The notes under the pieces are model-generated. The model saw only the letters and a program-made list of their open reading frames with translations. It was not told where the DNA came from and made no database searches. Positions 1 to 64,000 of a DNA stretch of 64,000 nt are shown here, in pieces (positions within the stretch are counted from its first letter, which is position 1; every line of letters starts with the position of its first letter). Origin of the DNA: a virus; the IMG/VR virus record IMGVR_UViG_3300046660_000385, positions 32,001-96,000 of that record; one strand, written 5' to 3'. The position numbers were made by a program, and so were the translations under genes.

Positions 1-49
1 TTACCAAGCGCAGCAGCTCGGCCAGCGGGTCTTGCGGTGTCGTTGTCAT
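1..49 (-). CDS. 5' end of hypothetical protein (MTTTPQDPLAELLRLV...), runs off window
   Basis: ATG at 49-47 with AGGAG at 60-56, downstream of repeat copy 1. Confidence 0.6.
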   Translation of the reverse strand, partial: MTTTPQDPLAELLRLV

Positions 50-55
50 GGCATC

Positions 56-113
56 CTCCTGTAGTCGGGACCATTCCCGCCTGAGCGCCCCCTTGCGGAG
101 ACGCTGAGACTGG
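56..113 (-). repeat. Intergenic two-hairpin+RBS element, copy 1
   Basis: Minus strand CCAG-TCTCAGCGTCTCC-GCAA-GGGGGCGCTCAGG-CGGGA-ATGG-TCCCG-actac-AGGAG. Confidence 0.85.
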
Positions 114-118
114 CATGG

Positions 119-565
119 TCAGGGTTGCGGCACCGGCAGCACGACCACTTCGGCCCAGTAGCCGGTGGCGCGCGCCTTGGCCTCCTCCTTCATGGCCAGA
201 TCCGGCCTGCCGCACCATGTCAGCGCCCCCAGGGTGTCGAACACGCCCTTGGCGCGGCGCTCCTCGACCCTGGCCCTGGCCTGCTCGCCCTGTTCATCCG
301 CGAACTGCTCGCGGGTGAGGCTGGCGGCGTGCTCGTAAAGCGCCAGGGTTTCGGGCGTGATGTCCTTGTAGACGCGGGTTTGCGGGTTGGCCTCGCGCAC
401 GAAGAACGGGTGATCGTCCCAGGCCCGCTCGCGCGCCATAAGGATCTGCGATTTCAGTTCGGCCTCGTAGTCGCGGCGCACCAGCACGAGGTGGGTGTAG
501 ATACGTTCGGTCCTGCGGGTGTACTCGACCCCGTTGTGGACCACGCGGTAGGTTTTCATCGGCAT
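119..565 (-). CDS. Hypothetical protein (MPMKTYRVVHNG...)
   Basis: ORF 119..622 trimmed to the ATG 8 nt after AGGAG (578-574). Confidence 0.8.
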   Translation of the reverse strand: MPMKTYRVVHNGVEYTRRTERIYTHLVLVRRDYEAELKSQILMARERAWDDHPFFVREANPQTRVYKDITPETLALYEHAASLTREQFADEQGEQARARVEERRAKGVFDTLGALTWCGRPDLAMKEEAKARATGYWAEVVVLPVPQP

Positions 566-573
566 GCTCGGCT

Positions 574-636
574 CTCCTGCAGGTAATCGGGGACGGCCCC
601 CGCCTGAGCGCCCTGCGTACAAGGCGCTCAGACTGG
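574..636 (-). repeat. Intergenic two-hairpin+RBS element, copy 2
   Basis: Minus strand CCAG-TCTGAGCGCCTTG-TACG-CAGGGCGCTCAGG-CGGGG-GCCGT-CCCCG...AGGAG. Confidence 0.85.
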
Positions 637-637
637 T

Positions 638-1048
638 TCAGTCGTCGGCACGGTCCTTGTCGTGATCGAGCTGCTCCATGATCTCGTCGGCCTCGTCCGT
701 GACCACCTGTGCCATGTCCTCGAACGCCTGGACGGCAGCTTCCGGCGATTCGGGTTCGATCAAGTCAAGGGTCCTAGTGGGTGCGGCGCAACTGTCGGGG
801 ATGCTCATCGTGAGCATGATCGCCCGGACGTTGCCGGTCTCGACGCCCTTCAGCTCATCGCTGTGACGCCACGTTCCGTCGTGCAGCAGGACGGAGACAG
901 CCGCGCCGCAGCCGTACTTGTCCACGGCGCGCCCGAACTCGGCCACGGTCTCGCACCCGGTGTGGGCAAGGATTGACTTCAAGTTCTCGTAAATCGCGGT
1001 GCCGGTAGCGGCGTCCTCCTCCATCTTGAAATACTCTTTCTCGTTCAT
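638..1048 (-). CDS. Hypothetical acidic protein (MNEKEYF...)
   Basis: ATG at 1048 after AGGAG (1059-1055). Confidence 0.8.
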   Translation of the reverse strand: MNEKEYFKMEEDAATGTAIYENLKSILAHTGCETVAEFGRAVDKYGCGAAVSVLLHDGTWRHSDELKGVETGNVRAIMLTMSIPDSCAAPTRTLDLIEPESPEAAVQAFEDMAQVVTDEADEIMEQLDHDKDRADD

Positions 1049-1054
1049 GCCGTG

Positions 1055-1118
1055 CTCCTGTGTGGTTGCCGGGAATAGCCCCGCGTCAGCACCCGGTATG
1101 CCCAGGCGCTGACACTGG
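1055..1118 (-). repeat. Intergenic two-hairpin+RBS element, copy 3
   Basis: Minus strand CCAG-TGTCAGCGCCTGG-GCATA-CCGGGTGCTGACG-CGGGG-CTAT-TCCCG...AGGAG. Confidence 0.85.
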
Positions 1119-1119
1119 T

Positions 1120-2100
1120 TCAGTCGCGGTCCTGTTCGATCTGGTGCTCGACCCATTGCCAGTAGCCCAGGAGCGTGTTGTCCTCGGCCACATCGTGCCG
1201 CCAGTCACGGCGCAGGTACTGCGGATGCTCGCCGTTGTCGCGCTTGGTGGCGTACTTCTGGAACAACTGGTCGGCGGTCAGTTGGTGGTCGGCAATCGCC
1301 AGCTCGGGCGGGTAGGAGTCGGGCAGATCGGCCCTGGACAGGTCGGCCGCGATCTCGAACACGTTGGTGTCGCGCTCGATCACGAAGCCCACGCCGTTGT
1401 GCTCGACCATGCCCTGCTCGCGCATGTACTCGTAGACGCGGGTGGCCAGCTCGTACGATCCCTCATGGCCCAGCCAGCCCTCGACGGCGCGGATCACTTC
1501 CTCGCGCGTGGTGTAGACCGGCTCGTCCGGGTCGATCTCGTACTGGTCCTCGTCGATCAGTTCCTCCAAGTTCAGCACGACAGAGACCTCCGACGGCTCG
1601 AAGGCCAGGGTGATGCAGTTCTCGACGTCGTAGTCGATGGCGGTGATGGTGCCGATGGCGTTCTCGCCGGTATGGCGCTCGCCGTGGTCGGTGTCGGACG
1701 TTTCGCCGTTGATCGACAGCACGCGGGTGCCGACTTGGATGCGCCCGCGGATCTCCTCGTACTTCGGGTGCTCGTTGATGAAGGAGCGGGTGCCCAGCTT
1801 CGCCAGCTTGTCGTAGATGCCGCTGATGAAGTCCACGCAGTCGCCGCCGTTGACAGGCGTATCGTCGTCGCCGAACCCAAGCTGGGTCAGGCCCAGGATG
1901 ACCGCGTCGATGGTGTCGCGGGCGGCGCGAAGCCCCGTGTCATCCTCCGCGATCAGGTGATTGTGGGAGACGGTGACGGTGGCCGGGATCATGCCCGACT
2001 CGGCGGCGTCTCCCGCGCGCAGGACGATCTCGTCGCGCGCTGCAGCCGCCTTTCCGAAGGTCGGCGCGGTGATGAAGGTGGTGAAGCGGTATTCAGTCAT
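1120..2100 (-). CDS. Hypothetical multi-domain acidic protein, 326 aa
   Basis: ORF with AAGGAG RBS and GC3-rich codons. Confidence 0.85.
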   Translation of the reverse strand: MTEYRFTTFITAPTFGKAAAARDEIVLRAGDAAESGMIPATVTVSHNHLIAEDDTGLRAARDTIDAVILGLTQLGFGDDDTPVNGGDCVDFISGIYDKLAKLGTRSFINEHPKYEEIRGRIQVGTRVLSINGETSDTDHGERHTGENAIGTITAIDYDVENCITLAFEPSEVSVVLNLEELIDEDQYEIDPDEPVYTTREEVIRAVEGWLGHEGSYELATRVYEYMREQGMVEHNGVGFVIERDTNVFEIAADLSRADLPDSYPPELAIADHQLTADQLFQKYATKRDNGEHPQYLRRDWRHDVAEDNTLLGYWQWVEHQIEQDRD

Positions 2101-2106
2101 GATCTG

Positions 2107-2170
2107 CTCCTTTCAGTGGTGGCCGGGACGATCCCCGCGTCAGCGCCCCGGACAGAGGCGCTGACACTGG
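2107..2170 (-). repeat. Intergenic two-hairpin+RBS element, copy 4
   Basis: Minus strand CCAG-TGTCAGCGCCTC-TGTCC-GGGGCGCTGACG-CGGGG-ATCG-TCCCG...AGGAG. Confidence 0.85.
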
Positions 2171-2175
2171 TGCCG

Positions 2176-2379
2176 TCAGGCCGGGTTGCCCTTGAGCTTC
2201 ACATGGGCCAGCAGGTAGCCGGTGGGCGAGCCTTCAAGGATCGCCAGGGTGCCAAAGCGCGTCGTGACGCTGCGCTCGAAGATGCCCTCGGTGCGGAACT
2301 TGCCGGTATCGACGACAACCGCCTTGCCGCAGAAGGGGTGGCGGTACTGGTCAGGATAGGTTTCGCGGTGCGATTTCAT
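2176..2379 (-). CDS. Hypothetical protein, 67 aa
   Basis: ORF with GAGGAG RBS directly after radC. Confidence 0.75.
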   Translation of the reverse strand: MKSHRETYPDQYRHPFCGKAVVVDTGKFRTEGIFERSVTTRFGTLAILEGSPTGYLLAHVKLKGNPA

Positions 2380-2396
2380 GGTGGATCTCCTCTCAG

Positions 2397-2891
2397 TCAG
2401 ATAAGACCGTGTTCGGCCATCGAATACGACGCGGAAGCGGTGGCGATGATGTGGTCCAGCACGCGGACGTCGATCAGCGCCAGGGTCTGTGACAGCGTGC
2501 GGGTCAGCAGCTTGTCGGCCTCGCTCGGCTCGATGTGCCCCGACGGGTGGTTATGCGCCAGCAGGACCGCAGCCGCGTTGTAGTGCAGCGTGGCCTTGAC
2601 CACCTCACGCGGGTGGATGCTGGTCTGCGTCAGGGTGCCCCGGAACATTTCCTCCCGCGCGATCAGGCGGTGCTGCGGGTCGAGGAACAGCACCAGAAAG
2701 ACCTCATGCTCCAGCTCCCCCACGTAGAGGCGCACATAGTTGCGCGCCGTGGCCGGGCTGGTCATCAGCTCGCCGGGTGCGCGCATGCGGTTCGACAGGA
2801 TCGACAGGGCGCGGCGGATGGTCGCATCCTCGCGCTGCCGGCGTGTATCAACGCGCGGCTCTGGTTTCAGCTGCACTACCTGGGCGTTCAT
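2397..2891 (-). CDS. radC: RadC-family JAB/MPN domain protein
   Basis: [37 protein letters not shown] and VLDHII motifs; ATG 2891 with GGAG. Confidence 0.93.
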
Positions 2892-2948
2892 AAGTTGGCT
2901 CCGTTCAAGTGGAAGGGGAAACGAGGGCGCACAGACCCACATGGATAG

Positions 2949-2971
2949 TATATAGCATGATGCTATATATG
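2949..2971. promoter_or_regulatory. AT-rich perfect palindrome, putative operator between divergent radC and terS
   Basis: TATATAGCAT-G-ATGCTATATA at 2949-2969. Confidence 0.6.
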
Positions 2972-3013
2972 TGCACACAATAGGCGCTCCCTCGCGCACA
3001 AAGGACAGCTCGA

Positions 3014-3559
3014 ATGACCACTCAATATGATTTCGCCGCTGCGGAGGTCGACTACGCGGCAGGCGGGTACAGCATCAACGCCCTGGCCACGAAGCACAGC
3101 ATCCCCGAACCCACCTTGCGGCGCTACGCCAAGAAGCAGGGCTGGATCAAAGGGACCAGTGATGTTAAGCGGGAACTTGTACGGGAAGCAATGGCTGGCG
3201 TACCTGTTGACGAACAGGTGACGAACGGAATGACGAGCGACGAACAGATTCGTCAAGTGCAGATCGACGAGGCCACCCAGGACGTGCGGGACATGACGAC
3301 CGGCTTGGCCGTGGCACGCAAGGCGATGGACAAGCTGCTGACGATGGTGGACAGCGTCGATCAGCCCAAAGATGTCAAAACGATTGTCGAGGCGAACAAA
3401 CTGGCCGTCGAGACGATCCGCAAGATCCGCGAGCTGGACGACCCGGAGGACAGCAGCACCAACGTGACCGTGGCGGTGTCGGATGGATTCGACGAGCTGC
3501 GTGCCGCGTTCAAGAAGCGCCTGCAACAGGCCGTAGGGACCAATGCTGACCCTGCCTGA
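3014..3559 (+). CDS. terS: Terminase small subunit (putative)
   Basis: N-terminal HTH ([25 protein letters not shown]), helical body, overlaps terL start. Confidence 0.75.
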
Positions 3560-5159
3560 CGAGATCCGCGCCGCCCTGCACGCGGCCCCGTTCGACACGG
3601 TGGCCGACCTGTGGGAGGTGATCGAGAGCCAGTACGGCATGGACGGCAAGGCGTGGCTGGGCAGGAACGACCGCTTCTATTTGCTGACGCGCCTGCTGCA
3701 CCGGCTCGACGCCATCCACCCCTGGATCTACGCACGCTGCCGCGAGGTCGAAACTGAACCGGACGGTGTTCTTGATCTTTGGGCAAGGGAACATTATAAG
3801 AGTACGGTTATTACATTTGCGGGCATTATTCAGGAAATTATTGTCAATCCAGAGATCACGATAGGCATTTTTTCCCACACTAAGCCGGTGGCGAGAAAGT
3901 TCCTATTGCAGATCAAGCAGGAGCTTGAGGCCAACCGGGAATTGCAGGCCACCTACCCCGACGTGCTGTACCCCGACCCACGCGGCCAGTCGCCAAAGTG
4001 GAGCGAAGAAAAAGGCATCGTGGTGAAAAGGCGCTCGAATCCCAAGGAAGCGACTGTCGAAAGCCACGGTCTTGTCGATGGGCAACCCACCGGCGCACAC
4101 TTTTTACTGCGCGTGTATGACGACGTGGTGACGAGGGAGTCCGTCAGCACCCCGGATCAGGTCAACAAAACGACCACGGCCTGGGAACTCTCGGACAACC
4201 TGGGCGCCAGGGGCGAGGACGGCAAGATCCGCGCGTGGCACGTCGGGACGCGCTACTCGTTCATGGACACCTATCAGGAGATCATCGACAGGCGCATCCT
4301 CAAGGTGCGGCTGTACCCGGCCACCGCTGACGGCACGCCCGACGGCAAGCCGGTGTTCCTGACCCAGGAAGCGTGGGAAGCGAAGAAACTGGCCCAGGGG
4401 CCGGCGACGATCGCGTGCCAACAACTGATGAATCCTGCCGCAGGGAATGAAAGCATGTTCAAGAAGGAGTGGCTATCCTTCCTCGACATTCGACCCGCCA
4501 CCTTGAACGTGTACATCATGGTGGACCCGGCCAATTCCAAAAAGAAGGGGTCGGACAACACCGCAATGGCCGTGGTCGGCGTCGATAGCGGCAACAACCG
4601 CTATTTATTGGACGGCTACAGACACAAAATGGGCCTGCGCGAGCGTTGGGAAGCGTTGAAGGGCCTGCGCCGGTACTGGATGTCCCAGCCTGGGGTCCAG
4701 GCCGTGCACGTCGGCTATGAGCGGTACGGTCTCCAGTCGGATCTCGAATACTTCGAGGAGCAGATGACCCGTGAGAAGGAGGCGTTCGAGATCGTCGAGC
4801 TGGCCTGGACTTCCGACGGAGCGCAATCGAAAGACGACCGCGTCCAGAGGTTGCAGCCCGACTTCATCAGCCGCCGTTTCTATTTGGCCGCCGTGGTCCA
4901 GGGCGAGACCGCGAACCAAAAGAGAATCCGCGAGCAGGGACAACCCTTCCGAATCTTCAAGCCTGTGACCAGGCGCGACCACGAAGGGAACATGTACAGT
5001 CTCAACAAAGGCTTTTTGGAAGAATATCTGACCTATCCTTTCAGTGCGAAGAAGGATCTGATCGACGCGACCTCCCGCCTGTACGACATGTCGCCGGTCC
5101 CGCCGATCATCATCGACGAGCGTGCGCTCGAACCCGAAACCTTCGCGGACGGGGTGTGA
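3543..5159 (+). CDS. terL: Terminase large subunit
   Basis: Walker A-like AREHYKST, Walker B LRVYDD, coupling motif VGTRY, RNase H nuclease VDPA...SDNTA and KDLIDA. Confidence 0.9.
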   Translation: MLTLPDEIRAALHAAPFDTVADLWEVIESQYGMDGKAWLGRNDRFYLLTRLLHRLDAIHPWIYARCREVETEPDGVLDLWAREHYKSTVITFAGIIQEIIVNPEITIGIFSHTKPVARKFLLQIKQELEANRELQATYPDVLYPDPRGQSPKWSEEKGIVVKRRSNPKEATVESHGLVDGQPTGAHFLLRVYDDVVTRESVSTPDQVNKTTTAWELSDNLGARGEDGKIRAWHVGTRYSFMDTYQEIIDRRILKVRLYPATADGTPDGKPVFLTQEAWEAKKLAQGPATIACQQLMNPAAGNESMFKKEWLSFLDIRPATLNVYIMVDPANSKKKGSDNTAMAVVGVDSGNNRYLLDGYRHKMGLRERWEALKGLRRYWMSQPGVQAVHVGYERYGLQSDLEYFEEQMTREKEAFEIVELAWTSDGAQSKDDRVQRLQPDFISRRFYLAAVVQGETANQKRIREQGQPFRIFKPVTRRDHEGNMYSLNKGFLEEYLTYPFSAKKDLIDATSRLYDMSPVPPIIIDERALEPETFADGV

Positions 5160-5347
5160 CGATGCGGATCACGACGCGCAAGTTCCATGAGTTCGGTGGC
5201 CTGACCTTCTACCAGATGCGCCTGGGCGACTTCGGGATCGAGCTGATGGTGACTGCCAAGCAGATGGAGTTCGGTCGCCACGTCGTCGCACGGCTGCTGT
5301 GGAAAGCCAGGGCGGATCTGCGCCGGGTGGCTGCACCACAAGGGTAG
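5156..5347 (+). CDS. Hypothetical protein, 63 aa
   Basis: GTGA overlap with terL stop. Confidence 0.55.
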   Translation: MTMRITTRKFHEFGGLTFYQMRLGDFGIELMVTAKQMEFGRHVVARLLWKARADLRRVAAPQG

Positions 5348-5354
5348 AACCATG

Positions 5355-5450
5355 TGTTACGGGGCGCAGGCCTGACCTCGACCAGTAACAATAGGATGGT
5401 GTCCCGCCTAGCTTGACACTATGCGTCTGTGGTCTACACTCTAGTGGTAC
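5355..5450 (+). promoter_or_regulatory. Putative res site overlapping the sigma70 promoter of the resolvase
   Basis: Inverted TGT..ACA pairs (TGTTAC 5355 / GTAACA 5385; TGTC 5400 / GACA 5415); TTGACA 5413-5418, 16 nt, TACACT 5435-5440. Confidence 0.6.
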
Positions 5451-5473
5451 ACAACCACCACGGAGGGCAGGCC

Positions 5474-6046
5474 ATGAGCAAGGGACCAGGGAAGCGGATC
5501 GGGTATGTGCGGGTATCGACGACCGACCAGAACACGGAGAGGCAGCTTGACGGGATCGAGCTGGACAAGACGTTCGAGGACAAGTGCAGCGGCAGCACGA
5601 CCAACAGGCCGGCATTGAAGGCGATGCTCGACTACGTGAGGGACGGCGACACGCTCTACGTCCACTCGCTGGACCGCCTGGGCCGCAACCTGCACGACCT
5701 GCTGCTGATGGTGGCCCGCCTGACCGATGACGGCGTGACGGTCATCTTCGTCAAGCAGAACCTGACCTTCTCGGGCGAACCCAACCCGATGAACGACCTG
5801 ATGCTCGGCCTGCTCGGTGCCGTGGCGCAGTTCGAGAGGGCCATGATCCGCGAGCGCCAGGCCGAAGGGATCGCCATCGCCAAGAGGAAGGGCGTGTACA
5901 AGGGCAGGAAGCCCACGCTCGACGACGCCACGGTGCAGGAGCTGCGCCTGCGCGCTGCCGACCCCGCGATCTCCAAGGCCGCGCTGGCCAGGGAGTACGG
6001 CATCAGCCGCATGACCATGTACCGCTACCTCGACGGCCACGCCTAA
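5474..6046 (+). CDS. Small serine recombinase (resolvase/invertase) with C-terminal HTH
   Basis: GYVRVSTTDQN catalytic Ser motif, SLDRLGR, FERAMIRERQAEGIA..AK..G.YKGRKP, HTH ALAREYGISRMTMYRYL. Confidence 0.95.
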   Translation: MSKGPGKRIGYVRVSTTDQNTERQLDGIELDKTFEDKCSGSTTNRPALKAMLDYVRDGDTLYVHSLDRLGRNLHDLLLMVARLTDDGVTVIFVKQNLTFSGEPNPMNDLMLGLLGAVAQFERAMIRERQAEGIAIAKRKGVYKGRKPTLDDATVQELRLRAADPAISKAALAREYGISRMTMYRYLDGHA

Positions 6047-6085
6047 CGGGCGCTATACTGGACTGGCCAACTGTGGAGGGGGGCC

Positions 6086-6120
6086 AACGCCTCCGGTGCC
6101 GAAAGGTGCCGGGGGCGTTT
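6086..6120. terminator. Hairpin between convergent genes, probable terminator
   Basis: AACGCCTCCGGTGCC-GAAA-GGTGCCGGGGGCGTTT. Confidence 0.6.
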
Positions 6121-6273
6121 CTACGTCCGCTCGTCCCGGCCCGGCTTGACCATTGCCACGTAGGGCCTGAGCGCAGCGGTGTACTCGCCCGGCCTGCGGT
6201 AGTACCGGCTGCGCCAGTGGGCACCGTACAGCTTGCCGGCGTAGTAGCCCTCACGCTGGCGGCGGCTAGTCAT
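6121..6273 (-). CDS. Small basic protein, 50 aa (MTSRRQREGYYAGK...), absent from ORF track
   Basis: Manual translation; start overlaps upstream stop; N-terminus resembles the upstream gene. Confidence 0.55.
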   Translation of the reverse strand: MTSRRQREGYYAGKLYGAHWRSRYYRRPGEYTAALRPYVAMVKPGRDERT

Positions 6274-6526
6274 CGGCATCGGCCCGGTCGATCACCACCT
6301 CGGCGGTCATGCCCTTGCTGCGGTAGCGGATGCGCAGCGGCAGGATCGGCGGCACCGGACTGCGGGCGTTCATGGTCATCCAGGCGATCCCGTTGTCGGG
6401 GAACGGCAGGAAGGGCGGGAACAGCTCCTCACCGCCGACCATCAGGGCAGGCACCAGAGCACGACGACGGACATGCTTGCCGGCCCAGGTGCCGGCGTAC
6501 CGGCCCTCTCTCTGGTTGCGGCTCAT
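6266..6526 (-). CDS. Hypothetical protein (MSRNQREGRYAG...)
   Basis: ATGA overlap with upstream gene. Confidence 0.65.
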   Translation of the reverse strand: MSRNQREGRYAGTWAGKHVRRRALVPALMVGGEELFPPFLPFPDNGIAWMTMNARSPVPPILPLRIRYRSKGMTAEVVIDRADADD

Positions 6527-6780
6527 GGCCATAGCCTCTTGAAGTGGTCGGTGCGGCGGTAGGTCCGTGCCGTCAGGTCGTACGCTGCATTGCCCGGCGC
6601 GTAGTCGAGGTACAGGTTCAGGTCGAGGCTGGCCTGGGGCATCGACAGGCCGAAGAAGTCGACCAGCACGCCACGGTTGATGTTGCCGTAGGTCGCCAGC
6701 ATGCACTCGACGAACTGTAGCCGCATCAGCAGGGCAGGGCGCAGGGTCGACAGCTCCGCCAACGGTGTGGTCCTGCTCAT
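6523..6780 (-). CDS. Stand-alone winged-HTH protein resembling the N-terminal domain of CapW-type WYL regulators
   Basis: RLQFVE...G.INR..LVDFFGLSMPQASLDL..Y...APGN..YD...RTY.....FK pattern; no WYL domain follows. Confidence 0.8.
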   Translation of the reverse strand: MSRTTPLAELSTLRPALLMRLQFVECMLATYGNINRGVLVDFFGLSMPQASLDLNLYLDYAPGNAAYDLTARTYRRTDHFKRLWP

Positions 6781-6965
6781 TCCGGTGTCCTCGGTTCGGC
6801 GTGGAACGTGTGCTTGCAGTGCGGGCAGGTGTAGACCACCAGGTTAAAGAACGGCATGACCTCGGCAGCATCGGGATGGCTCCACTGGTAGTGGTCCCGT
6901 TCCTCGTGCTGCATCGGCTGCTCCGGCGTGCAGAAGCGGCGTGGCAGGGCGCTGTAGTACATCAT
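6777..6965 (-). CDS. Small protein with CPHC motif, possible Zn ribbon
   Basis: MMYYSALP...YTCPHCKHTF; overlapping start/stop chain. Confidence 0.65.
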   Translation of the reverse strand: MMYYSALPRRFCTPEQPMQHEERDHYQWSHPDAAEVMPFFNLVVYTCPHCKHTFHAEPRTPE

Positions 6966-7219
6966 CCCTCGTCCTCGTCGCCGCCCCGCTTGACCACCCA
7001 CTCGGCCCGGCCAACGTACTCCATGTCGTCCCAGGTGGCGCGGTAGTAGGCCTGTCCTCCCAGCTGGCCGTTCTCGCCGGTCATCTGGACGTAGCCCTGC
7101 GCTCCCCACGGCTTCGGCTCGGTGACGGTCATCATGCAGCAGGCGAACATCGGGTTGCCGACGTCGGGCGAGAGTTGGACCACATCGCCCTCCTTGAGCT
7201 GGCGTTCGTCCGGCGTCAT
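6962..7219 (-). CDS. Hypothetical phage protein (MTPDERQLKEGDVVQL...)
   Basis: ATGA coupling; GC3-rich codons. Confidence 0.75.
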   Translation of the reverse strand: MTPDERQLKEGDVVQLSPDVGNPMFACCMMTVTEPKPWGAQGYVQMTGENGQLGGQAYYRATWDDMEYVGRAEWVVKRGGDEDEG

Positions 7220-7455
7220 GCGGTGCGCTCCTTGAGCGCGACGATCACATCTGACAGCACGCTGTGCAGCCACTTGATCTCCAGCCGCGGGTCGATGTCG
7301 AACAGGTCGACCAACCCCGACTTCGCACCGCGCTCGTCCAGCGTGGCTTGCAGGTGGCGGATGATGTCGGCGTCGGTCCTCAGATACATCTTGGCCGTCC
7401 ATTCCCGCAGTGCGGCGATCCTCTCGGGGGTGATCTCGATGTCAAGGTCGGTCAT
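7216..7455 (-). CDS. Hypothetical protein, 79 aa
   Basis: ORF in coupled leftward operon. Confidence 0.7.
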   Translation of the reverse strand: MTDLDIEITPERIAALREWTAKMYLRTDADIIRHLQATLDERGAKSGLVDLFDIDPRLEIKWLHSVLSDVIVALKERTA

Positions 7456-7458
7456 GGT

Positions 7459-7596
7459 CTAACTCCAGATAGTGTAGAGGCCGCCGATCATGCCGATGAT
7501 GCACAGCACACCATAGACAGGTTCGGCGAAGGCAATCGCGCAGCAGGCTGCGCAGCAGGCCACGCTGGCGATGGCGCGGGCGGTCGGGTTGCTCAT
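7459..7596 (-). CDS. Small Cys-rich membrane peptide, 45 aa (MSNPTARAIASVACCAACC...)
   Basis: Manual translation; ATGA overlap; hydrophobic. Confidence 0.55.
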   Translation of the reverse strand: MSNPTARAIASVACCAACCAIAFAEPVYGVLCIIGMIGGLYTIWS

Positions 7597-7880
7597 GGCC
7601 GGATACCTCGCACTGGCTGGTCGTCGAACGGGATCGGCTTGCCCACCTCGGCCTCGTCGAGACGGCGGATCGGCACGAACACGTCGAAGTGCTGCTCGTC
7701 CTCGGGGTGCCTGATCGCTTCGAGGAACACGTTGGCGAACTTGGTGCGCCAGTGGATGAACACGCCGCGCTCATCGTTCCAGCGTGCGACGGTGGCATTG
7801 CGGCAGCGCCCCTCATAGTAGGCGCCGTCGACCAGATCGGCCCTGGCGATGATGGTGCGGGTAGCGTGGGGGTGAATCAT
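7593..7880 (-). CDS. Hypothetical phage protein (MIHPHATR...YYEGRCRNATVARW)
   Basis: ATGA coupling with the HAD gene. Confidence 0.75.
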   Translation of the reverse strand: MIHPHATRTIIARADLVDGAYYEGRCRNATVARWNDERGVFIHWRTKFANVFLEAIRHPEDEQHFDVFVPIRRLDEAEVGKPIPFDDQPVRGIRP

Positions 7881-8341
7881 TCGCGGCACTCCGGGTCGAG
7901 CAGGTGGCGCAGCTGGCGGTAGTCGCTCAGGCTGACGCCCCGCTGGGGGTTGGTCTGGACGAAGCGCGCCGCGAGTTCGGGATGGCCGTCGCAGATCGCC
8001 ACGTCGTCGACGATGGCGAACGTCGTCACCTCGGGATGCTCGGCGAGCCAGGCCGCGATCTCGCTGCCCCGCGTGTCGTAGCTGCCGTGGTCCGGCGTCT
8101 CGTCGATCACCGGCAAGTCCAGCGCCTCGGCAACGACGCCCGGACGGTGGTAGATGCGCCAGGTCGAGGACAGGACGATCACCGTCTCGGTCACACGGCA
8201 CAACCTGCGGATCAGCCCCAGGGCAACGTGGTCGAACTTGGGCATGTCGGCCTCTGAGAAGTCGTGCGGGTAGCCGCCCAGCGCCATGCTGCTGCGGTCG
8301 CTATTGACCACGCCGTCGATGTCGAAGAACAGGACCTTCAT
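7877..8341 (-). CDS. HAD-superfamily phosphatase, Swiss-army-knife RNA-repair type
   Basis: VLFFDIDGVVN (DxD), IVLSSTWR, RGSEIAAWL, FAIVDD. Confidence 0.88.
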   Translation of the reverse strand: MKVLFFDIDGVVNSDRSSMALGGYPHDFSEADMPKFDHVALGLIRRLCRVTETVIVLSSTWRIYHRPGVVAEALDLPVIDETPDHGSYDTRGSEIAAWLAEHPEVTTFAIVDDVAICDGHPELAARFVQTNPQRGVSLSDYRQLRHLLDPECRE

Positions 8342-9246
8342 CGCTGACTCCCGACCAACTGCATGCGCTCGACGAAGTCAGGTCTGGCACGGCAGTACAG
8401 CTGGCCGGTCTGCGCGTCGCGGTACACGACCAGATCGGCATGGTCACGCATGGTGCCCGCGCCCTTGGCCTGGCCGATCAGTTCGTACTCGCCGCCCTTG
8501 CCGATGCAGGTATAGACCAGAGTCGGGTAGGCGTTCAGCCGGCGCGCGATCTCCTGGGCGTGGGCGATCTCGCGCTCGTCCGAGTCGAAGTGGCCGTAGA
8601 CCTCCAGCGCCACAGTGAAGGTGGAATCGCCGGATTGGATCACGATCCGGCCCTGGCCCCAGTGGTCGACCGTCCACGGACCCTTTTCCGTGACAGTCAC
8701 GGATTCAGCGGAAGCGGTGTCGAACCACCAGTCGAACGCCGACAGCAGGTCGTGGGCAGTGAGCTGGAAGCGCACCCGGTCGGGCTGCTCGTGATACTCG
8801 ATCACCTCGCACTGGTTGCCGATGAAGGCGATCGCCTGTTCCGGCGTGCTCGGGATCGCCGGCCTCGCCGCCATGCGCTCGCGCAGCTCCATGCACTCCT
8901 TCGACTTCGACGCGGCGCGGGTCTCGGCCAGGTCGGCACGCAGCTTCTCGGCAGCGAGCTGGCGGTGCAGGGCGGTGATCTCGTCGTCGGCGCTCAGCGC
9001 GGTTCCCCAGCAGGTCCTGTCGATCTCGGCTGCGATCTCGGCGTGGGTCTTGGCAGGGTAGGCCCGCACCATGTTGACGTGAAAGGCAGCGCGCAACTGG
9101 CGCAGCTTCGTCAGCAGCGCCTCGGACACGAACATCGGCGGCACCCTCTCGTCGATCACGCCGGCCTCGACCAGCTCCTGGCGAACCATGTCCATGCAGT
9201 CGGCCATGCCCTGCAGTGTGAGTTCAGTTTCTTTATCGCTATTCAT
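8338..9246 (-). CDS. Mosaic phage accessory protein with coiled coil and DUF1653-like C-terminus
   Basis: Real part of ORF 8338..12012 from MNSDKETEL; C-terminal KGGEYELIG...LVVYRD..TGQLYCR...F. Confidence 0.75.
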   Translation of the reverse strand: MNSDKETELTLQGMADCMDMVRQELVEAGVIDERVPPMFVSEALLTKLRQLRAAFHVNMVRAYPAKTHAEIAAEIDRTCWGTALSADDEITALHRQLAAEKLRADLAETRAASKSKECMELRERMAARPAIPSTPEQAIAFIGNQCEVIEYHEQPDRVRFQLTAHDLLSAFDWWFDTASAESVTVTEKGPWTVDHWGQGRIVIQSGDSTFTVALEVYGHFDSDEREIAHAQEIARRLNAYPTLVYTCIGKGGEYELIGQAKGAGTMRDHADLVVYRDAQTGQLYCRARPDFVERMQLVGSQR

Positions 9247-9252
9247 CACGCC

Positions 9253-9282
9253 AGTTTGTCGCGTGGTGTTACCACCTGTCAA
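9253..9282 (-). promoter_or_regulatory. Putative leftward sigma70 promoter giving a leaderless transcript
   Basis: TTGACA (9282-9277), 18 nt, CAAACT (9258-9253), 6 nt before ATG 9246; no SD. Confidence 0.45.
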
Positions 9283-9300
9283 GACTTTCGGAGACCTCCC

Positions 9301-9573
9301 ATGAAGAAGTTCGTCAAGCCCGTGGCCAAGCCAGAACAGGTGCCGTCGATGAACCCGCCGCCGATGCCGGTCAAGGCTGCGCGTCCGCCGGCGGTGCCGC
9401 CCGTCTCGCCGAAGATCCCGGCCGGTCCGTCGCCGATGGCGCGCCCGCCGGTGCCCAAGACCAGCCGCCAGGTGCCCAGCGTGCCGACCGCCCGCGGCGT
9501 GGTGCGCACCGACACCCACAACCAGGTCAACCAGGTCCCGGCCCACGCCAAGCACAAGGGCCGGGGTGTGTGA
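9301..9573 (+). CDS. Small Pro/Lys-rich protein
   Basis: MKKFVKPVAKP...; GGAG RBS. Confidence 0.65.
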   Translation: MKKFVKPVAKPEQVPSMNPPPMPVKAARPPAVPPVSPKIPAGPSPMARPPVPKTSRQVPSVPTARGVVRTDTHNQVNQVPAHAKHKGRGV

Positions 9574-9690
9574 TGGCCAGCCCGTTCCCCGACAGGCCGT
9601 TCGAGCCGTCCCCGGAATTCCGGGAATGGCTGGACCGCCTGGTGGGGAACGGGCCGCCACCGAAGCCCACGCCGATCCCAGAGGACCCCG

Positions 9691-12249
9691 ATGAGTGACG
9701 ACCGCACGATCCCGAGCTTCTCGACCCGCCTGTGGTCGGAGGAGGTCGGCATGGCCGACCCGAGCGCGAACTTCAACGCGCCGCCGGTGCTCGGCTATAC
9801 GTTCGGCGGCCGCACCCTGACCACCGACGTCAACTCGACCCTGTACAACCAGGTGCCGCAGATCCCGGCCCTGCTGGACGTGCACTTCACCGCCCGCCAG
9901 GCCCAGCGCGTTGCCGCCCTCGCCGAGGTCAGCGAACATATCGCCATCGACGGCGTCGCCGCTACTGGCCAGCGCGGTCAGATCGCCGCCGTGTGGGTGC
10001 CGGTCGACGGCCTCGAGCCGCAGAACGTCGCCGAGGTCGCAACCGGCCAGCGCCAGCTCGCCGCCCTGCTGGGTGGGATCACCAGCGAGAACATCACGAC
10101 CGGCAGCACCGTCACCACCAGCCAGGGCCAGCGCGGCGTCGCCCAGATCGCCATCAATGGCGCCAACCCGCCGGCCGTCGGCACTGCGTCGTCCGGCCAG
10201 CGCCAGTACGCGGCCGCCGTGGTCGCGGTCAACGGCATCCAGCCGGGAAGCGATGCGCCGATCGCCATCGGGGGCGAGATCACCAACTTCAAGCTGGAAA
10301 ACACGTCGACTACGCCGCTCACCAACACGCCGTTCTCGTTCGGCCAGGTATTCGTGGCGGGCCACCTGCCGGCCGCCGGCGCCAACGTCAGCCTGGCGCT
10401 GGCCGACAACACGCCGCTGTCGTGCCAGATCGACGTGAAAGCAACCCACGGCGACGGCTCGGTGCGCCACGCCATCATCAGCGGCATCATCCCGCAGCTG
10501 GCCGCAAGCGCCACCCAGACCGTCACGATCCGCCGCGCAGCACCGGCGCCAGGCCTGCCGGCGGTGTCCCTCCCGCCGTCGCTGCCGTCGGCCACGCTCG
10601 TCATCGCGGGCGCGACCTACACCGCGACCTGCGCGGGAGTCGCCCCCGACACCTGGCTCGCCGGCCCCTGCGCCAGCGACTACGTGTTCAACGTGCCGTT
10701 CACCGGCGCCGGCGGTCCGCACGCGACCCTCATGGCCCAGTTCTCGGTGCGCCGGTTCAGCACCGGCCAGGTGCGGGTCGACGCCGTGCTCGAGCACTGC
10801 AAAGCGTATCTCTCGACCGCCGATATCACCTACGACGTGACGATCGTCGCCAACGGCGCCACCGTCTACAGCAAGACCGGCCTGGTGCACACCCCGGCGG
10901 CGCGCTGGAAGCGCACGTTCTGGTACGGCACGGCCCCGGCCCTGCACATCCGCCACAACACGCCTTACCTGATCGCCAGCCGCCAGATCCCGAACTACGA
11001 CCAGAGCATCACGATCCCCGAGTCGGTGCTGGCCGGCTACGCGACCGACCTGGCCAGCACCAGGTTCGACCCGATGGGCTTCGGCCGCTTTGCCGCCTAC
11101 ATGCCGACCACCGGCGGGCGCGCCGACATCGGCCTGATGCCGGACTCGTATGTCGCCACCGTCCTGTCGATGGACAAGCGCGCCAAGGCGATGATGCTGG
11201 CCAGCGCCGACATCGGCGGCAGCTGGCCGGTCTGCCGGCGCGACGACAGCAGCGGGCCAGGGCGCGGCCTGCCGCTGTCGGTGGTGAACTTCCCGTATTC
11301 CTCGGTGGTCGGCAACCCCGGCGACTGCATCAACCCGGCCACCGGCAAGAACGAGAAACTGCCGATCCTGAGCAGCGCCAGCCAGGGCGTGCCGGACAGC
11401 TCGCACCAGCCGGCCATCTATTACCTGCCGTACCTGCTGACCGGCGACTTCTTCTATCTGGAGGGCCTGCACTTCTACGGCACCTTCAACCACTACCAGG
11501 ACAACCCCTACTACCGCGACTTCGCCAAGGCGCATGTGCGCGCCGACCAGGTGCGCGGACAGGGCTGGAGCATGCGCACGCTGGCCGAGTGTGCGGCGAT
11601 CACCCCGGAAGGGCACCCGCTCAAGTCGCACTTCCAGACCTGGTACACCAATAACATCAGCTGGTTCGTCGCCCGCTACCCGGACGGCAACGACAACACG
11701 CTGGGCATCATCACCAACGGCTACGCGCTGGGCTACACGGTCAACGGCCAGGCCAACACCGGCATGGCGCCGTGGATGGACGACTTCTTCACCCAGGCGA
11801 TCGGCCACGGCATCGAGCTGCTGGGGAATTCGGAAGCGCGCCGCCTGCTGCTGTGGAAGGCGAAATTCCAGCTCGGCCGCCTGCTCGACCCGGCGGTGTG
11901 CATCCAGGATTGCTCCACCTACGCGCTGGGCGTGCGCACCACCTCGACCGCGCCGTTCTTCGCCACGCTGGCCGAGTGCTTCGCGTGGACCGTGCCGGCC
12001 GCCCAGCAGCAATACCCCTGCAACTCGCCGCAGCGCCTGGCCCTGACCCCCGGCCTGCTGCCGGGCGACATCGGCGGCTATCCCGGCTCCACCGAGGGCT
12101 ACGCGGCCGACTACCAGCCGGCCCTGGCCGTCGCCGTCGACAGCGGCTATCCGGGCGGCGCGACCGCCTGGGCCAAGTTCATGGCGCGCCCGACCAAGCC
12201 CGACTACGGCTACGAGCCGCAGTTCGCCATCGTGCCGCGCACCGTCTGA
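9691..12249 (+). CDS. 852-aa protein with N-terminal GQR repeats and a probable carbohydrate-active (YetA/rhamnogalacturonan-lyase-like) body
   Basis: FSFGQVF..G....QIDVKATHGDGSVRHAIISG barrel pattern; MPTTGGRADIG, DSSHQP, QVRGQGW; aromatic-rich helical toroid-like region. Confidence 0.6.
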   Translation: MSDDRTIPSFSTRLWSEEVGMADPSANFNAPPVLGYTFGGRTLTTDVNSTLYNQVPQIPALLDVHFTARQAQRVAALAEVSEHIAIDGVAATGQRGQIAAVWVPVDGLEPQNVAEVATGQRQLAALLGGITSENITTGSTVTTSQGQRGVAQIAINGANPPAVGTASSGQRQYAAAVVAVNGIQPGSDAPIAIGGEITNFKLENTSTTPLTNTPFSFGQVFVAGHLPAAGANVSLALADNTPLSCQIDVKATHGDGSVRHAIISGIIPQLAASATQTVTIRRAAPAPGLPAVSLPPSLPSATLVIAGATYTATCAGVAPDTWLAGPCASDYVFNVPFTGAGGPHATLMAQFSVRRFSTGQVRVDAVLEHCKAYLSTADITYDVTIVANGATVYSKTGLVHTPAARWKRTFWYGTAPALHIRHNTPYLIASRQIPNYDQSITIPESVLAGYATDLASTRFDPMGFGRFAAYMPTTGGRADIGLMPDSYVATVLSMDKRAKAMMLASADIGGSWPVCRRDDSSGPGRGLPLSVVNFPYSSVVGNPGDCINPATGKNEKLPILSSASQGVPDSSHQPAIYYLPYLLTGDFFYLEGLHFYGTFNHYQDNPYYRDFAKAHVRADQVRGQGWSMRTLAECAAITPEGHPLKSHFQTWYTNNISWFVARYPDGNDNTLGIITNGYALGYTVNGQANTGMAPWMDDFFTQAIGHGIELLGNSEARRLLLWKAKFQLGRLLDPAVCIQDCSTYALGVRTTSTAPFFATLAECFAWTVPAAQQQYPCNSPQRLALTPGLLPGDIGGYPGSTEGYAADYQPALAVAVDSGYPGGATAWAKFMARPTKPDYGYEPQFAIVPRTV

Positions 12250-12257
12250 GGCCGTCC

Positions 12258-12416
12258 ATGCAGAACGACCGCGAGAACCTGGTGTACCGCGAGTACCAGG
12301 CGCTGCCCGAGGCGCTGCGCGCCATGTATTCGTTCGACCAGTACCTCTGGCTCTCCGACATCGAGAAGGTCCGCCTGATCCAGAGCGAGACCGAGCCGGA
12401 CAGCTACGACTATTAA
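12258..12416 (+). CDS. Hypothetical phage protein, 52 aa
   Basis: MQNDRENLVYREY...; GAGG RBS. Confidence 0.65.
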   Translation: MQNDRENLVYREYQALPEALRAMYSFDQYLWLSDIEKVRLIQSETEPDSYDY

Positions 12417-12428
12417 ATAGGACACCCC

Positions 12429-12779
12429 ATGAGCAAACTTCTCGTCGGCCTGGACGACAGCGCCATGACGACCTGCGCCAGCGACATGATCCTGGCCAAG
12501 GAGATCGCGGACACCCTGAACACCCACTACCCGGGCCACCTGTGGGCGATCAACGTCGACGGCGGCGTAGCCAACATCCACGACCTGATGCTGTCCGGCC
12601 AGTGGGGCTACCGCCTGCTGCTGACGAACATGTACTCCGCATCGGAACTCAAGAAGGACACGATCCGCGCCGGCGGCGAGATCCTCGAACGGTTCCGCCT
12701 GAGCCGCGGCCAGTTCAACGAGGCCCAGTACACCCAGCTCAAAACCAATTTCGCCGGCGACTTCGTGTTCGACCGCTAA
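12429..12779 (+). CDS. Hypothetical phage protein, 116 aa
   Basis: HYPGHLWAINV...RAGGEILERFRL; AGGA RBS. Confidence 0.8.
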   Translation: MSKLLVGLDDSAMTTCASDMILAKEIADTLNTHYPGHLWAINVDGGVANIHDLMLSGQWGYRLLLTNMYSASELKKDTIRAGGEILERFRLSRGQFNEAQYTQLKTNFAGDFVFDR

Positions 12780-12789
12780 CCGAGGCCCT

Positions 12790-15700
12790 ATGGACGACCA
12801 GACCAAACCCGCTGCCCCAACCGAGGCCCCGCCAGACTGGGTCGCGCTGGCCCGAGACGCATACTCTGCCTCGACCAACTGGTTCGATTCGTCCGTGCGC
12901 GCCCAGATCGAGGGAGACCTGCGCCAGTTCCAGGGCCAGCACCCCAGCGGCAGCAAGTACCTGGCCGACGCCAACAAGGGCCGCTCGAAACTGTTCCGGC
13001 CCAAGACCCGCACCACGATCAGGAAGAACGAGGCCGCCGCGGCCCAGGCCTTCTTCGCCTCCAACGACGTCGTGAAAGTCACGGCCCAGGACGAGGACGA
13101 TCCCGCGCAGATGGCCAGCGCGGCGGTGATGGGCGAGCTGCTGCAGCACCGGCTGACGAAATCCATCCCCTGGTTCCTCACCTTGGTCGGCGCCTACCAG
13201 GACGCCCAGACCGTGGGCGTGGTGGCGTCGTATCAATACTGGCAGTACAACGAGAAGAAGGGCATCGACCGCCCGCAGATCCGCCTGATCCCGATCGAGA
13301 ACCTGCGCTTCGACCCGGGCGCGGACTGGACCGACCCGGTCGGCACCTCGCCGTACGTGATCGAGCTGATCCCGATGTACGTCAAGGACGTCAAGGCGCG
13401 CATGCGCAATGTCGACCCCAAGACCGGCGAGGCGAAGTGGAAAACCCTGCCGGAAGCGACCATCATGGGCGCGACCAAGACCTACGGCGACACCATCCGC
13501 CTGCAGCGCGAGGCCCCGCGCCCCGATTCCAAGTACCAGACCCAGGCCAACAATAATTTCAACGTGGTGTGGGTCCACAAGAACATCGTCGAGGTCGACG
13601 AGGTCGACTACTGCTACTACACGCTCGGCTGCGAACACCTGCTGTCGGACCCGGTGCCGCTGGGCGAGGTCTATTTCCACGGCCGCCGCCCGTATGTCGT
13701 CGGGTCCGCCGTGATCGAGACCCACAAGCTGTACCCGTCGTCGGTGCCGCGCCTGACGAAAGACGTGCAGGCCGAGATCAACGAGGTCGCCAACCAGCGC
13801 ATCGACAACGTCAAGCTGGCGATGAACAAGCGCTATTTCGCGCGCCGCAACAAGCAGGTCGACCTGCGCAGCGTGACGAGGAACGTGCCCGGCTCGGTGA
13901 CGCTGGTGCAGGACATCGACGACGTCAAGGTCGTGGAGTTCAACGACGTCACCGGCTCCTCATATAAAGAGCAGGAAGTCCTGAACCTGGACTTCGACGA
14001 CGTCGCCGGCACCTTCAGCGGCTCCTCGGTGCAGTCGAACAGGAAGCTCAACGAGACCGTCGGCGGCATGCAGATGCTCGACGCCGGCGCCAACCAGGTG
14101 TCCGGCTACCAGCTGCGCACCTTCTGCGAGACCTGGGTCGAGCCGGTCCTGCGCCAGCTGGTGATGCTGGAACAGTATTACGAGACCGACGACGCGCTGC
14201 TGGCCCTGTGCAGCAAGAGCGCGCAGCTGTCCCAGCGCTTCGGCGTCGACCAGATCACGGACGACATGCTGATGAACGAGTTCACTTTGAATGTGAACGT
14301 CGGCATGGGCGCCGTCAACCCGACCGAGCAGGTGCAGCAGTTCATCCAGGGCATGACGGCGCTGGGCAACATGCTGGCCAACGAGGGCCTGGTGAACCTC
14401 GGCATGAACACCGAGGAAGTCGTCAAGGAACTGTTCGGCAAGCTGGGGTACAAGGACGGCGCGCGCTTCTTCAACTTCGACGGCAGCGACCCGCGCATCA
14501 AGCAGCTGCAGGACCAGGTGTCGCAGCTGCAGCAGCAGCTGGCGCAGAAGGTCGACCCGGCCCTCATCGCCGCGCAGATCCGCAAGATCGACGCCGAGGT
14601 GGCCAGCCTGAACGTGAAGGACCGCGTCAGCGCGGCCGACGCCGTCAAGAAGGGCAGCGAGGCGCAGTTCAGCGCGATGCAGACCGCCGAGGTCATCGCC
14701 GCCGTGCCGGGCGTGGCCCCGATCGCCGACGAGCTGATGAAGGCCGCCGGCTACCGCCCGCCGCAGCCGAGCGGGATCGACCCGAACTTCCCGCAGCCGG
14801 GCATGCCCGCCGCTGGCCTGGGGATCGAAGCCGTGAAAAACCGCCGCACCGGCATCGCCTTCCTGCCGGGCCAGGACCCGTCGACCACCGGCCAGCCGAT
14901 GCCGCCGATGCCACCCACCGCCGGGACCGGCGCCCGCGCCGGCATCGAGACCACCCGCCCGGATTCGGCGGGTCCGAGCCTGATCGCGCAGGCGGCCTAC
15001 GCCAACGGCGGCCTGGTCGGCGCGATCCCGGAGGGCCTGGACTACTACGGCCAGCAGCGCGCAGCGGCCAACCTGCTGCGCCGCGGCGGCCAGTTCATCA
15101 ACCCGGACACGATGGAGCGGGACAACCTGGCCAACTACACCGGCTGGCTTGACGACAAGGGCCTGGGCAAGAACGCGCTCAATTCCAGCCTGGTCGGCGA
15201 CCAGATGAAGGGCCTCATCACCGACGACCTGGAGACGAACAGCCTGACCCATAGCCTGATGAGCAACCTGTCGACCACCAACTTCGCCGACGGCGGCCTG
15301 GTCGACCCGAACAACCCGCTGCAGCCGCTGCAGCAGATCTGGAACGGCGCCGCCAACACGATCAACAACGGCGTGCAGCAGGCGGCGAGCCTGCCGGGCC
15401 GTGCGCTGGCCGGCTACGAGCGCCTGTCGAACGAGAACCCGAAGATCAAGCTGGCGCTCGACATGATGCCCTACACCGGCACCGTGACCTCGGCGCTGGA
15501 CGTGGCCAACGACCTGCGCAAGGGCGAGTACGGCGCCGCCGCGGGTGACGCGATCGGCCTGATCCCCGGCTACAAACTGGCCAAGGCGCCGATCCACAGC
15601 GCCGCCCAGCAGGCCATGAAATTCGTCGGCGACAACCGCGGCAAGCTCGACGCCGCGATCAACTCGATCCCCGAGTACGTCGAGAAGATCCAGCGCCAGC

Positions 15701-16035
15701 AGCAAACGCCCCCCGGCTACGCCGACGGCGGCCTGCTGCAGGGTCCGGGCACCGGCACCTCGGACACCATCCCGGCCCTGATCGACGGCGCGCAGCCGGC
15801 CCAGGTGTCGAGCGGCGAGTACGTGATCCCGGCGGCCGTCGTGCAGGTGCTGGGCCAGGACTACCTCGAGGAGCTGGTGATGCAGTTCCACACCCCGGCC
15901 GAGGGCACACCGGGCGCGCCGGCCGACATGGAGCCGATCGGCCTGCAGGGCGGCGACTTCGTCATCCCGGCCGACGTTGTTGACCAGCTGGGCCGCGACT
16001 TCTTCGACAAACTTGTGGAGCACTACAGCGAATGA
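12790..16035 (+). CDS. Portal protein (podovirus type) with ~400-aa C-terminal extension
   Basis: SKLFRPKTR, ENLRFDP, DVQAEINEVANQRIDNV, NETVGGMQML, C-terminal coiled coil; lies upstream of scaffold and capsid. Confidence 0.85.
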   Translation: MDDQTKPAAPTEAPPDWVALARDAYSASTNWFDSSVRAQIEGDLRQFQGQHPSGSKYLADANKGRSKLFRPKTRTTIRKNEAAAAQAFFASNDVVKVTAQDEDDPAQMASAAVMGELLQHRLTKSIPWFLTLVGAYQDAQTVGVVASYQYWQYNEKKGIDRPQIRLIPIENLRFDPGADWTDPVGTSPYVIELIPMYVKDVKARMRNVDPKTGEAKWKTLPEATIMGATKTYGDTIRLQREAPRPDSKYQTQANNNFNVVWVHKNIVEVDEVDYCYYTLGCEHLLSDPVPLGEVYFHGRRPYVVGSAVIETHKLYPSSVPRLTKDVQAEINEVANQRIDNVKLAMNKRYFARRNKQVDLRSVTRNVPGSVTLVQDIDDVKVVEFNDVTGSSYKEQEVLNLDFDDVAGTFSGSSVQSNRKLNETVGGMQMLDAGANQVSGYQLRTFCETWVEPVLRQLVMLEQYYETDDALLALCSKSAQLSQRFGVDQITDDMLMNEFTLNVNVGMGAVNPTEQVQQFIQGMTALGNMLANEGLVNLGMNTEEVVKELFGKLGYKDGARFFNFDGSDPRIKQLQDQVSQLQQQLAQKVDPALIAAQIRKIDAEVASLNVKDRVSAADAVKKGSEAQFSAMQTAEVIAAVPGVAPIADELMKAAGYRPPQPSGIDPNFPQPGMPAAGLGIEAVKNRRTGIAFLPGQDPSTTGQPMPPMPPTAGTGARAGIETTRPDSAGPSLIAQAAYANGGLVGAIPEGLDYYGQQRAAANLLRRGGQFINPDTMERDNLANYTGWLDDKGLGKNALNSSLVGDQMKGLITDDLETNSLTHSLMSNLSTTNFADGGLVDPNNPLQPLQQIWNGAANTINNGVQQAASLPGRALAGYERLSNENPKIKLALDMMPYTGTVTSALDVANDLRKGEYGAAAGDAIGLIPGYKLAKAPIHSAAQQAMKFVGDNRGKLDAAINSIPEYVEKIQRQQQTPPGYADGGLLQGPGTGTSDTIPALIDGAQPAQVSSGEYVIPAAVVQVLGQDYLEELVMQFHTPAEGTPGAPADMEPIGLQGGDFVIPADVVDQLGRDFFDKLVEHYSE

Positions 16036-16343
16036 GCATGATCGAGATCGACTTCTCGCAGTTCCCCCCGGAGGTGCGCCAGCTGCTGCACACCGTGCAG
16101 TTCGGCCTGGACGTGAAAGCGTTCATGGACGGCGCCGTCGGCCAGTACCTGATCGGCCGCGCCGAGCAGGAGCGACACGCCGCGCTCGAAATGCTGGCCG
16201 ACGCCGAGGCCAGCGACGTCAACTACGTGCGCGAACTGCAGATGATCGTGCGCCGCGCCGCCAGCTTCACCGAGTGGCTGGAAGAAGCGCGCCTTGCCGG
16301 CCAGGCCGCCGAGGCCGAGCTGGCCAGCCAGGAGGGCGAATGA
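16032..16343 (+). CDS. Conserved portal-downstream protein
   Basis: ATGA overlap with portal. Confidence 0.8.
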   Translation: MSMIEIDFSQFPPEVRQLLHTVQFGLDVKAFMDGAVGQYLIGRAEQERHAALEMLADAEASDVNYVRELQMIVRRAASFTEWLEEARLAGQAAEAELASQEGE

Positions 16344-16615
16344 TGCTGAGCGAGGATCTTGACCGCATCCTGGATGGCGACGACGCCATGCTGCTGGAAC
16401 CGCGCGACCTGTTCGACGCCTGCGTGATCGGCATCGCCGAGCGCATCAACCTGCGCGTGGCCGCGTACGACGTGGCCAAGGTGCTGCAGGTCCTGATGGA
16501 CCACCACGGCATGGACGAGGAGGAAGCCGAGGAATACTTCGACTTCAACATCGCCGGCAGCTGGGTCGGCGAGGGTTCGCCGGTGTTCGTCCACCAGTTC
16601 GGCGAGGACGACTGA
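16340..16615 (+). CDS. Hypothetical phage protein (GMDEEEAEEYFDFNIAGSWVGEGSPVFV)
   Basis: ATGA overlap; motif familiar from phage proteins. Confidence 0.8.
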   Translation: MMLSEDLDRILDGDDAMLLEPRDLFDACVIGIAERINLRVAAYDVAKVLQVLMDHHGMDEEEAEEYFDFNIAGSWVGEGSPVFVHQFGEDD

Positions 16616-16890
16616 TGGAAGGCCGCAAGGACGACGGCGGCAAGCTGCGCTACGAGCTGCTGCCAATGGCCCCCATCGACGAGGTCGTGCGCGTATTGAC
16701 GTTCGGCGCGCAGAAGTACGCCGACGACAACTGGCGGCATGTACCGGACGGCGAGGACCGCTACTACGCCGCCGCCATGCGCCACCTGTCGGCCTGGCGC
16801 CAGGGCGAGAACATCGACCCGGAAACCGGCCGCTCGCACCTGGCCCACGCGGCCTGCTGCCTCGTGTTCCTGATGGAGCTGCACGAGTGA
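16615..16890 (+). CDS. dATP/dGTP diphosphohydrolase-domain protein (DUF5664-like)
   Basis: KDDGGKLRYELLP, FGAQKY..DNWR, YYAAAMRHL, DPETGRSHLAHAACC. Confidence 0.88.
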   Translation: MEGRKDDGGKLRYELLPMAPIDEVVRVLTFGAQKYADDNWRHVPDGEDRYYAAAMRHLSAWRQGENIDPETGRSHLAHAACCLVFLMELHE

Positions 16891-17114
16891 AAACCATCAT
16901 CCACGTCCACCAGCAGAAGATCCGCGCCAACATCGGCAAGCCGGCCGCCGAGCAGGAACCGCCGCTGACCGTGAAAACCTACAAATCGAACGACTACGCG
17001 TTCGAGGTCGAGATCCTCGGCCCGTCGCGCGTCGTGTACTCCCCGGACAAGCCGTTGTCCTGCGGCGCGCGCGTGTGGATAGAAGCGCAGGGCGAGGTCA
17101 GGATCGTTCGCTAA
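16887..17114 (+). CDS. Hypothetical phage protein, 75 aa
   Basis: IIHVHQQKIRAN...YSPDKPLSCGARVWIE; GTGA overlap. Confidence 0.8.
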   Translation: MKTIIHVHQQKIRANIGKPAAEQEPPLTVKTYKSNDYAFEVEILGPSRVVYSPDKPLSCGARVWIEAQGEVRIVR

Positions 17115-17118
17115 AGCG

Positions 17119-17415
17119 TCAGCGTGCGAGGACGTCGCGCGGGTCGATGCCCTGGTCGCTCAGGCGCTTGTACCGGCTGGCGACGGCGCGCGCGTCCGCG
17201 ATGCTCCATGACCGCACGTCGCCAATGGTGATGCGCAGCTGGATTCTCGGCGTGACGCGCCGCACCTTCGTCTCGAAGATGAACGACTTGGCGCCGCCGC
17301 GCGTCACCCGGACGCCCAGGCCCGGACAGGCGCCGTCCCAGTAGAGCGTCTGGTCCTTGCCCTCGGCGCACTCGAACGACGCGATCAGATCAACTGTGAG
17401 TTCGGGCCACTGCAT
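17119..17415 (-). CDS. Stand-alone integrase arm-type DNA-binding domain
   Basis: LYWD...PGLGVRVT.GGAKSFIF...RITIG....SIADAR..A.......QGIDPR; no catalytic domain. Confidence 0.8.
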   Translation of the reverse strand: MQWPELTVDLIASFECAEGKDQTLYWDGACPGLGVRVTRGGAKSFIFETKVRRVTPRIQLRITIGDVRSWSIADARAVASRYKRLSDQGIDPRDVLAR

Positions 17416-17471
17416 GACGATTTCCAAAAAGCGGCAAGCCTAGCACAGTCCGCCCGCCATCCCCGTATCAG

Positions 17472-17494
17472 ACCCGCGCCCGCGGGTTTTTTTT
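17472..17494 (+). terminator. Rho-independent terminator-like hairpin upstream of scaffold
   Basis: ACCCGCG-CC-CGCGGG followed by T8. Confidence 0.6.
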
Positions 17495-17531
17495 CGCCCG
17501 CACCCCGCGGGTTTCACCCAGGAGTCAATCA

Positions 17532-18557
17532 ATGAGCGCTATCCAACCGGACGTGCAAAACGATGCAGCACCGGCAGCACCGGCAGTAGAACCGATCCCG
17601 CAGATCGCCGCGCGCGAAGCCGCGCTCGAGGCGCTTGAAGCGCGCCACCAGGCCGAAATGGCCGCCCAGAACGGCTGGCAACTGCCGGCAGATCCGCCGG
17701 CCGAGCCGGCCCCGGACCAGCTGTCGCAGCAGCTGAGCGACCCGGCCCCCGAGCCGGCGCCAAGCGCGCAGGCCGCGCCGGCCAAGGTCAAGGTCAAGAT
17801 CGACGGCGAGGAAACCGAAGTCGCGCTCGACGAGTTGACCCGCCAGTACCAGAAGAATTCCGCCGCCGACAAGCGCCTGGCCGAAGCCACCCGCTTGCTG
17901 CGCGAGGCCCAGGAGGCCGAGGCTGCGCGCCTGCTGCGCGAACAGCAGCTGCAGCAGTACCAGGAACAGCTGCAGCAGCAGCCGCAGCACCAGGAACCGA
18001 ACCCCGCGGACGTCGACGCCGTCGCCGCCCGCAAAGATTTCCTCAAGGCCCTCTTTGAGGGTGATGAAGAAAGTGCGCTCACCAAGCTGGACGAAATGTT
18101 GGCTGGACGGCAGCAGGCCCAAGCGGCCGCGCCCATCCTCGACGTCGACCAGATCGCCCAGGCGGTGACGCACAACGTGCAGCAAAAGCTCGTCGTAGAG
18201 AGTGTATTGACGCAGAACCGACACGACTATCCCGAGATGTATAGCGATCCCGATATGGAATCCCTGGCCCTGGCCAAGATCCAGCGCAAGCAGGCCGAAG
18301 AAGGCATCGACTTCTTCAGCGCGCTGGACACGGTCTCGAAGGAGCTGGCGACGAAGTTCAACTGGGGCGCCGTACAGGAACCGGGCCGCCGTGACGATCC
18401 TGCACCGACCACGTCCTCCCGAGCGCAAAAGCTGGAAGCAAAGAAGTCGATCGACAACGTCACGTCGATCAACACCAAAACCGCGCCCAACGAGCCACAG
18501 CCCGAGGATGCGTCCTCGATCATCGCCGCCATGAAGGCGGCCCGCGCTGGCGGCTAA
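17532..18557 (+). CDS. Capsid scaffolding protein
   Basis: Acidic/Pro N-terminus, VKVKIDGEETEVALDEL..QYQK motif, coiled coil; directly upstream of capsid gene. Confidence 0.82.
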   Translation: MSAIQPDVQNDAAPAAPAVEPIPQIAAREAALEALEARHQAEMAAQNGWQLPADPPAEPAPDQLSQQLSDPAPEPAPSAQAAPAKVKVKIDGEETEVALDELTRQYQKNSAADKRLAEATRLLREAQEAEAARLLREQQLQQYQEQLQQQPQHQEPNPADVDAVAARKDFLKALFEGDEESALTKLDEMLAGRQQAQAAAPILDVDQIAQAVTHNVQQKLVVESVLTQNRHDYPEMYSDPDMESLALAKIQRKQAEEGIDFFSALDTVSKELATKFNWGAVQEPGRRDDPAPTTSSRAQKLEAKKSIDNVTSINTKTAPNEPQPEDASSIIAAMKAARAGG

Positions 18558-18595
18558 GCGCAATCCATCATTTTTGCAATCTAAGGAGAAATATT

Positions 18596-19540
18596 ATGGC
18601 TGGTCAAGTATGGCTGACTAATTCGCTCGGCGGTTACATGTGGTCGCCGAACCTGTCGAAAGTTCTGCGCATGAGCGTGCAGCCCCTCACGAAATTCCGT
18701 CAATTCGCGGATATCAAGGACGCTGCAGTGCAAGGCAAGGGAATCGGCGAATCTTTCCACTGGAATATTTATTCCGATGTGGCAACTCAGGGCACGACCC
18801 TGACCGAGGGCACCGCGATGCCGACCACCAACTTCATCATCCAGCAAGGGACGATGACGGTGACGGAATTCGGAAATAGTGTCCCGTACACAAGCAAGCT
18901 GGATGACCTCTCTGAACAGCCGGTGAAGGAGATCATCGCCAAGGTCCTGAAGAACGACGCCAAGAAGGCGTTCGACATCGCGGCCGAGGCGCAGTTCAAC
19001 CTGACCCCGCTGCGCGTGGTCCCGACCGGCGGCACCTCGACCTCGTCGGTCACGCTGTCGACCAACGGCACCGCGGCCGCCGCCAACGGCGTTGCACTCG
19101 GCAAGAATCACGTCAAGGCAATCGTCGACGTGATGAAAGAACGCAACGTGCCGCCGTATACGGGCGATGACTACATCAGCCTGGCCCACCCGACCACGTT
19201 CCGCCAGCTCAAGAACGACCTGGAAGCCGTGCACCAGTACGTGGACGCGGGTTTCCAAATGATCTTGAACGGCGAAATCGGCAGATATGAATCGGTTCGC
19301 TTCGTCGAACAGACCAATATCGCCAAGGCGAACTGGGCCTCGGGCCTGTCCAACTGGGCGTATTTCTTCGGCAACGACACTGTCGCAGAAGGAATCGTTA
19401 TCCCGGAGGAAATGCGCGGAGCTATTCCCTCGGATTATGGCCGCTCGCGCGGAATCGCGTGGTACTACCTCGGCGGTTTCGGTATTATTCACAATCAACC
19501 GAAAAATGCGCGCATCTTCAAGTGGGATTCGGCATCCTGA
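18596..19540 (+). CDS. Major capsid protein (N4-gp56-like family)
   Basis: KFRQFAD, LTEGT, EFGNSVPYT, Y...AHP, GEIGRYESVRFVE, DYGR..GIAWY; strong AAGGAG RBS. Confidence 0.88.
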   Translation: MAGQVWLTNSLGGYMWSPNLSKVLRMSVQPLTKFRQFADIKDAAVQGKGIGESFHWNIYSDVATQGTTLTEGTAMPTTNFIIQQGTMTVTEFGNSVPYTSKLDDLSEQPVKEIIAKVLKNDAKKAFDIAAEAQFNLTPLRVVPTGGTSTSSVTLSTNGTAAAANGVALGKNHVKAIVDVMKERNVPPYTGDDYISLAHPTTFRQLKNDLEAVHQYVDAGFQMILNGEIGRYESVRFVEQTNIAKANWASGLSNWAYFFGNDTVAEGIVIPEEMRGAIPSDYGRSRGIAWYYLGGFGIIHNQPKNARIFKWDSAS

Positions 19541-19611
19541 CGCAATAATCTGCTAAACATGCCCATGACTTGTAGTTATGGACATGTAGTAGAAAACTTG
19601 CGCCAGAGCAG

Positions 19612-19657
19612 CGAAAAGGCCTTGCCCCTACCTTCCGGCGGGGCAACGGCTTTTTCG
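19612..19657 (+). terminator. Terminator hairpin after capsid gene
   Basis: CGAAAAGGCC-TTGCCCC...GGGGCAA-CGGCTTTTTCG. Confidence 0.7.
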
Positions 19658-19684
19658 TGACAGCCATTTCTTACGGAGGTCGCC

Positions 19685-19936
19685 ATGACCATCGAAAACA
19701 GCGAACTGAACAAGAGCGGCCCGCTCAAATCGTCAAATTCCTCATTTGACGGCGCCAGCGGCACCGGCAACGATCCGCCGCAGGCCGACCTGGCCCAGGG
19801 CTTCAGCCACCTGCCCGACCCCGAAAAGGTCCCGCACTGGCTACCGCAGAACGCCGACGACGGCGAGAACTATGTCGGCGAGATCTTCGGCGAACGCGGC
19901 GGCTTCGCCGGCCGCCCACGCGGCAACGAACGTTAA
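19685..19936 (+). CDS. Hypothetical protein, 83 aa
   Basis: GGAGG RBS. Confidence 0.7.
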   Translation: MTIENSELNKSGPLKSSNSSFDGASGTGNDPPQADLAQGFSHLPDPEKVPHWLPQNADDGENYVGEIFGERGGFAGRPRGNER

Positions 19937-19952
19937 TCCCAAGGAGAACAGC

Positions 19953-20195
19953 ATGTCCGAATCGAACTACAAGCCGGACGGCACCGGCGTCGTCATGGGC
20001 GACAAGAAGCCGGTCCCGGATCGCGGCACCAGCACCGGCATGACCGGCATCAAGACCGACCTCGGCGGCATGAGCATCGACGTCGACGCCACCAACAGCA
20101 TGGGCGCCGTCGGCGACACCGGCAGCGACCCGATGGACCAGTGCTACGCACCGGACCCGACCTTCGGCAAGACCAGCCACAGCTTCAAGGAGTAA
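19953..20195 (+). CDS. Hypothetical protein, 80 aa (MSESNYKPDG...)
   Basis: AAGGAG RBS. Confidence 0.75.
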   Translation: MSESNYKPDGTGVVMGDKKPVPDRGTSTGMTGIKTDLGGMSIDVDATNSMGAVGDTGSDPMDQCYAPDPTFGKTSHSFKE

Positions 20196-20199
20196 GCAC

Positions 20200-20400
20200 A
20201 TGGCCGACTTCGACCGCAACAAGCCGTACGCGCAGATCGTGAACGACGACGAGGGCCGCTGCTTCGAGCAGAACGGGGCCTACTTCACCGCCGACGGCAA
20301 GGCCTGGACCGCGCCCGGCGCCGAGGCCCCGGCCCCGGCCCCCAAGGCCAAGAAGGGCGCCGCCACCCAGCTCGACGCCCAGCTGCAGGAGCCAGCTTGA
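20200..20400 (+). CDS. Hypothetical protein, 66 aa
   Basis: AAGGAG RBS; FEQNGAYFTADG. Confidence 0.75.
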   Translation: MADFDRNKPYAQIVNDDEGRCFEQNGAYFTADGKAWTAPGAEAPAPAPKAKKGAATQLDAQLQEPA

Positions 20401-21998
20401 CCTGGCGCCCGGATGACCCGACGGGCGACGAAGCCCGCAAGGTGGTCTGGGACGTCGTGCAGTACCTGCGCGGCACCGTGCTCGATCTCGGGTGCGGTCC
20501 GCGCAAGGTGCTGCCGCATGTCGTCGGCGTCGATTCCTGCGCCGACACGGCCCTGTTCGGCATCCCGATCCGCCCCGACGTCAAGGTCGACGACTGCGCC
20601 GACCTGGCCGACTTCGAGTCCGCGGCCGTGGACGCCGTGTTCTCCTCGCACCTGCTGGAACACATCGCCGACACCGGCAAAGCCCTCGCCGAATGGTGGC
20701 GCGTCCTGAAACCGGGCGGCCACCTGGTGCTGTACCTGCCGCACCGCGACCTGTACCCGAACATCGGCACCGAGGGCGCCAACCCCGACCACAAGCACGA
20801 TTTTTCTCCCGACGACGTGCTCGGCCACATCGCCAGCGTGGCCGCCGGCAGCCAGACCGGCATGGACGTGCTGGTCAACGAGACGCGCGACCAGGGCATG
20901 GAATACAGTTTCCTCCTCGTCGTCCAGAAGCTGGCCGAGGTCGACTGCCGCTCAAGCTACAAGAAGCCGCGCCCCGAGAAAACGGCGGCCGTGTTCCGCT
21001 GCGGCGGCTTCGGCGACATGATCCAGATGGCCAACATCCTGCCGCAGCTGCGCCGCGAGGGATACCACGTCACCGTCATCACCACGCCGTCCGGCCAGGA
21101 CATCGTCAAGCACGACCCGCACATCGACGACTTCGTGATCCTCGACCCGGACCTGGTGCCAAACCACGAGCTGCCGCTGTACTGGGAAGCCGTCAGCCGC
21201 CGCTACGACAAGTTCATCCAGCTGTCGGAGTCCGTCGAAGGGACCTTGCTCGCCATGCCGGGCCGCGCCAACCACATGTGGCCGCAGAGCGTGCGCCAGG
21301 TGGTGCTGAACAAGAACTACCTTGAGTGGACCAGCTTCATGTGCGAGCTGCCGTACTACTCCGAGGCCCGGTTCTACCCGGCCCCCGAAGAAGCCGGCAA
21401 GGCGCGCGGCTTCCTGACCGCGATCCAGCTGTTGCGCGCGCCGAAGGACCTGATGATCGGCGTGCCGACCCCGAAGGTGTTCACCATCATGTGGGCGCTG
21501 GCCGGCTCATCCGTCCACAAGTGGTCGCCCCACATGGATAGCGTCATCAGCCGCGTGCTGCTCGACATGCCCGAGGCGGTCGTGATCCTGACCGGCGACG
21601 AGGCCTGCCAGGTGCTCGAGTGCGGCTGGGAACTGGAACCGCGCGTGTACCGCGAATCCGGCAAGCAGACGATCCGCGAGACCCTCGCGCTGGCCCAGAA
21701 GGTGGATCTGGTGATCGGCCCGGAGACGGGCGTGCTGAACGCCGTCGCGTTCGAGGCCGACGTCGCCAAGCTCATCATGCTCTCGCACAGCTCGCGCGAG
21801 AACCTGACCAAGCACTGGGACAACACCATCACGCTCGAACCGAAAGGCACAGCTTGTTTCCCGTGCCACCGCCTGCATTATGGATCAGCATACTGCACCA
21901 CTGACGCGGCCACCGGCGCGGCCCAGTGCCAGGTCGACATCAGCGCGGCCGCGATCTTCGAGGCGATCAAGACCGTCTACGACGACTGGAAGGAGTGA
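20397..21998 (+). CDS. Fusion of class I SAM methyltransferase and glycosyltransferase family 9 (heptosyltransferase-like)
   Basis: VLDLGCG, VFSSHLLEH, EWWRVLKPGGHL; then GGFGDMI, DLVIGPETGVLNAVA, CFPCH..C..C. Confidence 0.85.
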   Translation: MTWRPDDPTGDEARKVVWDVVQYLRGTVLDLGCGPRKVLPHVVGVDSCADTALFGIPIRPDVKVDDCADLADFESAAVDAVFSSHLLEHIADTGKALAEWWRVLKPGGHLVLYLPHRDLYPNIGTEGANPDHKHDFSPDDVLGHIASVAAGSQTGMDVLVNETRDQGMEYSFLLVVQKLAEVDCRSSYKKPRPEKTAAVFRCGGFGDMIQMANILPQLRREGYHVTVITTPSGQDIVKHDPHIDDFVILDPDLVPNHELPLYWEAVSRRYDKFIQLSESVEGTLLAMPGRANHMWPQSVRQVVLNKNYLEWTSFMCELPYYSEARFYPAPEEAGKARGFLTAIQLLRAPKDLMIGVPTPKVFTIMWALAGSSVHKWSPHMDSVISRVLLDMPEAVVILTGDEACQVLECGWELEPRVYRESGKQTIRETLALAQKVDLVIGPETGVLNAVAFEADVAKLIMLSHSSRENLTKHWDNTITLEPKGTACFPCHRLHYGSAYCTTDAATGAAQCQVDISAAAIFEAIKTVYDDWKE

Positions 21999-22002
21999 AC
22001 CC

Positions 22003-22659
22003 ATGACCCTGCAGGACCTCATCACCCTGTTTCGCAACGAGGCCGACGACGCCACCGAACCGTACCTGTGGAGCGACGACGAAGTCACCGAGTTCGCCAA
22101 CGACGCCGAGAACGAGGCCTGCCGGCGTGCGCGCCTGATCGTCGATTCCGGCTCTGCCGTGACCCAGCTGCTGGTCGACCCGATCCAGGGCGGCCTGGTG
22201 CGGCTCGACCCGGCCGTGATCTTCGTGCGCCGCGCCAAGATCGACGGCGGCCGTCCGCTGCACCGCATGGCGCTGCGCGACATGGATGCGCACAACCCGT
22301 ACTGGCAGAACGCGCAGCCCGGCCGGCCGCTGGCCTTCATCCCCGACCTCGATACCGGCGCGCTGCAGCTGCACCCGGCGCCCGCCGAGGAGGGCCTGCT
22401 GCGCCTGACCGTGATACGCACGCCGCTGGTCGAGATGAAGGGCATGGAGGACAGCCCGGAGATCGCCCCGCGCTTCCACCGCGCGCTGCGCTACTGGATG
22501 CTGTACCGCGCGTACAGCAAGCAGGACGCCCAGGCCAACGACCCGAAAAAGGCCGCCGATTCGCTGGCCCTGTTCGAGCAGGAGTTCGGCAAGAAGTCCT
22601 CGGCGATCGACGAGACCTGGATCGCGCGCGAGCAGCTCGACCACGACGGCACCTATTAA
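22003..22659 (+). CDS. Head-tail adaptor/connector protein
   Basis: LITLFR...DD..PYLWSD.E...FANDA..EACRR; PEI..RFH.AL..W..YRAYSKQD. Confidence 0.78.
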   Translation: MTLQDLITLFRNEADDATEPYLWSDDEVTEFANDAENEACRRARLIVDSGSAVTQLLVDPIQGGLVRLDPAVIFVRRAKIDGGRPLHRMALRDMDAHNPYWQNAQPGRPLAFIPDLDTGALQLHPAPAEEGLLRLTVIRTPLVEMKGMEDSPEIAPRFHRALRYWMLYRAYSKQDAQANDPKKAADSLALFEQEFGKKSSAIDETWIAREQLDHDGTY

Positions 22660-22922
22660 CCCACCCGGAGGCAATCATGCAGGCAAGACTGAGACCGAAC
22701 AAGAAATGCGGCTGCACCCTGGAACAGGCCGTGTTCCTCATCCTGCTGTGGAACGCCTGTGTACGCGCGGCTCGCTAAGGCCTGGGCCGCGGCCGTCGAC
22801 CGCACCCTCGACCTGCTCTGGGACGTGACGCTGCCGGTGTCGACCCGCTGCCCGGTGTGCGCGTTCTGGCGCGGCGTCGCCCTCGGCGGCGTGTCGATGC
22901 TCGTGATCGAAGGGATCGCCCG

Positions 22923-24128
22923 GTGAAACCGATCCAGATCAAGGGTTTCCGCGGGATCAACAACCTGCAGGGACCCGAGTCGATCCAGGCGGTCCCGGGC
23001 CGCGACGATCCGCTGGTCGAGCTGGCCGACGCCGTCAACGTCGACATCGACGACCGCGGCGGCCTGCGCCGGCGCCTCGGCCAGTCGCTCCTGATCCCGG
23101 GCGAAGCCCATTCGCTGTACGCGGACGGCGAGCACTGCGTGTATATCCAGGGCGACATGATGTATTCGCTCGACCGCTCGATGGTGCCGACCGCCGTGGC
23201 GATGGGCCTCGACCCACTGCCGATGGCGTACGTCACGGTCGGCAACCGGGTCTACCACACCAACGGCAGCGACTCGGCCGTGTTCGAGGACGGCTACGTG
23301 CGCAGCTGGGGCATCCCGCTCGCCGCGACCGCCGTCGCCGCGTCCGCCACCCTCGGGCACCTGCCGGCCGGCGCCTACCTGTTCGCCATGACCCTGCTGC
23401 GCGAGGATGGCCAGGAGTCCGGCACCGGCATGGCCGGCCGCATCGACCTGCCCGACAACAGCGGCCTGGTGTTTTCGTGGGACGTCCCGCGCGACCCCGG
23501 GATCATGCGCGCCGTGCTGTACCTGTCGCAGGCCGACGCCGAGACCCTGTTCCTGGCGGCCGAGGCTGATGCCGGCGCCGGCCAGTATACGTATACAGGC
23601 GGGCCGCGCTCGATCCCGCTGGCCACCCAGTGGCTGGACCAGCCACCCGCCGGCCGCGCGCTGGCGTTCTACAAGGGCCGGATCTACATCGCCCGCGGCG
23701 AATTCCTCTACGCCACCACGGCCCTGTCCTATGAGCACTGCGACCTGCGCGACTACCGCGCGATCGACGGCAGCGCGATCCTGCTGCTGGCCGCCGTGGA
23801 GTCCGGCCTGTTCGTCTCGACCTCCCACGCCGTGTACTTCCTGTCCGGCAGCAGCTTCGGCGAGGGCGCGCTGGTCAAGAAGCTCGACGTGCCGGCCGTG
23901 GCCGGCTCGATGGTCCACGGCGACGCCGGCGAGATCCTCGGCAACCCGCAGCTGGCCGGCCAGGTGGCCGCCATGTTCGCCACCAGCCTCGGGATCGTGC
24001 TCGGCCTGCCCGACGGCACCATCCTGAACCTGACCGGCGAGCGCTACCAGCTGCCGCCCGTGCGCAGCGGCGCCGCCCTGCTGCGCCCCGGCCCCGACCA
24101 CCACTACCTGCTCGCGCTCGACGCCTAG
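22923..24128 (+). CDS. Tail nozzle/stabilisation-like virion protein
   Basis: GTG start; FRGINN...ADAVNVDIDDRGGLRRR, beta-rich; follows adaptor. Confidence 0.65.
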   Translation: MKPIQIKGFRGINNLQGPESIQAVPGRDDPLVELADAVNVDIDDRGGLRRRLGQSLLIPGEAHSLYADGEHCVYIQGDMMYSLDRSMVPTAVAMGLDPLPMAYVTVGNRVYHTNGSDSAVFEDGYVRSWGIPLAATAVAASATLGHLPAGAYLFAMTLLREDGQESGTGMAGRIDLPDNSGLVFSWDVPRDPGIMRAVLYLSQADAETLFLAAEADAGAGQYTYTGGPRSIPLATQWLDQPPAGRALAFYKGRIYIARGEFLYATTALSYEHCDLRDYRAIDGSAILLLAAVESGLFVSTSHAVYFLSGSSFGEGALVKKLDVPAVAGSMVHGDAGEILGNPQLAGQVAAMFATSLGIVLGLPDGTILNLTGERYQLPPVRSGAALLRPGPDHHYLLALDA

Positions 24129-24206
24129 CACAGCGTTCAACGCTGTCAAGTCCTGAATTCGGTACTGAACTGGCTTCGTACCGAATTCAGTTCGCTTTCC
24201 CCAAGC

Positions 24207-24235
24207 AGCCCCGCATCCAGCGGGGCTTTTTTTTT
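24207..24235 (+). terminator. Rho-independent terminator
   Basis: AGCCCCGC-ATCCA-GCGGGGC followed by T9. Confidence 0.75.
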
Positions 24236-24270
24236 GCCCCGCTGACGGGGTTGACCCAAGGAGATTCACC

Positions 24271-25041
24271 ATGACGCTGCGCCTCTCGACCGCCGCCCGC
24301 GACTACATCAATAGCGCCGGTTCCCTGAAAGCCGCCTTCCAGGACGGCCAGATCCAGATCTATTCCGGCTCGCAGCCGCCCAGCGCGGACGCCGCGCCCA
24401 CCGGCACCCTGCTGTGCACCGTCACCGCCAGCTCGGCCGCCCGCACCGCCGAGGTGCTGGCCACCGGCACCGTAACCCTGTCCGGCAGCGCCGGCTCGGT
24501 CAACAGCGTCACCGTCGACGGCGTCTCGGTCATGGACGTGGCCGTGCCGTTCACCACCGACCTGACCACCACCGCCGCGCTGGTGGCCGCCGCGATCAAT
24601 GCCGCGCGCTCGGTGCCGGACTACACGGCGACGTCGGCCGGCGCGGTTGTCACGATTTCCGCCCCGCGTGGCATGGGCCTGGCCGCCAACGGCCTGGTCG
24701 TGGCCGCCGACGCCACCACCATGACCGCCACCGTGGCACCGATGTCCGGCGGCGTCACCGCCGCCAACGGCCTGAAATTCAGCGCGTCCAGCGGCGGCGT
24801 AGTCTCGAAACTGGACAGCCAGGCCTGGTCCGGCGTGGCGGTGGCAAGCGGCACTGCCGGCTGGTTCCGCTTCACCGGCTCGGTGGCCGACTCGGGCGCG
24901 GTCGACTCCACCGCCAGCCAGGTCCGCATGGACGGCGCGATCTCGACCTCGGGCGCGCAGCTGAACATGTCGAGCACCCTGCTCACCTCGGGCGCCACGC
25001 AGACCATCGCCAGCTTCCCGATCACCCTGCCGAGCGCATAA
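24271..25041 (+). CDS. Virion structural protein (tail/fibre-associated), Ala/Thr/Ser-rich
   Basis: LRLSTAARD, IYSGSQP.SADAAPTGTLL, ASGTAGWFR, RMDG; AAGGAG RBS. Confidence 0.75.
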   Translation: MTLRLSTAARDYINSAGSLKAAFQDGQIQIYSGSQPPSADAAPTGTLLCTVTASSAARTAEVLATGTVTLSGSAGSVNSVTVDGVSVMDVAVPFTTDLTTTAALVAAAINAARSVPDYTATSAGAVVTISAPRGMGLAANGLVVAADATTMTATVAPMSGGVTAANGLKFSASSGGVVSKLDSQAWSGVAVASGTAGWFRFTGSVADSGAVDSTASQVRMDGAISTSGAQLNMSSTLLTSGATQTIASFPITLPSA

Positions 25042-25053
25042 GGGGAGGCGCGC

Positions 25054-26328
25054 ATGGCGACCGACGGCAACATCAACCTGGGCGACCTGAGCGGGAAGGT
25101 CACGCCGTTCCTGCTGGCAGGGTCGCTTGAGTCGGCGCTGCCGTTGCCGCCGTTCGCGCTCGACGCCACCGGCGAGACCGGCCAGGCGTTCGAGGGGTTC
25201 GCGCCGGCCCTGCAGCTGGCGGCGTTCAGCGGCGACGGCGGCATGGCCGACGGCATGGTGCTGCGCGCGCCGCGCCTGCAGGCGCTGGCGGTCGCCGGTG
25301 CCAGCATCAACGCGATCCTCGCCCTGCCGGCCTTTGGCGCGGCCGGCTCGCTCGACGGGCCACTGGCCCTGCCGCCCCTGGCCCTCTCGGCCAGCGGCGC
25401 CGCCGGCGCCACCGCCCAGGGCGCGCTGGCGCTGTCCGCGTTCCAGCTGGCGGCGCAGGCGATCGACCACGCCGCCCTCGCGCTGCCGCCGTTCGATCTG
25501 GCCGGCGCGATGCTGGCGGGACAGCTGGCGCGCGGGCAAAGCCAGCTGGCCGGCTGGATTCTGGACGCCGAGGCCTGGCGTGACACCCTTGCCAGCGGCC
25601 AGGCCCAGCTGCCGCTGCTGCAGTTGCAGGCGGTCGGGCGCGCCGACAGCGCGATCGACGCCGTCATCACCCTGAGCGCCCCGGAACTGGCCGCCGCCGC
25701 CGTCAGCGGCAGCGTGGCCACCGCTTCCCTGACCGTGCCGCTGTATGCCAGCGCGGCGGACGGCGAGGGCGGCCCCGGCGCCATCGCCGAGATCATCGGC
25801 AGCGCGACCGTGCTGCTGCCGGCGTTCGGCGCCAGCGCCGTCACCGTGCACCTGGCCCGCCCGGCCGCCGCCGCCGTGCTGCTCAACACGCGCATCAAGG
25901 GCGTCACCCGCTACGAGGGCCTGGCCGCCAACAGTTTCGCCACCTTCGCCGGGGTCCAGCTGGCCGCCACCCCCGACGGGATCGTCGCGCTGATGGGCGA
26001 GACCGATCTCGGATTCCCGATAACGGCCAGCATCACGGCCGGCACCAGCGACTTCGGCGCTGCCGAGAGGAAGCGGATCGAGGCCGGCTACGTCGGCTAC
26101 CGGGCCGGCGGCGACATGGAACTGACGCTTATCACCGACGAACACCACGAATACACCTACCGGCTCGCCGCGCGCCAGATGGCCGATGCGATTCACGGCA
26201 ATCGCGTGAAATTCGGCCGTGGCGTGGACGGCCGCTACTGGCAGTGGAAGCTGGCCAACACGGGCGGCGGCGCGTTCGAGCTGGCCAGCGTGCAGCTGGA
26301 CGTGGTTCCCCTGTCGCGCAGCGTATGA
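25054..26328 (+). CDS. Virion structural protein with Ala/Leu repeats and conserved C-terminal domain
   Basis: LxLPx repeats; SDFG...KRI..GY; RVKFGRG..GRYWQW. Confidence 0.75.
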   Translation: MATDGNINLGDLSGKVTPFLLAGSLESALPLPPFALDATGETGQAFEGFAPALQLAAFSGDGGMADGMVLRAPRLQALAVAGASINAILALPAFGAAGSLDGPLALPPLALSASGAAGATAQGALALSAFQLAAQAIDHAALALPPFDLAGAMLAGQLARGQSQLAGWILDAEAWRDTLASGQAQLPLLQLQAVGRADSAIDAVITLSAPELAAAAVSGSVATASLTVPLYASAADGEGGPGAIAEIIGSATVLLPAFGASAVTVHLARPAAAAVLLNTRIKGVTRYEGLAANSFATFAGVQLAATPDGIVALMGETDLGFPITASITAGTSDFGAAERKRIEAGYVGYRAGGDMELTLITDEHHEYTYRLAARQMADAIHGNRVKFGRGVDGRYWQWKLANTGGGAFELASVQLDVVPLSRSV

Positions 26329-28388
26329 GCGGCAACGACGGCAAGATCGACGATGTCCGGCCGTATGGCGGCCTGGTGCAGGTGCAGACGGCCGGCGACC
26401 CCGAGCTGGCCATGTCGTACCGCCTGGACGGCCTGCGCCTGCTGGGCAAGCTGCTGAACACGACCGCGCTGACCTCGCGCCAGGACGACGGTCCGGGCGG
26501 CTTCCACCAGCTGGTGCGCATGCAGCCGGACGGCACCCGCCTGAGCGCGATCACCAACAACGGCCATCACATCGTGCGCATCGAAACCCCCGAGGCGCTG
26601 CGCGAAAGCGAGGCCGGCACCCACAGCGCCCACGTCTCGACGCCGCCCCAGTCCGAGCACCAGCGCCACAACGTCGAGGGCGGCTTCAAGGACCCGCCGC
26701 TGCCGTGGCCGCCGATGCCGCAGCACAAGCACGAGGACGAGGAAGAAGAAGAAAAGAAGGACGGCTACGAGTACATGTGGGTCGGCGCCCGCTACACGAG
26801 CCAGAACGTGCCGTTCGACGTGCTGGCCGCCATGATGATCGAGCCGGACAGCGCCCCCTTGTTCCGCGACAGCGAGCTGCCCAAGCGCGGCATCGTCGAC
26901 AACATCAACTGGTGGGGGATCAATGCGCTGGCCGTCAAGCAGGGCGACGACGGCGAATGGAGCCTGGACACCGAGCCTTATGGCGTGTTCCCGGACGTCG
27001 ACAGCGCGATCCAGGACCTGTACGACAGCTGGTACGGCAACTTCGGCGGCCCCGGCGGCGAGTTCGACCGCGCCGAGAACCACATCGTGCTCGGCACCCA
27101 CGCGATCGAGGTCGAGGTCAACAACGACGACGACGGCAGGTTCCTCATTTCGGCCAACGGCCTGCGCTGCGAGTCGATCTACCAGTGGCAGCCCGGGATG
27201 AACGACCAGTGGGTCGGCTACGACCCCTACGCCACCGACCAGACCGGCGCCGCGGTGCGCAACGTCGGCGACCGCCAGCTGGGCGATTATTTCAGGGACG
27301 CCCCGAACGTGCTGTGGGACGTGGTGTTCACGCTCGACCCCTACGAGGACCTGCAGGACACGCCCTGCGACGACCGCCCGGCCATGCTGGGCGCGCGCCG
27401 CGCGCTGGAACGCGAGGCCGGCATGGTCACGCAGATCCTGCCGGGCGACTACATCCTGGCCCTGCATGCGATGGACACCATGCCGCAGCTGCGCTCAAAC
27501 CGCGCCGGCCAGCAGATCCCGCTGTACCAGAGCGACCAGAGCGGCCTGGCGTACCGCAGCACGTTCTCCGACTACGACGAGTACATGAAGCCGGTCGACA
27601 CCACGACCAACCTGGGCGTCGAGATCGAGGTCCGGCTGGGCAAGGGCAACCGCGAGACCGTCTACAACTTCTCGACCACGATCCCCGAGTCGAGCTACGA
27701 CAACTGGGTCAACTATCCGTACGGCATGGACTGGTGGGAGCCGTGCGACCCGGACGGCGGCCCGAACCCGGCCGGCCTGAACTTCGCGCCGCAGTATCTC
27801 GCCATCAACCCGCTGGCCGGCACCGCGGAGTGGGTCAACCACGACAAGGTCGACCTGTACCCGATCCTCGGCGGCGGCCACTACAGCCACCCCGGCGACA
27901 CCCGCGTGCCCCTGTTCATCTACATCCACGTCGTGCCGTGGTCCCAGCCGTCCGACGAGCACTGGGCCGAGAACGCCGGCCGCGCGCTGTTCAAGGTGCT
28001 GGAAGCGGCCACCGCCGGCGTGTACGGCGCCTCGATGATGAGCGACCCCGGCGGCGAAGGCGGCTGCGTCGCCATCTTCGAGGGCACCAGCAAGTCGATG
28101 CTGTGGAAGTACAACGCGATGTCCCAGGCGCTGGAAGCGGTGCCGGTGGTGAGCGAAGTCGACGACTATCCGTACGGCTGGCAGGAGGACCCGAACAGCC
28201 CCAACGGCGGCTTCCAGAGTCCCTACGAAATGACGATGTACTGGTACTACCCGTACAAGTACATCGAGCGCAACAACTGCAACAACAGCATCGGCATCGC
28301 CATCACGGCCGTCTACGACTCGTTCAGCTTCGACCACGGCCAGCACCGCTATTTCGCCGACCCGCCCGACACCGGCGACTGCTGCTGA
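26325..28388 (+). CDS. Asp/Tyr/Trp-rich virion protein, possible receptor-binding or tail protein
   Basis: ATGA overlap; 687 aa; in structural module. Confidence 0.7.
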   Translation: MSGNDGKIDDVRPYGGLVQVQTAGDPELAMSYRLDGLRLLGKLLNTTALTSRQDDGPGGFHQLVRMQPDGTRLSAITNNGHHIVRIETPEALRESEAGTHSAHVSTPPQSEHQRHNVEGGFKDPPLPWPPMPQHKHEDEEEEEKKDGYEYMWVGARYTSQNVPFDVLAAMMIEPDSAPLFRDSELPKRGIVDNINWWGINALAVKQGDDGEWSLDTEPYGVFPDVDSAIQDLYDSWYGNFGGPGGEFDRAENHIVLGTHAIEVEVNNDDDGRFLISANGLRCESIYQWQPGMNDQWVGYDPYATDQTGAAVRNVGDRQLGDYFRDAPNVLWDVVFTLDPYEDLQDTPCDDRPAMLGARRALEREAGMVTQILPGDYILALHAMDTMPQLRSNRAGQQIPLYQSDQSGLAYRSTFSDYDEYMKPVDTTTNLGVEIEVRLGKGNRETVYNFSTTIPESSYDNWVNYPYGMDWWEPCDPDGGPNPAGLNFAPQYLAINPLAGTAEWVNHDKVDLYPILGGGHYSHPGDTRVPLFIYIHVVPWSQPSDEHWAENAGRALFKVLEAATAGVYGASMMSDPGGEGGCVAIFEGTSKSMLWKYNAMSQALEAVPVVSEVDDYPYGWQEDPNSPNGGFQSPYEMTMYWYYPYKYIERNNCNNSIGIAITAVYDSFSFDHGQHRYFADPPDTGDCC

Positions 28389-28409
28389 TCCCCTTTCCCG
28401 GAGCGCCCC

Positions 28410-30761
28410 ATGAGCCTGAAAGACTTCGACCCGAGCGACCTCGACCCGGACAACCCGCCCGATCCGCCACTGCCGATCCCGCTGCCGGCGCCGATGCCGC
28501 TGGCGCCGCTGCCCACCCTGCCGCCGCCGCCGCTGCTGTCGAGCATGCCGATGTTCCCGCCACCGGCGGAAACCGGCTCGTTGGGTGGCGGCGGCCCGGC
28601 CGTGGTCGACCCGGTCGGCGTCGATCCGCACGACCCGGCGACATGGAACATCCTGGACGACGGCAACGACGTCGCCCGCATCGTCCAGAGCTTCCTCACC
28701 GCCTCCGACGACGCCCAGAGCGCCGCGTTCGAGGCGCTGTCGAACCTGTACTCGGTGATGACGGGCTTTACCCCGCTGAACCAGCCGAGCCTGGCGTCCG
28801 GCCAGCTGGCCCAGCCGACACTGGCGCCGCCCCCGCCTGACCCCGGCCCCGGCGACAACCAGTTCCCGTCGCTGCCGCCGATGCCGCCGATCGGCCGGGT
28901 CGACACCTTCGAGCCGCCGCCGCCGCCGCTGTTCGACGTCGCCGCCCCCGCCATTGCCGACCTCGAACTGCCCGACCCGATCGACGTCACGATGCCGGAC
29001 GAGCCGGTGCTGCTGGACGTGGTCGCGCCGCCGCCGCCCGACTTCGTGCTGCCGCCAAGCCCGACCCTGATCGAACTGGCGATCCCCGAGCCGCCGGCGA
29101 TCGAGCTGCCGCTGTTCGACGCCAGCCTCGGCGCCCGCCCCGAGCTGCCCGCGACCGCGCTGGTCTACCACGAGGTCGAATACAACTCGGCGCTGCTGAA
29201 CGCCGCCAACGCGCGCCTGGGCCAGCTGCTGCTGGACGAGCGTGCCACCGGCATCCTGCCGGAACACGAGCAGGCACTGTGGGAGCGGGCCGCCGCGCGC
29301 GAAGCGCAGCTGACCCGCCGCGCCGTGGGCGAGGCCCAGCGCATGCTGCGCGCCCGCGGCTTCGCCATGCCGGACGACACGCTCGCGCGCGTGGTGCAGC
29401 AGGCCCTGCACGCCGGCATGGCGCGCTCGAACGCGCTGGCGCGCGCGGTCGCGGTCGAACGCGCCAACCTGGCCCAGCAGAACCTGCGCTTTGCGATCGA
29501 GGGCACGATCTCGGCCGAGGCGCGCATGCTCGACAAGCACAACGCCGTGCAGCAGCGCGCCCTCGAAGCGGCCAAGGCCGTCATCGCCACCGAGATCCAG
29601 CTGTTCAACGCCCAGGTCAACCTGATGCGCGCCGACGTCGCCGCCTTTTCGATGAAGGCCGAGGTGTTCAAGGCCAGGCTGCAGCAGGCGCTGGCTTCTG
29701 TTGCCGTCTACCGCGCCCAGATCGAGGCCGCGATCGTGCGCGGCGAGGTCAACGGCCAGATGCTGGCGATCTACCAGGCGCAGATCAACGGCGTGCGCGT
29801 GGTCGCCGACACCTATAAAACCCAGGTCGAGGCGGCCCAGCAGATGGCCGACGCCAACAAGGCGCGCGCCGACCAGTACAAGGCCCGGATCGAGGCCTAC
29901 CAGGCGCAGGTGTCGGCCATGCAGAGCGACTACGAGCGCTACGCCGCCGCCGTGCGCGGCCAGACCGAGCGCGCATCCCTGTTCGAGAAGCAGGTCGGCG
30001 CGTTCCGCGCCCGCGTCGGCGGCTTCGAGGCGCTGGTCAAGGCCAAGACCGGCCTGATCGACCTGGCCGTCAAGGCCGAGGTCGAATTCCCGCTCGAAGA
30101 ATACCGTGCCCGCACCGACGCCTACCGCGCCAGTTCCGAGGTGGCGGTCGAGCAGGTGAGGGCGCTGGCCAGCCAGTACGGCGCGCGCGTGCGCGCGTTC
30201 GCTACCGCCGAGGGCGTGGCGATGGAGAACGCCGAGGTCGGCGTGAAGGTGGCCCAGGTCGTGGCCGAGGCCGCGATCAGCGCAGCCAGCCTCGGCGTCG
30301 AGACCGCCCGCGAGAACCTGGCCGCGACCCAGATCCGCACCCAGATGACGGAGCAGGCCGCACGCTCGGCCGCGCAGATCGCCGGCCAGATCGGCGCCGC
30401 CGCCGCCTCGATGACGACCACCCACACCATGACCAGCAATGCCAGCTCGTCCTCGACCAGCAACAGCGACACCACGTCGAGCAGCTTTGTCAACAGCACG
30501 ACCGCGGTCAACTCGACCAGCAACAACGTGAGCATGAACCACAGCGACAGCACCATTTCCGGCAACACCACGAACAAGACCGTCAGCAACGTGACCGGGC
30601 GCCACAACAACCGCGGCACCAGCAACACCTACAGCAATGCGACCAGCGTCAACTACAGCGACTCGCATTCGGTCGCAATGAGCAACACGAACAGCATGAC
30701 CAACAACTTCACGTTCGCTTCGTCGTTCGAGCGCGTCGACCGTACCGTGCACAAGGATTGA
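28410..30761 (+). CDS. Internal virion (ejection-type) protein, paralog A
   Basis: Pro-rich N-terminus, ARGFAMP, long Ala/Gln coiled coil, Ser/Thr/Asn-rich tail. Confidence 0.75.
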   Translation: MSLKDFDPSDLDPDNPPDPPLPIPLPAPMPLAPLPTLPPPPLLSSMPMFPPPAETGSLGGGGPAVVDPVGVDPHDPATWNILDDGNDVARIVQSFLTASDDAQSAAFEALSNLYSVMTGFTPLNQPSLASGQLAQPTLAPPPPDPGPGDNQFPSLPPMPPIGRVDTFEPPPPPLFDVAAPAIADLELPDPIDVTMPDEPVLLDVVAPPPPDFVLPPSPTLIELAIPEPPAIELPLFDASLGARPELPATALVYHEVEYNSALLNAANARLGQLLLDERATGILPEHEQALWERAAAREAQLTRRAVGEAQRMLRARGFAMPDDTLARVVQQALHAGMARSNALARAVAVERANLAQQNLRFAIEGTISAEARMLDKHNAVQQRALEAAKAVIATEIQLFNAQVNLMRADVAAFSMKAEVFKARLQQALASVAVYRAQIEAAIVRGEVNGQMLAIYQAQINGVRVVADTYKTQVEAAQQMADANKARADQYKARIEAYQAQVSAMQSDYERYAAAVRGQTERASLFEKQVGAFRARVGGFEALVKAKTGLIDLAVKAEVEFPLEEYRARTDAYRASSEVAVEQVRALASQYGARVRAFATAEGVAMENAEVGVKVAQVVAEAAISAASLGVETARENLAATQIRTQMTEQAARSAAQIAGQIGAAAASMTTTHTMTSNASSSSTSNSDTTSSSFVNSTTAVNSTSNNVSMNHSDSTISGNTTNKTVSNVTGRHNNRGTSNTYSNATSVNYSDSHSVAMSNTNSMTNNFTFASSFERVDRTVHKD

Positions 30762-30771
30762 GGAGGACCCG

Positions 30772-33009
30772 ATGGCTGACCCGACCACCCCGCTTGACGC
30801 GACCGACGTGACCGAAGCGGCGCCGACCATCCCGACGGTGCCCTCGCCGGTCAGCCAGCTGCCGCCGCCGCCGGCGTTCGATCCACCGCCGCCGCCGGCG
30901 CAGAAAGCCACCGTCGACGCCCTCAGCGCCGCCCTGACCTACATTTCCGGCAACCTGTCGGGTAACGCGATGGCGCTCGGCCAGGCCGCGATCGAGGCGC
31001 TGGCGTCGATCGACCTGCAGCTGCCCGAGATCGTGTCGCCCTCGCTCGACATCCCGACCGTCACCCTCGCCGGCACGCCCGGCCCGGACGCCCCGAGCGA
31101 CCTGTCGGTCGTGCTGCCCGAGGCGCCCGTCGCACCAAGCCTGCCCGAGCCGCGTTCACTGGGCGACCTGGACGTCCCGCAATACGACCTGAGCGCGCCG
31201 CTGCTCATCGACGTGCCGCTGCCGGACCCGTTCGACCTCCTGGTGCCCGGCCCGCCCGAACTGGGCGACGTCAGCGCCCCGGTCGAGCCGGATTTCACGC
31301 TGCCGGCCGTGCCGGACCTGGTCGCGCTGGCGCTGCCGGACGCCCCCAGCTTCGACGTGCCCACCTTTACCGACGAGGCCCCGGCGCCGATCCTGCCGCC
31401 CGAGCTGGAATTCACCTGGGCCGAGGTCGAGTACCAGTCGGACCTGCTGGCCGACGTCAACAGCCGCCTGCTCGCGCTGGTACAGGGCGCCTGGTCGGCG
31501 CTGCCGGTCGAGGTCGAGCAGCGGATCTGGGATAAAAGCGTGGACGAGGCGGCCCCCGCGACCGCCCGCAGCGTCGACGAGGCCGCGCAGCAGGTCGCCG
31601 CGCGCGGGTTTGCCCTGCCCGGCGGCGAGATGGTGCGGCTGGTGCAGGGCGCGGTCAACGCCGGCATCGACCACGACCGCGACGCCAGCCGCGAGCTGAT
31701 GACCGCGCAGGCCCGCATGCAGGTGGCGAACTTCGCGTTCGCGTTCTCCAACGCCATGCAGCTTGAGGGCCAGCTGATCGCCCTGTACAACCAGGTCCAG
31801 CAGCGCGCGCTGGATGGCGCCCGCTACCGGGTCGAGGCCGCCATGCAGCTGTTCGACGCGCGCGTGAACCTGTACCAGGCCGAGGTGCAGGCGTTCGGCG
31901 CCAAGGCCGAGGTGTTCAAGGCGCGCCTCACGGCTGTCCTCAGCCGCCTGGATCTCTACAAGGCCGAGCTGGAAGCGGTCAAGGCGAAAGGCCAGCTGAA
32001 CGTCCAGCTGGCCCAGCAGTACACGGCGCAGGTGGAAGGGGTCAAGGCGATCGCCGACGTCTACCGGGCACGCGTGTCCGCCGTCTCGCTGGCCGTGGCC
32101 AACAACAAGAACCGCACCGAACTATATAAGAGCCAGGTCGACGGCGCCGCCGCCCGCGCCAAGGGTGCGGCGTTCGGTGTGCAGGCGTACCTGGCGCAGC
32201 TGCAGAACGAGCACGCCAAGGCCGACCTGTTCAATGCGCAGGTGGCCGGCTACACCTCGCAAATCGAGGCCTACCGCGCGCTGGTCGAGGGCAAGCTGGC
32301 CGACGCCGGCCTGCAGTTCCGCCAGCAGCAGCAGTTCCCGCTGGAACTGTACAAGAGCCAGATCGCGCAGGCGATGGCGCAGACCCGCGCCGAGGCCGCC
32401 GAGATCGCGGCCAGGGCCGAGGTGCTGGTGGCCAGCACCGACAAGTACGCCGCCACCCAGCGCATGGTCGACAAGATCGTCGCCGTGGGGGCGGACGTCG
32501 AGGGCATCCAGATCAAGGCCCACACCGCGCTGGCCCAGGCCGTGATCGCCGGCAGCGGCATCGCCGAGCGCGCCTCGCTGATGGCCGCGCAGGCGACCCA
32601 GGCCGCGGCGCTGGCGCGCGCCCAGTCCGACGCGCAGATCGCCGCCGCCCGCATCAGTTCCGTGCACGTCTCGACCTCGTTCTCGCACAGCAACAGCAAC
32701 TCGAACAGCACCGCCCTCAGCCAGAACAAGATCACCTCGACCACCAACAGCATATCGCAGTCGAACTCGGCCTCGAACAACATCTCGACGTCGTTCTCGA
32801 ATACCACCGGCGGCACCAGTTCGTACAACGAGAGCCAGACCTACAGCGAAAACGAGACCAACAGCGACACCGCCAACAACTCGATCTCGAACATCCACTC
32901 GCAGACCTTCTCGAACGACTCCCGCAACGAGACGCGCAACACCAATTCGGCGAATTCGTCGCTGCGCATGGAAGTTACCAACCAGCACATCTACAACCAC
33001 AAGGCGTAA
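30772..33009 (+). CDS. Internal virion (ejection-type) protein, paralog B
   Basis: Same architecture; ARGFALP, KAEVFKARL and FPLExY shared with paralog A. Confidence 0.75.
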   Translation: MADPTTPLDATDVTEAAPTIPTVPSPVSQLPPPPAFDPPPPPAQKATVDALSAALTYISGNLSGNAMALGQAAIEALASIDLQLPEIVSPSLDIPTVTLAGTPGPDAPSDLSVVLPEAPVAPSLPEPRSLGDLDVPQYDLSAPLLIDVPLPDPFDLLVPGPPELGDVSAPVEPDFTLPAVPDLVALALPDAPSFDVPTFTDEAPAPILPPELEFTWAEVEYQSDLLADVNSRLLALVQGAWSALPVEVEQRIWDKSVDEAAPATARSVDEAAQQVAARGFALPGGEMVRLVQGAVNAGIDHDRDASRELMTAQARMQVANFAFAFSNAMQLEGQLIALYNQVQQRALDGARYRVEAAMQLFDARVNLYQAEVQAFGAKAEVFKARLTAVLSRLDLYKAELEAVKAKGQLNVQLAQQYTAQVEGVKAIADVYRARVSAVSLAVANNKNRTELYKSQVDGAAARAKGAAFGVQAYLAQLQNEHAKADLFNAQVAGYTSQIEAYRALVEGKLADAGLQFRQQQQFPLELYKSQIAQAMAQTRAEAAEIAARAEVLVASTDKYAATQRMVDKIVAVGADVEGIQIKAHTALAQAVIAGSGIAERASLMAAQATQAAALARAQSDAQIAAARISSVHVSTSFSHSNSNSNSTALSQNKITSTTNSISQSNSASNNISTSFSNTTGGTSSYNESQTYSENETNSDTANNSISNIHSQTFSNDSRNETRNTNSANSSLRMEVTNQHIYNHKA

Positions 33010-33020
33010 AGGACCCGACC

Positions 33021-36000
33021 ATGCCGAACCCCGACGATCTGATCGAACCGAGCAGCCAGGGCAACCTGCGCGAGCGTATCAATGCAGGCGAAGCACAGCG
33101 CCAGGCCAGCGCCGGCCAGGTGCGTGAGCGCATCGCCGACGTCGCCGCGCGTCAGGCCCCGGAACCGGGCAACCTGCGCCAGCAAATCACCAATGCAGCG
33201 CCGATGCAGCAGGAGCAGGCGCGCGCCGTGCAGGAACGCATGGCACAGGCGCCGAACCTGCGCCAGCAGCTGACCAACGCCGCCCCGCAGCAGGCCGCCG
33301 ACGCTCGCGCGGTGGCCCAGCGTCTGAATCCGCCCACGCTGACCGACGTCGTCAAGCCCGGCAACATCAACCCGTCCCTGCGCGACGACCTGATTAAAAA
33401 CTCGGTGCAGGCCCAGAACGATGCGAAAGCCGTGCAGTCGCGCCTGCAGGCCGGCGCCGCACAGCCCGCGCCCGAGCCGAACCTGCGCCAGCAGATCCTG
33501 GACGCCGCGCCGCGCCAGCAGATGGAAGCCCAGCAGGTGGCGCAGCGCCTGAACGCGGGCGCACCGCCCGCCACGCCGCAGCCGGACCTGCGCGCCCAGA
33601 TCAACGCCGCCGCGCCGCAGGCCCAGGCTGACGCGCAAGCGGTTCAGCAGCGCCTGCAGGCGGGCGCCCCGCCAGCCGAGCCAGGCATGCGCGAGCGCCT
33701 GCTGGCCCGCGCACAAGCCGCCCCGAGCGCCGCCGACCAGGCCCTGCGCGCGCGCCTGAACCCGCCCGGTTCAATCGCCCAGGCCGCCAGCCAGGCCGTC
33801 GCCCCGGCCGCGCCGGCCGCCGATCTTGGCCGCATGGGCGCCGGTGTCGCCGGTGCCGCCGGCCGCAACCCCGCCGCCGCCCCGGCTGCACGTCCTGCCG
33901 CGCCCGCCGCCAGCCCTGCCGCGCCAGCAGCTGGCCCGGCAGCCCCGCCCACCGCCGGCGTCACGGACGCCAGCGGCCGCCCGATCCCGACCCGCGTGCC
34001 GGGTGCGACCGGCGGCATGACCCCGTCGCCGTCGGCCGGCACCGTGCGTCCCGACGTCGGCGCGATGCGCGCCACGATGGGCCTGCCGCCGACCCCACCG
34101 GGCGCCGCCCCGGCCGCCGGCGCCGCCGCTGGCGCTGCCGGTATCGCCGCCGCTGGCCGCGCTGCAGGCGCCGCACCCGCGGCCGCCGCCGCTGCCCCTG
34201 CAGCTGCCCCCGCCGCAGGCGCCGCCGCCGATGCCGCCGCCCGCGCACGCACGGCCGCCGGTGTCGCCGGTGCCGCCGGCCGCGCAGCTGGTGCGGGTGC
34301 CCCGGCCGCTGCCGCTGCCGCCCCGGCCGCCGAAGCGGGCGCCGGCGCCAATGCCACGCGCCTGGCGCGCACCTCCTACAACGTCGGCAAGTTCGTCGGC
34401 AACAACCGGGCAATCCTCGGGAAAGCCGGCGTTGCCGGCGCCGGCGCCCAGGTGATCTCGCATTTCAACGACTACAAGCTGAACGAGCCGGACGTCGACT
34501 CGTCGGCCGGCGGCACCCTGAAAGCCCTGTTCACCGGCGACCTTTCCGGCGCCGGCAAGAGCGCCCTCAAGGGCCTCAAGGAAGCGGCGATGGACGTCGG
34601 TTCGGCCGCCGCCAACGCTGCCGACTACGTCATCCCGGGCAATGCCCCGGTCTCGCGCGCCTACGACCAGATGCTGCATGAGAAGCTGGGCGACAAGCTG
34701 GTGCCGGACAAGTCCGTGATCGCCGACATGGCGCGCGGCCAGCCCGCCCCCGCCGCCAAGCCGGTCCCGGCCGCCGCACCCGAGGCCGCGAAACCCGTCG
34801 AGAAACCGGCCGCACCCGAGGCCGCGAAACCGGCCGCGAAGGAGGGCGCCAAGCCCGCCGCCGCTCAGGCGCCGCAGCCGAACCTGTCCAACATGGCCGC
34901 CAACGCCCGCGACGAGGCGCTCGGCGCGATCGACAACGAGGAAGCGGCCGACCCGCGCGCCGTCTACTACGAGACCGTCAACCACAAGGACGGCACCACG
35001 ACCTACGAGACGCGCGACCGTGGCCAGATCGTGGTCAAGGAAGGCGCCCAGCTCAGCCCCGAGGACCAGCAGCGCATCGAAACCTATAAGGGTCGTCAGT
35101 CCCAGCGCGACGGGATCGAGCAGCGTTACCAGCAGATGCTGCAGCACCTGCAGGGCGGCGGCGACGGCATGGTCCCGGCCAGCCCGGTCGCCAACGCCGC
35201 GCGCAGCGCTGGCCAGGCCCCGAGCAATCCGAAGTTCGAGCAGGCCCTGGGTGCGGAAGGCGCCGACGGTGACTTCGCCGCCTTTGCGCGCTCGCTGATC
35301 GGGCAGGAAAGCAGCAACGGCAGGAACACCAAGACCAGCAACCGCGGCGCGGTCGGGCCGATGCAGGTCCGCCCCGGCACCTTCGGCGACATGGCCGACA
35401 AGGGCTGGGACATCAACAACGAGGACCACAACATGCGTGCCGGCATCCGCTACGCCAGGATGATGTGGGAAAAGGCCGGTGGCGATCCGGCCCTGGCCGC
35501 GGCCGGCTACTACGGCGGTCCGAGCGGGCTGGAAAAGGCCCGCGCCGGCCATGCCGTGCGCGATCCGAAGAACCCGAACGCCCCGGACACCCTGCAGTAC
35601 GGCCAGCAGGTGGCCGCGCGCATGGGCGCTGGCGGCGCAGCAGCAGCCCCGGCCCAGGTGGCCGCGCCGGCGGCAGCTGCCCCGGCCTACGGCGCGCGCG
35701 ACTTCCGCAACCCGCTGGACGGCGCCGTCGAGGTCATCAACATGGGCGGCAACGCCGAACGGTCGATGTACCTCCCGGGCAAGGGCGGCGACGTCCGCTC
35801 GGGCCTGACGCCCGAGGCGTACAGCACGCTGCAGACCGCCATACGCAACAACCCGGCGCTGGCCGAGCGCATGGTGGTGAACAACAGCGGCGTGGCTGTC
35901 GACGGCCTGGCGATGCCGCTGAACGTCATCGCCGGCGGCGACGGCATGATGGCGCAGTACGCGCGCAGCACCGCGCAAGGCCAGCGCATCGCGGCCAACC

Positions 36001-36347
36001 CGACCGCCGGCAAGCTCGCCGAGCACGCGCTGCAGGGCGAATACACCAACCGCGGGCACCAGATCCAGGGCGAGTCGAACGAACGCGTCGCCAAGACCCA
36101 GGCCGAGGCACAGATGGAAGCGCACCGTATACACACTGCGGGCGGTGGTGTCAACCAGGAGACTGGACAGCCAATGCCGACTAACATCTTCGACCAGAAG
36201 AAGAACGAATGGATCACTCCCCCTCGTAGTGTTCCGCCCAAGGCCGTGGCGATCCAGCAGGCGCGCGAATCGCTCAAGCGCGGCAGCAAGCTCGAGGACG
36301 TCAACGCAATTCTGCATGGTTACGGCTACGAGCCGATCACCCAGTAA
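33021..36347 (+). CDS. Internal virion protein with lytic transglycosylase (SLT) domain
   Basis: GQESS, GAVGPMQV.PGT, N.RAGIRY, AAAGYYGGP at ~35290-35620; N-terminal NLRQQI repeats. Confidence 0.85.
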   Translation: MPNPDDLIEPSSQGNLRERINAGEAQRQASAGQVRERIADVAARQAPEPGNLRQQITNAAPMQQEQARAVQERMAQAPNLRQQLTNAAPQQAADARAVAQRLNPPTLTDVVKPGNINPSLRDDLIKNSVQAQNDAKAVQSRLQAGAAQPAPEPNLRQQILDAAPRQQMEAQQVAQRLNAGAPPATPQPDLRAQINAAAPQAQADAQAVQQRLQAGAPPAEPGMRERLLARAQAAPSAADQALRARLNPPGSIAQAASQAVAPAAPAADLGRMGAGVAGAAGRNPAAAPAARPAAPAASPAAPAAGPAAPPTAGVTDASGRPIPTRVPGATGGMTPSPSAGTVRPDVGAMRATMGLPPTPPGAAPAAGAAAGAAGIAAAGRAAGAAPAAAAAAPAAAPAAGAAADAAARARTAAGVAGAAGRAAGAGAPAAAAAAPAAEAGAGANATRLARTSYNVGKFVGNNRAILGKAGVAGAGAQVISHFNDYKLNEPDVDSSAGGTLKALFTGDLSGAGKSALKGLKEAAMDVGSAAANAADYVIPGNAPVSRAYDQMLHEKLGDKLVPDKSVIADMARGQPAPAAKPVPAAAPEAAKPVEKPAAPEAAKPAAKEGAKPAAAQAPQPNLSNMAANARDEALGAIDNEEAADPRAVYYETVNHKDGTTTYETRDRGQIVVKEGAQLSPEDQQRIETYKGRQSQRDGIEQRYQQMLQHLQGGGDGMVPASPVANAARSAGQAPSNPKFEQALGAEGADGDFAAFARSLIGQESSNGRNTKTSNRGAVGPMQVRPGTFGDMADKGWDINNEDHNMRAGIRYARMMWEKAGGDPALAAAGYYGGPSGLEKARAGHAVRDPKNPNAPDTLQYGQQVAARMGAGGAAAAPAQVAAPAAAAPAYGARDFRNPLDGAVEVINMGGNAERSMYLPGKGGDVRSGLTPEAYSTLQTAIRNNPALAERMVVNNSGVAVDGLAMPLNVIAGGDGMMAQYARSTAQGQRIAANPTAGKLAEHALQGEYTNRGHQIQGESNERVAKTQAEAQMEAHRIHTAGGGVNQETGQPMPTNIFDQKKNEWITPPRSVPPKAVAIQQARESLKRGSKLEDVNAILHGYGYEPITQ

Positions 36348-36359
36348 GGACCGGACGCT

Positions 36360-39300
36360 ATGGCAAACGACAACAAGGATCTGGGCGACTTCGCCGCGAT
36401 CACCCCTGGCACGCAACCCGACCTGGGCGAGTTCGCCAAGATCACGCCCAACGGCGGCAAGCCGCGCAGCGCGATCGGCGAGATCGGCAACCAGCTCAAG
36501 GCCGGTATGCTGGTCGACCTGCCGAAGATGGCGGGCCAGGCGATCCAGTACACGTCCGATCCTGGTCGTCCTGTCTATGAGTTCGGCAAGAGCATCGCCG
36601 ACTACGCGCGCGAGCAGGAAGCGCGCCCCGACCTGCAGCCGCAGGAATACGACCACAACATCGTCACAAACACGCTCGCCGCCGGCGCCCGCATGATCCC
36701 GCAGTCGATCATCCCGGCCGCCGGTGTCGGCCTGGTCGCGTCCGGCGTCGGCGCTGGCGCTGGCGGCGCGCTGCTGGCCGGTTCCGTGCTGGGCGCGGCC
36801 CCGGCCGGCATGGCGCAGGCCGAGGACACGCTGGAAAAGGCCCGCGCCAAGGGCGACATTTCCGAGCACGATGCGCTGGTGGCCGCCCGCAAGACCGGCC
36901 TGATCGAGTGGGGCGGCGAGACCGTCGGCAACTACCTCGGCGGCAAGATGTTCGGCCTGGCCGGGCGCGCGATCGGCAAGACCACCGGCACCGCCGCCGA
37001 GCGTGCGCTGCAGGAAGCGACCAACACGCAGGTGCTCAAGCCGTGGATGCGCCAGCTGCCCGAGACCATCATCGGCGAAGTCGGCACGGAAATGGGCCAG
37101 AACGCGGGCGAAGCCTACGTCGAGCAGCAGGCCGGGATCGACAACCACGCGCCGTGGGACGCCGCCAAGGAAGCGATTCTGCCGACCATCGGCATGACCG
37201 CGCTGCTGGCCCCGTTCGGCCTGGCCGGCATGGGCGTGAACGCGCACCGCCAGCAGCAACGTAACGACGTCCTGACCTCGCCGGATGCCGACCAGAACTC
37301 GCGCACCCGCATCGCCGCCGAGATCGCGCCCGAAATCGAGAAGGTCGACCGCCAGGCCGCGGCGAATTTCCGCGTCAACGCAGCCCGCGCCATTTCGTCG
37401 AACCAGCCGCTGACGCTGGACTCGTCGCTGTTCGCCGACCCGGCGGCCGCCCCGCCCGCGCCAAGCGCCCCCGCCGCCCAGCCGGCCATCAACCCGGCCG
37501 ACGCGCCGGACGCCGGCACCGACGTGGTGCCGCAGAACGCGATGACGGCCGCTGCCAGCCTGGTGCAGCCGATGCTGCCGATGCGCCAGGAGGGCGCCCA
37601 GAAGCAGGCCGAGGAACGCACCCGCACCACCGGCATCCCGCACGAGGTCGTGCCGCACCCGAGCGCGGCCGGCATGTTCGGCGTGCGCGCGGTCCAGGAC
37701 CCGGCGCTCGAACAGGGCGCAGCCCCGGCCGCCGAGGCGCCGCCGCTCGATCCTGCCGCGCCGGCGACCCCGGCCGCCCCGGTCGGCCTGCAGATCGGCG
37801 AGACCGTGCAGGCGACGATCAACGGCGAGGACGTGTTCCCGGAGGGCACCCGCATCACCGGGTTCTCGCCGAACGGCAAGTTCGTGCTGGTCGAAGGTTC
37901 GACCGCCGGCATCCCGATCGAGAACATCACCCGCCTCGACCCGGCCGCCGCCGCCGCGATCGAGCTTGGTGCGCACGAGGCCGCCACCAGCCCGCAGAAC
38001 GACCGCCCGGAGCCGTCCGAGGCCCAGAAACACGCCGGCAACTACAAGAAAGGCCCGGCCGAGCTGCAGGGCCTGCCGCTGATGATCGAGAACCCGGTCG
38101 GCTCGACCCGCACCGGCACCGACCCGGACGGCACGCCGTGGTCGACCACCATGAGCGACCACTACGGCTACATCCGTGGCACCAAGGGGTCCGACGGCAA
38201 GGAGCTGGACATCTACGTCGGCCCGAACCCGGCCAGCCACCATGTGTTCGTGGTCGACCAGATGAACCAGGACACCGGCGAATACGACGAGCACAAGATC
38301 ATGCTCGGCTACAACTCGCCCGAGCAGGCCCAGCGCGCCTACGAGGCGCACTACACGCAGGGCTGGCAGGGCGGCGAGAACGTCACCGCCACCACCGTCG
38401 ACGGCCTCAAGGAGTGGCTCAAGGGCGACACCACCCAGCCGTTCAATCCGGCCTACTACCCGGACATGCAGATCCCGGCCGGACCGGACCTGTTCAACAC
38501 CGAGCAGGCCGCGCCGCCAGCCGTCACCACCGAGGCCCCGGCCGCGCCGCAGCAGCCGCAAGACAGGGAGCAGATCGCCCGCGACACGCTGCGCGAGCTG
38601 GGCCAGATCTCGAACGATCACTTCGGCGGCAACCACCCGAACGCGATCGACTTCGGCACCGCCGACGGCACGTTCGCCGGCCTGGGCACCCTGAACATGG
38701 ACGAGCAGGGCAACATCGTCCTGCGCCGCTTTGCCTACAACGAGGACCATGTCCTCAAGAACGGCAAGCCCGCCAGCCTGCAGGAAATGATGGATGCTTC
38801 GCTGTTTTCCGGCTCGACCCCGGACGCCGGCGCGGTGCCGACCTCGGGCCTGGCTTCGTTCCATGACGCCTACAGCAAGCGTGCGTACGACGCGATTTTC
38901 CGCATCCAGCCGCAGGAACTGGTCGAGCTGGCCAGGCAGGGCAAGGCGGTGCTCGGCAACCTGAGCGAGGGCGAGGTCCTGCTGTCCGGCGACATCGCGG
39001 GCAAGTACCTGAGCGAACTGAACGGCAAGCCGGTCACGCCGGAAGAACTTCAGCGCCTGACCAAGCCGGCCGGGCGGATGCAGGGCGCGGCGCTGACCGA
39101 GGACGAGCTGAACGCCGCGTTCGACCAGGCCGAAAACGAGCTGGCGCAGGAGCAGAAGCCGCCCGCGCAGGAGCCGCAGGCCCAGGAACCGTCCGCACGC
39201 TGGGACAACGCTACGCCGGACGAGCGGATCGACATGCTGACCAAGGCCGGCCGAGGCGACGTCGCCGAGGACTTCGCCCATGTGGGCTGGGACGACCTGT

Positions 39301-42300
39301 CGCCCCGCGCCCAGGAAGCGCTGTCCAGGCCCGCCCAGCAGCCGCAGAGCGCCTACGAGCGCTACAAGGAGATCATGACGCGCGGCGGCAGCGGCACGGC
39401 CAAGCTGGTCGACGAGATCCGCCGCAGCGACGAGCTGACCGACGCCCAGGTGCAGGAGCTGGTCGGGCTGCCGAAGATCGACAAGGCCGCCGAGGAGAAA
39501 AGCCGCGCCGACAGCGCCGCGTTCGGCCAGCGCGCCGCCGAGATCCTGTCGACCCTGAAAGGCCTGAAAACCCCGGACGCCATCGCCAGCGCCCAGCAGA
39601 CCCTGTCCACGCTGGCCGACGACATGGACGCGGTGAACGACCGCTTCCGCAACCTGGTGCGCAAGGCCGCCGACGAGATCCCGGCGTGGATGCCGCACAA
39701 CCTCGGCCAGGCCGGTGACGCCGAGCGCCAGGCCGCCAACCGCGTCAAGAACACGCTCGAAGGCGTGGCCAACTTCGGCAAGAACGTCACCGCGCCGGAA
39801 CACGCCGGCAACGAATTCAAGGAATACGACCCGAACAACAGGTTCGAGCCGACCGCCTCGCCCGAGGACGCGATCGGCGAGGCCGAGATCGACGAGCGCG
39901 TGATCCCGCTCACGATGGACGCGAGCGACTTCAAGGAAGTCACCGACGAGTGGGCGTCGCTGTTCGCCGCCCCCGGCCAGAAGGTCATCACCGAGCAGCG
40001 CGCCAAGCAGGCCGGCGTCATGTCGCAGGAAGAAGCGGCCGCCCAGCTGGCCAAGTGGAAGGAACACGTCGCCAAGCAGGCCGAGGAGCACCGCGGCGAG
40101 AACTCCCAGCGCACGATCCTGTCGCTGTTCGACCTGTCGGGCGAGTGGTCCAAGCCGTGGCGCGAAGCCGGCTACAACGTCGTCACCTTCGACATCCAGA
40201 CCGGCCAGGACGTGAACGACTTCTCGGTCGAATACTTCACCGACGAGTGGGACCTGAGCGACGTCTACGGCATCCTGGCCGCCGCGCCGTGCACGGATTT
40301 CACGCACGCCGCCTCGCGCCTGTGGGCCGTGAAGGACGCCGACGGCCGCACCGAGGCCTCGAAGGAGCTGGTGCTGCAGACCCTGCGCACCATCGAATAT
40401 TTCCGTCCGAAGTTCTGGGCGCTGGAAAACCCGAGCGGCGGCCGGATCGAGAAAGTCACCGGCCTGCCGTCGCCGCGCCTGTCGTTCCAGCCGCACCACT
40501 TCGGCAACCCGGAGACCAAGCCGACCGCGCTGTTCGGCAAGTTCAACCCGGAGCTGCCGCTGGCGAACGTCGCCCCGACCGGCAGCAAGACCGACAAGGT
40601 CGGCGGCAAGAGCATCGAGACCAAGAACGAGCGCTCGGAGACCCCGGAAGGGTTCGCCTATGCGTTCTTCATGGCCAACAACTACATCGACCAGACCCCC
40701 GAGCAGCGCCTGGTCGGCGACTTCCCCGAGCTGTCCGGCGCCGTCAAGGGCGCGCTCAAGGCCGGCATGGACGAAGAAGCGATCCGCGACGTCGTCACCC
40801 GCACCTACGAGGACGGCGACCCGGATGCGGCCCGCAACGAGCTGGTGCAGGCCGTGGCCGACCACGTCAAGGAGAACGGCGCCCCGGCCAAGCCGGCCGG
40901 GGTCGACTACCCGAACCGCCGCCTGGGTTTCCAGAAGGCGGCCACGGACGAGGCCGACGCCTACAACGACCACGCCTGGGCCAACATCGCCGCGGCCAAC
41001 ATGAAGGTCGGCGACAAGTTCGAGCTGGGCGGCAAGCAGCAGAGCGTCGAGTCGATCAGCGACAAGACCCTGAAACTCAAGGATGCGGACGGCAAGACCC
41101 GCACCCTGAACCCGGACGGCGTGGCGTGGGACCAGTTCAAGCGCGACCTGGCCGGCCAGCTGGTGGTCGAGAACCTGCAGGCCAACAACATCATGAAGCC
41201 GGCGCGCCCGCTGATCGACATCCTGCGCCGCGATCCGGCCGCGCACGTCGACAGCAAGGGGTCCGTCTACCTGCGCGACGGCGGCCTGGTGCCGGCGGCA
41301 AAGCAGGAAGATGAGGAACAGGCGACCGCCTGGGCTGACGTCGAGACCGGCGACCGGATGGACGTCGTCGCCTATCGCGCCCGTCCGTTCGGCGCGAAGG
41401 AGGATGGGCACCCGAAGGGCGGCGTGTTCTACGCCGAGACCGAGGACGGCACCGCCGGGTACGGCGGTACGGCTGCCGAAGTCGTCAAGGAAAAGCTGTC
41501 GCTCACGAACGTCCTGGTGGTGGACAACAAGCAGGCGGCATTGACGAAGCTGTTCGGCAAGAACAGCGACGAGCTGGGCAAGTATTTCGATGCCCGCGAC
41601 GACGAGTCCAAGAACGCCGAGAGCGTGGCGGACGAGCTGATCGGCCCGGCGGCGAAGGCAGCCGGCTACGACGCCGTTCTCTACAAGCAGGACACCGACC
41701 TGTACGGCAACGCCACCCGCTCGCTGCAGGTGGTGCGCAATGTCGACAGCCAGGCCGAGCAGGCCAAGCCAGAGGCGCCCGCGCCGGCCGCGACCGAGGA
41801 CGAAGCCAAGCCCGGCAAGATCCGCTCGTTCAGCGAGGACGAGAAGCGCGCGATCGCCGGGATCTCGCTCGGCACCGGCACCCTGGTCAACCGCGAACTC
41901 GAACTGGGGCTGGGCAACTTCATCCGTCCGAACACGATCAAGGCGCTGCGCGAGAAACTGCTGGGAATGGACCCGGACAAGGTGCGGCCGTACATCGACG
42001 GCGCCGTGCGGCGCTACGAGCGCGAGCGTGCGGAAAAAGAGCCGGTCGTGCAGAACCAGCAGAAGATCCACGTCTACGACGAGAAGGAAGCCAAGCCGCT
42101 CCTGATTATCGCCTGCACCGAGGAAAAGCTGGCGGGCCGCCACGCCGTGATCGACCTGTACCAAGGGGCGATGTTCGACGTGCTGCGCAAGTGGCTGCCG
42201 AAGGGCGCGATCGACGTCTACGTCCTGTCGGCCAAGTACGGCCTGGTGCGCGCCGAAGCCGTCCTGCAGAGCTACGACGAGAAGATGACGGCCTCGCGCC

Positions 42301-45300
42301 AGAAGGAGCTGATCGCCGAGGGATTGGTCCCGAGCGACTTCAAGGGCAAGAATTTCAGCGAGGTCTACATCGCCGGCGGCCAGCTGTACGCCCCGGTGGC
42401 GCAGGTCTACGCCGAGCAGCTGCGCGCGGCCGGCTTCGTCGGCCCCGAGGCCGAGGTCAAGGGCACGGTCGGCTTCATCGGCCAGCAGCGCGGCCAGCTG
42501 GGCGAATACCTGCGCACCGTGCACGAGCGCCTGGGCACCCTGCCGGAACGTCCGGCGCCGCTCGAGGTGGGCGTGCGCGTGCGCATCAAGCGCCTGACCA
42601 AGGCCCCGGTCGCGGGCGTGTCGCTGAAAGACGCCAACCGCTTCGCCGGCCGCATGGGCACGGTCGAGCGCGAAATGATCGTCGGCGAGAACCGATATTT
42701 CATCGTCAACCTGGACGACACCCCGGAAAAGGTCGAGCGCCAGCAGGAATTCCACAGCGGTTTCCTCGACGTCCTGACCCCGGCCGAGCAGGCCGCGCCG
42801 GGCGAGCTGGCCGACGACGTCGAGAAGCGCAAGGCGCAGATCCGCGAGCAGGTCGAAGCCACGCTGGGCGCCGACAAGCAGCTGGTGGCGCAGGCTGACC
42901 TGGTCGGCACCGGCAACCGCTTCGTCGACTTCAAGGACAGCTACAAGGCCGCGTTCGAGAGGACGCTGGCCCAGATGGCCAAGGACGGGAAGATCGAGGC
43001 GCGCGACGTCCAGATGTTCACCGACAGCCTCGACAAGCTGCCCGGCTATCTTGACCGCGCCGCGCGCCAGTTCATCAACGACCACCACGGCCCGGACAAC
43101 CAGGAACTGTCCTCGCTCAAGCACAAGTGGGGTTATACCGACGAGAACGTACCGAAGGACGGCCGCTTCCCGGACTACGAGACCGCGCTGAAATTCGACA
43201 ACAAGCGCACCGGCAAGGAACAGTTCTCGTTCGAGATCCAGGTGGCGCAGGGACCGAACGGCCGCTGGGCCGTCTCGTCCGGCTACCAGCAGGGCGGCCA
43301 GACCGGCAACGCCACCGGCATCGGGATGATCCCGCCGGCGCTGACCTCGGAAGCGCACCGCACCCGCATGCTGGCCGTCGAGGCCGGCGGCGAGGCGATC
43401 CGCCAGCACCTGGCCGCGAACGGCAAGGAATCGCTGCGCACGACCGGCAATATCCTGACCGCGATCACCAAGCTGAAACTGCTGGGCGAGCTGCGCGACA
43501 AGGCGGCCGCGCTGGCCGCGCGCGCCGAGGCCGCCGGCGCAGAGAAGCTGGCCGGCCAGATCCGCGAGGTCGGCCGCGACATGCAGCCCAACGACGTCAA
43601 CCTGACCCGCAAGCGCGTCGACGAGACGATCGCCGGGCGCGAGAAACTGGTCCGCGCCGCCGAAAAGCGCGCGGAAAAGAAAGCCGCCGAGAAAGCCGCC
43701 AAGGCCGAACCGAAGGCCGACCCGAAACCGGAGCCGGTCGCGCCCGAAGCGCCGCAGCCGAAGCAGGACGCGCCAGGCACCCGCCGCTTCCCGAAGTCCG
43801 TGCGCACCGCGATCGCCACGCGCCTGCAGCAGGTGCTGGACGGTTTCAGCGCCGACCGCAACACCCGCGAAGGTCGCGCCCGGTCGATCATGCGCAGCGC
43901 GATCGAGGAGCTGGGCAAGGAAAAGACCGTCATCGACGTGGCCGACCAGCTGCGCGATGCGTCCAGCGACCTGTTCAAGCAGTTCAAGGTGCAGGCCGAC
44001 GTGCTCGACGAGATCGCCGACCAGCTCGACGCGGCCGAGAACCAGCAGGAGCAGGAAGTCCCGGCCGCGGTCGCGGAACCGGCCAGCCCGGCGAAATTCG
44101 ACATCGGCACCCCGCCCACGCTGGACTACCGCCTGCAGACGCGCGGCGGCACGCTGTACCTGATCCCGCCGGTCGGCAAAGGTTTTACGAAGGAAACCCG
44201 CGACGCCCTGCGCGACTGGCTCAGGAGCGCAGGCTACTTCTCCAACGCGACCGGCGACCACATGGTATCGGCCAGCCAGATCACCGGCGGTCCGTCCACC
44301 GACCTGATCCCTGACGGCGTCGAGGAACAGAAATACGGCAGGCTCGTCGCCAAGGAAAAGGCAAAGGACGACGGCGCCCTGGCCGGCTCGCGCCCGATGT
44401 CGCCCAAGCAGTTCGAGACCGACCTGAAAGATCACGGCAAGCTGCGCTTCGGCGAAGCGACCTACGAGGTCAAGCCGGCCGGCCGCGGCGGCTTCGGCCG
44501 CATCCAGGCCGACACCTATATTGTCGAAGTCAGCTATCCGCACAGCAACAAGCAGATCGGGTTCCAGCAGAACCTGTCGCTGCAGCAGGCGGTCGAGGCC
44601 GCCCGCGTTGACGCGTTCGACTGGTGGGACAACCGCCGCGTCAAGGAAGCCGAGTTCGCCAAGAAGCGCGAGAAGCTGGTGCGCGCCGGCCAGCGCGAGC
44701 TGTTCGGGCTGTTCTCGAAGGACCCGGATCTGATGAGGATCGCGGCCGACGCCGGCCTGCCGGTCGAGGTCGACGCCGCCGCGCGCCGCGCGATCGTGGA
44801 CTGGGTCGCCGCCGAAAAGGCCGTTGCCGACCTCGATCCCGACCGCAAGCTGATGCTGGACAACATCGTCATCGGCGGCCGCGTGACGTTCCCGTCCGAG
44901 TGGTTCGACTCGCTGCGCAAGTACCTGAAACGCGCGGTCAAGCGCGCCGAGAAGGAGCTGGACCGCGACCCGGCCGTGTACCAGGCCGAGCTGATCCGCT
45001 CGGCGCAGCTGGTCGGCCTGCCGCCCGAGAGCGTGGGCGTGTTCAAGCTGGGGTTCGACCACGCGCTGGCCGGCAAGACCAAGTCGACCCTGCCGCCGTC
45101 GACCATGATGGCGCAGGGCTATGACGCCGGCGCCGCGTGGATGAAATCGGACGAGGGCCAAGCCTGGTTCACCGGCCGCCGTGGCAAGAAGCTGGAAAAC
45201 ACCGGCGCCGACCTGCGCCGCTGGTTCGACGAATCCAAGCGCAAGATCAAGGAAGTCACGGCCGACAACCTGACCGCGTCCTACGAGATCATCAAGGGCC

Positions 45301-48300
45301 AGGCCTCGCGCGTGGAGGCGTTCGCCAACGTCGCCGGCCCCGGCGCCACGCCCGGCACCAAGCGCTACATCACGGCCGTGCGCGACAGCCTGCGTCCGTT
45401 CCAGGAATGGCTGCTCGAAAACGGCCCGCTGCAGACCCTGTACGGCGAGACCGGCTACCGCGAGAGCGAGTCGTTCAGGATCACCCGCTTCCTCGACGGC
45501 CGCGCCTACCCGATGACGTACGACGCCACCGGCAAGCGCGTCAGCATGGAGGACGCCACGGCGCAGGAACGCCTCGAGCTGCTGCAGGAGGCGGCCGCCA
45601 CCTACAACGCCCGCCTGCAGGGGCTGGCCGAGGCGATGAGCGGCGCGACCACGGTCGAGGAGGCCGCCCGCGCCTACCAGGGCTACCTCGTCAAGAACAA
45701 GGACGAGTACGTCTACAGCAGCACCCGCCTGACCGAGGCCGGCAAGGAAATCGACCGCCTGGTGCGCGGCCGCGTCCACGACCTGGAACCGGACACCCGC
45801 GAGGTCGAGAACCTCATCAAGACGCAGAACGAGCCGGACGGCCCGAGCAACCGCAAGCAGGCGCTGATGGTGCCGAAACTCGACCACGTCGTGCGCGAGG
45901 GCGAGAAGCTGCAGGATTACCGCAAGGGCGAGAACGTCACGCCGCAGCAGATGAAGGACACGTTCGGCTTCGCCGACGTCGGTTTCGGCAAGTGGGTCGG
46001 CGCCAAGCAGGACCAGGACCACCTGAACTACGCCTATGACGCGTTCATGGACCTGGCCAAGCTGCTCGGGATCGACCCCAAGCACATCGGCCTGGGCGGT
46101 TCGCTGCACTTCACGATCGGCGCACTCGGCCACGGCCGCCACGCTGCGCACTTCCAGGCCAGGCAGCCGCACCCGCACGGCGGCACCGTGCCGGTCATCA
46201 ACGTCACCAACACCAAGGGCGACGGCACCGTGGCGCACGAGTGGTTCCACGCGCTCGACCACGCGCTGAGCGAGCAGTGGCACGGCAGCAGCTGGGTCCA
46301 GCATGAGGCCGTGCAGCGCGTCGTCCGACTGCTGTCGACCAGCCGCGACATCGAGTTCTTGGTGAAGAAGCTGCCGCTGGCCGTCAGCGGCCAGTCGTTC
46401 ATGCGCTATGGCCGCCGCAACACGCCGATCCACAACCTCAAGACCGAGGCCGGCCTGATCGAGAACGCCGAGGCGGTCCTGCGCTACGACGCCGGCCGCC
46501 AGGGCGGCCGCCCGACCGACTACAAGAAGAACGCCGACGCGATGGGCGAGGACTACTGGGGCAACCCGAAGGAGCTGCTGGCGCGCGCCGCCGAGGCCTG
46601 GGTCCACGACACCCTGGGCGGCACCTCGAACTACCTGGTCAACCCGGCATGGGTCGGCGAGGGCAAGGTCAAGGCGCCGCAGTACAAGGGCGCGCCGTAT
46701 CCGATGGGCGAGGAAAGGAAACTGTTCAACGATGCGCTCGGCGCGCTGGTGAAGGCGCTGCGCTTCAACGACAAGGGCGTCACCCTCGACAAGGAAACGT
46801 TCGACAAGGAATTCCCGGACCTCGACCGCCAGTTCAAGGAAGCCTACGAATCCCTCAAGGCCCAGATCCCGTCGATGGTGCGCGCGCACCTGGCCGAGAA
46901 GGAAGCGCGCAAGGTGGCCCAGAAGTACGCCAAGGACGAGGCCGAGCGCGCCAAGCAGGCCGAGGCGCTGGCGGCCCAGAAGGCGAAAGAGCAGGCCGAG
47001 CGCGATGCCGCGGAGGCACGCCTGCGCGAGGAGCTGGAAAAGCAGCAGCAGCAGCCGGTCGAGCCGCCTAGCGGTCCGCTCTCCGAGGGCGACCTGGAAG
47101 CGCTGTTCGACCAGGCCGAAAGCGAGCTGGCCGAGGAGCAGCAGGAGCAGCCCGAGGCGAAAGACCCGGGCGAAGCCACCCAGGCCGACCACTGGACGCA
47201 GGAGGATTATCAGCACCTGCTCAAACTGATCGACGACGGCCAGGTGTTCCTGCTGGCCGATCCGTCGCGCGGCCTGTCGATCATCCACGACATGCCGGGC
47301 CAGTACACCGAGCACAAGGGTTTCGGCCTGTTCCACACCAAGACCCCCGAGTACGACGTCACCTGGGACGGCGGCGGCGAAATGCGCCAGACCCCGGGCG
47401 GCAAGTCGTACACGCTGGTGTCGATCAAGGAAGGGCGCGAAGCGTTCCTCAAGGCGATCAACTGGGACCAGGCCAAGACGAAGCTGCAGGCGAAACTGAT
47501 CGTCAAGACCGGCCCGAAAGCCGCGCCGACCCTGTCGGCCGAGCAGGAAAAGAGCGCCAAGCAGCTGATCGGCGAGGCCGCCAAACTCGGCGTCACCGGC
47601 ATCGAGGAGTCGCTGAAAGGCCTGATCCAGCTGTTCGGTGGCAACGCCCTGAAATCGTTCCCGGCCGGCTTCGACGAGGAGTCCTACAAAGCCGCGAAGC
47701 CGCACTTCGAGAAGGCGCTGGCCGCGTTCCAGGCCGCCGGCAAGACGCTGGTCGACCTGTTCAAGATGCTGATCCAGCACTTCGGCCCCGGCATCCGCCC
47801 GTACGCGATCCAGTTCGCCAAGGAGCAGGGCCTGTCGGCCAACCTGGCCCCGCCAGTGTCGGCGACCGAGAAGATCGCCAAGTGGGTCGAGCAGCGCCTG
47901 CAGGCGAAGGAGACGTTCGGCTCGGCGCCGCTGTTCAAGGTCGCCGACGAAGCGTTCGGCGGCACCCAGGCCGAGGGCAAGTACAGCGTCAAGGACGCCT
48001 ACGACGCGATGGAAGCGGGCATGAACCGCCACATCATGGCCCAGGGCATCACCCCGGATGGCGCCGCGACCGACGCCGTGCACAAGATCGAGGAGCTGGA
48101 CGGCTGGACCCAGCGCCTGGCGACCCAGACCCGCCGCACCGAGGAAATGGACGAGTACCAGCAGTTCTCGACCCCGCCGTCGGAAGCGTTCGCCGCGGCC
48201 TGGCTGGCCAACATCCGCCCCGGCGAAGTCGTGCTCGAGCCGTCGGCCGGCACCGGCAGCCTGGCGATCTACGCCAAGCTGGCTGGCGCCGACGTCGTCG

Positions 48301-51300
48301 TCAACGAGCTGTCGTCGCGCCGCGCCGAGGTCCTGAAAACCGTGCTGCCCGAGGCGCGCCTGTTCCAGGAGAACGCCGAGCAGCTGCACAACATCCTGCC
48401 GGCCGACGTCAAGCCGAGCGTGATCCTGATGAACCCGCCGTTCTCGGCGACCGCCGGGCGCATGCAGGGCGCGCGCGACACCAACAACGGCGCCACCCAC
48501 ATCGAACAGGCCCTCAAACGCCTGCAGGAAGGCGGGCGCCTGGTGGCGATCGTCGGCAGCGGCATGGCCGCCGACCGTCCGGCGTTCAAGAGCTGGTGGA
48601 CCAAGATCCGCCAGGACTATAATGTACGCGTCAACATCACCGTCGACGGCAGCAACTATGCCAAGTACGGCACGACGTTCGACAACCAGATCCTGGTCAT
48701 CGACAAGACCGGCCCGACCACGGCCGCGGTCGTCACCGGCGAGGTGAAAACGCTGGCCGAACTGCCGGCACTGCTGGAAGGTATCCGCAATGAACGAAAA
48801 GCTGCTGAAGGTACGGATGGCGCGCACCCTTCTGGTCAACCAGATGCCGATCAACAGGGCGGCGATCGAGTTCCTGCCGGGCAAGAAGCCGCTGGCGACC
48901 GAGCCGGCGGTGCTGACGCTGATCCGGTGGGGACTGGACAACGGGATCAATCCGATTCCGGTGGCGCCGGGCTACCCGGACATCGACAGGATGGAAGCGC
49001 AGGTGGACGCGATGGCGAACAGGTGGGAGCCGAGGCGGGCGGTGAGGTTTCTGACCAACCCGGAAAGCCAGGACCCGCTGGACGTGGTGCTAACGGCCGA
49101 GGAACTGGCGGCCTCGGCAACACCCGAGGACGCAGCGGAACTGCTGATCGAGAATCTGTACCACGCGATGGTGGCCAACAGCCCGTAACCGGCGAAGTCA
49201 CGGTCGAAGCGTCCGACCAGGCCGCCGCCACCGGCGAGCTGTCGGACGCGATCTTCGAGAACTACACCCCGCAGCGCTTGTCGATCCCGGGCGCCAAGCC
49301 GCACCCGGGCAAGCTGGTCCAGTCCGCCGCCATGTCGGCCGTGCTGCCCCCAAGCCCGTCCTACGCCCCGAACCTGCCGAAAGCCGTGATCGAGAAGGGC
49401 CTGCTGTCACTGGCCCAGCTCGAGGCGGTGGTCTACGCCGGCCAGGCGCACCAGCAGATGCTGCCGGGCGGCGAGGTGCGCCGCGGCTTCTTCATCGGCG
49501 ACGGTACGGGTGTTGGTAAAGGCCGCGAGATCGCCGGCATCCTGCTGGACAACCAGCGGCAAGGCCGCAAGAAAGCGGTCTGGCTGTCGGCCAAGCAGGG
49601 CCTGCTGCGCGATGCGAAGCGCGACTTCGCGGGCGTCTCGGGCAACCCCGACCACATCCTGGCGCACAACAAGGTCAAGGCCGGCGAGAAGATCGACGCC
49701 GACAGCGGCATCCTGTTCACGACCTATGACACGCTGCGGATGGGCAGCGACATCAAGAACAACGCCCCGGGCCTGGCCGGCCCCGGCACCATGAGCGCCG
49801 AGCAGCTCAAGGCCACCTACCCGAAAGGCACGCCGATCGAGTGGCGCGGCCGCAGCGGCACCCTCGAATCGTGGGATACGCGCGGCCACAAGGCCAAGAT
49901 CTCCCTGCCCAACGGCGTGCAGACGACCGTGCGCTTCGACGAGCTGAAGGTGAACGGCCAGAGCGGCTGGGGCGGGATCGACCACGTCAAGAACGACAAG
50001 AAACTCGATTCCAAGTCGCGCCTGAACCAGATCGTCGAGTGGCTGGGCAAGGACTTCGACGGCGTGATCGCGTTCGACGAAGCCCACAAGATGGGCAACG
50101 TGCTCGAACGCAAGGGCAAGCGCGGCAAGACCAAGCCGTCGGCCACGGCGCTGGCCGGCGTGGCGCTGCAGGAAGCGCTGCCGAAGGCGCGCATCGTCTA
50201 CGTCTCGGCGACCGGCGCCACCGAAGTGCACAACCTGGCCTACGCGACCCGCCTGGGCCTGTGGGGCGAGGGCAGCGCGTTCGCCAAGGTGACGGACTTC
50301 GTCGGCGGCATCGAATCCGGCGGCGTGGCGGCGATGGAACTGGTCTCGCGCGACATGAAGGCACAGGGTTCGTACCTGGCCAGGTCCCTGTCGTTCGACG
50401 GCGTCACCTACGACCGCCTCGAGCACCAGCTGACCCCGCTGCAGAACGACATCTACAACGAGCTGGCGCGCGCCTGGCAGGGCGTGCTGCAGAACGTCAA
50501 CGCCGCGTTGGAGGCCACGCTGCAGAACAAGGACCCGAAGGCGAAAAGCAACGCCCTGTCCGCGTTCTGGGGCAACCACCAGCGCTTCTTCAGCCACATC
50601 ATCACGGCCATGCAGATGCCGACGATCATCGAGGCCGCCCAGCGCGACCTGGACAACGGCCACGCGGTCGTGATGCAGCTGGTGAACACCAACCAGGCCG
50701 AGCAGGACCGCCAGGCCGCCAAGATGGCCAACGACGACGAGGCGATCCCCGAGGACTTCGACTTCACCCCGCGCGACACGCTGCTGAACTATGTGCGCCA
50801 CTCGTTCCCGGTGCAGCAGCACGAGGAGTACACCGACGAGGAGGGCAACAAGCACACCCGCCCGGTCGTCGACTCCAAGGGCAACCCGGTGTTCAACCAG
50901 GAAATGGTGGCCAAGCGCGACGCGCTGGTGAAGAACCTCGAACAGATCCGCGTGCCGGACAACCCGCTCGACATGATCGTGCGCGCGTTCGGCGTCAGCA
51001 ACGTGGCCGAGATCACCGGCCGCTCGCGCCGCTTCATCCAGGAGCAGGACCCGAAAACGGGCGGCTTCAAGGTCGTCGAGCAGAAGCGCCCGGCGTCCGC
51101 CGTGCCGGCCGATGCCGACGCGTTCATGGACGACAAGAAGCGCGTGCTGGTGTTCTCCGACGCCGGCGGCACCGGCTATTCGTTCCAGTCCGACCTGGGG
51201 GCGAAGAACCAGCGCCGCCGCATGCACTACCTGGTGCAGCCGGGCTGGCGCGCCAACAACGCGGTGCAGGGCTTCGGCCGCACGCACCGCTCGAACGAGG

Positions 51301-54300
51301 CCAATCAACCGCACTACGTGCTGCCGACCACGAACCTGAAAGCGCAGAAGCGTTTTATCTCGTCGATCGCACGGCGCCTGGACCAGCTGGGCGCACTGAC
51401 CAAGGGCCAGCGCGAGACCGGCGGCCAGGGCCTGTTCGCGGCCACCGACAACCTCGAATCGCAGCACGCCGCGGACGCCGTGCAGGCGTTCTTCGTCGAC
51501 ATGTACAACGGCACGGCGAAACTCAACTTCGCCGAGACCACGGCCGCGCTGGGCCTGAACGGCCTGATCGACGAGAGCACCGGCGCGCTGATCTACGGCA
51601 AGCTGCCGGAAGTGCCGAAGTTCCTGAACCGCCTGATGTCGCTGGAAACCCACCGCCAGGACGAGGTGTTCGAGGAGTTCTTCAACCGCCTGACGGAAGT
51701 GATCGAGCGCGCCAAGGCCAACGGCACCTTCGACGCCGGCATGGAGACCCTGCGCGCCGACAAGGTGACGAAGCTGCGCGACGAGGTCGTCTACGAGGAC
51801 AAGCGCACTGGCGCCAACACCCGCTATGTCGAGCTGGAACTGACCCACCCGACGCACTTCAACTCGTTCGACCAGGCCCAGTCCGAGATCGTCCGCTGGG
51901 GCGACAAGTTCCTCGGCTTCTTCCGCAACGAGAGGACCGGCAAGGTGTTCGCGCTGATGCGCACCGGCACCTCGACCGACGCCAAATCCGGCAACGTGGT
52001 CACGCGCGGCGCGCAGCTGCGCACGACCGGCGGCTACCGCTACGGCGACGAGGTCGACAAGATCATCAAGGGCGCGCGCGGCGAAAAGACGGTCAAGAAA
52101 ACCGTGGTGCCGATGCTGTACTCGCCGCCGACCAACGAGGTGCTGACCGAGACCTACACCAACACGAACGACAAGCAAATGACGGTGTCCTCGCACCGCC
52201 TGGCCGACCTGCTGATCCAGCGCGGCCTGGAACGGGTCGAGCAGACCATCCTGGCCGGCCCGTCCGGTTCGGAGCGGGACGCGTTCATCCGCCTGCTGGA
52301 CAAGATGCGCCCGCACCTGGTGGCGCAGAAGGAGACCGAGCGCCAGGTGCCGGCGTTCGTGCGCCTGACCGCTGACGCGGCGCGCTCCGAGTGGGATGCC
52401 GAGGTCGCCGCCACCCCGACGACCTACACCAGCAAGACGCACCTCTTGACCGGGATGCTGCTGCCGATCTGGGACCGCCTGCCGGGCGACCCGCGCGTGG
52501 TGCGCACCCAGACCGAGGACGGCGAGCGCCTGCTGGGCCGCGTGGTATCCGAGCGCAACCTGGACCAGACCCTGAAAAACCTCGGGGTCGGCTCGAACCT
52601 GTCGAAGGTCGCACCGAGCACCGTGCTGCAGCGCCTGATGGATGGCCAGCGCGGCATCCTGGCCAACGGCTGGCTGCTGCAGAAGGTGCGCGTCTCGAAC
52701 GACAGCCGGATCGAGATCAGCGGCCAGTCGCTGGCGTACAACCGCGCCGAGCGCGAGCTGCTGACCAACAACGGCGCGTTCGTCGAGCGCATCAACTGGC
52801 AGGAGCGCGTGTTCATCCCGACCGGGGAGCAGGGCGTCAAGCTGCTCGAGAAGCTGCTGGAATACAAGCCGCTGGTCGAGCTGGGCAAGCCGGCCGAGGC
52901 CCAGACCGAGGACGAGGACGCCGAGTTCTCGCGCGGACGAAGCGACACCGGCATGTCCAGGGGCGACGTGCAGAACGTGGTCGCGCCGATCGTGAAGGGC
53001 TGGCTGAACGGCCCGAAAGTAACTGTCGTCCAGAGCGTGGCCGACCTGCCGTTCAAGGCACCTAGCGACACCCGCGGCGCGACCTACCAGGGACAGGTCT
53101 GGATAGTGGCGGACAACCTCGGACACGCCGGCGAAGTGCAGTTCGTGCTGGCGCACGAGGCGCTGGGCCACATCGGCCTGCAGGCCCTGCTGGGCAAGGA
53201 AGCGCTGACCCGCGAGCTGAACCGCCTGCGCCTCATCAACCCGGAGCTGGCCAAGGCCGCGCGCGAGCAGGCCGCCACCTTCGGCTACGACCTGAACCTG
53301 GCCACCGAGGAAGCGCTGGCGGATCTGGCCGGCACCGGCAAGACCATCAACGGCTGGCAGAAGTTCGCCGCGCTGGTGCAGAAAGCCCTGCGTCAGCTGG
53401 GCCTGGACCGGGTCGCCGACTGGATGGAGGGCAAGACCCAGGCCGAGACCATGTCCTTGCTGGCCCGCGCCAGGGAGGCGGTCGAGGGTTCGCGCGCCGC
53501 GCGCACCTTCGGCAACATGGAGACCGCCCGGTTCTCGGACGGCATGAAGTCGCCCTGGTTCTCGCAGCTGGCGCGCCAGATCGAGCGCCTGCCGCAGAAG
53601 TCGGCCACCGCCCTGCAGTGGGGCGAGACCATGATGGGCAGCGGCTTCGCCCAGAAGGGCGTCAAGCAGGACGAGATCTACTGGACCGGCGTGATGGACT
53701 GGCTGCTGATGCAGGGCGAGAACACCAAGGTCACGAAGGCCGCGCTGCTGGACTACCTGGCCGAGAATGGCGTGCGCGTCACGGAAACGATGCACAGCGA
53801 GGAAGTGCCCGAGCCGACCCCGGAAGGCCTGGCCAAGCGCGAAGCGGTGCTCGCCAAGTACAACGAGCGCCTGGACGACCTGCAGGAGCGCATCCTGGAC
53901 AGCGACGAGACGCCCGAGCGCCTGGCGCTGCAGGAGGAGTGGTCGAACCTGATCGACCAGCGCAACATCGAGGCCGACCTGGCCTACCGGCTGCCGTCCA
54001 ACCGCTTCCAGCGTCCGCGCTACGCCAGCTACACGCTGCCGGGCGGCGAGAACAACCGCGAGCTGCTGCTGACCCTGCCCGCGCGCGAGCCGTCCTTCAA
54101 GCTGGACGACTACATCGGCGAGCTGAGCGACAAGTACGGCTGGGAGGTCCAGGGCAACATGCGCCGCCCGGGGTGGACCGAGGACGACCTGGCGCCGGAC
54201 GAGCGCACCAGGCTGCACGCGCTGCAGGAAGAATCGCTGCAGGAGGACAACGAGCGCACCCGCAATACCTTCCAGTCGAGCCACTGGGACCAGAAGAACG

Positions 54301-57300
54301 TGCTGGCGCACGTCCGCTTCAACGACCGCACCGACAGCGAGGGCAAGCGCGTACTCCACGTCGAGGAACTGCAGAGCGACTGGGGGCAGATCGGCAAGCG
54401 TGACGGCTTCAAGGGCGACCCGGTCCCGCCGGCGGAACTGGACGCGGCCGCCAAGGCCGCGCGCCAGGTGCTGAACAGGAACGACAACCTCGGCTTCGAC
54501 TACACGATCGAGGCGATGAGCGCGATCGAGCACCACAACGACTGGAAACACCGCTGGGAGCTGGACACGCCGTCGGACTATGCCGTGGTCGACCACTACC
54601 GGCAACTGTACATGTTGAACGCGCTGGCCAATGCCGGCGTGCCGCAGGCGCCGTTCGTCGGCAAGACCGAGGCCTGGCTGAACCTGGCTTTGAAGCGCGT
54701 GATGGTCTACGCCGCCGAGAAGGGCTACGACCGTGTCTCGTTCGTCACCGGCGACCAGGCCGTCAACCGCTTCAACCTGTCGCAGCAGGTCAAGGCGGTC
54801 GAGGTCGAGAAGGCGGTCGGCGAGCCGGGCTACCGCGTCAACATCACGCTGCTGGACGGCGAGCCGCACGAGACCTGGGCCAACGATGACCACGACCTGG
54901 TCAACCTGATGGGCAAGGAGCTGGCCAGCAAGGCGATCGACCAGATCAAGGCCGATCCGTTCAGCGCCGCCCGCTTCACCGGCGACAACCTGAACCTGGG
55001 CGGCCACGGCATGCGCACGTTCTACGACAAGATCGTGCCGAACGCGGTGAACAACCTGATGAAGGGGCTGGGCGGCGGCCGCGTGTACGAGGGCGACGTC
55101 ATCCACAAGGAGCCGTACGACCCGAAGCCGGGCACGACCAACTACGTCGACGAGGACGGCCGCCTGGCCTACGCCAACCACGGCGTCACCGGCGACCCGG
55201 ACTTCGGCGCCAACAACTACTACCCGTACAAGGGGTGGAGCAGCCAGCCGGTGATCGACATCACCGACACCATGCGCGAGAAGGTACAAGGCGGCCTGCC
55301 GCTGTTCTCGCGCAACGTCGAGGACACCGGCCCGCTGCCGGCGGCGAGGGACGAGGCCAGCGTGCGCCTGTCGCGCGCCACCCCGCAGCAGCTGGCGCGC
55401 CAGGTCGGCGACACGCTGAAAACCAACACGGTGACGAAGCTGGGCCGCACGCTGTCGCACTACCGCTCGATCGGCCTGCAGTTCCTGGGCCGCCTGCAGC
55501 TGACCGAGATCTACGGCAAGCTGTTCCCGCAGGGCGACCGGCCAAACATGCTGCAGTTCTACAGCGAACTGGCCGCGTTCATGGACGCCGAAAAGACCGA
55601 GGGCGGCAGCAAGGCCGACGCCATCGTCGACCGCTGGGCCAAGCTCAAGCGCGCCGACGAGCTGGCCAGCCTGATGCACGACAGCACCCGCCGCGAGATC
55701 GACCCGTCCGAGGCCTACGTCACCGGCGACAACTACACGCACTGGAAGGAACTGAACGCGCGCTACGAGGCCCTCAAGAAGGCCGAGCCGGAAGCGATCA
55801 AGATCTTCCACGAGGCGGCGCAGATGTACCAGACCCACTACGCCAACGTGCGCCAGGCCGTGAAGGACCGGATCGACCGCACCCTGACGGCGCACCCCAA
55901 CCGCAAGAGCCTGATGCGCCGGATGGAGCAGGAGTTCTTCGGGCGCGGCATCAAGGGCGTGTACTTCCCGCTGGCGCGCTTCGGCGACTACGTCGTCACC
56001 GTGCGCTGGGTCGGCAAGGACCCGAAACCGGGGCAAAGCGTGGTGCGCGAGGCCGTCATCTTCGCCGAGACCCTGAACCAGGCCGAGGACGAACGCCGGC
56101 GCCTGCTGGCCGAGTACCCGGCGTCCAAGGGCTACCAGGTGATGCCGGTGACGAAGCGCGCCGAGTTCAACGCGGCCAGGGATTCCGTCTCGCGCGGCTT
56201 CCTGAAAAAGCTGTACGCCGCACTGGACGACGCGGGCCTGCAGGACCCGTCGCTGCAGGACACGATCAACCAGCTGTATCTGACCAGCCTGCCGGACCTG
56301 TCCTGGGCCAAGAGCGGCATCCACCGCACCGGCATGCCGGGCTTCAGCCAGGATGCGCGCCGCGCGTTCGCCCACCACATGTTCCACGGCGTGTCCTACC
56401 TGGCCAAGCTGAACTACTCGGACCGGCTGGCCGAGGTGCTCGAGGGCATGCAGAAGTTCGCCAACGCCAACGCCGCCAACCCGGACTACGACCACGTCAA
56501 GGCGCAGCAGGTCATCGACGAGATGCACAAGCGCCACGACAACTACATGAACCCGAAGGGCAACCAGCTGTCGACGAAGCTGACCTCGTTCGGTTTTGTC
56601 TGGTTCCTGGGTGCGTCGCCGGCCTCGGCGCTGACCAACCTGCTGCAGACCCCGACGGTGGCGCTGCCGATCCTCGGCGGCCGCTTCGGCTACTCCAAGG
56701 CGACGTCGGCGCTGATCGAGGCGTCCGGGCTGGCGATGCGCGGCCACAACGACATGGGCAAGATCCTCAAGGGCGACGAGAAGCGCGCCTGGGAGGAGTG
56801 GCTGCGCATCGGCCTGGTCGACCTGACGATGGTGCACGATCTGGTCGGCGTGGCCTCGGGCCGCGACAACCAGCTGCACGGCAACATGCGCAAGGTGATG
56901 AAGGTGGCATCCTTCATGTTCCACCACGCCGAGCGCTTCAACCGCCAGGCGACGGCGCTGGCGGCCTACCGGCTGGCGCGCAAGGACGGCATGAACCACG
57001 ACGACGCGTTCCGCGCCTCGGTCGAACTGACCAAGGCCTCGCATTTCGATTATGCCTCGTCAAATCGCCCGCGCTTCATGCAGGGGTCGGCGGCGCAGGT
57101 CGTGTTCCTGTTCAAGCAGTACAGCCAGAACCTGATCTACACCTTCGCGCGCAACGCGAAACTCGCGTTCCAGGGCGACCGGCAAGCGCAAAAGACGCTG
57201 GCCGGCCTGCTCGTCACCCACGCGATCGCGGCCGGCATCATCGGCCTGCCGGCGGTGTCGACGCTGCTGGCGGCCGCGTCGATGCTGGGCGGCAGCGACG

Positions 57301-58049
57301 ACGATCCGTGGGACGCCGAGGTGGCGCTGCGGCGCCTGCTGGCCGACCTGTTCGGCGAGACGGCCGGCCAGGTGCTGGCGCACGGCATCACGCGCCCGAC
57401 CCCGTTCGACATGTCCGGCCGGGTCGGCGCCGACCACCTGATCTTCCCGGACATCCAGGAAGGACTGCAGGGCGAGCGCTCGTTCGACGCGTTCCTGGCC
57501 GGCCTGCTCGGCCCGGTCGTCGGCATCGGCGCCAACTGGGCCAGGGCCTTGCAGCAGTGGGGCCGCGGCGACAGCGCGCGCGCGATCGAGACCGCGCTGC
57601 CGTCGGTGGCCAAGGGACCGTGGCGCTCGATCCGCTACGCCGAGGAGGACGGCGCCAAGGACCGCAACGGCATCGTGGTGGCCGATGACATCACCGGCAC
57701 CGAGCACGCGGCCTCGTGGCTGGGGTTCTCGAACGGCCGCGTGCGCGAGGCGCAGGAAGCCAAGGCCGCGATCTACGGGCGCGACCAGGCCCTGCAGCGC
57801 CGCCGCCAGCAGCTGATGGACGAGTACGCCCGCAAGCGCATCAAGCACGAGGACGTGGGCGACCAGATGGCCGCGATCCGGGAGTTCAACCGCGCGCACC
57901 CGAACCGGATCATCGGCGGGCTGCATCTGGCCCAGTCGGTGCGCAACCGCATGAAGCACAACCAGCAGGCCAAACAGGGCCTGTACCTGCCGGCCAAGCG
58001 CGCGAAGGATGCGCGCTCGGCCGGCGATTTCGCAGACGGGGAGGACTAA
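36360..58049 (+). CDS. Giant (7229 aa) DarB-like polyvalent virion protein
   Basis: iPPase-like, C5-MTase-like (PC, ENP), ART-like, DUF6884-like, LPD1 (HEWFH), N6-MTase (LEPSAGTG, NPPF), strawberry-notch SF2 helicase (GDGTGVGKG, DEAH, QGFGRTHR), zincin (HEALGH) and PLxRFG motifs. Confidence 0.92.
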   Translation: MANDNKDLGDFAAITPGTQPDLGEFAKITPNGGKPRSAIGEIGNQLKAGMLVDLPKMAGQAIQYTSDPGRPVYEFGKSIADYAREQEARPDLQPQEYDHNIVTNTLAAGARMIPQSIIPAAGVGLVASGVGAGAGGALLAGSVLGAAPAGMAQAEDTLEKARAKGDISEHDALVAARKTGLIEWGGETVGNYLGGKMFGLAGRAIGKTTGTAAERALQEATNTQVLKPWMRQLPETIIGEVGTEMGQNAGEAYVEQQAGIDNHAPWDAAKEAILPTIGMTALLAPFGLAGMGVNAHRQQQRNDVLTSPDADQNSRTRIAAEIAPEIEKVDRQAAANFRVNAARAISSNQPLTLDSSLFADPAAAPPAPSAPAAQPAINPADAPDAGTDVVPQNAMTAAASLVQPMLPMRQEGAQKQAEERTRTTGIPHEVVPHPSAAGMFGVRAVQDPALEQGAAPAAEAPPLDPAAPATPAAPVGLQIGETVQATINGEDVFPEGTRITGFSPNGKFVLVEGSTAGIPIENITRLDPAAAAAIELGAHEAATSPQNDRPEPSEAQKHAGNYKKGPAELQGLPLMIENPVGSTRTGTDPDGTPWSTTMSDHYGYIRGTKGSDGKELDIYVGPNPASHHVFVVDQMNQDTGEYDEHKIMLGYNSPEQAQRAYEAHYTQGWQGGENVTATTVDGLKEWLKGDTTQPFNPAYYPDMQIPAGPDLFNTEQAAPPAVTTEAPAAPQQPQDREQIARDTLRELGQISNDHFGGNHPNAIDFGTADGTFAGLGTLNMDEQGNIVLRRFAYNEDHVLKNGKPASLQEMMDASLFSGSTPDAGAVPTSGLASFHDAYSKRAYDAIFRIQPQELVELARQGKAVLGNLSEGEVLLSGDIAGKYLSELNGKPVTPEELQRLTKPAGRMQGAALTEDELNAAFDQAENELAQEQKPPAQEPQAQEPSARWDNATPDERIDMLTKAGRGDVAEDFAHVGWDDLSPRAQEALSRPAQQPQSAYERYKEIMTRGGSGTAKLVDEIRRSDELTDAQVQELVGLPKIDKAAEEKSRADSAAFGQRAAEILSTLKGLKTPDAIASAQQTLSTLADDMDAVNDRFRNLVRKAADEIPAWMPHNLGQAGDAERQAANRVKNTLEGVANFGKNVTAPEHAGNEFKEYDPNNRFEPTASPEDAIGEAEIDERVIPLTMDASDFKEVTDEWASLFAAPGQKVITEQRAKQAGVMSQEEAAAQLAKWKEHVAKQAEEHRGENSQRTILSLFDLSGEWSKPWREAGYNVVTFDIQTGQDVNDFSVEYFTDEWDLSDVYGILAAAPCTDFTHAASRLWAVKDADGRTEASKELVLQTLRTIEYFRPKFWALENPSGGRIEKVTGLPSPRLSFQPHHFGNPETKPTALFGKFNPELPLANVAPTGSKTDKVGGKSIETKNERSETPEGFAYAFFMANNYIDQTPEQRLVGDFPELSGAVKGALKAGMDEEAIRDVVTRTYEDGDPDAARNELVQAVADHVKENGAPAKPAGVDYPNRRLGFQKAATDEADAYNDHAWANIAAANMKVGDKFELGGKQQSVESISDKTLKLKDADGKTRTLNPDGVAWDQFKRDLAGQLVVENLQANNIMKPARPLIDILRRDPAAHVDSKGSVYLRDGGLVPAAKQEDEEQATAWADVETGDRMDVVAYRARPFGAKEDGHPKGGVFYAETEDGTAGYGGTAAEVVKEKLSLTNVLVVDNKQAALTKLFGKNSDELGKYFDARDDESKNAESVADELIGPAAKAAGYDAVLYKQDTDLYGNATRSLQVVRNVDSQAEQAKPEAPAPAATEDEAKPGKIRSFSEDEKRAIAGISLGTGTLVNRELELGLGNFIRPNTIKALREKLLGMDPDKVRPYIDGAVRRYERERAEKEPVVQNQQKIHVYDEKEAKPLLIIACTEEKLAGRHAVIDLYQGAMFDVLRKWLPKGAIDVYVLSAKYGLVRAEAVLQSYDEKMTASRQKELIAEGLVPSDFKGKNFSEVYIAGGQLYAPVAQVYAEQLRAAGFVGPEAEVKGTVGFIGQQRGQLGEYLRTVHERLGTLPERPAPLEVGVRVRIKRLTKAPVAGVSLKDANRFAGRMGTVEREMIVGENRYFIVNLDDTPEKVERQQEFHSGFLDVLTPAEQAAPGELADDVEKRKAQIREQVEATLGADKQLVAQADLVGTGNRFVDFKDSYKAAFERTLAQMAKDGKIEARDVQMFTDSLDKLPGYLDRAARQFINDHHGPDNQELSSLKHKWGYTDENVPKDGRFPDYETALKFDNKRTGKEQFSFEIQVAQGPNGRWAVSSGYQQGGQTGNATGIGMIPPALTSEAHRTRMLAVEAGGEAIRQHLAANGKESLRTTGNILTAITKLKLLGELRDKAAALAARAEAAGAEKLAGQIREVGRDMQPNDVNLTRKRVDETIAGREKLVRAAEKRAEKKAAEKAAKAEPKADPKPEPVAPEAPQPKQDAPGTRRFPKSVRTAIATRLQQVLDGFSADRNTREGRARSIMRSAIEELGKEKTVIDVADQLRDASSDLFKQFKVQADVLDEIADQLDAAENQQEQEVPAAVAEPASPAKFDIGTPPTLDYRLQTRGGTLYLIPPVGKGFTKETRDALRDWLRSAGYFSNATGDHMVSASQITGGPSTDLIPDGVEEQKYGRLVAKEKAKDDGALAGSRPMSPKQFETDLKDHGKLRFGEATYEVKPAGRGGFGRIQADTYIVEVSYPHSNKQIGFQQNLSLQQAVEAARVDAFDWWDNRRVKEAEFAKKREKLVRAGQRELFGLFSKDPDLMRIAADAGLPVEVDAAARRAIVDWVAAEKAVADLDPDRKLMLDNIVIGGRVTFPSEWFDSLRKYLKRAVKRAEKELDRDPAVYQAELIRSAQLVGLPPESVGVFKLGFDHALAGKTKSTLPPSTMMAQGYDAGAAWMKSDEGQAWFTGRRGKKLENTGADLRRWFDESKRKIKEVTADNLTASYEIIKGQASRVEAFANVAGPGATPGTKRYITAVRDSLRPFQEWLLENGPLQTLYGETGYRESESFRITRFLDGRAYPMTYDATGKRVSMEDATAQERLELLQEAAATYNARLQGLAEAMSGATTVEEAARAYQGYLVKNKDEYVYSSTRLTEAGKEIDRLVRGRVHDLEPDTREVENLIKTQNEPDGPSNRKQALMVPKLDHVVREGEKLQDYRKGENVTPQQMKDTFGFADVGFGKWVGAKQDQDHLNYAYDAFMDLAKLLGIDPKHIGLGGSLHFTIGALGHGRHAAHFQARQPHPHGGTVPVINVTNTKGDGTVAHEWFHALDHALSEQWHGSSWVQHEAVQRVVRLLSTSRDIEFLVKKLPLAVSGQSFMRYGRRNTPIHNLKTEAGLIENAEAVLRYDAGRQGGRPTDYKKNADAMGEDYWGNPKELLARAAEAWVHDTLGGTSNYLVNPAWVGEGKVKAPQYKGAPYPMGEERKLFNDALGALVKALRFNDKGVTLDKETFDKEFPDLDRQFKEAYESLKAQIPSMVRAHLAEKEARKVAQKYAKDEAERAKQAEALAAQKAKEQAERDAAEARLREELEKQQQQPVEPPSGPLSEGDLEALFDQAESELAEEQQEQPEAKDPGEATQADHWTQEDYQHLLKLIDDGQVFLLADPSRGLSIIHDMPGQYTEHKGFGLFHTKTPEYDVTWDGGGEMRQTPGGKSYTLVSIKEGREAFLKAINWDQAKTKLQAKLIVKTGPKAAPTLSAEQEKSAKQLIGEAAKLGVTGIEESLKGLIQLFGGNALKSFPAGFDEESYKAAKPHFEKALAAFQAAGKTLVDLFKMLIQHFGPGIRPYAIQFAKEQGLSANLAPPVSATEKIAKWVEQRLQAKETFGSAPLFKVADEAFGGTQAEGKYSVKDAYDAMEAGMNRHIMAQGITPDGAATDAVHKIEELDGWTQRLATQTRRTEEMDEYQQFSTPPSEAFAAAWLANIRPGEVVLEPSAGTGSLAIYAKLAGADVVVNELSSRRAEVLKTVLPEARLFQENAEQLHNILPADVKPSVILMNPPFSATAGRMQGARDTNNGATHIEQALKRLQEGGRLVAIVGSGMAADRPAFKSWWTKIRQDYNVRVNITVDGSNYAKYGTTFDNQILVIDKTGPTTAAVVTGEVKTLAELPALLEGIRNERKAAEGTDGAHPSGQPDADQQGGDRVPAGQEAAGDRAGGADADPVGTGQRDQSDSGGAGLPGHRQDGSAGGRDGEQVGAEAGGEVSDQPGKPGPAGRGANGRGTGGLGNTRGRSGTADRESVPRDGGQQPVTGEVTVEASDQAAATGELSDAIFENYTPQRLSIPGAKPHPGKLVQSAAMSAVLPPSPSYAPNLPKAVIEKGLLSLAQLEAVVYAGQAHQQMLPGGEVRRGFFIGDGTGVGKGREIAGILLDNQRQGRKKAVWLSAKQGLLRDAKRDFAGVSGNPDHILAHNKVKAGEKIDADSGILFTTYDTLRMGSDIKNNAPGLAGPGTMSAEQLKATYPKGTPIEWRGRSGTLESWDTRGHKAKISLPNGVQTTVRFDELKVNGQSGWGGIDHVKNDKKLDSKSRLNQIVEWLGKDFDGVIAFDEAHKMGNVLERKGKRGKTKPSATALAGVALQEALPKARIVYVSATGATEVHNLAYATRLGLWGEGSAFAKVTDFVGGIESGGVAAMELVSRDMKAQGSYLARSLSFDGVTYDRLEHQLTPLQNDIYNELARAWQGVLQNVNAALEATLQNKDPKAKSNALSAFWGNHQRFFSHIITAMQMPTIIEAAQRDLDNGHAVVMQLVNTNQAEQDRQAAKMANDDEAIPEDFDFTPRDTLLNYVRHSFPVQQHEEYTDEEGNKHTRPVVDSKGNPVFNQEMVAKRDALVKNLEQIRVPDNPLDMIVRAFGVSNVAEITGRSRRFIQEQDPKTGGFKVVEQKRPASAVPADADAFMDDKKRVLVFSDAGGTGYSFQSDLGAKNQRRRMHYLVQPGWRANNAVQGFGRTHRSNEANQPHYVLPTTNLKAQKRFISSIARRLDQLGALTKGQRETGGQGLFAATDNLESQHAADAVQAFFVDMYNGTAKLNFAETTAALGLNGLIDESTGALIYGKLPEVPKFLNRLMSLETHRQDEVFEEFFNRLTEVIERAKANGTFDAGMETLRADKVTKLRDEVVYEDKRTGANTRYVELELTHPTHFNSFDQAQSEIVRWGDKFLGFFRNERTGKVFALMRTGTSTDAKSGNVVTRGAQLRTTGGYRYGDEVDKIIKGARGEKTVKKTVVPMLYSPPTNEVLTETYTNTNDKQMTVSSHRLADLLIQRGLERVEQTILAGPSGSERDAFIRLLDKMRPHLVAQKETERQVPAFVRLTADAARSEWDAEVAATPTTYTSKTHLLTGMLLPIWDRLPGDPRVVRTQTEDGERLLGRVVSERNLDQTLKNLGVGSNLSKVAPSTVLQRLMDGQRGILANGWLLQKVRVSNDSRIEISGQSLAYNRAERELLTNNGAFVERINWQERVFIPTGEQGVKLLEKLLEYKPLVELGKPAEAQTEDEDAEFSRGRSDTGMSRGDVQNVVAPIVKGWLNGPKVTVVQSVADLPFKAPSDTRGATYQGQVWIVADNLGHAGEVQFVLAHEALGHIGLQALLGKEALTRELNRLRLINPELAKAAREQAATFGYDLNLATEEALADLAGTGKTINGWQKFAALVQKALRQLGLDRVADWMEGKTQAETMSLLARAREAVEGSRAARTFGNMETARFSDGMKSPWFSQLARQIERLPQKSATALQWGETMMGSGFAQKGVKQDEIYWTGVMDWLLMQGENTKVTKAALLDYLAENGVRVTETMHSEEVPEPTPEGLAKREAVLAKYNERLDDLQERILDSDETPERLALQEEWSNLIDQRNIEADLAYRLPSNRFQRPRYASYTLPGGENNRELLLTLPAREPSFKLDDYIGELSDKYGWEVQGNMRRPGWTEDDLAPDERTRLHALQEESLQEDNERTRNTFQSSHWDQKNVLAHVRFNDRTDSEGKRVLHVEELQSDWGQIGKRDGFKGDPVPPAELDAAAKAARQVLNRNDNLGFDYTIEAMSAIEHHNDWKHRWELDTPSDYAVVDHYRQLYMLNALANAGVPQAPFVGKTEAWLNLALKRVMVYAAEKGYDRVSFVTGDQAVNRFNLSQQVKAVEVEKAVGEPGYRVNITLLDGEPHETWANDDHDLVNLMGKELASKAIDQIKADPFSAARFTGDNLNLGGHGMRTFYDKIVPNAVNNLMKGLGGGRVYEGDVIHKEPYDPKPGTTNYVDEDGRLAYANHGVTGDPDFGANNYYPYKGWSSQPVIDITDTMREKVQGGLPLFSRNVEDTGPLPAARDEASVRLSRATPQQLARQVGDTLKTNTVTKLGRTLSHYRSIGLQFLGRLQLTEIYGKLFPQGDRPNMLQFYSELAAFMDAEKTEGGSKADAIVDRWAKLKRADELASLMHDSTRREIDPSEAYVTGDNYTHWKELNARYEALKKAEPEAIKIFHEAAQMYQTHYANVRQAVKDRIDRTLTAHPNRKSLMRRMEQEFFGRGIKGVYFPLARFGDYVVTVRWVGKDPKPGQSVVREAVIFAETLNQAEDERRRLLAEYPASKGYQVMPVTKRAEFNAARDSVSRGFLKKLYAALDDAGLQDPSLQDTINQLYLTSLPDLSWAKSGIHRTGMPGFSQDARRAFAHHMFHGVSYLAKLNYSDRLAEVLEGMQKFANANAANPDYDHVKAQQVIDEMHKRHDNYMNPKGNQLSTKLTSFGFVWFLGASPASALTNLLQTPTVALPILGGRFGYSKATSALIEASGLAMRGHNDMGKILKGDEKRAWEEWLRIGLVDLTMVHDLVGVASGRDNQLHGNMRKVMKVASFMFHHAERFNRQATALAAYRLARKDGMNHDDAFRASVELTKASHFDYASSNRPRFMQGSAAQVVFLFKQYSQNLIYTFARNAKLAFQGDRQAQKTLAGLLVTHAIAAGIIGLPAVSTLLAAASMLGGSDDDPWDAEVALRRLLADLFGETAGQVLAHGITRPTPFDMSGRVGADHLIFPDIQEGLQGERSFDAFLAGLLGPVVGIGANWARALQQWGRGDSARAIETALPSVAKGPWRSIRYAEEDGAKDRNGIVVADDITGTEHAASWLGFSNGRVREAQEAKAAIYGRDQALQRRRQQLMDEYARKRIKHEDVGDQMAAIREFNRAHPNRIIGGLHLAQSVRNRMKHNQQAKQGLYLPAKRAKDARSAGDFADGED
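48790..49188 (+). CDS. Nested +1-frame gene (132 aa) inside the giant protein gene
   Basis: GAAGG before ATG; GC3-rich codons in this frame; globular-looking protein while the host frame is a G/D/R/A linker. Confidence 0.75.
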   Translation: MNEKLLKVRMARTLLVNQMPINRAAIEFLPGKKPLATEPAVLTLIRWGLDNGINPIPVAPGYPDIDRMEAQVDAMANRWEPRRAVRFLTNPESQDPLDVVLTAEELAASATPEDAAELLIENLYHAMVANSP

Positions 58050-58116
58050 TGTTCCGTAAGTACCCCGTCGGGCGGGCGGGGATTGTTGTACCACTATAAA
58101 ACTAGGGATAACAACC

Positions 58117-58299
58117 ATGCCTTCGCAAGAAACGCACCTGGCGCTCGCCGAACAGCGCATCGCCGCACTGGAAGATAAGGTCGCCAAGCTCACGGCCGAC
58201 CGCGACCAGGCTTTGAAATGGGGAATCGTGACGTTGGGATCGGCCGTCGTCGGCCTGATCTCGTGGATCGTCACCTATTTCAAGGAACACATCAAATGA
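58117..58299 (+). CDS. Coiled coil plus single-TM protein, holin/XhlA-like
   Basis: RIAALED coiled coil then hydrophobic WGIVTLGSAVVGLISWIVTYF; in lysis cassette. Confidence 0.7.
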   Translation: MPSQETHLALAEQRIAALEDKVAKLTADRDQALKWGIVTLGSAVVGLISWIVTYFKEHIK

Positions 58300-58403
58300 C
58301 CAGCCGCAGGATACAGATGCGGGTGTGCCACACCCTCGCCGTCATTGCCGCCACGCTGGCGACCGTGGTCCTGATCTTGACCCTGCGCTCGGTGTTCGTC
58401 TAA
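58296..58403 (+). CDS. Small TM peptide, 35 aa
   Basis: ATGA overlap; hydrophobic. Confidence 0.45.
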   Translation: MTSRRIQMRVCHTLAVIAATLATVVLILTLRSVFV

Positions 58404-58428
58404 CGCCGCGCCCAACCGGGAGACCATC

Positions 58429-58911
58429 TTGATTCTTTCGCTCCTTTCTTTACTGGGCGGCGGGCTGATGCGCCTGCTGCCCGAGATCTTCGCCATGCTC
58501 AAGCAGCGTGGCGACAACCAGCACGAGCTGGCCCTGCTCGACAAGCAGATCGCGCTGGAACAGACCCGCAGCGCCATGCGCCAGGACGAGATCCGCACGC
58601 AGGGCGAAGCCGACCTGAACCTGGCCGAAATGAGTGCGCTCACCGAGGCGCTCAAGGGTCAAATGCAACTAACCCACGTAGGGTGGGTCGACGCCCTGAA
58701 CTTCGCGGTCAGGCCGGTGGCCACCGGATACCTGCTGGCGCTGTACGGGCTGGCAAAGCTGGCCATGTACCAGGTGGCGCTGGCGCACGGTGTCGGCGGC
58801 TGGGAAGCGATTCTCAAGGTGTACGACAGCGAGGACCGCGCGATCCTGTCCGGCATCCTGGGCTTCTGGTTCCTCAACCGCACGATCTCGAAAGCGAACG
58901 GCCAGCGATGA
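58429..58911 (+). CDS. Holin-like membrane protein
   Basis: LSLLGGGLMRLLPE, WVDALNFAVRP, ILGFWFLNR; directly upstream of lysozyme. Confidence 0.78.
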   Translation: MILSLLSLLGGGLMRLLPEIFAMLKQRGDNQHELALLDKQIALEQTRSAMRQDEIRTQGEADLNLAEMSALTEALKGQMQLTHVGWVDALNFAVRPVATGYLLALYGLAKLAMYQVALAHGVGGWEAILKVYDSEDRAILSGILGFWFLNRTISKANGQR

Positions 58912-59345
58912 TGGGGCAGGCGCTCGAACTGGCCCTGCGCCTGATCCGCACGTTTGAAGGGTGCCGGCTGCGCGCGTACCGCGACGTGGTCGGGATTCTG
59001 ACGATCTGCTGGGGATCGACCAGGGGCGTGAAGGAAGGGGAGGTGCGCACGCAGACCCAGTGCGACATGCTGCTGGCCAGCGAGGCGGGCGGCTTCATGC
59101 TCAAGGTCCTGCAGCTGTGCCCGGAGCTGGCGCCGTACCCGGCCCGGCTCGCGGCCGTGACCAGCTTTGCGTACAATTTGGGCCTCGGGTCGCTCTCGGC
59201 CAGCACGCTCAGGCGCAAAATACGGCGCCTGGACTGGGATGGCGCGGCCGCGGAGTTCCCGAAGTGGCGCTTCGCCGGCGGGCGCGCGATCCGCGGCCTG
59301 GTGATCCGCCGCGCGTTGGAGAGGAAAACGTTCGAGGGGGCGTGA
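58908..59345 (+). CDS. Endolysin, GH24 lysozyme
   Basis: FEGCRLRAYRDVVGILTICWG (E-8-D-5-T triad), SFAYNLG, STL, GLVIRRALE. Confidence 0.93.
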   Translation: MMGQALELALRLIRTFEGCRLRAYRDVVGILTICWGSTRGVKEGEVRTQTQCDMLLASEAGGFMLKVLQLCPELAPYPARLAAVTSFAYNLGLGSLSASTLRRKIRRLDWDGAAAEFPKWRFAGGRAIRGLVIRRALERKTFEGA

Positions 59346-59364
59346 TACTATCACGCCGCAATAC

Positions 59365-59399
59365 AAGCCCGTCCACCTTCGCGGTGGGCGGGCTTTTTT
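59365..59399 (+). terminator. Rho-independent terminator ending the late operon
   Basis: AAGCCCGTCCACC-TTCGC-GGTGGGCGGGC followed by T6. Confidence 0.85.
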
Positions 59400-59403
59400 A
59401 CGT

Positions 59404-59634
59404 TTACGGGGTCAGCGTGGCCGGGGCGTTCTCGGCCAGGTCGCGGTAGATGCCGTCGTCGTCCATCAGCAGCGGGATCGAGTTAATCATCAGGCCGCCA
59501 CTGGGCGTGCGCAGGGCGCCGTCAAAGTACAGCATCAGGCTGCGGCTGTTGCCGGACGCCAGGGCGATGAGCGCTTCCTTCTCCTGGCCGTGATAGGAGA
59601 GGGTGACGGGCTGGCCGGTGGTGTAGGTCGTCAT
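59404..59634 (-). CDS. Hypothetical protein (MTTYTTGQPV...)
   Basis: ATGA coupling. Confidence 0.7.
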   Translation of the reverse strand: MTTYTTGQPVTLSYHGQEKEALIALASGNSRSLMLYFDGALRTPSGGLMINSIPLLMDDDGIYRDLAENAPATLTP

Positions 59635-59954
59635 GGCATCACGTATTCGCGGCCGTCCGGGTCGCGGCGCCGGCCGCTGTCCGGGTGCCTGTGCCAAGCC
59701 GACGGCTCCGTGCCGTCCTCGCCGCTCCAGGCATCGAGCGCGGCCTTCGCCTTCTCGTAGCTGCCGTAGCACCAGCGGTCGTTGCGCCCGTAGCCCCACG
59801 GCGTCAGGTCGGCAAGGATCGCCCAGGTGTACATGAATTTCTGGATGCCGCAGATGCGGCCGTGCTTGACGGTGATGTCGAGCAGGTACGGGTCCCAGTT
59901 GGCGCGCACGGCGGCCAGCTCCTGGGCAAGGAGGTCGGGAGAGTCGAGGTTCAT
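59631..59954 (-). CDS. Hypothetical phage protein, 107 aa
   Basis: DRWCY...WHRHP..GRRR; TATAAT lies 8 nt before ATG, possibly leaderless. Confidence 0.78.
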   Translation of the reverse strand: MNLDSPDLLAQELAAVRANWDPYLLDITVKHGRICGIQKFMYTWAILADLTPWGYGRNDRWCYGSYEKAKAALDAWSGEDGTEPSAWHRHPDSGRRRDPDGREYVMP

Positions 59955-60023
59955 GGGCGCGGATTATACGGGCATTTTACGGATCGCCCGAATTGTGCTG
60001 CAAACAGGTGCCTCACATCTTGG

Positions 60024-60386
60024 TTAGTTGCAAATTGGGGTTTCCGGCACGCGCCAGACCGGCACGCGGGCGCGCTCGGCCTTCGCCACCATGTCGGCCG
60101 TCCCGGTTCCGCCCTTGAACGCGACCACCGCCTCGGGTTTGAACTCGGCCAGCATCTGGCTGTTGCGGATGCCGCCGGCGGCGTTGCCGTAGCGGTCCCA
60201 GTCGGCCTCGCACGTTTCATGTGGAACCCGGCGCAGCTTGGCCCAGTCGCGGGCCAGGCGGTCGGCGCCGCGCGCGCCGCCCTCGATCAGCAAGCTGATG
60301 CCGTGCTTGGCGTGCACCGCGTCGAGCGCGGAGTAGACCCGCGCGCGGTTGGCGTACTTGCGCCCGCCGGTGACGAGAACGCGCAC
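60024..60386 (-). CDS. SLOG/YspA-like (DUF2493) protein
   Basis: RVLVTGGR, IEGGARGAD, ADWDRYG.AAG.IRN..M, AF.GG.GTADM. Confidence 0.88.
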   Translation of the reverse strand: MRVLVTGGRKYANRARVYSALDAVHAKHGISLLIEGGARGADRLARDWAKLRRVPHETCEADWDRYGNAAGGIRNSQMLAEFKPEAVVAFKGGTGTADMVAKAERARVPVWRVPETPICN

Positions 60387-60937
60387 TACTTCTTGTTCCA
60401 GGCGCTCTCGTCCAGTGGCTTCTCGGGCGCGAACCAGCCGGCAAAGCGCCCGCCGAAGTTTATGTGGGTGAGGTCGTCGACGACCGGCTCGGACAGCGTG
60501 ACGGCGCGGCCCTTGCGGTGGATCTCGGACCTGGCCAGCCAGCCGCTGCCGTCGCGGCACTCGACGTTCACCATCAGGCCCTCGACCCGCTCGGGCATGC
60601 GCGAGATTGCGCCGTACTTGTCCATCAGCGCGATCTTGCGCTCGGTCGACATCGACTCGGGCAGGGTCCACATTTCATGGATGTGCACCACCGTGTGGGC
60701 GTTGTTCATCTGGACCAGCTCGCGCACGCTGAACGCGAGGGCGTTCTTCTCGCGCTCGTTGGCGACATTGGCGTCGACCACCAGGGTCTCGTCGCCATAG
60801 ATCAGGACGGCGGCGTCGGACTCGCCGACCTCCACGATCTGGCTGCGCGCGCCCTTGAGGGCCTGCTTGATGTGGCCCTGGATCGCCGGCGGCAGGTCGG
60901 CCAGCGTCAGGTGCTCGACTTTTTCTTTGTCCGTCAT
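60386..60937 (-). CDS. Hypothetical protein, 183 aa
   Basis: AAGGAGG RBS. Confidence 0.82.
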   Translation of the reverse strand: MTDKEKVEHLTLADLPPAIQGHIKQALKGARSQIVEVGESDAAVLIYGDETLVVDANVANEREKNALAFSVRELVQMNNAHTVVHIHEMWTLPESMSTERKIALMDKYGAISRMPERVEGLMVNVECRDGSGWLARSEIHRKGRAVTLSEPVVDDLTHINFGGRFAGWFAPEKPLDESAWNKK

Positions 60938-60970
60938 GGTTCGCCTCCTTTAGATTGGCACAAATGGATT

Positions 60971-60999
60971 TAACATAATGCTAATTATGCGCGCGGGCA
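60971..60999 (-). promoter_or_regulatory. Putative leftward promoter with palindromic operator
   Basis: TTGCCC-17-TATGTT with CATAAT-TAGC-ATTATG (60989-60974) overlapping. Confidence 0.5.
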
Positions 61000-61003
61000 A
61001 CGG

Positions 61004-61276
61004 TTATGGATTGGCGGCAGGTTTCTGCCGGTCCAGCAGCCGCATCAGTTTCAGGTCCTCGGCCAGCATCTTGCGCAGCACCTTGGCCGCGCCTTTACTC
61101 ATCAGCTTGATCTGTGCCTTGATCGACTCCACCGCACCTGGCCGGCGCAACAACGCCACGCGCGCATGGCGCACCCGGGTCATCGTGGCCAGCAGTTCCA
61201 GCTCGGCGTCGGACGGCGGCGTCCAGGCCGCCAGCGGGCGCGCCACCAGGGCGCGCTTCTTGTCTCGCATATTCAT
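61004..61276 (-). CDS. Hypothetical basic protein
   Basis: MNMRDKKR...; ATGA coupling. Confidence 0.65.
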   Translation of the reverse strand: MNMRDKKRALVARPLAAWTPPSDAELELLATMTRVRHARVALLRRPGAVESIKAQIKLMSKGAAKVLRKMLAEDLKLMRLLDRQKPAANP

Positions 61277-61638
61277 GTGTCGTTCCTCAGATAGGTCTTG
61301 CACGAACCGCAGTAGCGGTTCCTGATGTCCTCGCGCGAGTGGCTGGTCAGCCCGCAGCGGCAGCAGTAAATGCCGCCGTCGGTCAGCAGGTACTCCTGGC
61401 GCGGCTTGACCTCGGGCGTGAGGCCCAGCTGCTGGCGCCACGCGAGGCAGGCCCGCGGCGTGCCCATCACCATGTTGCACTTCAAATGCTGGGCCAGCAC
61501 GCTGTCGACGATCCAGGCATCGCCGTCGCGGTGGTTCTCGTTCCATTCGCGCGTCAGCGCGACCAGGTCGGTGACGGGAATCCAGCCCTCGATCACGACA
61601 CAGTCGTTCTCGCGCCGCACCCTGTAGCCGTCGCTCAC
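61273..61638 (-). CDS. Hypothetical protein with C-terminal Zn finger (CxxC...CxxC)
   Basis: CCRCGLTSH...NRYCGSC; GTGA coupling. Confidence 0.72.
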   Translation of the reverse strand: MSDGYRVRRENDCVVIEGWIPVTDLVALTREWNENHRDGDAWIVDSVLAQHLKCNMVMGTPRACLAWRQQLGLTPEVKPRQEYLLTDGGIYCCRCGLTSHSREDIRNRYCGSCKTYLRNDT

Positions 61639-61853
61639 GACGCGCGGCCTTTCAGGTCGCGGCGGATCTCGGCCGCCATCGTCTCGAGCATGCCCGGCAG
61701 CGTGAACAGCACCTCGGGCGGGGCCTGCACGGAAAAGCCGTGGCCCTTGTTGCCGCTCAGGACAATCACGACGGCGCCGAGCGCTTCGGCTTTCGCGCGC
61801 ACCTCCGTGCACAGGTCGTCGTACTTGCCGGGGTTCTTTTCGGTATGGATCAT
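61635..61853 (-). CDS. Hypothetical protein (PGKYDDLCT...GHGFSVQ)
   Basis: ATGA coupling. Confidence 0.72.
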   Translation of the reverse strand: MIHTEKNPGKYDDLCTEVRAKAEALGAVVIVLSGNKGHGFSVQAPPEVLFTLPGMLETMAAEIRRDLKGRAS

Positions 61854-62476
61854 TTTGTCTTGTCCGGTTTCGGTGGGAAAAATTCGCGGATGTCGGCGTA
61901 CTTCATTTCCAGCGGGCCGCCCCACGCCATCGAGATCGCCCAGTCGAATTCGCGGGTGTCGATCATCGGCAGGCGGATCTTCTGGCCGGGCACGATCTCG
62001 CACAGCGTGTTATCGACGTCGACCACGACGTGGATGCGGCAGGCCAGCGGGCGCTGGGCGTAGATCGAGCAGGCGCCGTTGACGAGGAAGCGGCACGCGA
62101 CCCCGTCGTACCTGGCGCGGATCTTGTCGACGTACTGCAGGTCGACGTTGAACGCCTTGGGCGTGACCATCTTCGCCCCGGTGGCGGCGGCAATCGCCTT
62201 CGCTTCGTCCAGGTGGATCATGGTCGCCATGTGACAGCAGTGGCTACAGCCTTTGCGGCACGGCACCAGGCCTTTCGCGGCCTCGCCGAACTTGTCGGCC
62301 GCTTTCTGCAGCAGGATCACTTTCGCCTTGGGGCTTTTCGCCGCCCTGGCCTGGTTGGCCAGCGCGTTCATGCTGGCCAGGTCGAGGCGCCGGTTGATCT
62401 CCTGCGTCACCCGGACCGCGTGTTCATGCCGCGCCGGATCGTTCTCGGCGGCGCGGATTTTCTCAAGGTCTGCCAT
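61850..62476 (-). CDS. YkgJ/CxxCxxCC cysteine-cluster (Zn/Fe-chelating) protein
   Basis: CRKGCSHCC, CRFL..GACSIY..RPLACR. Confidence 0.88.
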   Translation of the reverse strand: MADLEKIRAAENDPARHEHAVRVTQEINRRLDLASMNALANQARAAKSPKAKVILLQKAADKFGEAAKGLVPCRKGCSHCCHMATMIHLDEAKAIAAATGAKMVTPKAFNVDLQYVDKIRARYDGVACRFLVNGACSIYAQRPLACRIHVVVDVDNTLCEIVPGQKIRLPMIDTREFDWAISMAWGGPLEMKYADIREFFPPKPDKTK

Positions 62477-62496
62477 AGTGGATCTGCTCCCATTGG

Positions 62497-62730
62497 TCAG
62501 GCATGACTGCCTCCAATGGTCGATTGTAGGATGGCGAAATAGCGCAGGCCGCGCGGCAGGAACTCGACGGCCCAGTTGCCGAAGTCGTCGGCCTCCTGAA
62601 AGCTGTTGAAGCAGGTGGCCAGGCGCACGTTGCGGACGATCGTAAAGCGTACCTGGTCCTCAGGTGACGACTGCTCGTCGTCCAGCTGCACGAAGCCGTT
62701 GCACAGCGCGACAAAGTACGGCGCGCTCAT
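62497..62730 (-). CDS. Hypothetical protein (MSAPYFVALC...)
   Basis: ATGA coupling. Confidence 0.65.
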   Translation of the reverse strand: MSAPYFVALCNGFVQLDDEQSSPEDQVRFTIVRNVRLATCFNSFQEADDFGNWAVEFLPRGLRYFAILQSTIGGSHA

Positions 62731-63104
62731 GCGTTGGCCCTTGCGCGCCGGACCATGAACCGCCCTTCGCGGGCGTTGCGGCTGGTCGAGGAGAGGCTGG
62801 CTTTGCGCAGCAGCTGGTCGACGTGGTACACGGCCCTCCTGTGGCCGCGTTCGGCCTCCTCGATGGTGCAGTAGCGCTCCATGTATTCGCGCGGGCGGTG
62901 CCGCTCGAAGATCATGGTCTCGAACAGCACCGGCGGCCCGCCGGTGAAGCTGTGGTCCAGCCCGAGGAACACGGTCGAGACGACGGCGCGGCCGACCACG
63001 GTGCGCGCGATCTGGTTGCTGGTCGTGCCCCAGGCGATCGCCCACTCCTGCAGGTCGGCGCAGGCAACCACCTGGCGGTCCTTGGTCAGAATGTAGTGCA
63101 TCAT
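62727..63104 (-). CDS. Conserved phage hypothetical protein (VSTVFLGLDH...LFETMIF)
   Basis: Recognisable phage motif; ATGA coupling. Confidence 0.8.
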   Translation of the reverse strand: MMHYILTKDRQVVACADLQEWAIAWGTTSNQIARTVVGRAVVSTVFLGLDHSFTGGPPVLFETMIFERHRPREYMERYCTIEEAERGHRRAVYHVDQLLRKASLSSTSRNAREGRFMVRRARANA

Positions 63105-64000
63105 GCCACCTGCCCCAGCTGGATACCCTGCGAGGCCAGCCACATGCTGATGATGCGCTTGAGTTCGCTCATGGCGCCGTTGCACGCCACGTAGCGGTCG
63201 CCGACCAGCTTCTTGATCTTGCCGGTCGTGGTGTGATTCACGAAGCGTTCCATGCCGATCATCCTGTCGACGTTGACGAAGCGCTCCAGCGACCCCTTCT
63301 CGTCGCAGTGCGCGAGCCGGATCTCGACCATCGGGAAGGTGCGTTCCAGCTCGTCCTTGTACTGCTTCTCGCGGTTGACCAGGATGCCCACCACCAGGCG
63401 CCGGGTTTTCTCGACGCGCGGCTTTTCGTCACCGTAGTTCTTCGGCGGCGCGCTGGCCGCCACCAGGTGCGGCGCCGCGAAGCCCGGTGCTGCGGCCACG
63501 TTCACGACCGGCGCCGGCAGCTTCGCCACTGCCTGCTCGACCATCGTCTGGATCATCGGGCCGAGGTGCTTGGCGACCTCCGCGCCCAGCAGGGCCATCA
63601 GCGGGGCAAAAGCGGCCTCGTACGGGTTCACGGCGGGCACCGATGCCGGAATGGCGGCAACGGGGGCGACCGGCGGCGCGGTCTCCACCACCGCGGCGGG
63701 CGCGGGCGCGGCGGCCGGCACCAGGACGCACGCCGGCGGCTTGCCTTCGAGAACCGCGTGCAGGTCGGCAAAGGCGCGTTCGAGCGGCGCGCGCAGGGTC
63801 GAGAACGACACCACTTTCAGGTGCCGGCGCTGGCGTTCCAGCGGCAGCACGCGTTGCTGCGCGAAAGCGACGTCGTCGGTGTCCAGCCCGATCAGGCTCT
63901 GGCCGTAGGGGTAGTTATGGGCCGGGAACAGCTTGTGCAGCTCCTCGGCGATCAGGAGCCACTCCTGGCGGGTCCATTCGATCTTGACGAACAGCTTGTC
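63101..64000 (-). CDS. Hypothetical protein, 5' end outside window
   Basis: Frame open from 64000 (DKLFVKIEWTRQEW...) to the stop at 63101. Confidence 0.8.
   Translation of the reverse strand, partial: DKLFVKIEWTRQEWLLIAEELHKLFPAHNYPYGQSLIGLDTDDVAFAQQRVLPLERQRRHLKVVSFSTLRAPLERAFADLHAVLEGKPPACVLVPAAAPAPAAVVETAPPVAPVAAIPASVPAVNPYEAAFAPLMALLGAEVAKHLGPMIQTMVEQAVAKLPAPVVNVAAAPGFAAPHLVAASAPPKNYGDEKPRVEKTRRLVVGILVNREKQYKDELERTFPMVEIRLAHCDEKGSLERFVNVDRMIGMERFVNHTTTGKIKKLVGDRYVACNGAMSELKRIISMWLASQGIQLGQVA

What the first reader, a model, noticed from the sequence alone, without database searches (positions are those of the whole stretch)
6523..6780. Phage-encoded CapW-like winged HTH lacking the WYL sensor: candidate super-repressor of host defence operons
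Seen: a complete, translationally coupled 85-aa gene with the pattern RLQFVE...GNINR..LVDFFGLSMPQASLDL..YLDYAPGN..YD...RTY, ending right after this domain. Established: CapW/BrxR-type wHTH-WYL-WCX repressors control CBASS, BREX and other defence loci, and the WYL domain is the ligand sensor. Inference: a sensor-less DNA-binding domain could occupy such operators regardless of signal and keep defences off, or it could regulate phage promoters. Loss of the WCX dimerisation domain is a caveat.
Basis: partly seen in the sequence, partly recalled or inferred. Interest (0 to 1): 0.72.

Follow-up and report, generated by a model that had tools for sequence, protein, structure and literature searches.

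The report
Phage stand-alone CapW/BrxR-type winged helix
A small gene of an uncultured phage encodes only the DNA-binding part of the bacterial repressors that control anti-phage defence genes. It belongs to an undescribed family, so far seen only in phages, that seems to have rebuilt itself to work without the sensor part.

Summary
Window 6523-6780 (-) is a real 85-aa gene, start and stop both in ATGA overlaps. It matches the N-terminal winged helix of solved CapW (7TB5, E=2e-14, 47% identity) and ends where full-length proteins continue into the linker.

It is not a truncated remnant. No WYL/WCX trace lies downstream, and 9 of 9 viral loci stop at the same point.

Stand-alone proteins differ from full-length regulators at fixed columns. 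Column 30 is Trp in 40 of 40 full-length proteins and in 0 of 58 stand-alone ones. All DNA-contact residues tested in CapW/BrxR are kept. The changed columns coincide with a predicted homodimer interface (score 0.67, best control 0.03).

In 400 bacterial genomes, 47 of 48 matches lay in full-length frames and one was a split gene. Every phage copy examined lacks the WYL and WCX domains.

Molecular reading (about 0.8): a ligand-blind, self-dimerising DNA-binding regulator.

Four literature searches found no description.

The scan had noted this same stretch once before (e1-6163176).

The parts
6523..6780 (-). 85-aa stand-alone CapW/BrxR-type winged-helix gene. Predicted helices are 15-31, 36-43 and 47-60 (recognition helix); the beta-hairpin wing is 65-76.
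   Evidence: ORF. PDB sequence matches. AlphaFold2 model with mean pLDDT 90.6. Foldseek top hits are 7TB5 and 7TB6 CapW at rmsd 0.6-0.7 A over 70-72 columns, then BrxR 7QFZ and 7T8K.
6788..6792 (-). Shine-Dalgarno-like GAGGA, 7 nt before the ATG, inside the end of the upstream gene.
   Evidence: Read from the sequence.
6121..9246 (-). Ten-gene operon of small genes that holds the winged-helix gene as its eighth gene. Most junctions read are 4-nt overlaps. Genes: 9246-8338 (302 aa), 8341-7877 (HAD_SAK_2 phosphatase-like), 7880-7593, 7596-7459, 7455-7216, 7219-6962 (phrog_19062), 6965-6777 (Cys-rich 62 aa), 6780-6523 (winged helix), 6532-6266, 6279-6121.
   Evidence: Peptide starts and frame-specific GC3. 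Family hits.
9277..9282 (-). TTGACA, the likely -35 box of the operon promoter, in the 54-bp gap between the operon and the divergent plus-strand gene that starts at 9301. It is identical in loci L004 and L006.
   Evidence: My own reading; the consensus scan did not list it.
6266..6532 (-). Downstream 88-aa gene. It is not a WYL remnant. It is one of two tandem small basic genes that share an N-terminal SRNQREGRYAG-type motif.
   Evidence: No Pfam, NCBIfam, PADLOC or PDB sequence hit. Low-confidence mostly-beta model with pLDDT 60 and best structural Z of 3.0, with no WYL chain listed. Motif family.

Best explanation
The gene makes a protein that is only the winged helix of the CapW/BrxR repressor family. 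It belongs to a separate subfamily, found here only in phage DNA, that stops right after the wing.

This subfamily keeps the residues that touch DNA in CapW and BrxR. It has replaced a charged and aromatic surface of the full-length proteins (R27, W30, E31, D38 in window numbering) by hydrophobic residues (L/M27, Y31, V/A38, Y42). These residues are predicted to pack two copies directly against each other.

The protein would therefore bind a palindromic site as a dimer. Having no WYL sensor, it cannot be released by single-stranded DNA, so it would be a constitutive transcription regulator, most likely a repressor. It is made from an accessory operon of the phage.

Shown: the homology, the fold, the conserved end point, the signature columns, the absence of WYL/WCX, and the phage-only occurrence in the samples searched. 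Inferred: the dimer, DNA binding, and repression.

My committed reading of the target is the phage's own promoters, as a regulator of its infection programme. The molecular part alone I hold at about 0.8. The figure below is for the molecular part plus this target.
For: Homology and fold.

DNA-contact residues are kept:
- Sm CapW R32 and S42/Q45/S47, whose mutation eliminated detectable DNA binding (passages of PMC9122588), align with window R36, S46, Q49 and S51.
- BrxR(E. fergusonii) R17, essential for binding and repression (passages of PMC9122601), and BrxR(Acinetobacter) R11, K64 and Y66 (passages of PMC9122589) align with R20, R72 and Y74.
- In stand-alone proteins these columns read R20 57 of 57, R36 59 of 60, S46 53 of 60, Q49 50 of 60, S51 44 of 60, K/R72 60 of 60 and Y74 56 of 60.

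Not a remnant:
- 8 of 8 near-length homologues (7 ending at RLWP, 1 with six more residues) and 9 of 9 IMG/VR loci end within 6 residues of the same motif. In 8 of those 9 loci the stop overlaps the next ATG, although the downstream genes differ.
- tblastn with 37 full-length proteins found only the winged-helix part.

Separate subfamily:
- Of the 158 proteins in hand, 65 end with the domain.
- In a tree of 103 rows, 39 of 40 full-length rows fall in one cluster (SH-aLRT 86) and 58 of 63 stand-alone rows fall outside it. The label needs 7 changes against 32 in shuffles.

Dimer: complex prediction with two copies scored 0.67 against a best control of 0.03. That mark was reached by 20 of 30 proteins solved as pairs of one chain and by 1 of 23 solved as single chains. 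Contacts agreed 100% between runs and pLDDT was at least 89. The interface is 22-23, 26, 29-31, 37-38 and 41-42, and it takes in signature columns 22, 30, 31, 38 and 42. The pass may partly reflect likeness to solved CapW/BrxR dimers.

Phage restriction:
- 400 genomes of one bacterial class gave 48 matches in 46 genomes. 47 lay in open frames of 272-428 aa. One lay in a 92-aa frame followed directly by a 199-aa WYL-bearing ORF, that is, a split gene.
- ESM Atlas clusters of 85-96 aa named WHD_BrxR were 57-69% viral among members of known taxon.

Phage-directed target:
- The group has its own history and its own interface.
- One member (P0016) fuses a CI/Cro-type HTH (PF01381 1.7e-13, Phage_CI_repr 4.3e-10) to this domain.
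- No sampled host regulator shares its recognition helix.
Against: - I found no repeated operator for it. The operon's own promoter holds only a 12-bp imperfect palindrome, which is weaker still in L006.
- The perfect palindromes of the genome are mostly single and unrelated to each other.
- The gene has no promoter of its own.
- Its neighbours vary between loci.
- It is rare and scattered among unrelated cultured phages: 7 records of 50,697, from 5 phages.

This is easier to square with a function that acts on the host than with control of lineage-specific phage promoters. DNA binding, the dimer and repression are all untested. The tree rests on 73 columns, and most forks are unresolved.
Confidence: 0.45

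Rival explanations
1. The molecule is the same, but the target is the host. The ligand-blind dimer sits on operators of host CapW/BrxR-type repressors and keeps CBASS, BREX or other defence operons shut when single-stranded DNA would release the host's own repressor.
For: - The only cellular relatives found are full-length regulators of this family. One example sits divergently from a CBASS operon in Caballeronia pedi.
- The stand-alone form was found only in phage DNA, including lytic isolates that infect genera with known CapW or BrxR.
- The column aligned with the base-reading R38 of Acinetobacter BrxR (window M47) varies within the closest clade: M, M, M, M, V, E, T, T.
- The operon context has a counter-defence flavour: an RNA-repair-type HAD phosphatase (HAD_SAK_2, E=1e-25), and in the related locus L006 a Lar restriction-alleviation domain on the first gene (2.1e-8).
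- The gene travels without its own promoter or operator.
- Induced BREX expression is reported to matter against later infections (abstract of bioRxiv 10.1101/2025.11.13.688357).
Against: - The stand-alone proteins are one old group, not repeated captures from hosts.
- Identity to any full-length protein is at most 47%.
- The best match over the recognition helix is 10 of 17 positions among 40 full-length proteins.
- The Sonora copy scores higher against P. aeruginosa CapW (58.3 bits) than against S. maltophilia CapW (52.4 bits).
- The predicted dimer uses a new interface, so half-site spacing may differ from CapW operators.
- WYL repressors are reported to act without crosstalk.
- CapW-dependent induction was not needed for protection in the E. 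coli system (introduction passage of PMC9122588).
Confidence: 0.28
2. A DNA-binding protein with some role other than promoter control, for example coating or organising phage or host DNA, or marking a site for replication or packaging.
For: - Its position close to the terminase genes is conserved in the related loci L004-L008 and L010.
- It is followed by tandem small Arg-rich genes.
- No operator was found.
Against: - The kept residues are those of sequence-specific repressors.
- terS and terL are separate genes on the other strand.
- Distant carriers lack the terminase neighbourhood.
Confidence: 0.1
3. A poison subunit. It binds host CapW/BrxR protein, either a winged helix or the WYL domain that normally packs on it, and disturbs that regulator.
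For: In full-length dimers each WYL domain packs on the winged helix of the other chain (passages of PMC9122588).
Against: - The surface that differs most from full-length proteins is exactly the non-DNA face, and W30 is lost in 58 of 58 stand-alone proteins.
- Releasing a repressor would raise defence expression, which is bad for a lytic phage.
- Not tested by any fold here.
Confidence: 0.05
4. A recent pseudogene fragment of a captured full-length capW/brxR gene.
For: Such split genes exist in bacteria: locus L033 has a 91-aa piece followed by a 199-aa WYL-bearing piece.
Against: - There is no WYL/WCX trace anywhere in the window. The best such hit is E=0.014, and none is adjacent.
- The end point is conserved in 9 of 9 viral loci.
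- The gene has coding composition and coupled translation.
Confidence: 0.02

Closest known systems
CapW, the wHTH-WYL-WCX repressor of CBASS operons (P. aeruginosa PA17 7TB5, S. maltophilia 7TB6, R. leguminosarum 9C5G)
   Same: The N-terminal winged helix. Identity is 47% and 42% at rmsd 0.6-0.7 A. The SxPQASxD recognition helix is shared, as are the CapW-type Arg (R36) and the wing residues.
   Different: It has no linker helices, WYL or WCX domain and so no single-stranded-DNA sensor. It lacks the Trp that was invariant in the 40 full-length proteins compared, and the charged residues on the non-DNA face. It is encoded inside a phage operon rather than divergently from a defence operon.
BrxR, the WYL regulator of BREX and defence islands (E. 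fergusonii 7QFZ, Acinetobacter 7T8K/7T8L)
   Same: The same fold, at 26-29% identity and rmsd 0.8-1.0 A. The backbone-contact Arg (R20) and the wing Lys/Arg and Tyr are conserved. Pfam names the domain after it: WHD_BrxR, PF26109.
   Different: The base-reading SRQQ motif of Acinetobacter BrxR is SMPQ here. All parts after residue 85 are missing.
Uncharacterised stand-alone homologues in cultured phages: Stenotrophomonas phage Sonora CPT_Sonora_088 (75 aa), Pantoea phages LIET2 and Nafs113 (97 aa), Yersinia phage fHe-Yen9-02 (110 aa)
   Same: Small genes in arrays of small early or accessory genes, all annotated as hypothetical. The Sonora copy ends at the same point, with the motif FKRVYP.
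   Different: The Pantoea and Yersinia proteins keep the first linker helix after the wing. That is a second kind of truncation.
Aca-type HTH autorepressors of phage anti-defence operons (recalled from memory, no call)
   Same: A small DNA-binding protein encoded within a phage accessory operon.
   Different: The fold family is different. No operator was found in the operon's own promoter. The gene is eighth of ten, not at an end of the operon.

Membership tests
CapW/BrxR winged-helix domain (Pfam WHD_BrxR, PF26109) | Significant sequence match to the N-terminal domain of solved CapW/BrxR proteins | tested here: met
   E=2e-14 to 7TB5 with the single sequence and 1.4e-18 with the profile. All five PDB hits are CapW or BrxR.
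CapW/BrxR winged-helix domain (Pfam WHD_BrxR, PF26109) | Hit to the Pfam model itself | tested here: inconclusive
   The local Pfam copy lacks PF26109 and gave no hit. Precomputed annotation lists PF26109 for 8 of 8 near-length homologues, including this protein. The ESM Atlas names the nearest clusters WHD_BrxR.
CapW/BrxR winged-helix domain (Pfam WHD_BrxR, PF26109) | Three-helix bundle plus beta-hairpin wing that superposes on solved members | tested here: met
   Model pLDDT 90.6. The 12 best Foldseek PDB rows are all CapW or BrxR, with TM-score on the query of 0.71-0.86. The next hit has E=0.033.
CapW/BrxR winged-helix domain (Pfam WHD_BrxR, PF26109) | DNA-contact residues shown by mutagenesis or by the DNA complex | tested here: met
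   R20, R36, S46, Q49, S51, R72 and Y74 are present and conserved in the subfamily.
wHTH-WYL-WCX repressors (CapW/BrxR proper) | WYL ligand-sensing domain | tested here: not met
   The protein ends at residue 85. No WYL was found in the downstream gene or elsewhere in the window by sequence. The fold of the downstream gene was of low confidence, and no WYL chain was listed.
wHTH-WYL-WCX repressors (CapW/BrxR proper) | WCX dimerisation domain and linker helices | tested here: not met
   Absent.
wHTH-WYL-WCX repressors (CapW/BrxR proper) | Invariant Trp at column 30, with R/K27, D/E31 and D38 on the non-DNA face | tested here: not met
   Trp is present in 40 of 40 full-length and 0 of 58 stand-alone proteins. 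The window protein has T30, M27, Y31 and V38.
wHTH-WYL-WCX repressors (CapW/BrxR proper) | Encoded beside, usually divergently from, the defence operon it controls | tested here: not met
   It is the eighth gene of a phage operon. Compare the CapW-CBASS locus L014.
wHTH-WYL-WCX repressors (CapW/BrxR proper) | Homodimer that binds a palindrome of about 20 bp overlapping a promoter | not testable with these tools
   Only a predicted homodimer is available. No binding site was identified.
Aca-like autorepressor (works-like comparison only) | Operator palindrome in the promoter of its own operon | tested here: inconclusive

The most novel reading that the evidence does not exclude
Phages carry a dedicated family of sensor-less, self-dimerising copies of the defence-repressor DNA-binding domain. 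These copies occupy host CapW/BrxR-type operators. Defence islands would then stay transcriptionally silent even when the host's own repressor is released by the damage signal. That would be an anti-defence strategy acting on immune-gene regulation rather than on immune proteins.
Probability: 0.28. Interest if true: 0.85.

Novelty: new variant of a known kind. Interest (0 to 1): 0.57.

Why it matters
CapW and BrxR-type repressors set the expression level of CBASS, BREX and other defence loci. Recent work suggests that their release primes cells against phages that carry inhibitors.

Two cases would make this family matter:
- If it binds the same kind of operators, it would be the first example of a phage counter-measure aimed at that regulatory layer. 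It can be tested directly in the cultured Stenotrophomonas phage Sonora.
- If it regulates phage genes instead, it shows how a sensor-controlled regulator domain was turned into an autonomous dimer by a handful of surface changes. It would also give a compact, ligand-independent DNA-binding module.

In both cases dozens of 'hypothetical' phage proteins gain a name and a testable function.

Tried and rejected
1. WYL remnant. The downstream 88-aa gene has no Pfam, NCBIfam, PADLOC or PDB sequence hit. tblastn with 37 full-length proteins gave no WYL/WCX hit better than E=0.014, and none adjacent. Its AlphaFold2 model was poor (pLDDT 60). VIA-align against 48,161 chains gave a best Z of 3.0 with no WYL chain among 10 rows. 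This is inconclusive as a fold test.

2. The local Pfam, PHROGs, NCBIfam and PADLOC libraries gave 0 hits for the 85-aa protein. The Pfam copy lacks PF26109.

3. The word-index search for longer relatives found none among 140 candidates. The exhaustive search then found them.

4. Gene-fusion idea. Two family members carry an N-terminal Cys-rich segment, and the window has a Cys-rich 62-aa gene just upstream. BLASTP found no likeness (E=0.34 and 1.1), so I dropped the idea.

5. Host-mimicry test. The best full-length match over the recognition helix is 10 of 17 positions. The Sonora copy is not closest to its host species' CapW.

6. Operator hunt.
- The operon promoter has only a weak 12-bp palindrome.
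- The 21-bp perfect palindrome at 2949-2969 is conserved in L004, L006 and L007 and partly in L008.
- A 23-bp palindrome family with 6 copies has T-runs after two copies and may be made of RNA hairpins.

7. My script for operators of bacterial CapW loci found the gene in only 6 of 21 loci, and I did not pursue it.

8. The consensus promoter and terminator scan gave nothing useful.

9. The terminase search found no close cultured relative, so the host remains unknown.

10. Literature. Searches, plus passages of PMC9122588, PMC9122589, PMC9122601, PMC11662680, PMC12839542 and bioRxiv 10.1101/2025.11.13.688357, gave no mention of phage-encoded stand-alone winged helices of this family. The supplements, which hold homologue tables and operator sequences, were closed and may bear on this.

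Full report
**What is there**

Its ATG overlaps the stop of a 62-aa Cys-rich gene. Its TGA overlaps an ATG of the next gene. A GAGGA lies 7 nt upstream. Codon-position GC is 0.58/0.45/0.88, as in real genes of this 67% GC genome.

The window is part of a 117,858-bp IMG/VR virus record that CheckV rates complete. Its terminase has no close cultured relative, so the host is unknown.

The gene is the eighth of ten small genes, most junctions overlapping by 4 nt, running from 9246 down to 6121. The operon is read from a gap of 54 bp that holds a TTGACA box conserved in two related phage contigs. It includes a HAD_SAK_2 phosphatase-like gene (E=1e-25). In the related locus L006 the first gene carries a Lar restriction-alleviation domain (E=2.1e-8).

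**What the protein is**

The local Pfam, PHROGs, NCBIfam and PADLOC libraries gave nothing. The reason is that the local Pfam copy lacks the model. Precomputed annotation assigns PF26109 to this protein and to all 7 near-length relatives, and the ESM Atlas gives that model's name as WHD_BrxR.

Against PDB sequences the only hits are CapW and BrxR:
- 7TB5, E=2e-14, residues 19-85 on 26-92;
- 7TB6, 6.9e-10;
- 9C5G, 5e-7;
- 7QFZ, 0.014;
- 7T8K, 0.17. A profile gave stronger values.

The AlphaFold2 model (pLDDT 90.6) superposes on CapW at 0.6-0.7 A over 70-72 columns. The 12 best Foldseek rows are all CapW or BrxR.

**DNA-binding residues**

- In S. maltophilia CapW, R32A and S42A/Q45A/S47A eliminated detectable binding to its site in the CBASS promoter. 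The equivalent E. coli CapW mutants also lost binding and derepressed a GFP reporter (passages of PMC9122588). These residues align with window R36, S46, Q49 and S51.
- E. fergusonii BrxR R17 is essential for binding and repression (passages of PMC9122601). It aligns with R20, as does Acinetobacter BrxR R11. The Acinetobacter wing contacts K64 and Y66 align with R72 and Y74 (passages of PMC9122589; alignment).
- The base-reading R38 of Acinetobacter BrxR aligns with M47. That column varies even within the closest clade.

**Not a remnant**

- The 8 near-length homologues all end at the RLWP motif; one has six further residues.
- Nine of nine IMG/VR loci end within 4 residues of that motif. Eight have the stop overlapping the next start, while the next genes differ.
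- tblastn of 37 full-length proteins against the window matched only 6523-6780. The WYL/WCX parts gave nothing better than E=0.014, and nothing adjacent.
- The downstream gene has no sequence hit. Its poor model (pLDDT 60) gave no WYL match.

**A separate subfamily**

An exhaustive profile search of 1.84 billion representatives gave 1171 hits at E<=0.001 and 142 at E<=1e-10.

Of the 158 proteins in hand (8 plus the best 150):
- 65 end with the domain;
- 40 are full length (250 aa or more);
- 53 are intermediate, and most of these show the linker helix and look like fragments.

I built a tree from 103 rows: 63 stand-alone and 40 full-length. I left out the 53 intermediates and 2 rows with short coverage. 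In it, 39 of 40 full-length rows fall in one cluster (SH-aLRT 86), together with 5 short rows that look like fragments. The other 58 stand-alone rows lie outside. The label needs 7 changes against a shuffled mean of 32. Only 73 columns were used and 68 of 100 forks are open, so this shows separation but not a rooted history.

Column counts for 60 stand-alone rows (the 5 embedded ones dropped) against 40 full-length rows:

| Column (window numbering) | Full-length | Stand-alone |
|---|---|---|
| 30 | W 40 of 40 | W 0 of 58 (H, Q, N, E) |
| 27 | R/K 35 of 40 | L/M 44 of 58 |
| 31 | E/D 28 of 40 | Y/F 48 of 58 |
| 38 | D 35 of 40 | V/A 37 of 60 |
| 42 | F 15 of 40 | Y 45 of 60 |
| 22 | E 23 of 40 | R 42 of 57 |

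The DNA-contact columns are the same in both groups.

**Dimer**

Two copies were predicted to pair with a score of 0.67 (three runs: 0.67, 0.68, 0.67) against a best control of 0.03. That mark was reached by 20 of 30 proteins solved as pairs of one chain and by 1 of 23 solved as single chains. Contacts agreed 100% between runs and pLDDT was at least 89. The interface is residues 22-23, 26, 29-31, 37-38 and 41-42.

These residues take in signature columns 22, 30, 31, 38 and 42 above. In solved BrxR the winged helices are described as about 25 A apart, with the dimer core made by the linker helices, WYL and the C-terminal domain (passages of PMC9122601). A direct helix-to-helix contact would therefore be a new way of pairing. 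The pass may still owe something to likeness with solved dimers. It is a prediction, not a measurement.

**Where the form occurs**

- Cultured phages: 5 records with the window protein as query (Sonora, Nafs113, LIET2 twice, fHe-Yen9-02), plus 2 records of Acinetobacter phage MD-2021a with the Sonora protein as query, out of 50,697 records. The five inspected are annotated as hypothetical and sit in arrays of small genes.
- The Pantoea and Yersinia proteins keep the first linker helix.
- In 400 genomes of one bacterial class, 46 had a match, 48 matches in all. 47 lie in open frames of 272-428 aa. The one 92-aa frame is followed directly by a 199-aa ORF with the WYL-type RWHIR motif, so it is a split gene.
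- One genome-collection hit (L014, Caballeronia pedi) is a 299-aa CapW placed divergently from a patatin, CD-NTase and E1/E2 CBASS operon.
- In the ESM Atlas, 18 of 30 nearest clusters are WHD_BrxR proteins. The three best have representatives of 85-96 aa and are 57-69% viral where the taxon is known.

**How it most likely works**

Without WYL and WCX, the single-stranded-DNA signal that pulls the two winged helices of CapW apart (passages of PMC11662680) has nothing to act on. A self-pairing winged helix with intact DNA contacts should sit on its palindrome whatever the state of the cell. I hold this molecular reading at about 0.8.

**The target is open**

For phage promoters (0.45):
- The group is old, limited to phages in the samples searched, and has its own interface.
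- One member fuses a CI/Cro-type HTH to it.
- No sampled host regulator shares its recognition helix.
- Most small phage HTH proteins regulate phage genes. This prior is my own knowledge, not from a call.

For host CapW/BrxR-type operators (0.28):
- The only cellular kin are defence regulators.
- The gene travels without a promoter or operator among unrelated phages.
- Its operon has a counter-defence flavour.
- The base-reading column varies between near relatives.
- Holding induction down could matter, since induced BREX overcomes phage inhibitors in later infections (abstract).

Against the host reading, the same preprint reports no crosstalk between WYL repressors. I found no operator for either reading.

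**Novelty**

The domain is catalogued in Pfam. However, four full-text searches and passages of six papers gave no description of a phage-borne stand-alone family, of its signature residues or of a function. The supplements were closed.

I class it as a new variant of a known kind. This same stretch was noted once before in the scan (e1-6163176), without follow-up.

Noticed in passing
window 36360-58049 (+): A single open reading frame of 7229 aa, listed together with long antisense frames typical of high GC. If real, it is a giant virion-type gene that takes up a third of the window.
   Followed up: no
window 59337-59359; genome C1 5251, 7254, 103892, 105043, 105857: Six copies of a 23-bp palindrome, GGGGTGTGAT-N3-ATCACACCCC. 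The window copy shows paired changes in both arms. Two copies are followed by T-runs. Two pairs of copies share about 45 nt of upstream sequence, which points to duplicated modules near both ends of the record.
   Followed up: partly
window 6266-6532 (-) and 6121-6279 (-); L004, L005, L006, L007, L008: Tandem arrays of 2-3 small Arg-rich genes that each begin with an SRNQREGRYAG-type motif and then diverge. They lie at the end of the operon, just before the recombinase and terminase genes.
   Followed up: partly
window 7877-8341 (-): A 154-aa gene that matches HAD_SAK_2, the HAD phosphatase domain of 'Swiss Army Knife' RNA-repair proteins (E=1e-25). It is 93-95% identical in L004 and L006.
   Followed up: no
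L006 597-1622 (+): In a related phage contig, the first gene of the syntenic operon carries an N-terminal Lar restriction-alleviation zinc ribbon (PF14354, 2.1e-8; phrog_599). The window's copy lacks it.
   Followed up: partly
window 2949-2969: A perfect 21-bp AT-rich palindrome, TATATAGCAT-G-ATGCTATATA, upstream of terS. It is kept with 1-2 changes in L004, L006 and L007 and with 5 changes in L008.
   Followed up: partly
window 5429-6046 (+): A serine recombinase or resolvase gene, convergent with the operon. It is about 70% identical at DNA level to resolvase genes of Mycobacterium prophages.
   Followed up: no
L033 812-1740 (-): A bacterial capW/brxR-type gene split into a 91-aa winged-helix ORF and a 199-aa WYL-WCX ORF. 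It is probably a frameshifted gene.
   Followed up: no
L014 about 5869-5901: In the Caballeronia pedi CapW-CBASS intergenic region there is a 27-33-bp palindrome, TATACGCGATT-N5-AATCGCGTATA, about 60 bp before capW. It is a likely operator.
   Followed up: no
protein P0016 (145 aa, metagenome representative): A CI/Cro-type HTH (PF01381 1.7e-13; Phage_CI_repr 4.3e-10) fused in front of the stand-alone winged helix. That gives two DNA-binding domains in one small protein.
   Followed up: no

What the first reader, a model, noticed from the sequence alone, without database searches (positions are those of the whole stretch)
48790..49188. Fully nested same-strand gene in the methyltransferase-helicase linker of the giant polyvalent protein
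Seen: between the N6-MTase and the strawberry-notch helicase, the 7229-aa frame turns into G/D/R/A/Q low-complexity sequence (RNERKAAEGTDGAHPSGQPDADQQGG...) with many A/T third positions, unlike the rest of the gene. Over the same interval the +1 frame has an ATG after GAAGG and GC3-rich codons (AAG CTG CTG AAG GTA CGG ATG GCG CGC ACC...). It encodes a globular-looking helical 132-aa protein (MNEKLLKVRM...LTLIRWGLDNG...RWEPRRAVRFL...AAELLIENLYHAM), and the linker starts and ends at its ATG and TAA. Inference: a real gene is embedded in the giant gene and read as a flexible linker in the host frame. It could be a co-inherited inhibitor, antitoxin or chaperone of the ejected MTase/helicase. Standard annotation would miss it, and similar linkers in other DarB-like proteins may hide a family of such genes.
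Basis: partly seen in the sequence, partly recalled or inferred. Interest (0 to 1): 0.85.

Follow-up and report, generated by a model that had tools for sequence, protein, structure and literature searches.

The report
Real gene nested in giant-protein linker
A 132-codon gene for a small, well-folded helical protein is written one base out of step inside the floppy spacer of a phage's 7,229-residue methyltransferase-helicase gene, and the same unannotated gene-within-a-gene is kept in related phages and plasmids, though its job is unknown.

Summary
Inside 48790..49188 the codon-position G+C pattern of the 7229-aa ORF (0.67/0.44/0.93) moves by one base into the +1 frame. That frame has GGAAGG 8 nt before its ATG.

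The 132-aa product is a real protein. It has 50 database relatives at E<=1e-3, mostly 120-130 aa. Its AlphaFold model has pLDDT 93.2, against 52.1 for the host-frame reading. Nested-frame dN/dS is 0.11-0.73 and host-frame 0.60-2.03.

The same nesting, +1 frame between MTase and strawberry-notch helicase, occurs in 11 of 18 loci that hold the gene, down to 35% identity. These include four named plasmids where only the giant CDS is annotated. In low-GC carriers T is depleted at nested third positions (0.05 against 0.30-0.34), which keeps the host frame open (P=0 of 5000). So both frames are under selection.

No family or fold match was found. Function is inferred only. There are no expression data.

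This scan has noted such nested genes before on other DNA, including a relative of this family. I found none in print for polyvalent proteins.

The parts
36360..58049 (+). Giant polyvalent-protein ORF (7229 aa), the host gene
   Evidence: Pfam hits are InPase, DUF6884, LPD1, AAA_34, Helicase_C_4, LPD39 and a weaker ResIII match (2.3e-05). GC by codon position is 0.67/0.44/0.93.
47718..48788 (+). Adenine-MTase-like module of the host protein. It ends in the conserved helix ...LLEGIR.
   Evidence: The NPPF motif and many other columns are invariant in 6 of 6 aligned sequences. The boundary was chosen by analogy with the 357 aa that precede the nested gene in plasmid locus L012.
48776..48781 (+). 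Shine-Dalgarno-like GGAAGG, 8 nt before the nested ATG. It also encodes host residues L-E-G.
   Evidence: A GGAG/GAAGG-type motif stands 7-10 nt before the start in every locus with the MTase C-terminus upstream (win, L002-L006, L008, L011-L014), in the free-standing L009, and in L025.
48790..49188 (+). Nested gene, +1 frame, 132 aa (P0001), TAA stop at 49186..49188
   Evidence: A second in-frame ATG lies at 48817.
48789..49190 (+). Host-frame reading of the same DNA: a 134-residue G/D/R/A/Q-rich spacer between MTase and helicase
   Evidence: AlphaFold pLDDT 52.1, pTM 0.09, no secondary structure. 57% rare codons. Host-frame dN/dS is above 1 in 5 of 6 pairs.
49191..51746 (+). Strawberry-notch-type SF2 helicase module of the host protein
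   Evidence: Pfam AAA_34 and Helicase_C_4, matched up to residue 852 of the piece that starts at 49191.

Best explanation
48790..49188 is a genuine, separately translated gene. On the giant gene's mRNA, ribosomes start at its own Shine-Dalgarno and ATG in the +1 frame. They make a 132-residue acidic protein of seven helices.

Ribosomes already translating the giant ORF read the same DNA in frame 0 as a disordered, rare-codon spacer. That spacer joins the adenine-methyltransferase module to the strawberry-notch helicase.

Both readings are kept by selection. The nested frame is selected for its amino-acid sequence. The host frame is selected only for staying open, through avoidance of T at nested third positions.

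Shown:
- the gene is real
- it is conserved
- it is nested at the same spot in phage-like contigs and plasmids
- it is dual-coding

Inferred:
- Internal initiation is inferred from sequence signals only.
- Function is inferred from position and from precedents: TraH within traI of RP4, Slr0489S within slr0489, and the small Ulx and DdrB proteins that act with P1 DarB. My best guess, at about 35%, is that the small protein is an accessory partner of the MTase-helicase dyad. It would be made in cis and in step with the dyad, and would hold or regulate it in the producing cell.
- An independent anti-defence role is about as likely, at roughly 30%.

The confidence given here is for a real, separately translated nested gene, not for the function.
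For: Frame signal. GC and codon-usage periodicity switch to the +1 frame exactly between the ATG and the TAA.

Homologues. There are 50 proteins at E<=1e-3, 13 at <=1e-10, and the best is 7.4e-35 at 59% identity. Most are 120-130 aa and begin at the same Met. One of the 50 (P0012) is a spurious repeat-protein hit.

Fold. AlphaFold gives pLDDT 93.2 and pTM 0.87 with a 25-row alignment. The host-frame reading gives 52.1 and 0.09 with an 8-row alignment.

Selection by frame. NG86 dN/dS for the nested frame is 0.37, 0.41, 0.54, 0.73, 0.11 and 0.57. For the host frame it is 0.60, 1.54, 1.58, 1.16, 1.78 and 2.03, in the same six pairs. Per-site differences between the window and L004 by nested position are 0.12/0.11/0.20. 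These match the flanks by host position, 0.11-0.13/0.09/0.20.

Conserved nesting. The window and 17 loci match the family profile or tblastn.
- In 11 of these 18 (win, L002-L007, L023, L012-L014) the host frame is open through the whole fetched locus, with the small gene in its +1 frame. This holds down to 35% identity.
- L025 adds a fifth named record check.

Host frame kept open. Nested codons were resampled with host codon usage.
- The expected number of host-frame stops is 7.4 in L012, 6.6 in L014 and 3.8 in L006.
- P(0 stops) is 0 of 5000, 0 of 5000 and 0.014.
- T3 is 0.05 against 0.30-0.34, binomial 3e-11 and 1e-13.

Start signals. ATG, or GTG one codon upstream, with a GGAG-type motif is conserved.

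Independent survival. An intact small gene persists where the giant gene is gone or broken (L009, L020-L022, L008).
Against: There is no expression evidence of any kind. No RNA run holds the stretch, and no peptide or ribosome data were available.

No promoter-like site lies within 47800..49800 (0 found). There is no notable RNA structure at the start (z = -0.48).

In this high-GC window the host frame would stay open by chance. P is 0.09 by within-gene shuffling and 0.60 with host codon usage. The dual-selection argument therefore rests on lower-GC relatives.

The nested frame's codon adaptation (0.497) is below all 348 windows of the giant gene (minimum 0.60).

The SD and ATG also encode the conserved host residues L-E-G-I-R-N. 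Their conservation is therefore not independent proof of initiation.

Two relatives join frames by an indel. P0005 fuses the MTase C-terminus in frame to the small protein, and L010 has an indel inside the small gene. These could hint at frameshift products.

The family's database clusters are tiny, at 1-2 members each. The function has no direct support.
Confidence: 0.85

Rival explanations
1. The 132-residue sequence is not made alone. A fraction of ribosomes translating the MTase part shifts +1 just before 48790. This would yield a truncated isoform that ends with this domain at the TAA.
For: P0005 (183 aa) reads MTase C-terminus, then 15 residues of the +1 frame, then the small protein as one ORF. 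In L010 the MTase ORF ends at the small gene's stop after an indel.
Against: The +1 frame has a stop only 14 codons before the ATG (TGA at 48745). In relatives the stop lies 0-19 codons before the start in 10 of 12 loci listed; L009 and L013 are open much further upstream. I saw no recognisable slippery site in that short stretch, by my own reading. Database relatives start at the aligned Met. Start codon and SD are conserved. Free-standing copies lack any MTase upstream. The model is ordered from residue 2.
Confidence: 0.05
2. It is a relic. A once independent gene was captured in the spacer, is now silent, and serves only as linker-encoding DNA.
For: There are no expression data. In high-GC carriers the host frame stays open by chance. 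Nested-frame CAI is lower than the rest of the gene.
Against: Nested-frame dN/dS is below 1 in 6 of 6 pairs, among them all five pairs in which both copies are nested. It is 0.11 between the two Methylomonas plasmids, while the host frame there gives 1.78. The ORF, start and stop are intact in every nested lineage examined, down to 35% identity. A disordered spacer imposes no such constraint.
Confidence: 0.05
3. It is an artefact. Two compensating sequencing or assembly indels put a normal in-frame domain of the giant protein out of frame.
For: The frame switch has sharp edges, as two indels would give.
Against: The same frame relation, with no net indel, appears in independent sequences. These are contigs L002-L005, contigs of four runs that include whole-stretch pieces of 17.7 kb and 36 kb, and complete plasmid records. 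The switch edges coincide with an SD-ATG and a TAA. No database relative carries the domain in frame inside a giant protein.
Confidence: 0.02

Closest known systems
traH inside traI of IncP plasmid RP4
   Same: [quoted passage not shown] TraH stabilises the TraJ-TraI relaxosome (passage read in PMC7314908).
   Different: The host gene is a relaxase, not an MTase-helicase polyvalent protein. Whether TraH overlaps a disordered spacer was not checked. No TraH sequence was compared here, so homology is untested.
Lambda Rz/Rz1 spanin genes
   Same: One gene lies wholly inside another (Rz1 embedded within the Rz reading frame), and both products are made. This is as described in bioRxiv 10.64898/2025.12.20.695498, section 'Genes-in-genes' (passage read). 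That the embedded frame is +1 and on the same strand is recalled, not from that passage.
   Different: In Rz/Rz1 the embedded product is the proline-rich, unstructured one, according to that passage. Here the embedded product is the folded one and the host reading is the unstructured spacer.
Slr0489L/Slr0489S 'genes-in-genes' of Synechocystis 6803
   Same: A long intragenic out-of-frame gene. Both products were detected, they bind each other, and the nested product neutralises the toxicity of the host product (bioRxiv 10.64898/2025.12.20.695498, section 18 read). The paper's clean test is a start-codon change that is synonymous in the host frame, and it is possible here too.
   Different: The proteins are unrelated and the host is small (151 aa) and membrane-bound. 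No binding or toxicity is shown for the present pair.
P1 DarB with its small partners Ulx and DdrB
   Same: DarB is the archetypal virion MTase-helicase (PMC5512222, section 14 read). Ulx, DarB and DdrB are named together in protection against EcoB and EcoK type I restriction (passages read in PMC12810830; that passage words it as conferring sensitivity).
   Different: As far as I recall, those partners are separate genes, not nested ones. There was no match of P0001 or of this junction in the phage collection.
Polyvalent proteins of phages and conjugative elements (Iyer et al. 2017)
   Same: The host gene fits the description. It is a giant multidomain protein with an MTase-SF2 helicase dyad, LPD domains, and a strawberry-notch-type helicase of the kind the paper exemplifies from Methylomonas.
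   Different: A term search of the paper's main text found 0 occurrences of 'overlapping', 'frameshift' or 'linker', and 'nested' only for a hairpin. Its supplements could not be seen.

Membership tests
Same-strand fully nested out-of-frame gene pair ('gene in gene', Rz/Rz1 type) | The inner ORF lies wholly inside the outer ORF, on the same strand and in another frame | tested here: met
   48790..49188 lies in the +1 frame of 36360..58049.
Same-strand fully nested out-of-frame gene pair ('gene in gene', Rz/Rz1 type) | Both reading frames are maintained by selection | tested here: met
   Nested-frame dN/dS is 0.11-0.73. The host frame is kept open by T3 depletion: P(0 stops) is 0 of 5000 in L012 and in L014, and 0.014 in L006. 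In the window itself this test is uninformative.
Same-strand fully nested out-of-frame gene pair ('gene in gene', Rz/Rz1 type) | The inner gene has its own translation start signals | tested here: met
   GGAAGG lies 8 nt before the ATG, and an equivalent motif and start are found in all nested lineages. This is sequence evidence only.
Same-strand fully nested out-of-frame gene pair ('gene in gene', Rz/Rz1 type) | Both products are detected in cells | not testable with these tools
   No RNA run holds the stretch. No proteomic or ribosome-profiling data were available.
Polyvalent protein with MTase-helicase dyad (Iyer et al. 2017) | Adenine MTase with an NPP(Y/F) motif, fused at its C terminus to an SF2 helicase | tested here: met
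   NPPF is invariant in 6 of 6 sequences. AAA_34 and Helicase_C_4 lie downstream in the same ORF. The definition was read in PMC5512222, section 14.
Polyvalent protein with MTase-helicase dyad (Iyer et al. 2017) | Further polyvalent-protein domains (LPD families) in the same polypeptide | tested here: met
   LPD1 (2.9e-12) and LPD39 (1.3e-25), plus InPase and DUF6884. LPD36 before the MTase was not detected by Pfam at E<=0.01.
Any described protein family for the small protein (Pfam, PHROGs, NCBIfam, PADLOC, PDB sequences) | A significant profile match | tested here: not met
   0 of 25 family members match any model at E<=0.01 in each of the four libraries. There were 0 PDB sequences at E<=1.
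TnpV-like nested genes (Pfam PF14198), named in earlier notes of this scan for other giant genes | A match to PF14198 | tested here: not met
   No Pfam family at E<=0.01 for any of the 25 members.
Known fold for the small protein | Structural similarity to a solved chain | tested here: inconclusive
   Foldseek against PDB gave 0 matches at E<=0.001. VIA-align against 48,161 chains gave a best Z of 4.3, with 0 at Z>=5. A weak or missing match does not show that the fold is new.
TraH of RP4 | Sequence or fold homology to TraH | not tested
The resemblance is in gene arrangement and acidity only.

The most novel reading that the evidence does not exclude
The spacer of the giant protein is the younger reading. 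A pre-existing, independently mobile small gene landed between (or was retained between) the MTase and helicase modules, and the giant ORF now reads through it in another frame. The two products would then form an inseparable two-frame module in which the small folded protein binds and restrains or escorts the giant injected enzyme, in the way Slr0489S neutralises Slr0489L. That would make these hidden genes a general, unannotated regulatory layer of polyvalent anti-defence proteins in phages and plasmids.
Probability: 0.25. Interest if true: 0.85.

Novelty: new variant of a known kind. Interest (0 to 1): 0.7.

Why it matters
Long same-strand overlapping genes are thought to be rare in bacteria and phages, and annotation pipelines exclude them by rule. 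Here the hidden gene sits in RefSeq plasmids of cultured methanotrophs and a purple sulfur bacterium, under a single annotated giant CDS.

The case also reverses the usual picture of overprinting. The embedded product is the folded, conserved protein, and the long host gene uses the other frame merely as a spacer.

It adds an unknown player to the MTase-helicase anti-restriction dyad typified by P1 DarB. There is a clean genetic handle, because the nested start can be removed without changing the giant protein.

It also shows a usable signature for finding more such genes. That signature is a one-base shift of codon periodicity, plus depletion of T at the nested third position.

Tried and rejected
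Direct searches with P0001 gave nothing.
- tblastn against plasmids and against phages found no match.
- The junction query against phages found no match.
- The ESM Atlas gave no usable hit.

Within-gene synonymous shuffling is uninformative. It keeps the low T3, and P ranged 0.05-1.0 over 10 loci. I replaced it by resampling with host codon usage. That test is still uninformative in the high-GC loci, with P 0.39-0.60 for win, L004 and L005, and 0.12 for L013.

No promoter, terminator or notable RNA fold was found at the start.

Complex prediction of the small protein with the MTase module and the helicase N-lobe scored 0.00 and gave no verdict. It is not evidence either way.

Sequencing runs: no RNA holder is listed. 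The four DNA runs laid are contigs only, and they served only to check for indels.

A sample of 400 scored genomes of the class of G001 held the gene only in G001 itself. One further genome was not scored.

The 3739-aa hit P0012 is a repeat protein with no profile match and was dropped as spurious.

Neighbours of the free-standing copies share no common partner. They include a DUF3987 primase-like protein, Eco57I/MmeI-type MTases, T5orf172+ResIII, and Endonuclease_NS+SUKH.

Literature. Searches found no description of a gene nested in a polyvalent-protein or MTase-helicase linker. Supplements of PMC5512222 and of the Synechocystis preprint were not seen.

Direction of evolution is not settled. 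The free-standing copies L009 and L020-L022 keep low T3 (0.03-0.10 against 0.17-0.26 in neighbours). L009 and L020 also keep a short remnant of the helicase N-terminus. This suggests descent from nested ancestors, but a foreign origin would look similar.
Full report
WHAT IS THERE

The window is part of a 117,858-base virus record. It carries a phage portal gene (Pfam SU10_portal, 2.6e-30, at 12790..16032).

ORF 36360..58049 (+) encodes 7229 residues. Pfam finds InPase, DUF6884, LPD1, AAA_34, Helicase_C_4 (the strawberry-notch helicase), LPD39 and a weaker ResIII match. Upstream of the helicase lies an MTase-like module whose NPPF motif is invariant in 6 of 6 aligned sequences. This fits the polyvalent proteins with an MTase-helicase dyad described by Iyer et al. 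2017 (PMC5512222, section 14 read).

ORF 48790..49188 (+), 132 codons, lies in the +1 frame of this gene, exactly between the two modules.

THE OBSERVATION

The giant gene has G+C of 0.67/0.44/0.93 at codon positions 1/2/3. Inside the interval the host-frame values become about 0.89/0.62/0.39-0.47. That is the same pattern shifted by one base into the nested frame.

In 60-nt windows the switch falls at the ATG and at the TAA. It is the only clear switch in the 21.7-kb gene.

Codon adaptation was measured against the rest of the gene.
- The host-frame spacer scores 0.115, and 57% of its codons are rare.
- The nested frame scores 0.497.
- The 348 windows of the gene score 0.60-0.90.

GGAAGG stands 8 nt before the ATG.

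Independent contigs show no net indel here. These are L002-L005 and contigs of four runs, so this is not an assembly artefact.

THE SMALL PRODUCT IS A REAL PROTEIN

An exhaustive HMMER search found 50 proteins at E<=1e-3. Thirteen are at <=1e-10, and the best is 7.4e-35 at 59% identity. Most are 120-130 residues and start at the aligned Met. One hit, P0012, is a spurious repeat protein.

With 25 of these as alignment, AlphaFold gives seven helices with mean pLDDT 93.2 and pTM 0.87. As a control, the host-frame reading with an 8-row alignment of host-frame readings gives pLDDT 52.1, pTM 0.09 and no secondary structure. The alignment depths differ.

The family is acidic, with median pI 4.74 over 51 sequences.

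No member matches Pfam, PHROGs, NCBIfam or PADLOC (0 of 25 each) or any PDB sequence. The model has no clear structural relative:
- Foldseek found 0 matches at E<=0.001.
- VIA-align gave a best Z of 4.3 among 48,161 chains.

THE NESTING IS CONSERVED

Eighteen sequences hold the gene: the window and 17 loci.

- In 11 of the 18 the host frame runs open through the whole fetched locus, with the small gene in its +1 frame between MTase and helicase. These are win, L002-L007, L023 and L012-L014. L007 and L023 are one contig, and L006 is identical to them in this region.
  - They span 99% down to 35% identity to P0001.
  - They include plasmids of Methylomonas sp. LL1, Methylomonas sp. AM2-LC and Thioflavicoccus mobilis.
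- A nineteenth locus, the plasmid of Methylotuvimicrobium alcaliphilum 20Z, was added later and shows the same arrangement.
- Where annotation is listed, only the giant 'strawberry notch-like' CDS is annotated.
- In four loci the host frame is open across the small gene but the giant gene is truncated or absent (L008, L011, L020, L022).
- In three it is broken. L009 and L021 have stops, and L010 has one indel that breaks both frames.

The feature is clade-specific.
- Of 589 plasmid records that match the junction, only 4 match the small protein.
- Five more distant plasmid genes have 10-60-residue Pro/Ala-rich spacers and no profile match (best E 0.24).
- The gene was found in 1 of 400 scored genomes of one bacterial class, and that one was the query's own genome.

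BOTH FRAMES ARE UNDER SELECTION

dN/dS in the nested frame is 0.11-0.73 in six pairs. In the host frame it is 0.60-2.03, above 1 in five of six.

Differences by nested codon position copy the pattern of the flanks by host position.

The host frame's first position is the nested third position. A stop there needs a T. In the two Methylomonas plasmids the flanking host codons have T3 of 0.30-0.34, but the nested gene has 0.05 (binomial 3e-11 and 1e-13).

With host codon usage, 7.4 and 6.6 stops would be expected and none is seen (0 of 5000 resamplings each). For L006 the figures are 3.8 expected and P=0.014.

In the high-GC window itself the host frame would stay open by chance (P about 0.6). 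So this window alone does not carry that argument.

HOW IT MOST LIKELY WORKS

Shown: a conserved, folded protein is encoded in the +1 frame, and the host frame is kept open across it as a disordered, fast-evolving, rare-codon spacer.

Inferred: the small protein is started at its own SD-ATG on the giant mRNA. The start (ATG, or GTG one codon upstream in L006 and L011) and a GGAG-type motif 7-10 nt before it are present in every nested lineage. The same bases also encode the conserved host helix end L-L-E-G-I-R-N, so this is not independent proof.

No internal promoter-like site or special RNA fold was found.

Function is open. Four precedents point to an accessory or restraining partner of the dyad, made in cis.
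- TraH of RP4 is an acidic protein encoded in another frame within traI. It stabilises the relaxosome (PMC7314908, passage).
- Slr0489S is nested out of frame in slr0489. It binds and neutralises the host product (bioRxiv 10.64898/2025.12.20.695498, section 18).
- P1 DarB is named together with the small proteins Ulx and DdrB in protection against EcoB/EcoK restriction (PMC12810830, passages).
- One free-standing copy (L009) again sits upstream of MTase and helicase genes.

I put the accessory reading at about 35% and an independent anti-defence role at about 30%.

RIVALS

- A +1 frameshift isoform (5%) is disfavoured. There is a stop 14 codons upstream of the ATG. The start is conserved, and free-standing copies have no MTase upstream.
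- A silent relic (5%) is disfavoured by nested-frame purifying selection among nested copies.
- Compensating sequencing indels (2%) are excluded by independent assemblies and complete plasmids.

WHICH CAME FIRST IS NOT SETTLED

MTase-helicase fusion is the common state, both by Iyer et al. and in 5 of 5 distant plasmids with short spacers. So the small gene was probably gained inside an existing spacer.

Longer, fused and tandem-duplicated family members exist (P0043, P0044, P0049).

The free-standing copies I could inspect keep the low-T3 scar. Two of them keep a remnant of the helicase N-terminus. This suggests they descend from nested copies.

COMPARISON AND NOVELTY

Fully nested same-strand genes are known, for example Rz1 in Rz, traH in traI and Slr0489S/L. 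The kind is therefore not new.

What differs here is threefold. The embedded product is the folded, conserved one. The host reading is a mere spacer inside a giant polyvalent protein. The family and fold are undescribed.

Term searches found no description of this in print. Supplements were not seen.

This scan has reported nested genes in MTase-helicase spacers on other DNA before. One of those genomes carries the L006-type relative of the present family, sharing 20 of 20 short words. Those notes gave me the traH and 'genes-in-genes' leads, and I checked both in the papers.

VERDICT

It is a real nested gene (0.85) of unknown function. I rate it a new variant of a known kind, with interest 0.7.

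Noticed in passing
window 33771..48950 (-) and 49407..57044 (-): Mechanical antisense ORFs of 5059 and 2545 codons mirror the giant + strand gene. This is a by-product of GC3 0.93. The gap between them sits on the nested gene, where the codon periodicity shifts.
   Followed up: no
window 36360..58046; L006 3..12297: The giant protein has only 2 Cys in 7229 residues. The related giant ORF in L006 has 0 Cys in 3955 codons. The near absence of cysteine may relate to passage through a tail or secretion channel, but this was not examined.
   Followed up: no
window 48789..49190: Read in the host frame, the spacer is a 134-codon patch with 57% rare codons, against 4% elsewhere in the gene. It could slow ribosomes between the MTase and helicase modules.
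   Followed up: partly
proteins P0043, P0044, P0049 (database relatives): The small-protein family also occurs as a tandem duplication (P0043, 252 aa) and inside longer proteins (289 and 316 aa). Their genomic contexts could not be fetched.
   Followed up: no
L008 5787..6629 (Rugamonas fusca contig): A 281-codon fragment holds only the MTase C-terminus, the spacer with an intact small gene, and the first residues of the helicase. It lies downstream of a serine recombinase gene, and a reverse-transcriptase gene lies about 3 kb further downstream.
   Followed up: partly
L010 5938..6335 (Pseudomonadota MAG): One indel inside the small gene splits both readings. The MTase ORF then ends at the small gene's stop, and the helicase becomes a separate ORF. 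This could be a real pseudogene or a sequencing error.
   Followed up: partly
window 12790..16032 and 5429..6046: There is an SU10-type portal gene and a serine resolvase with an HTH_7 domain. Other first-reader notes on this genome propose a phage-plasmid with a TrfA/ParAB replicon. I did not check that.
   Followed up: no
window 46950..47159: This is a borderline stretch where host GC1 (0.86) slightly exceeds GC3 (0.84). It is not a clear frame switch.
   Followed up: no
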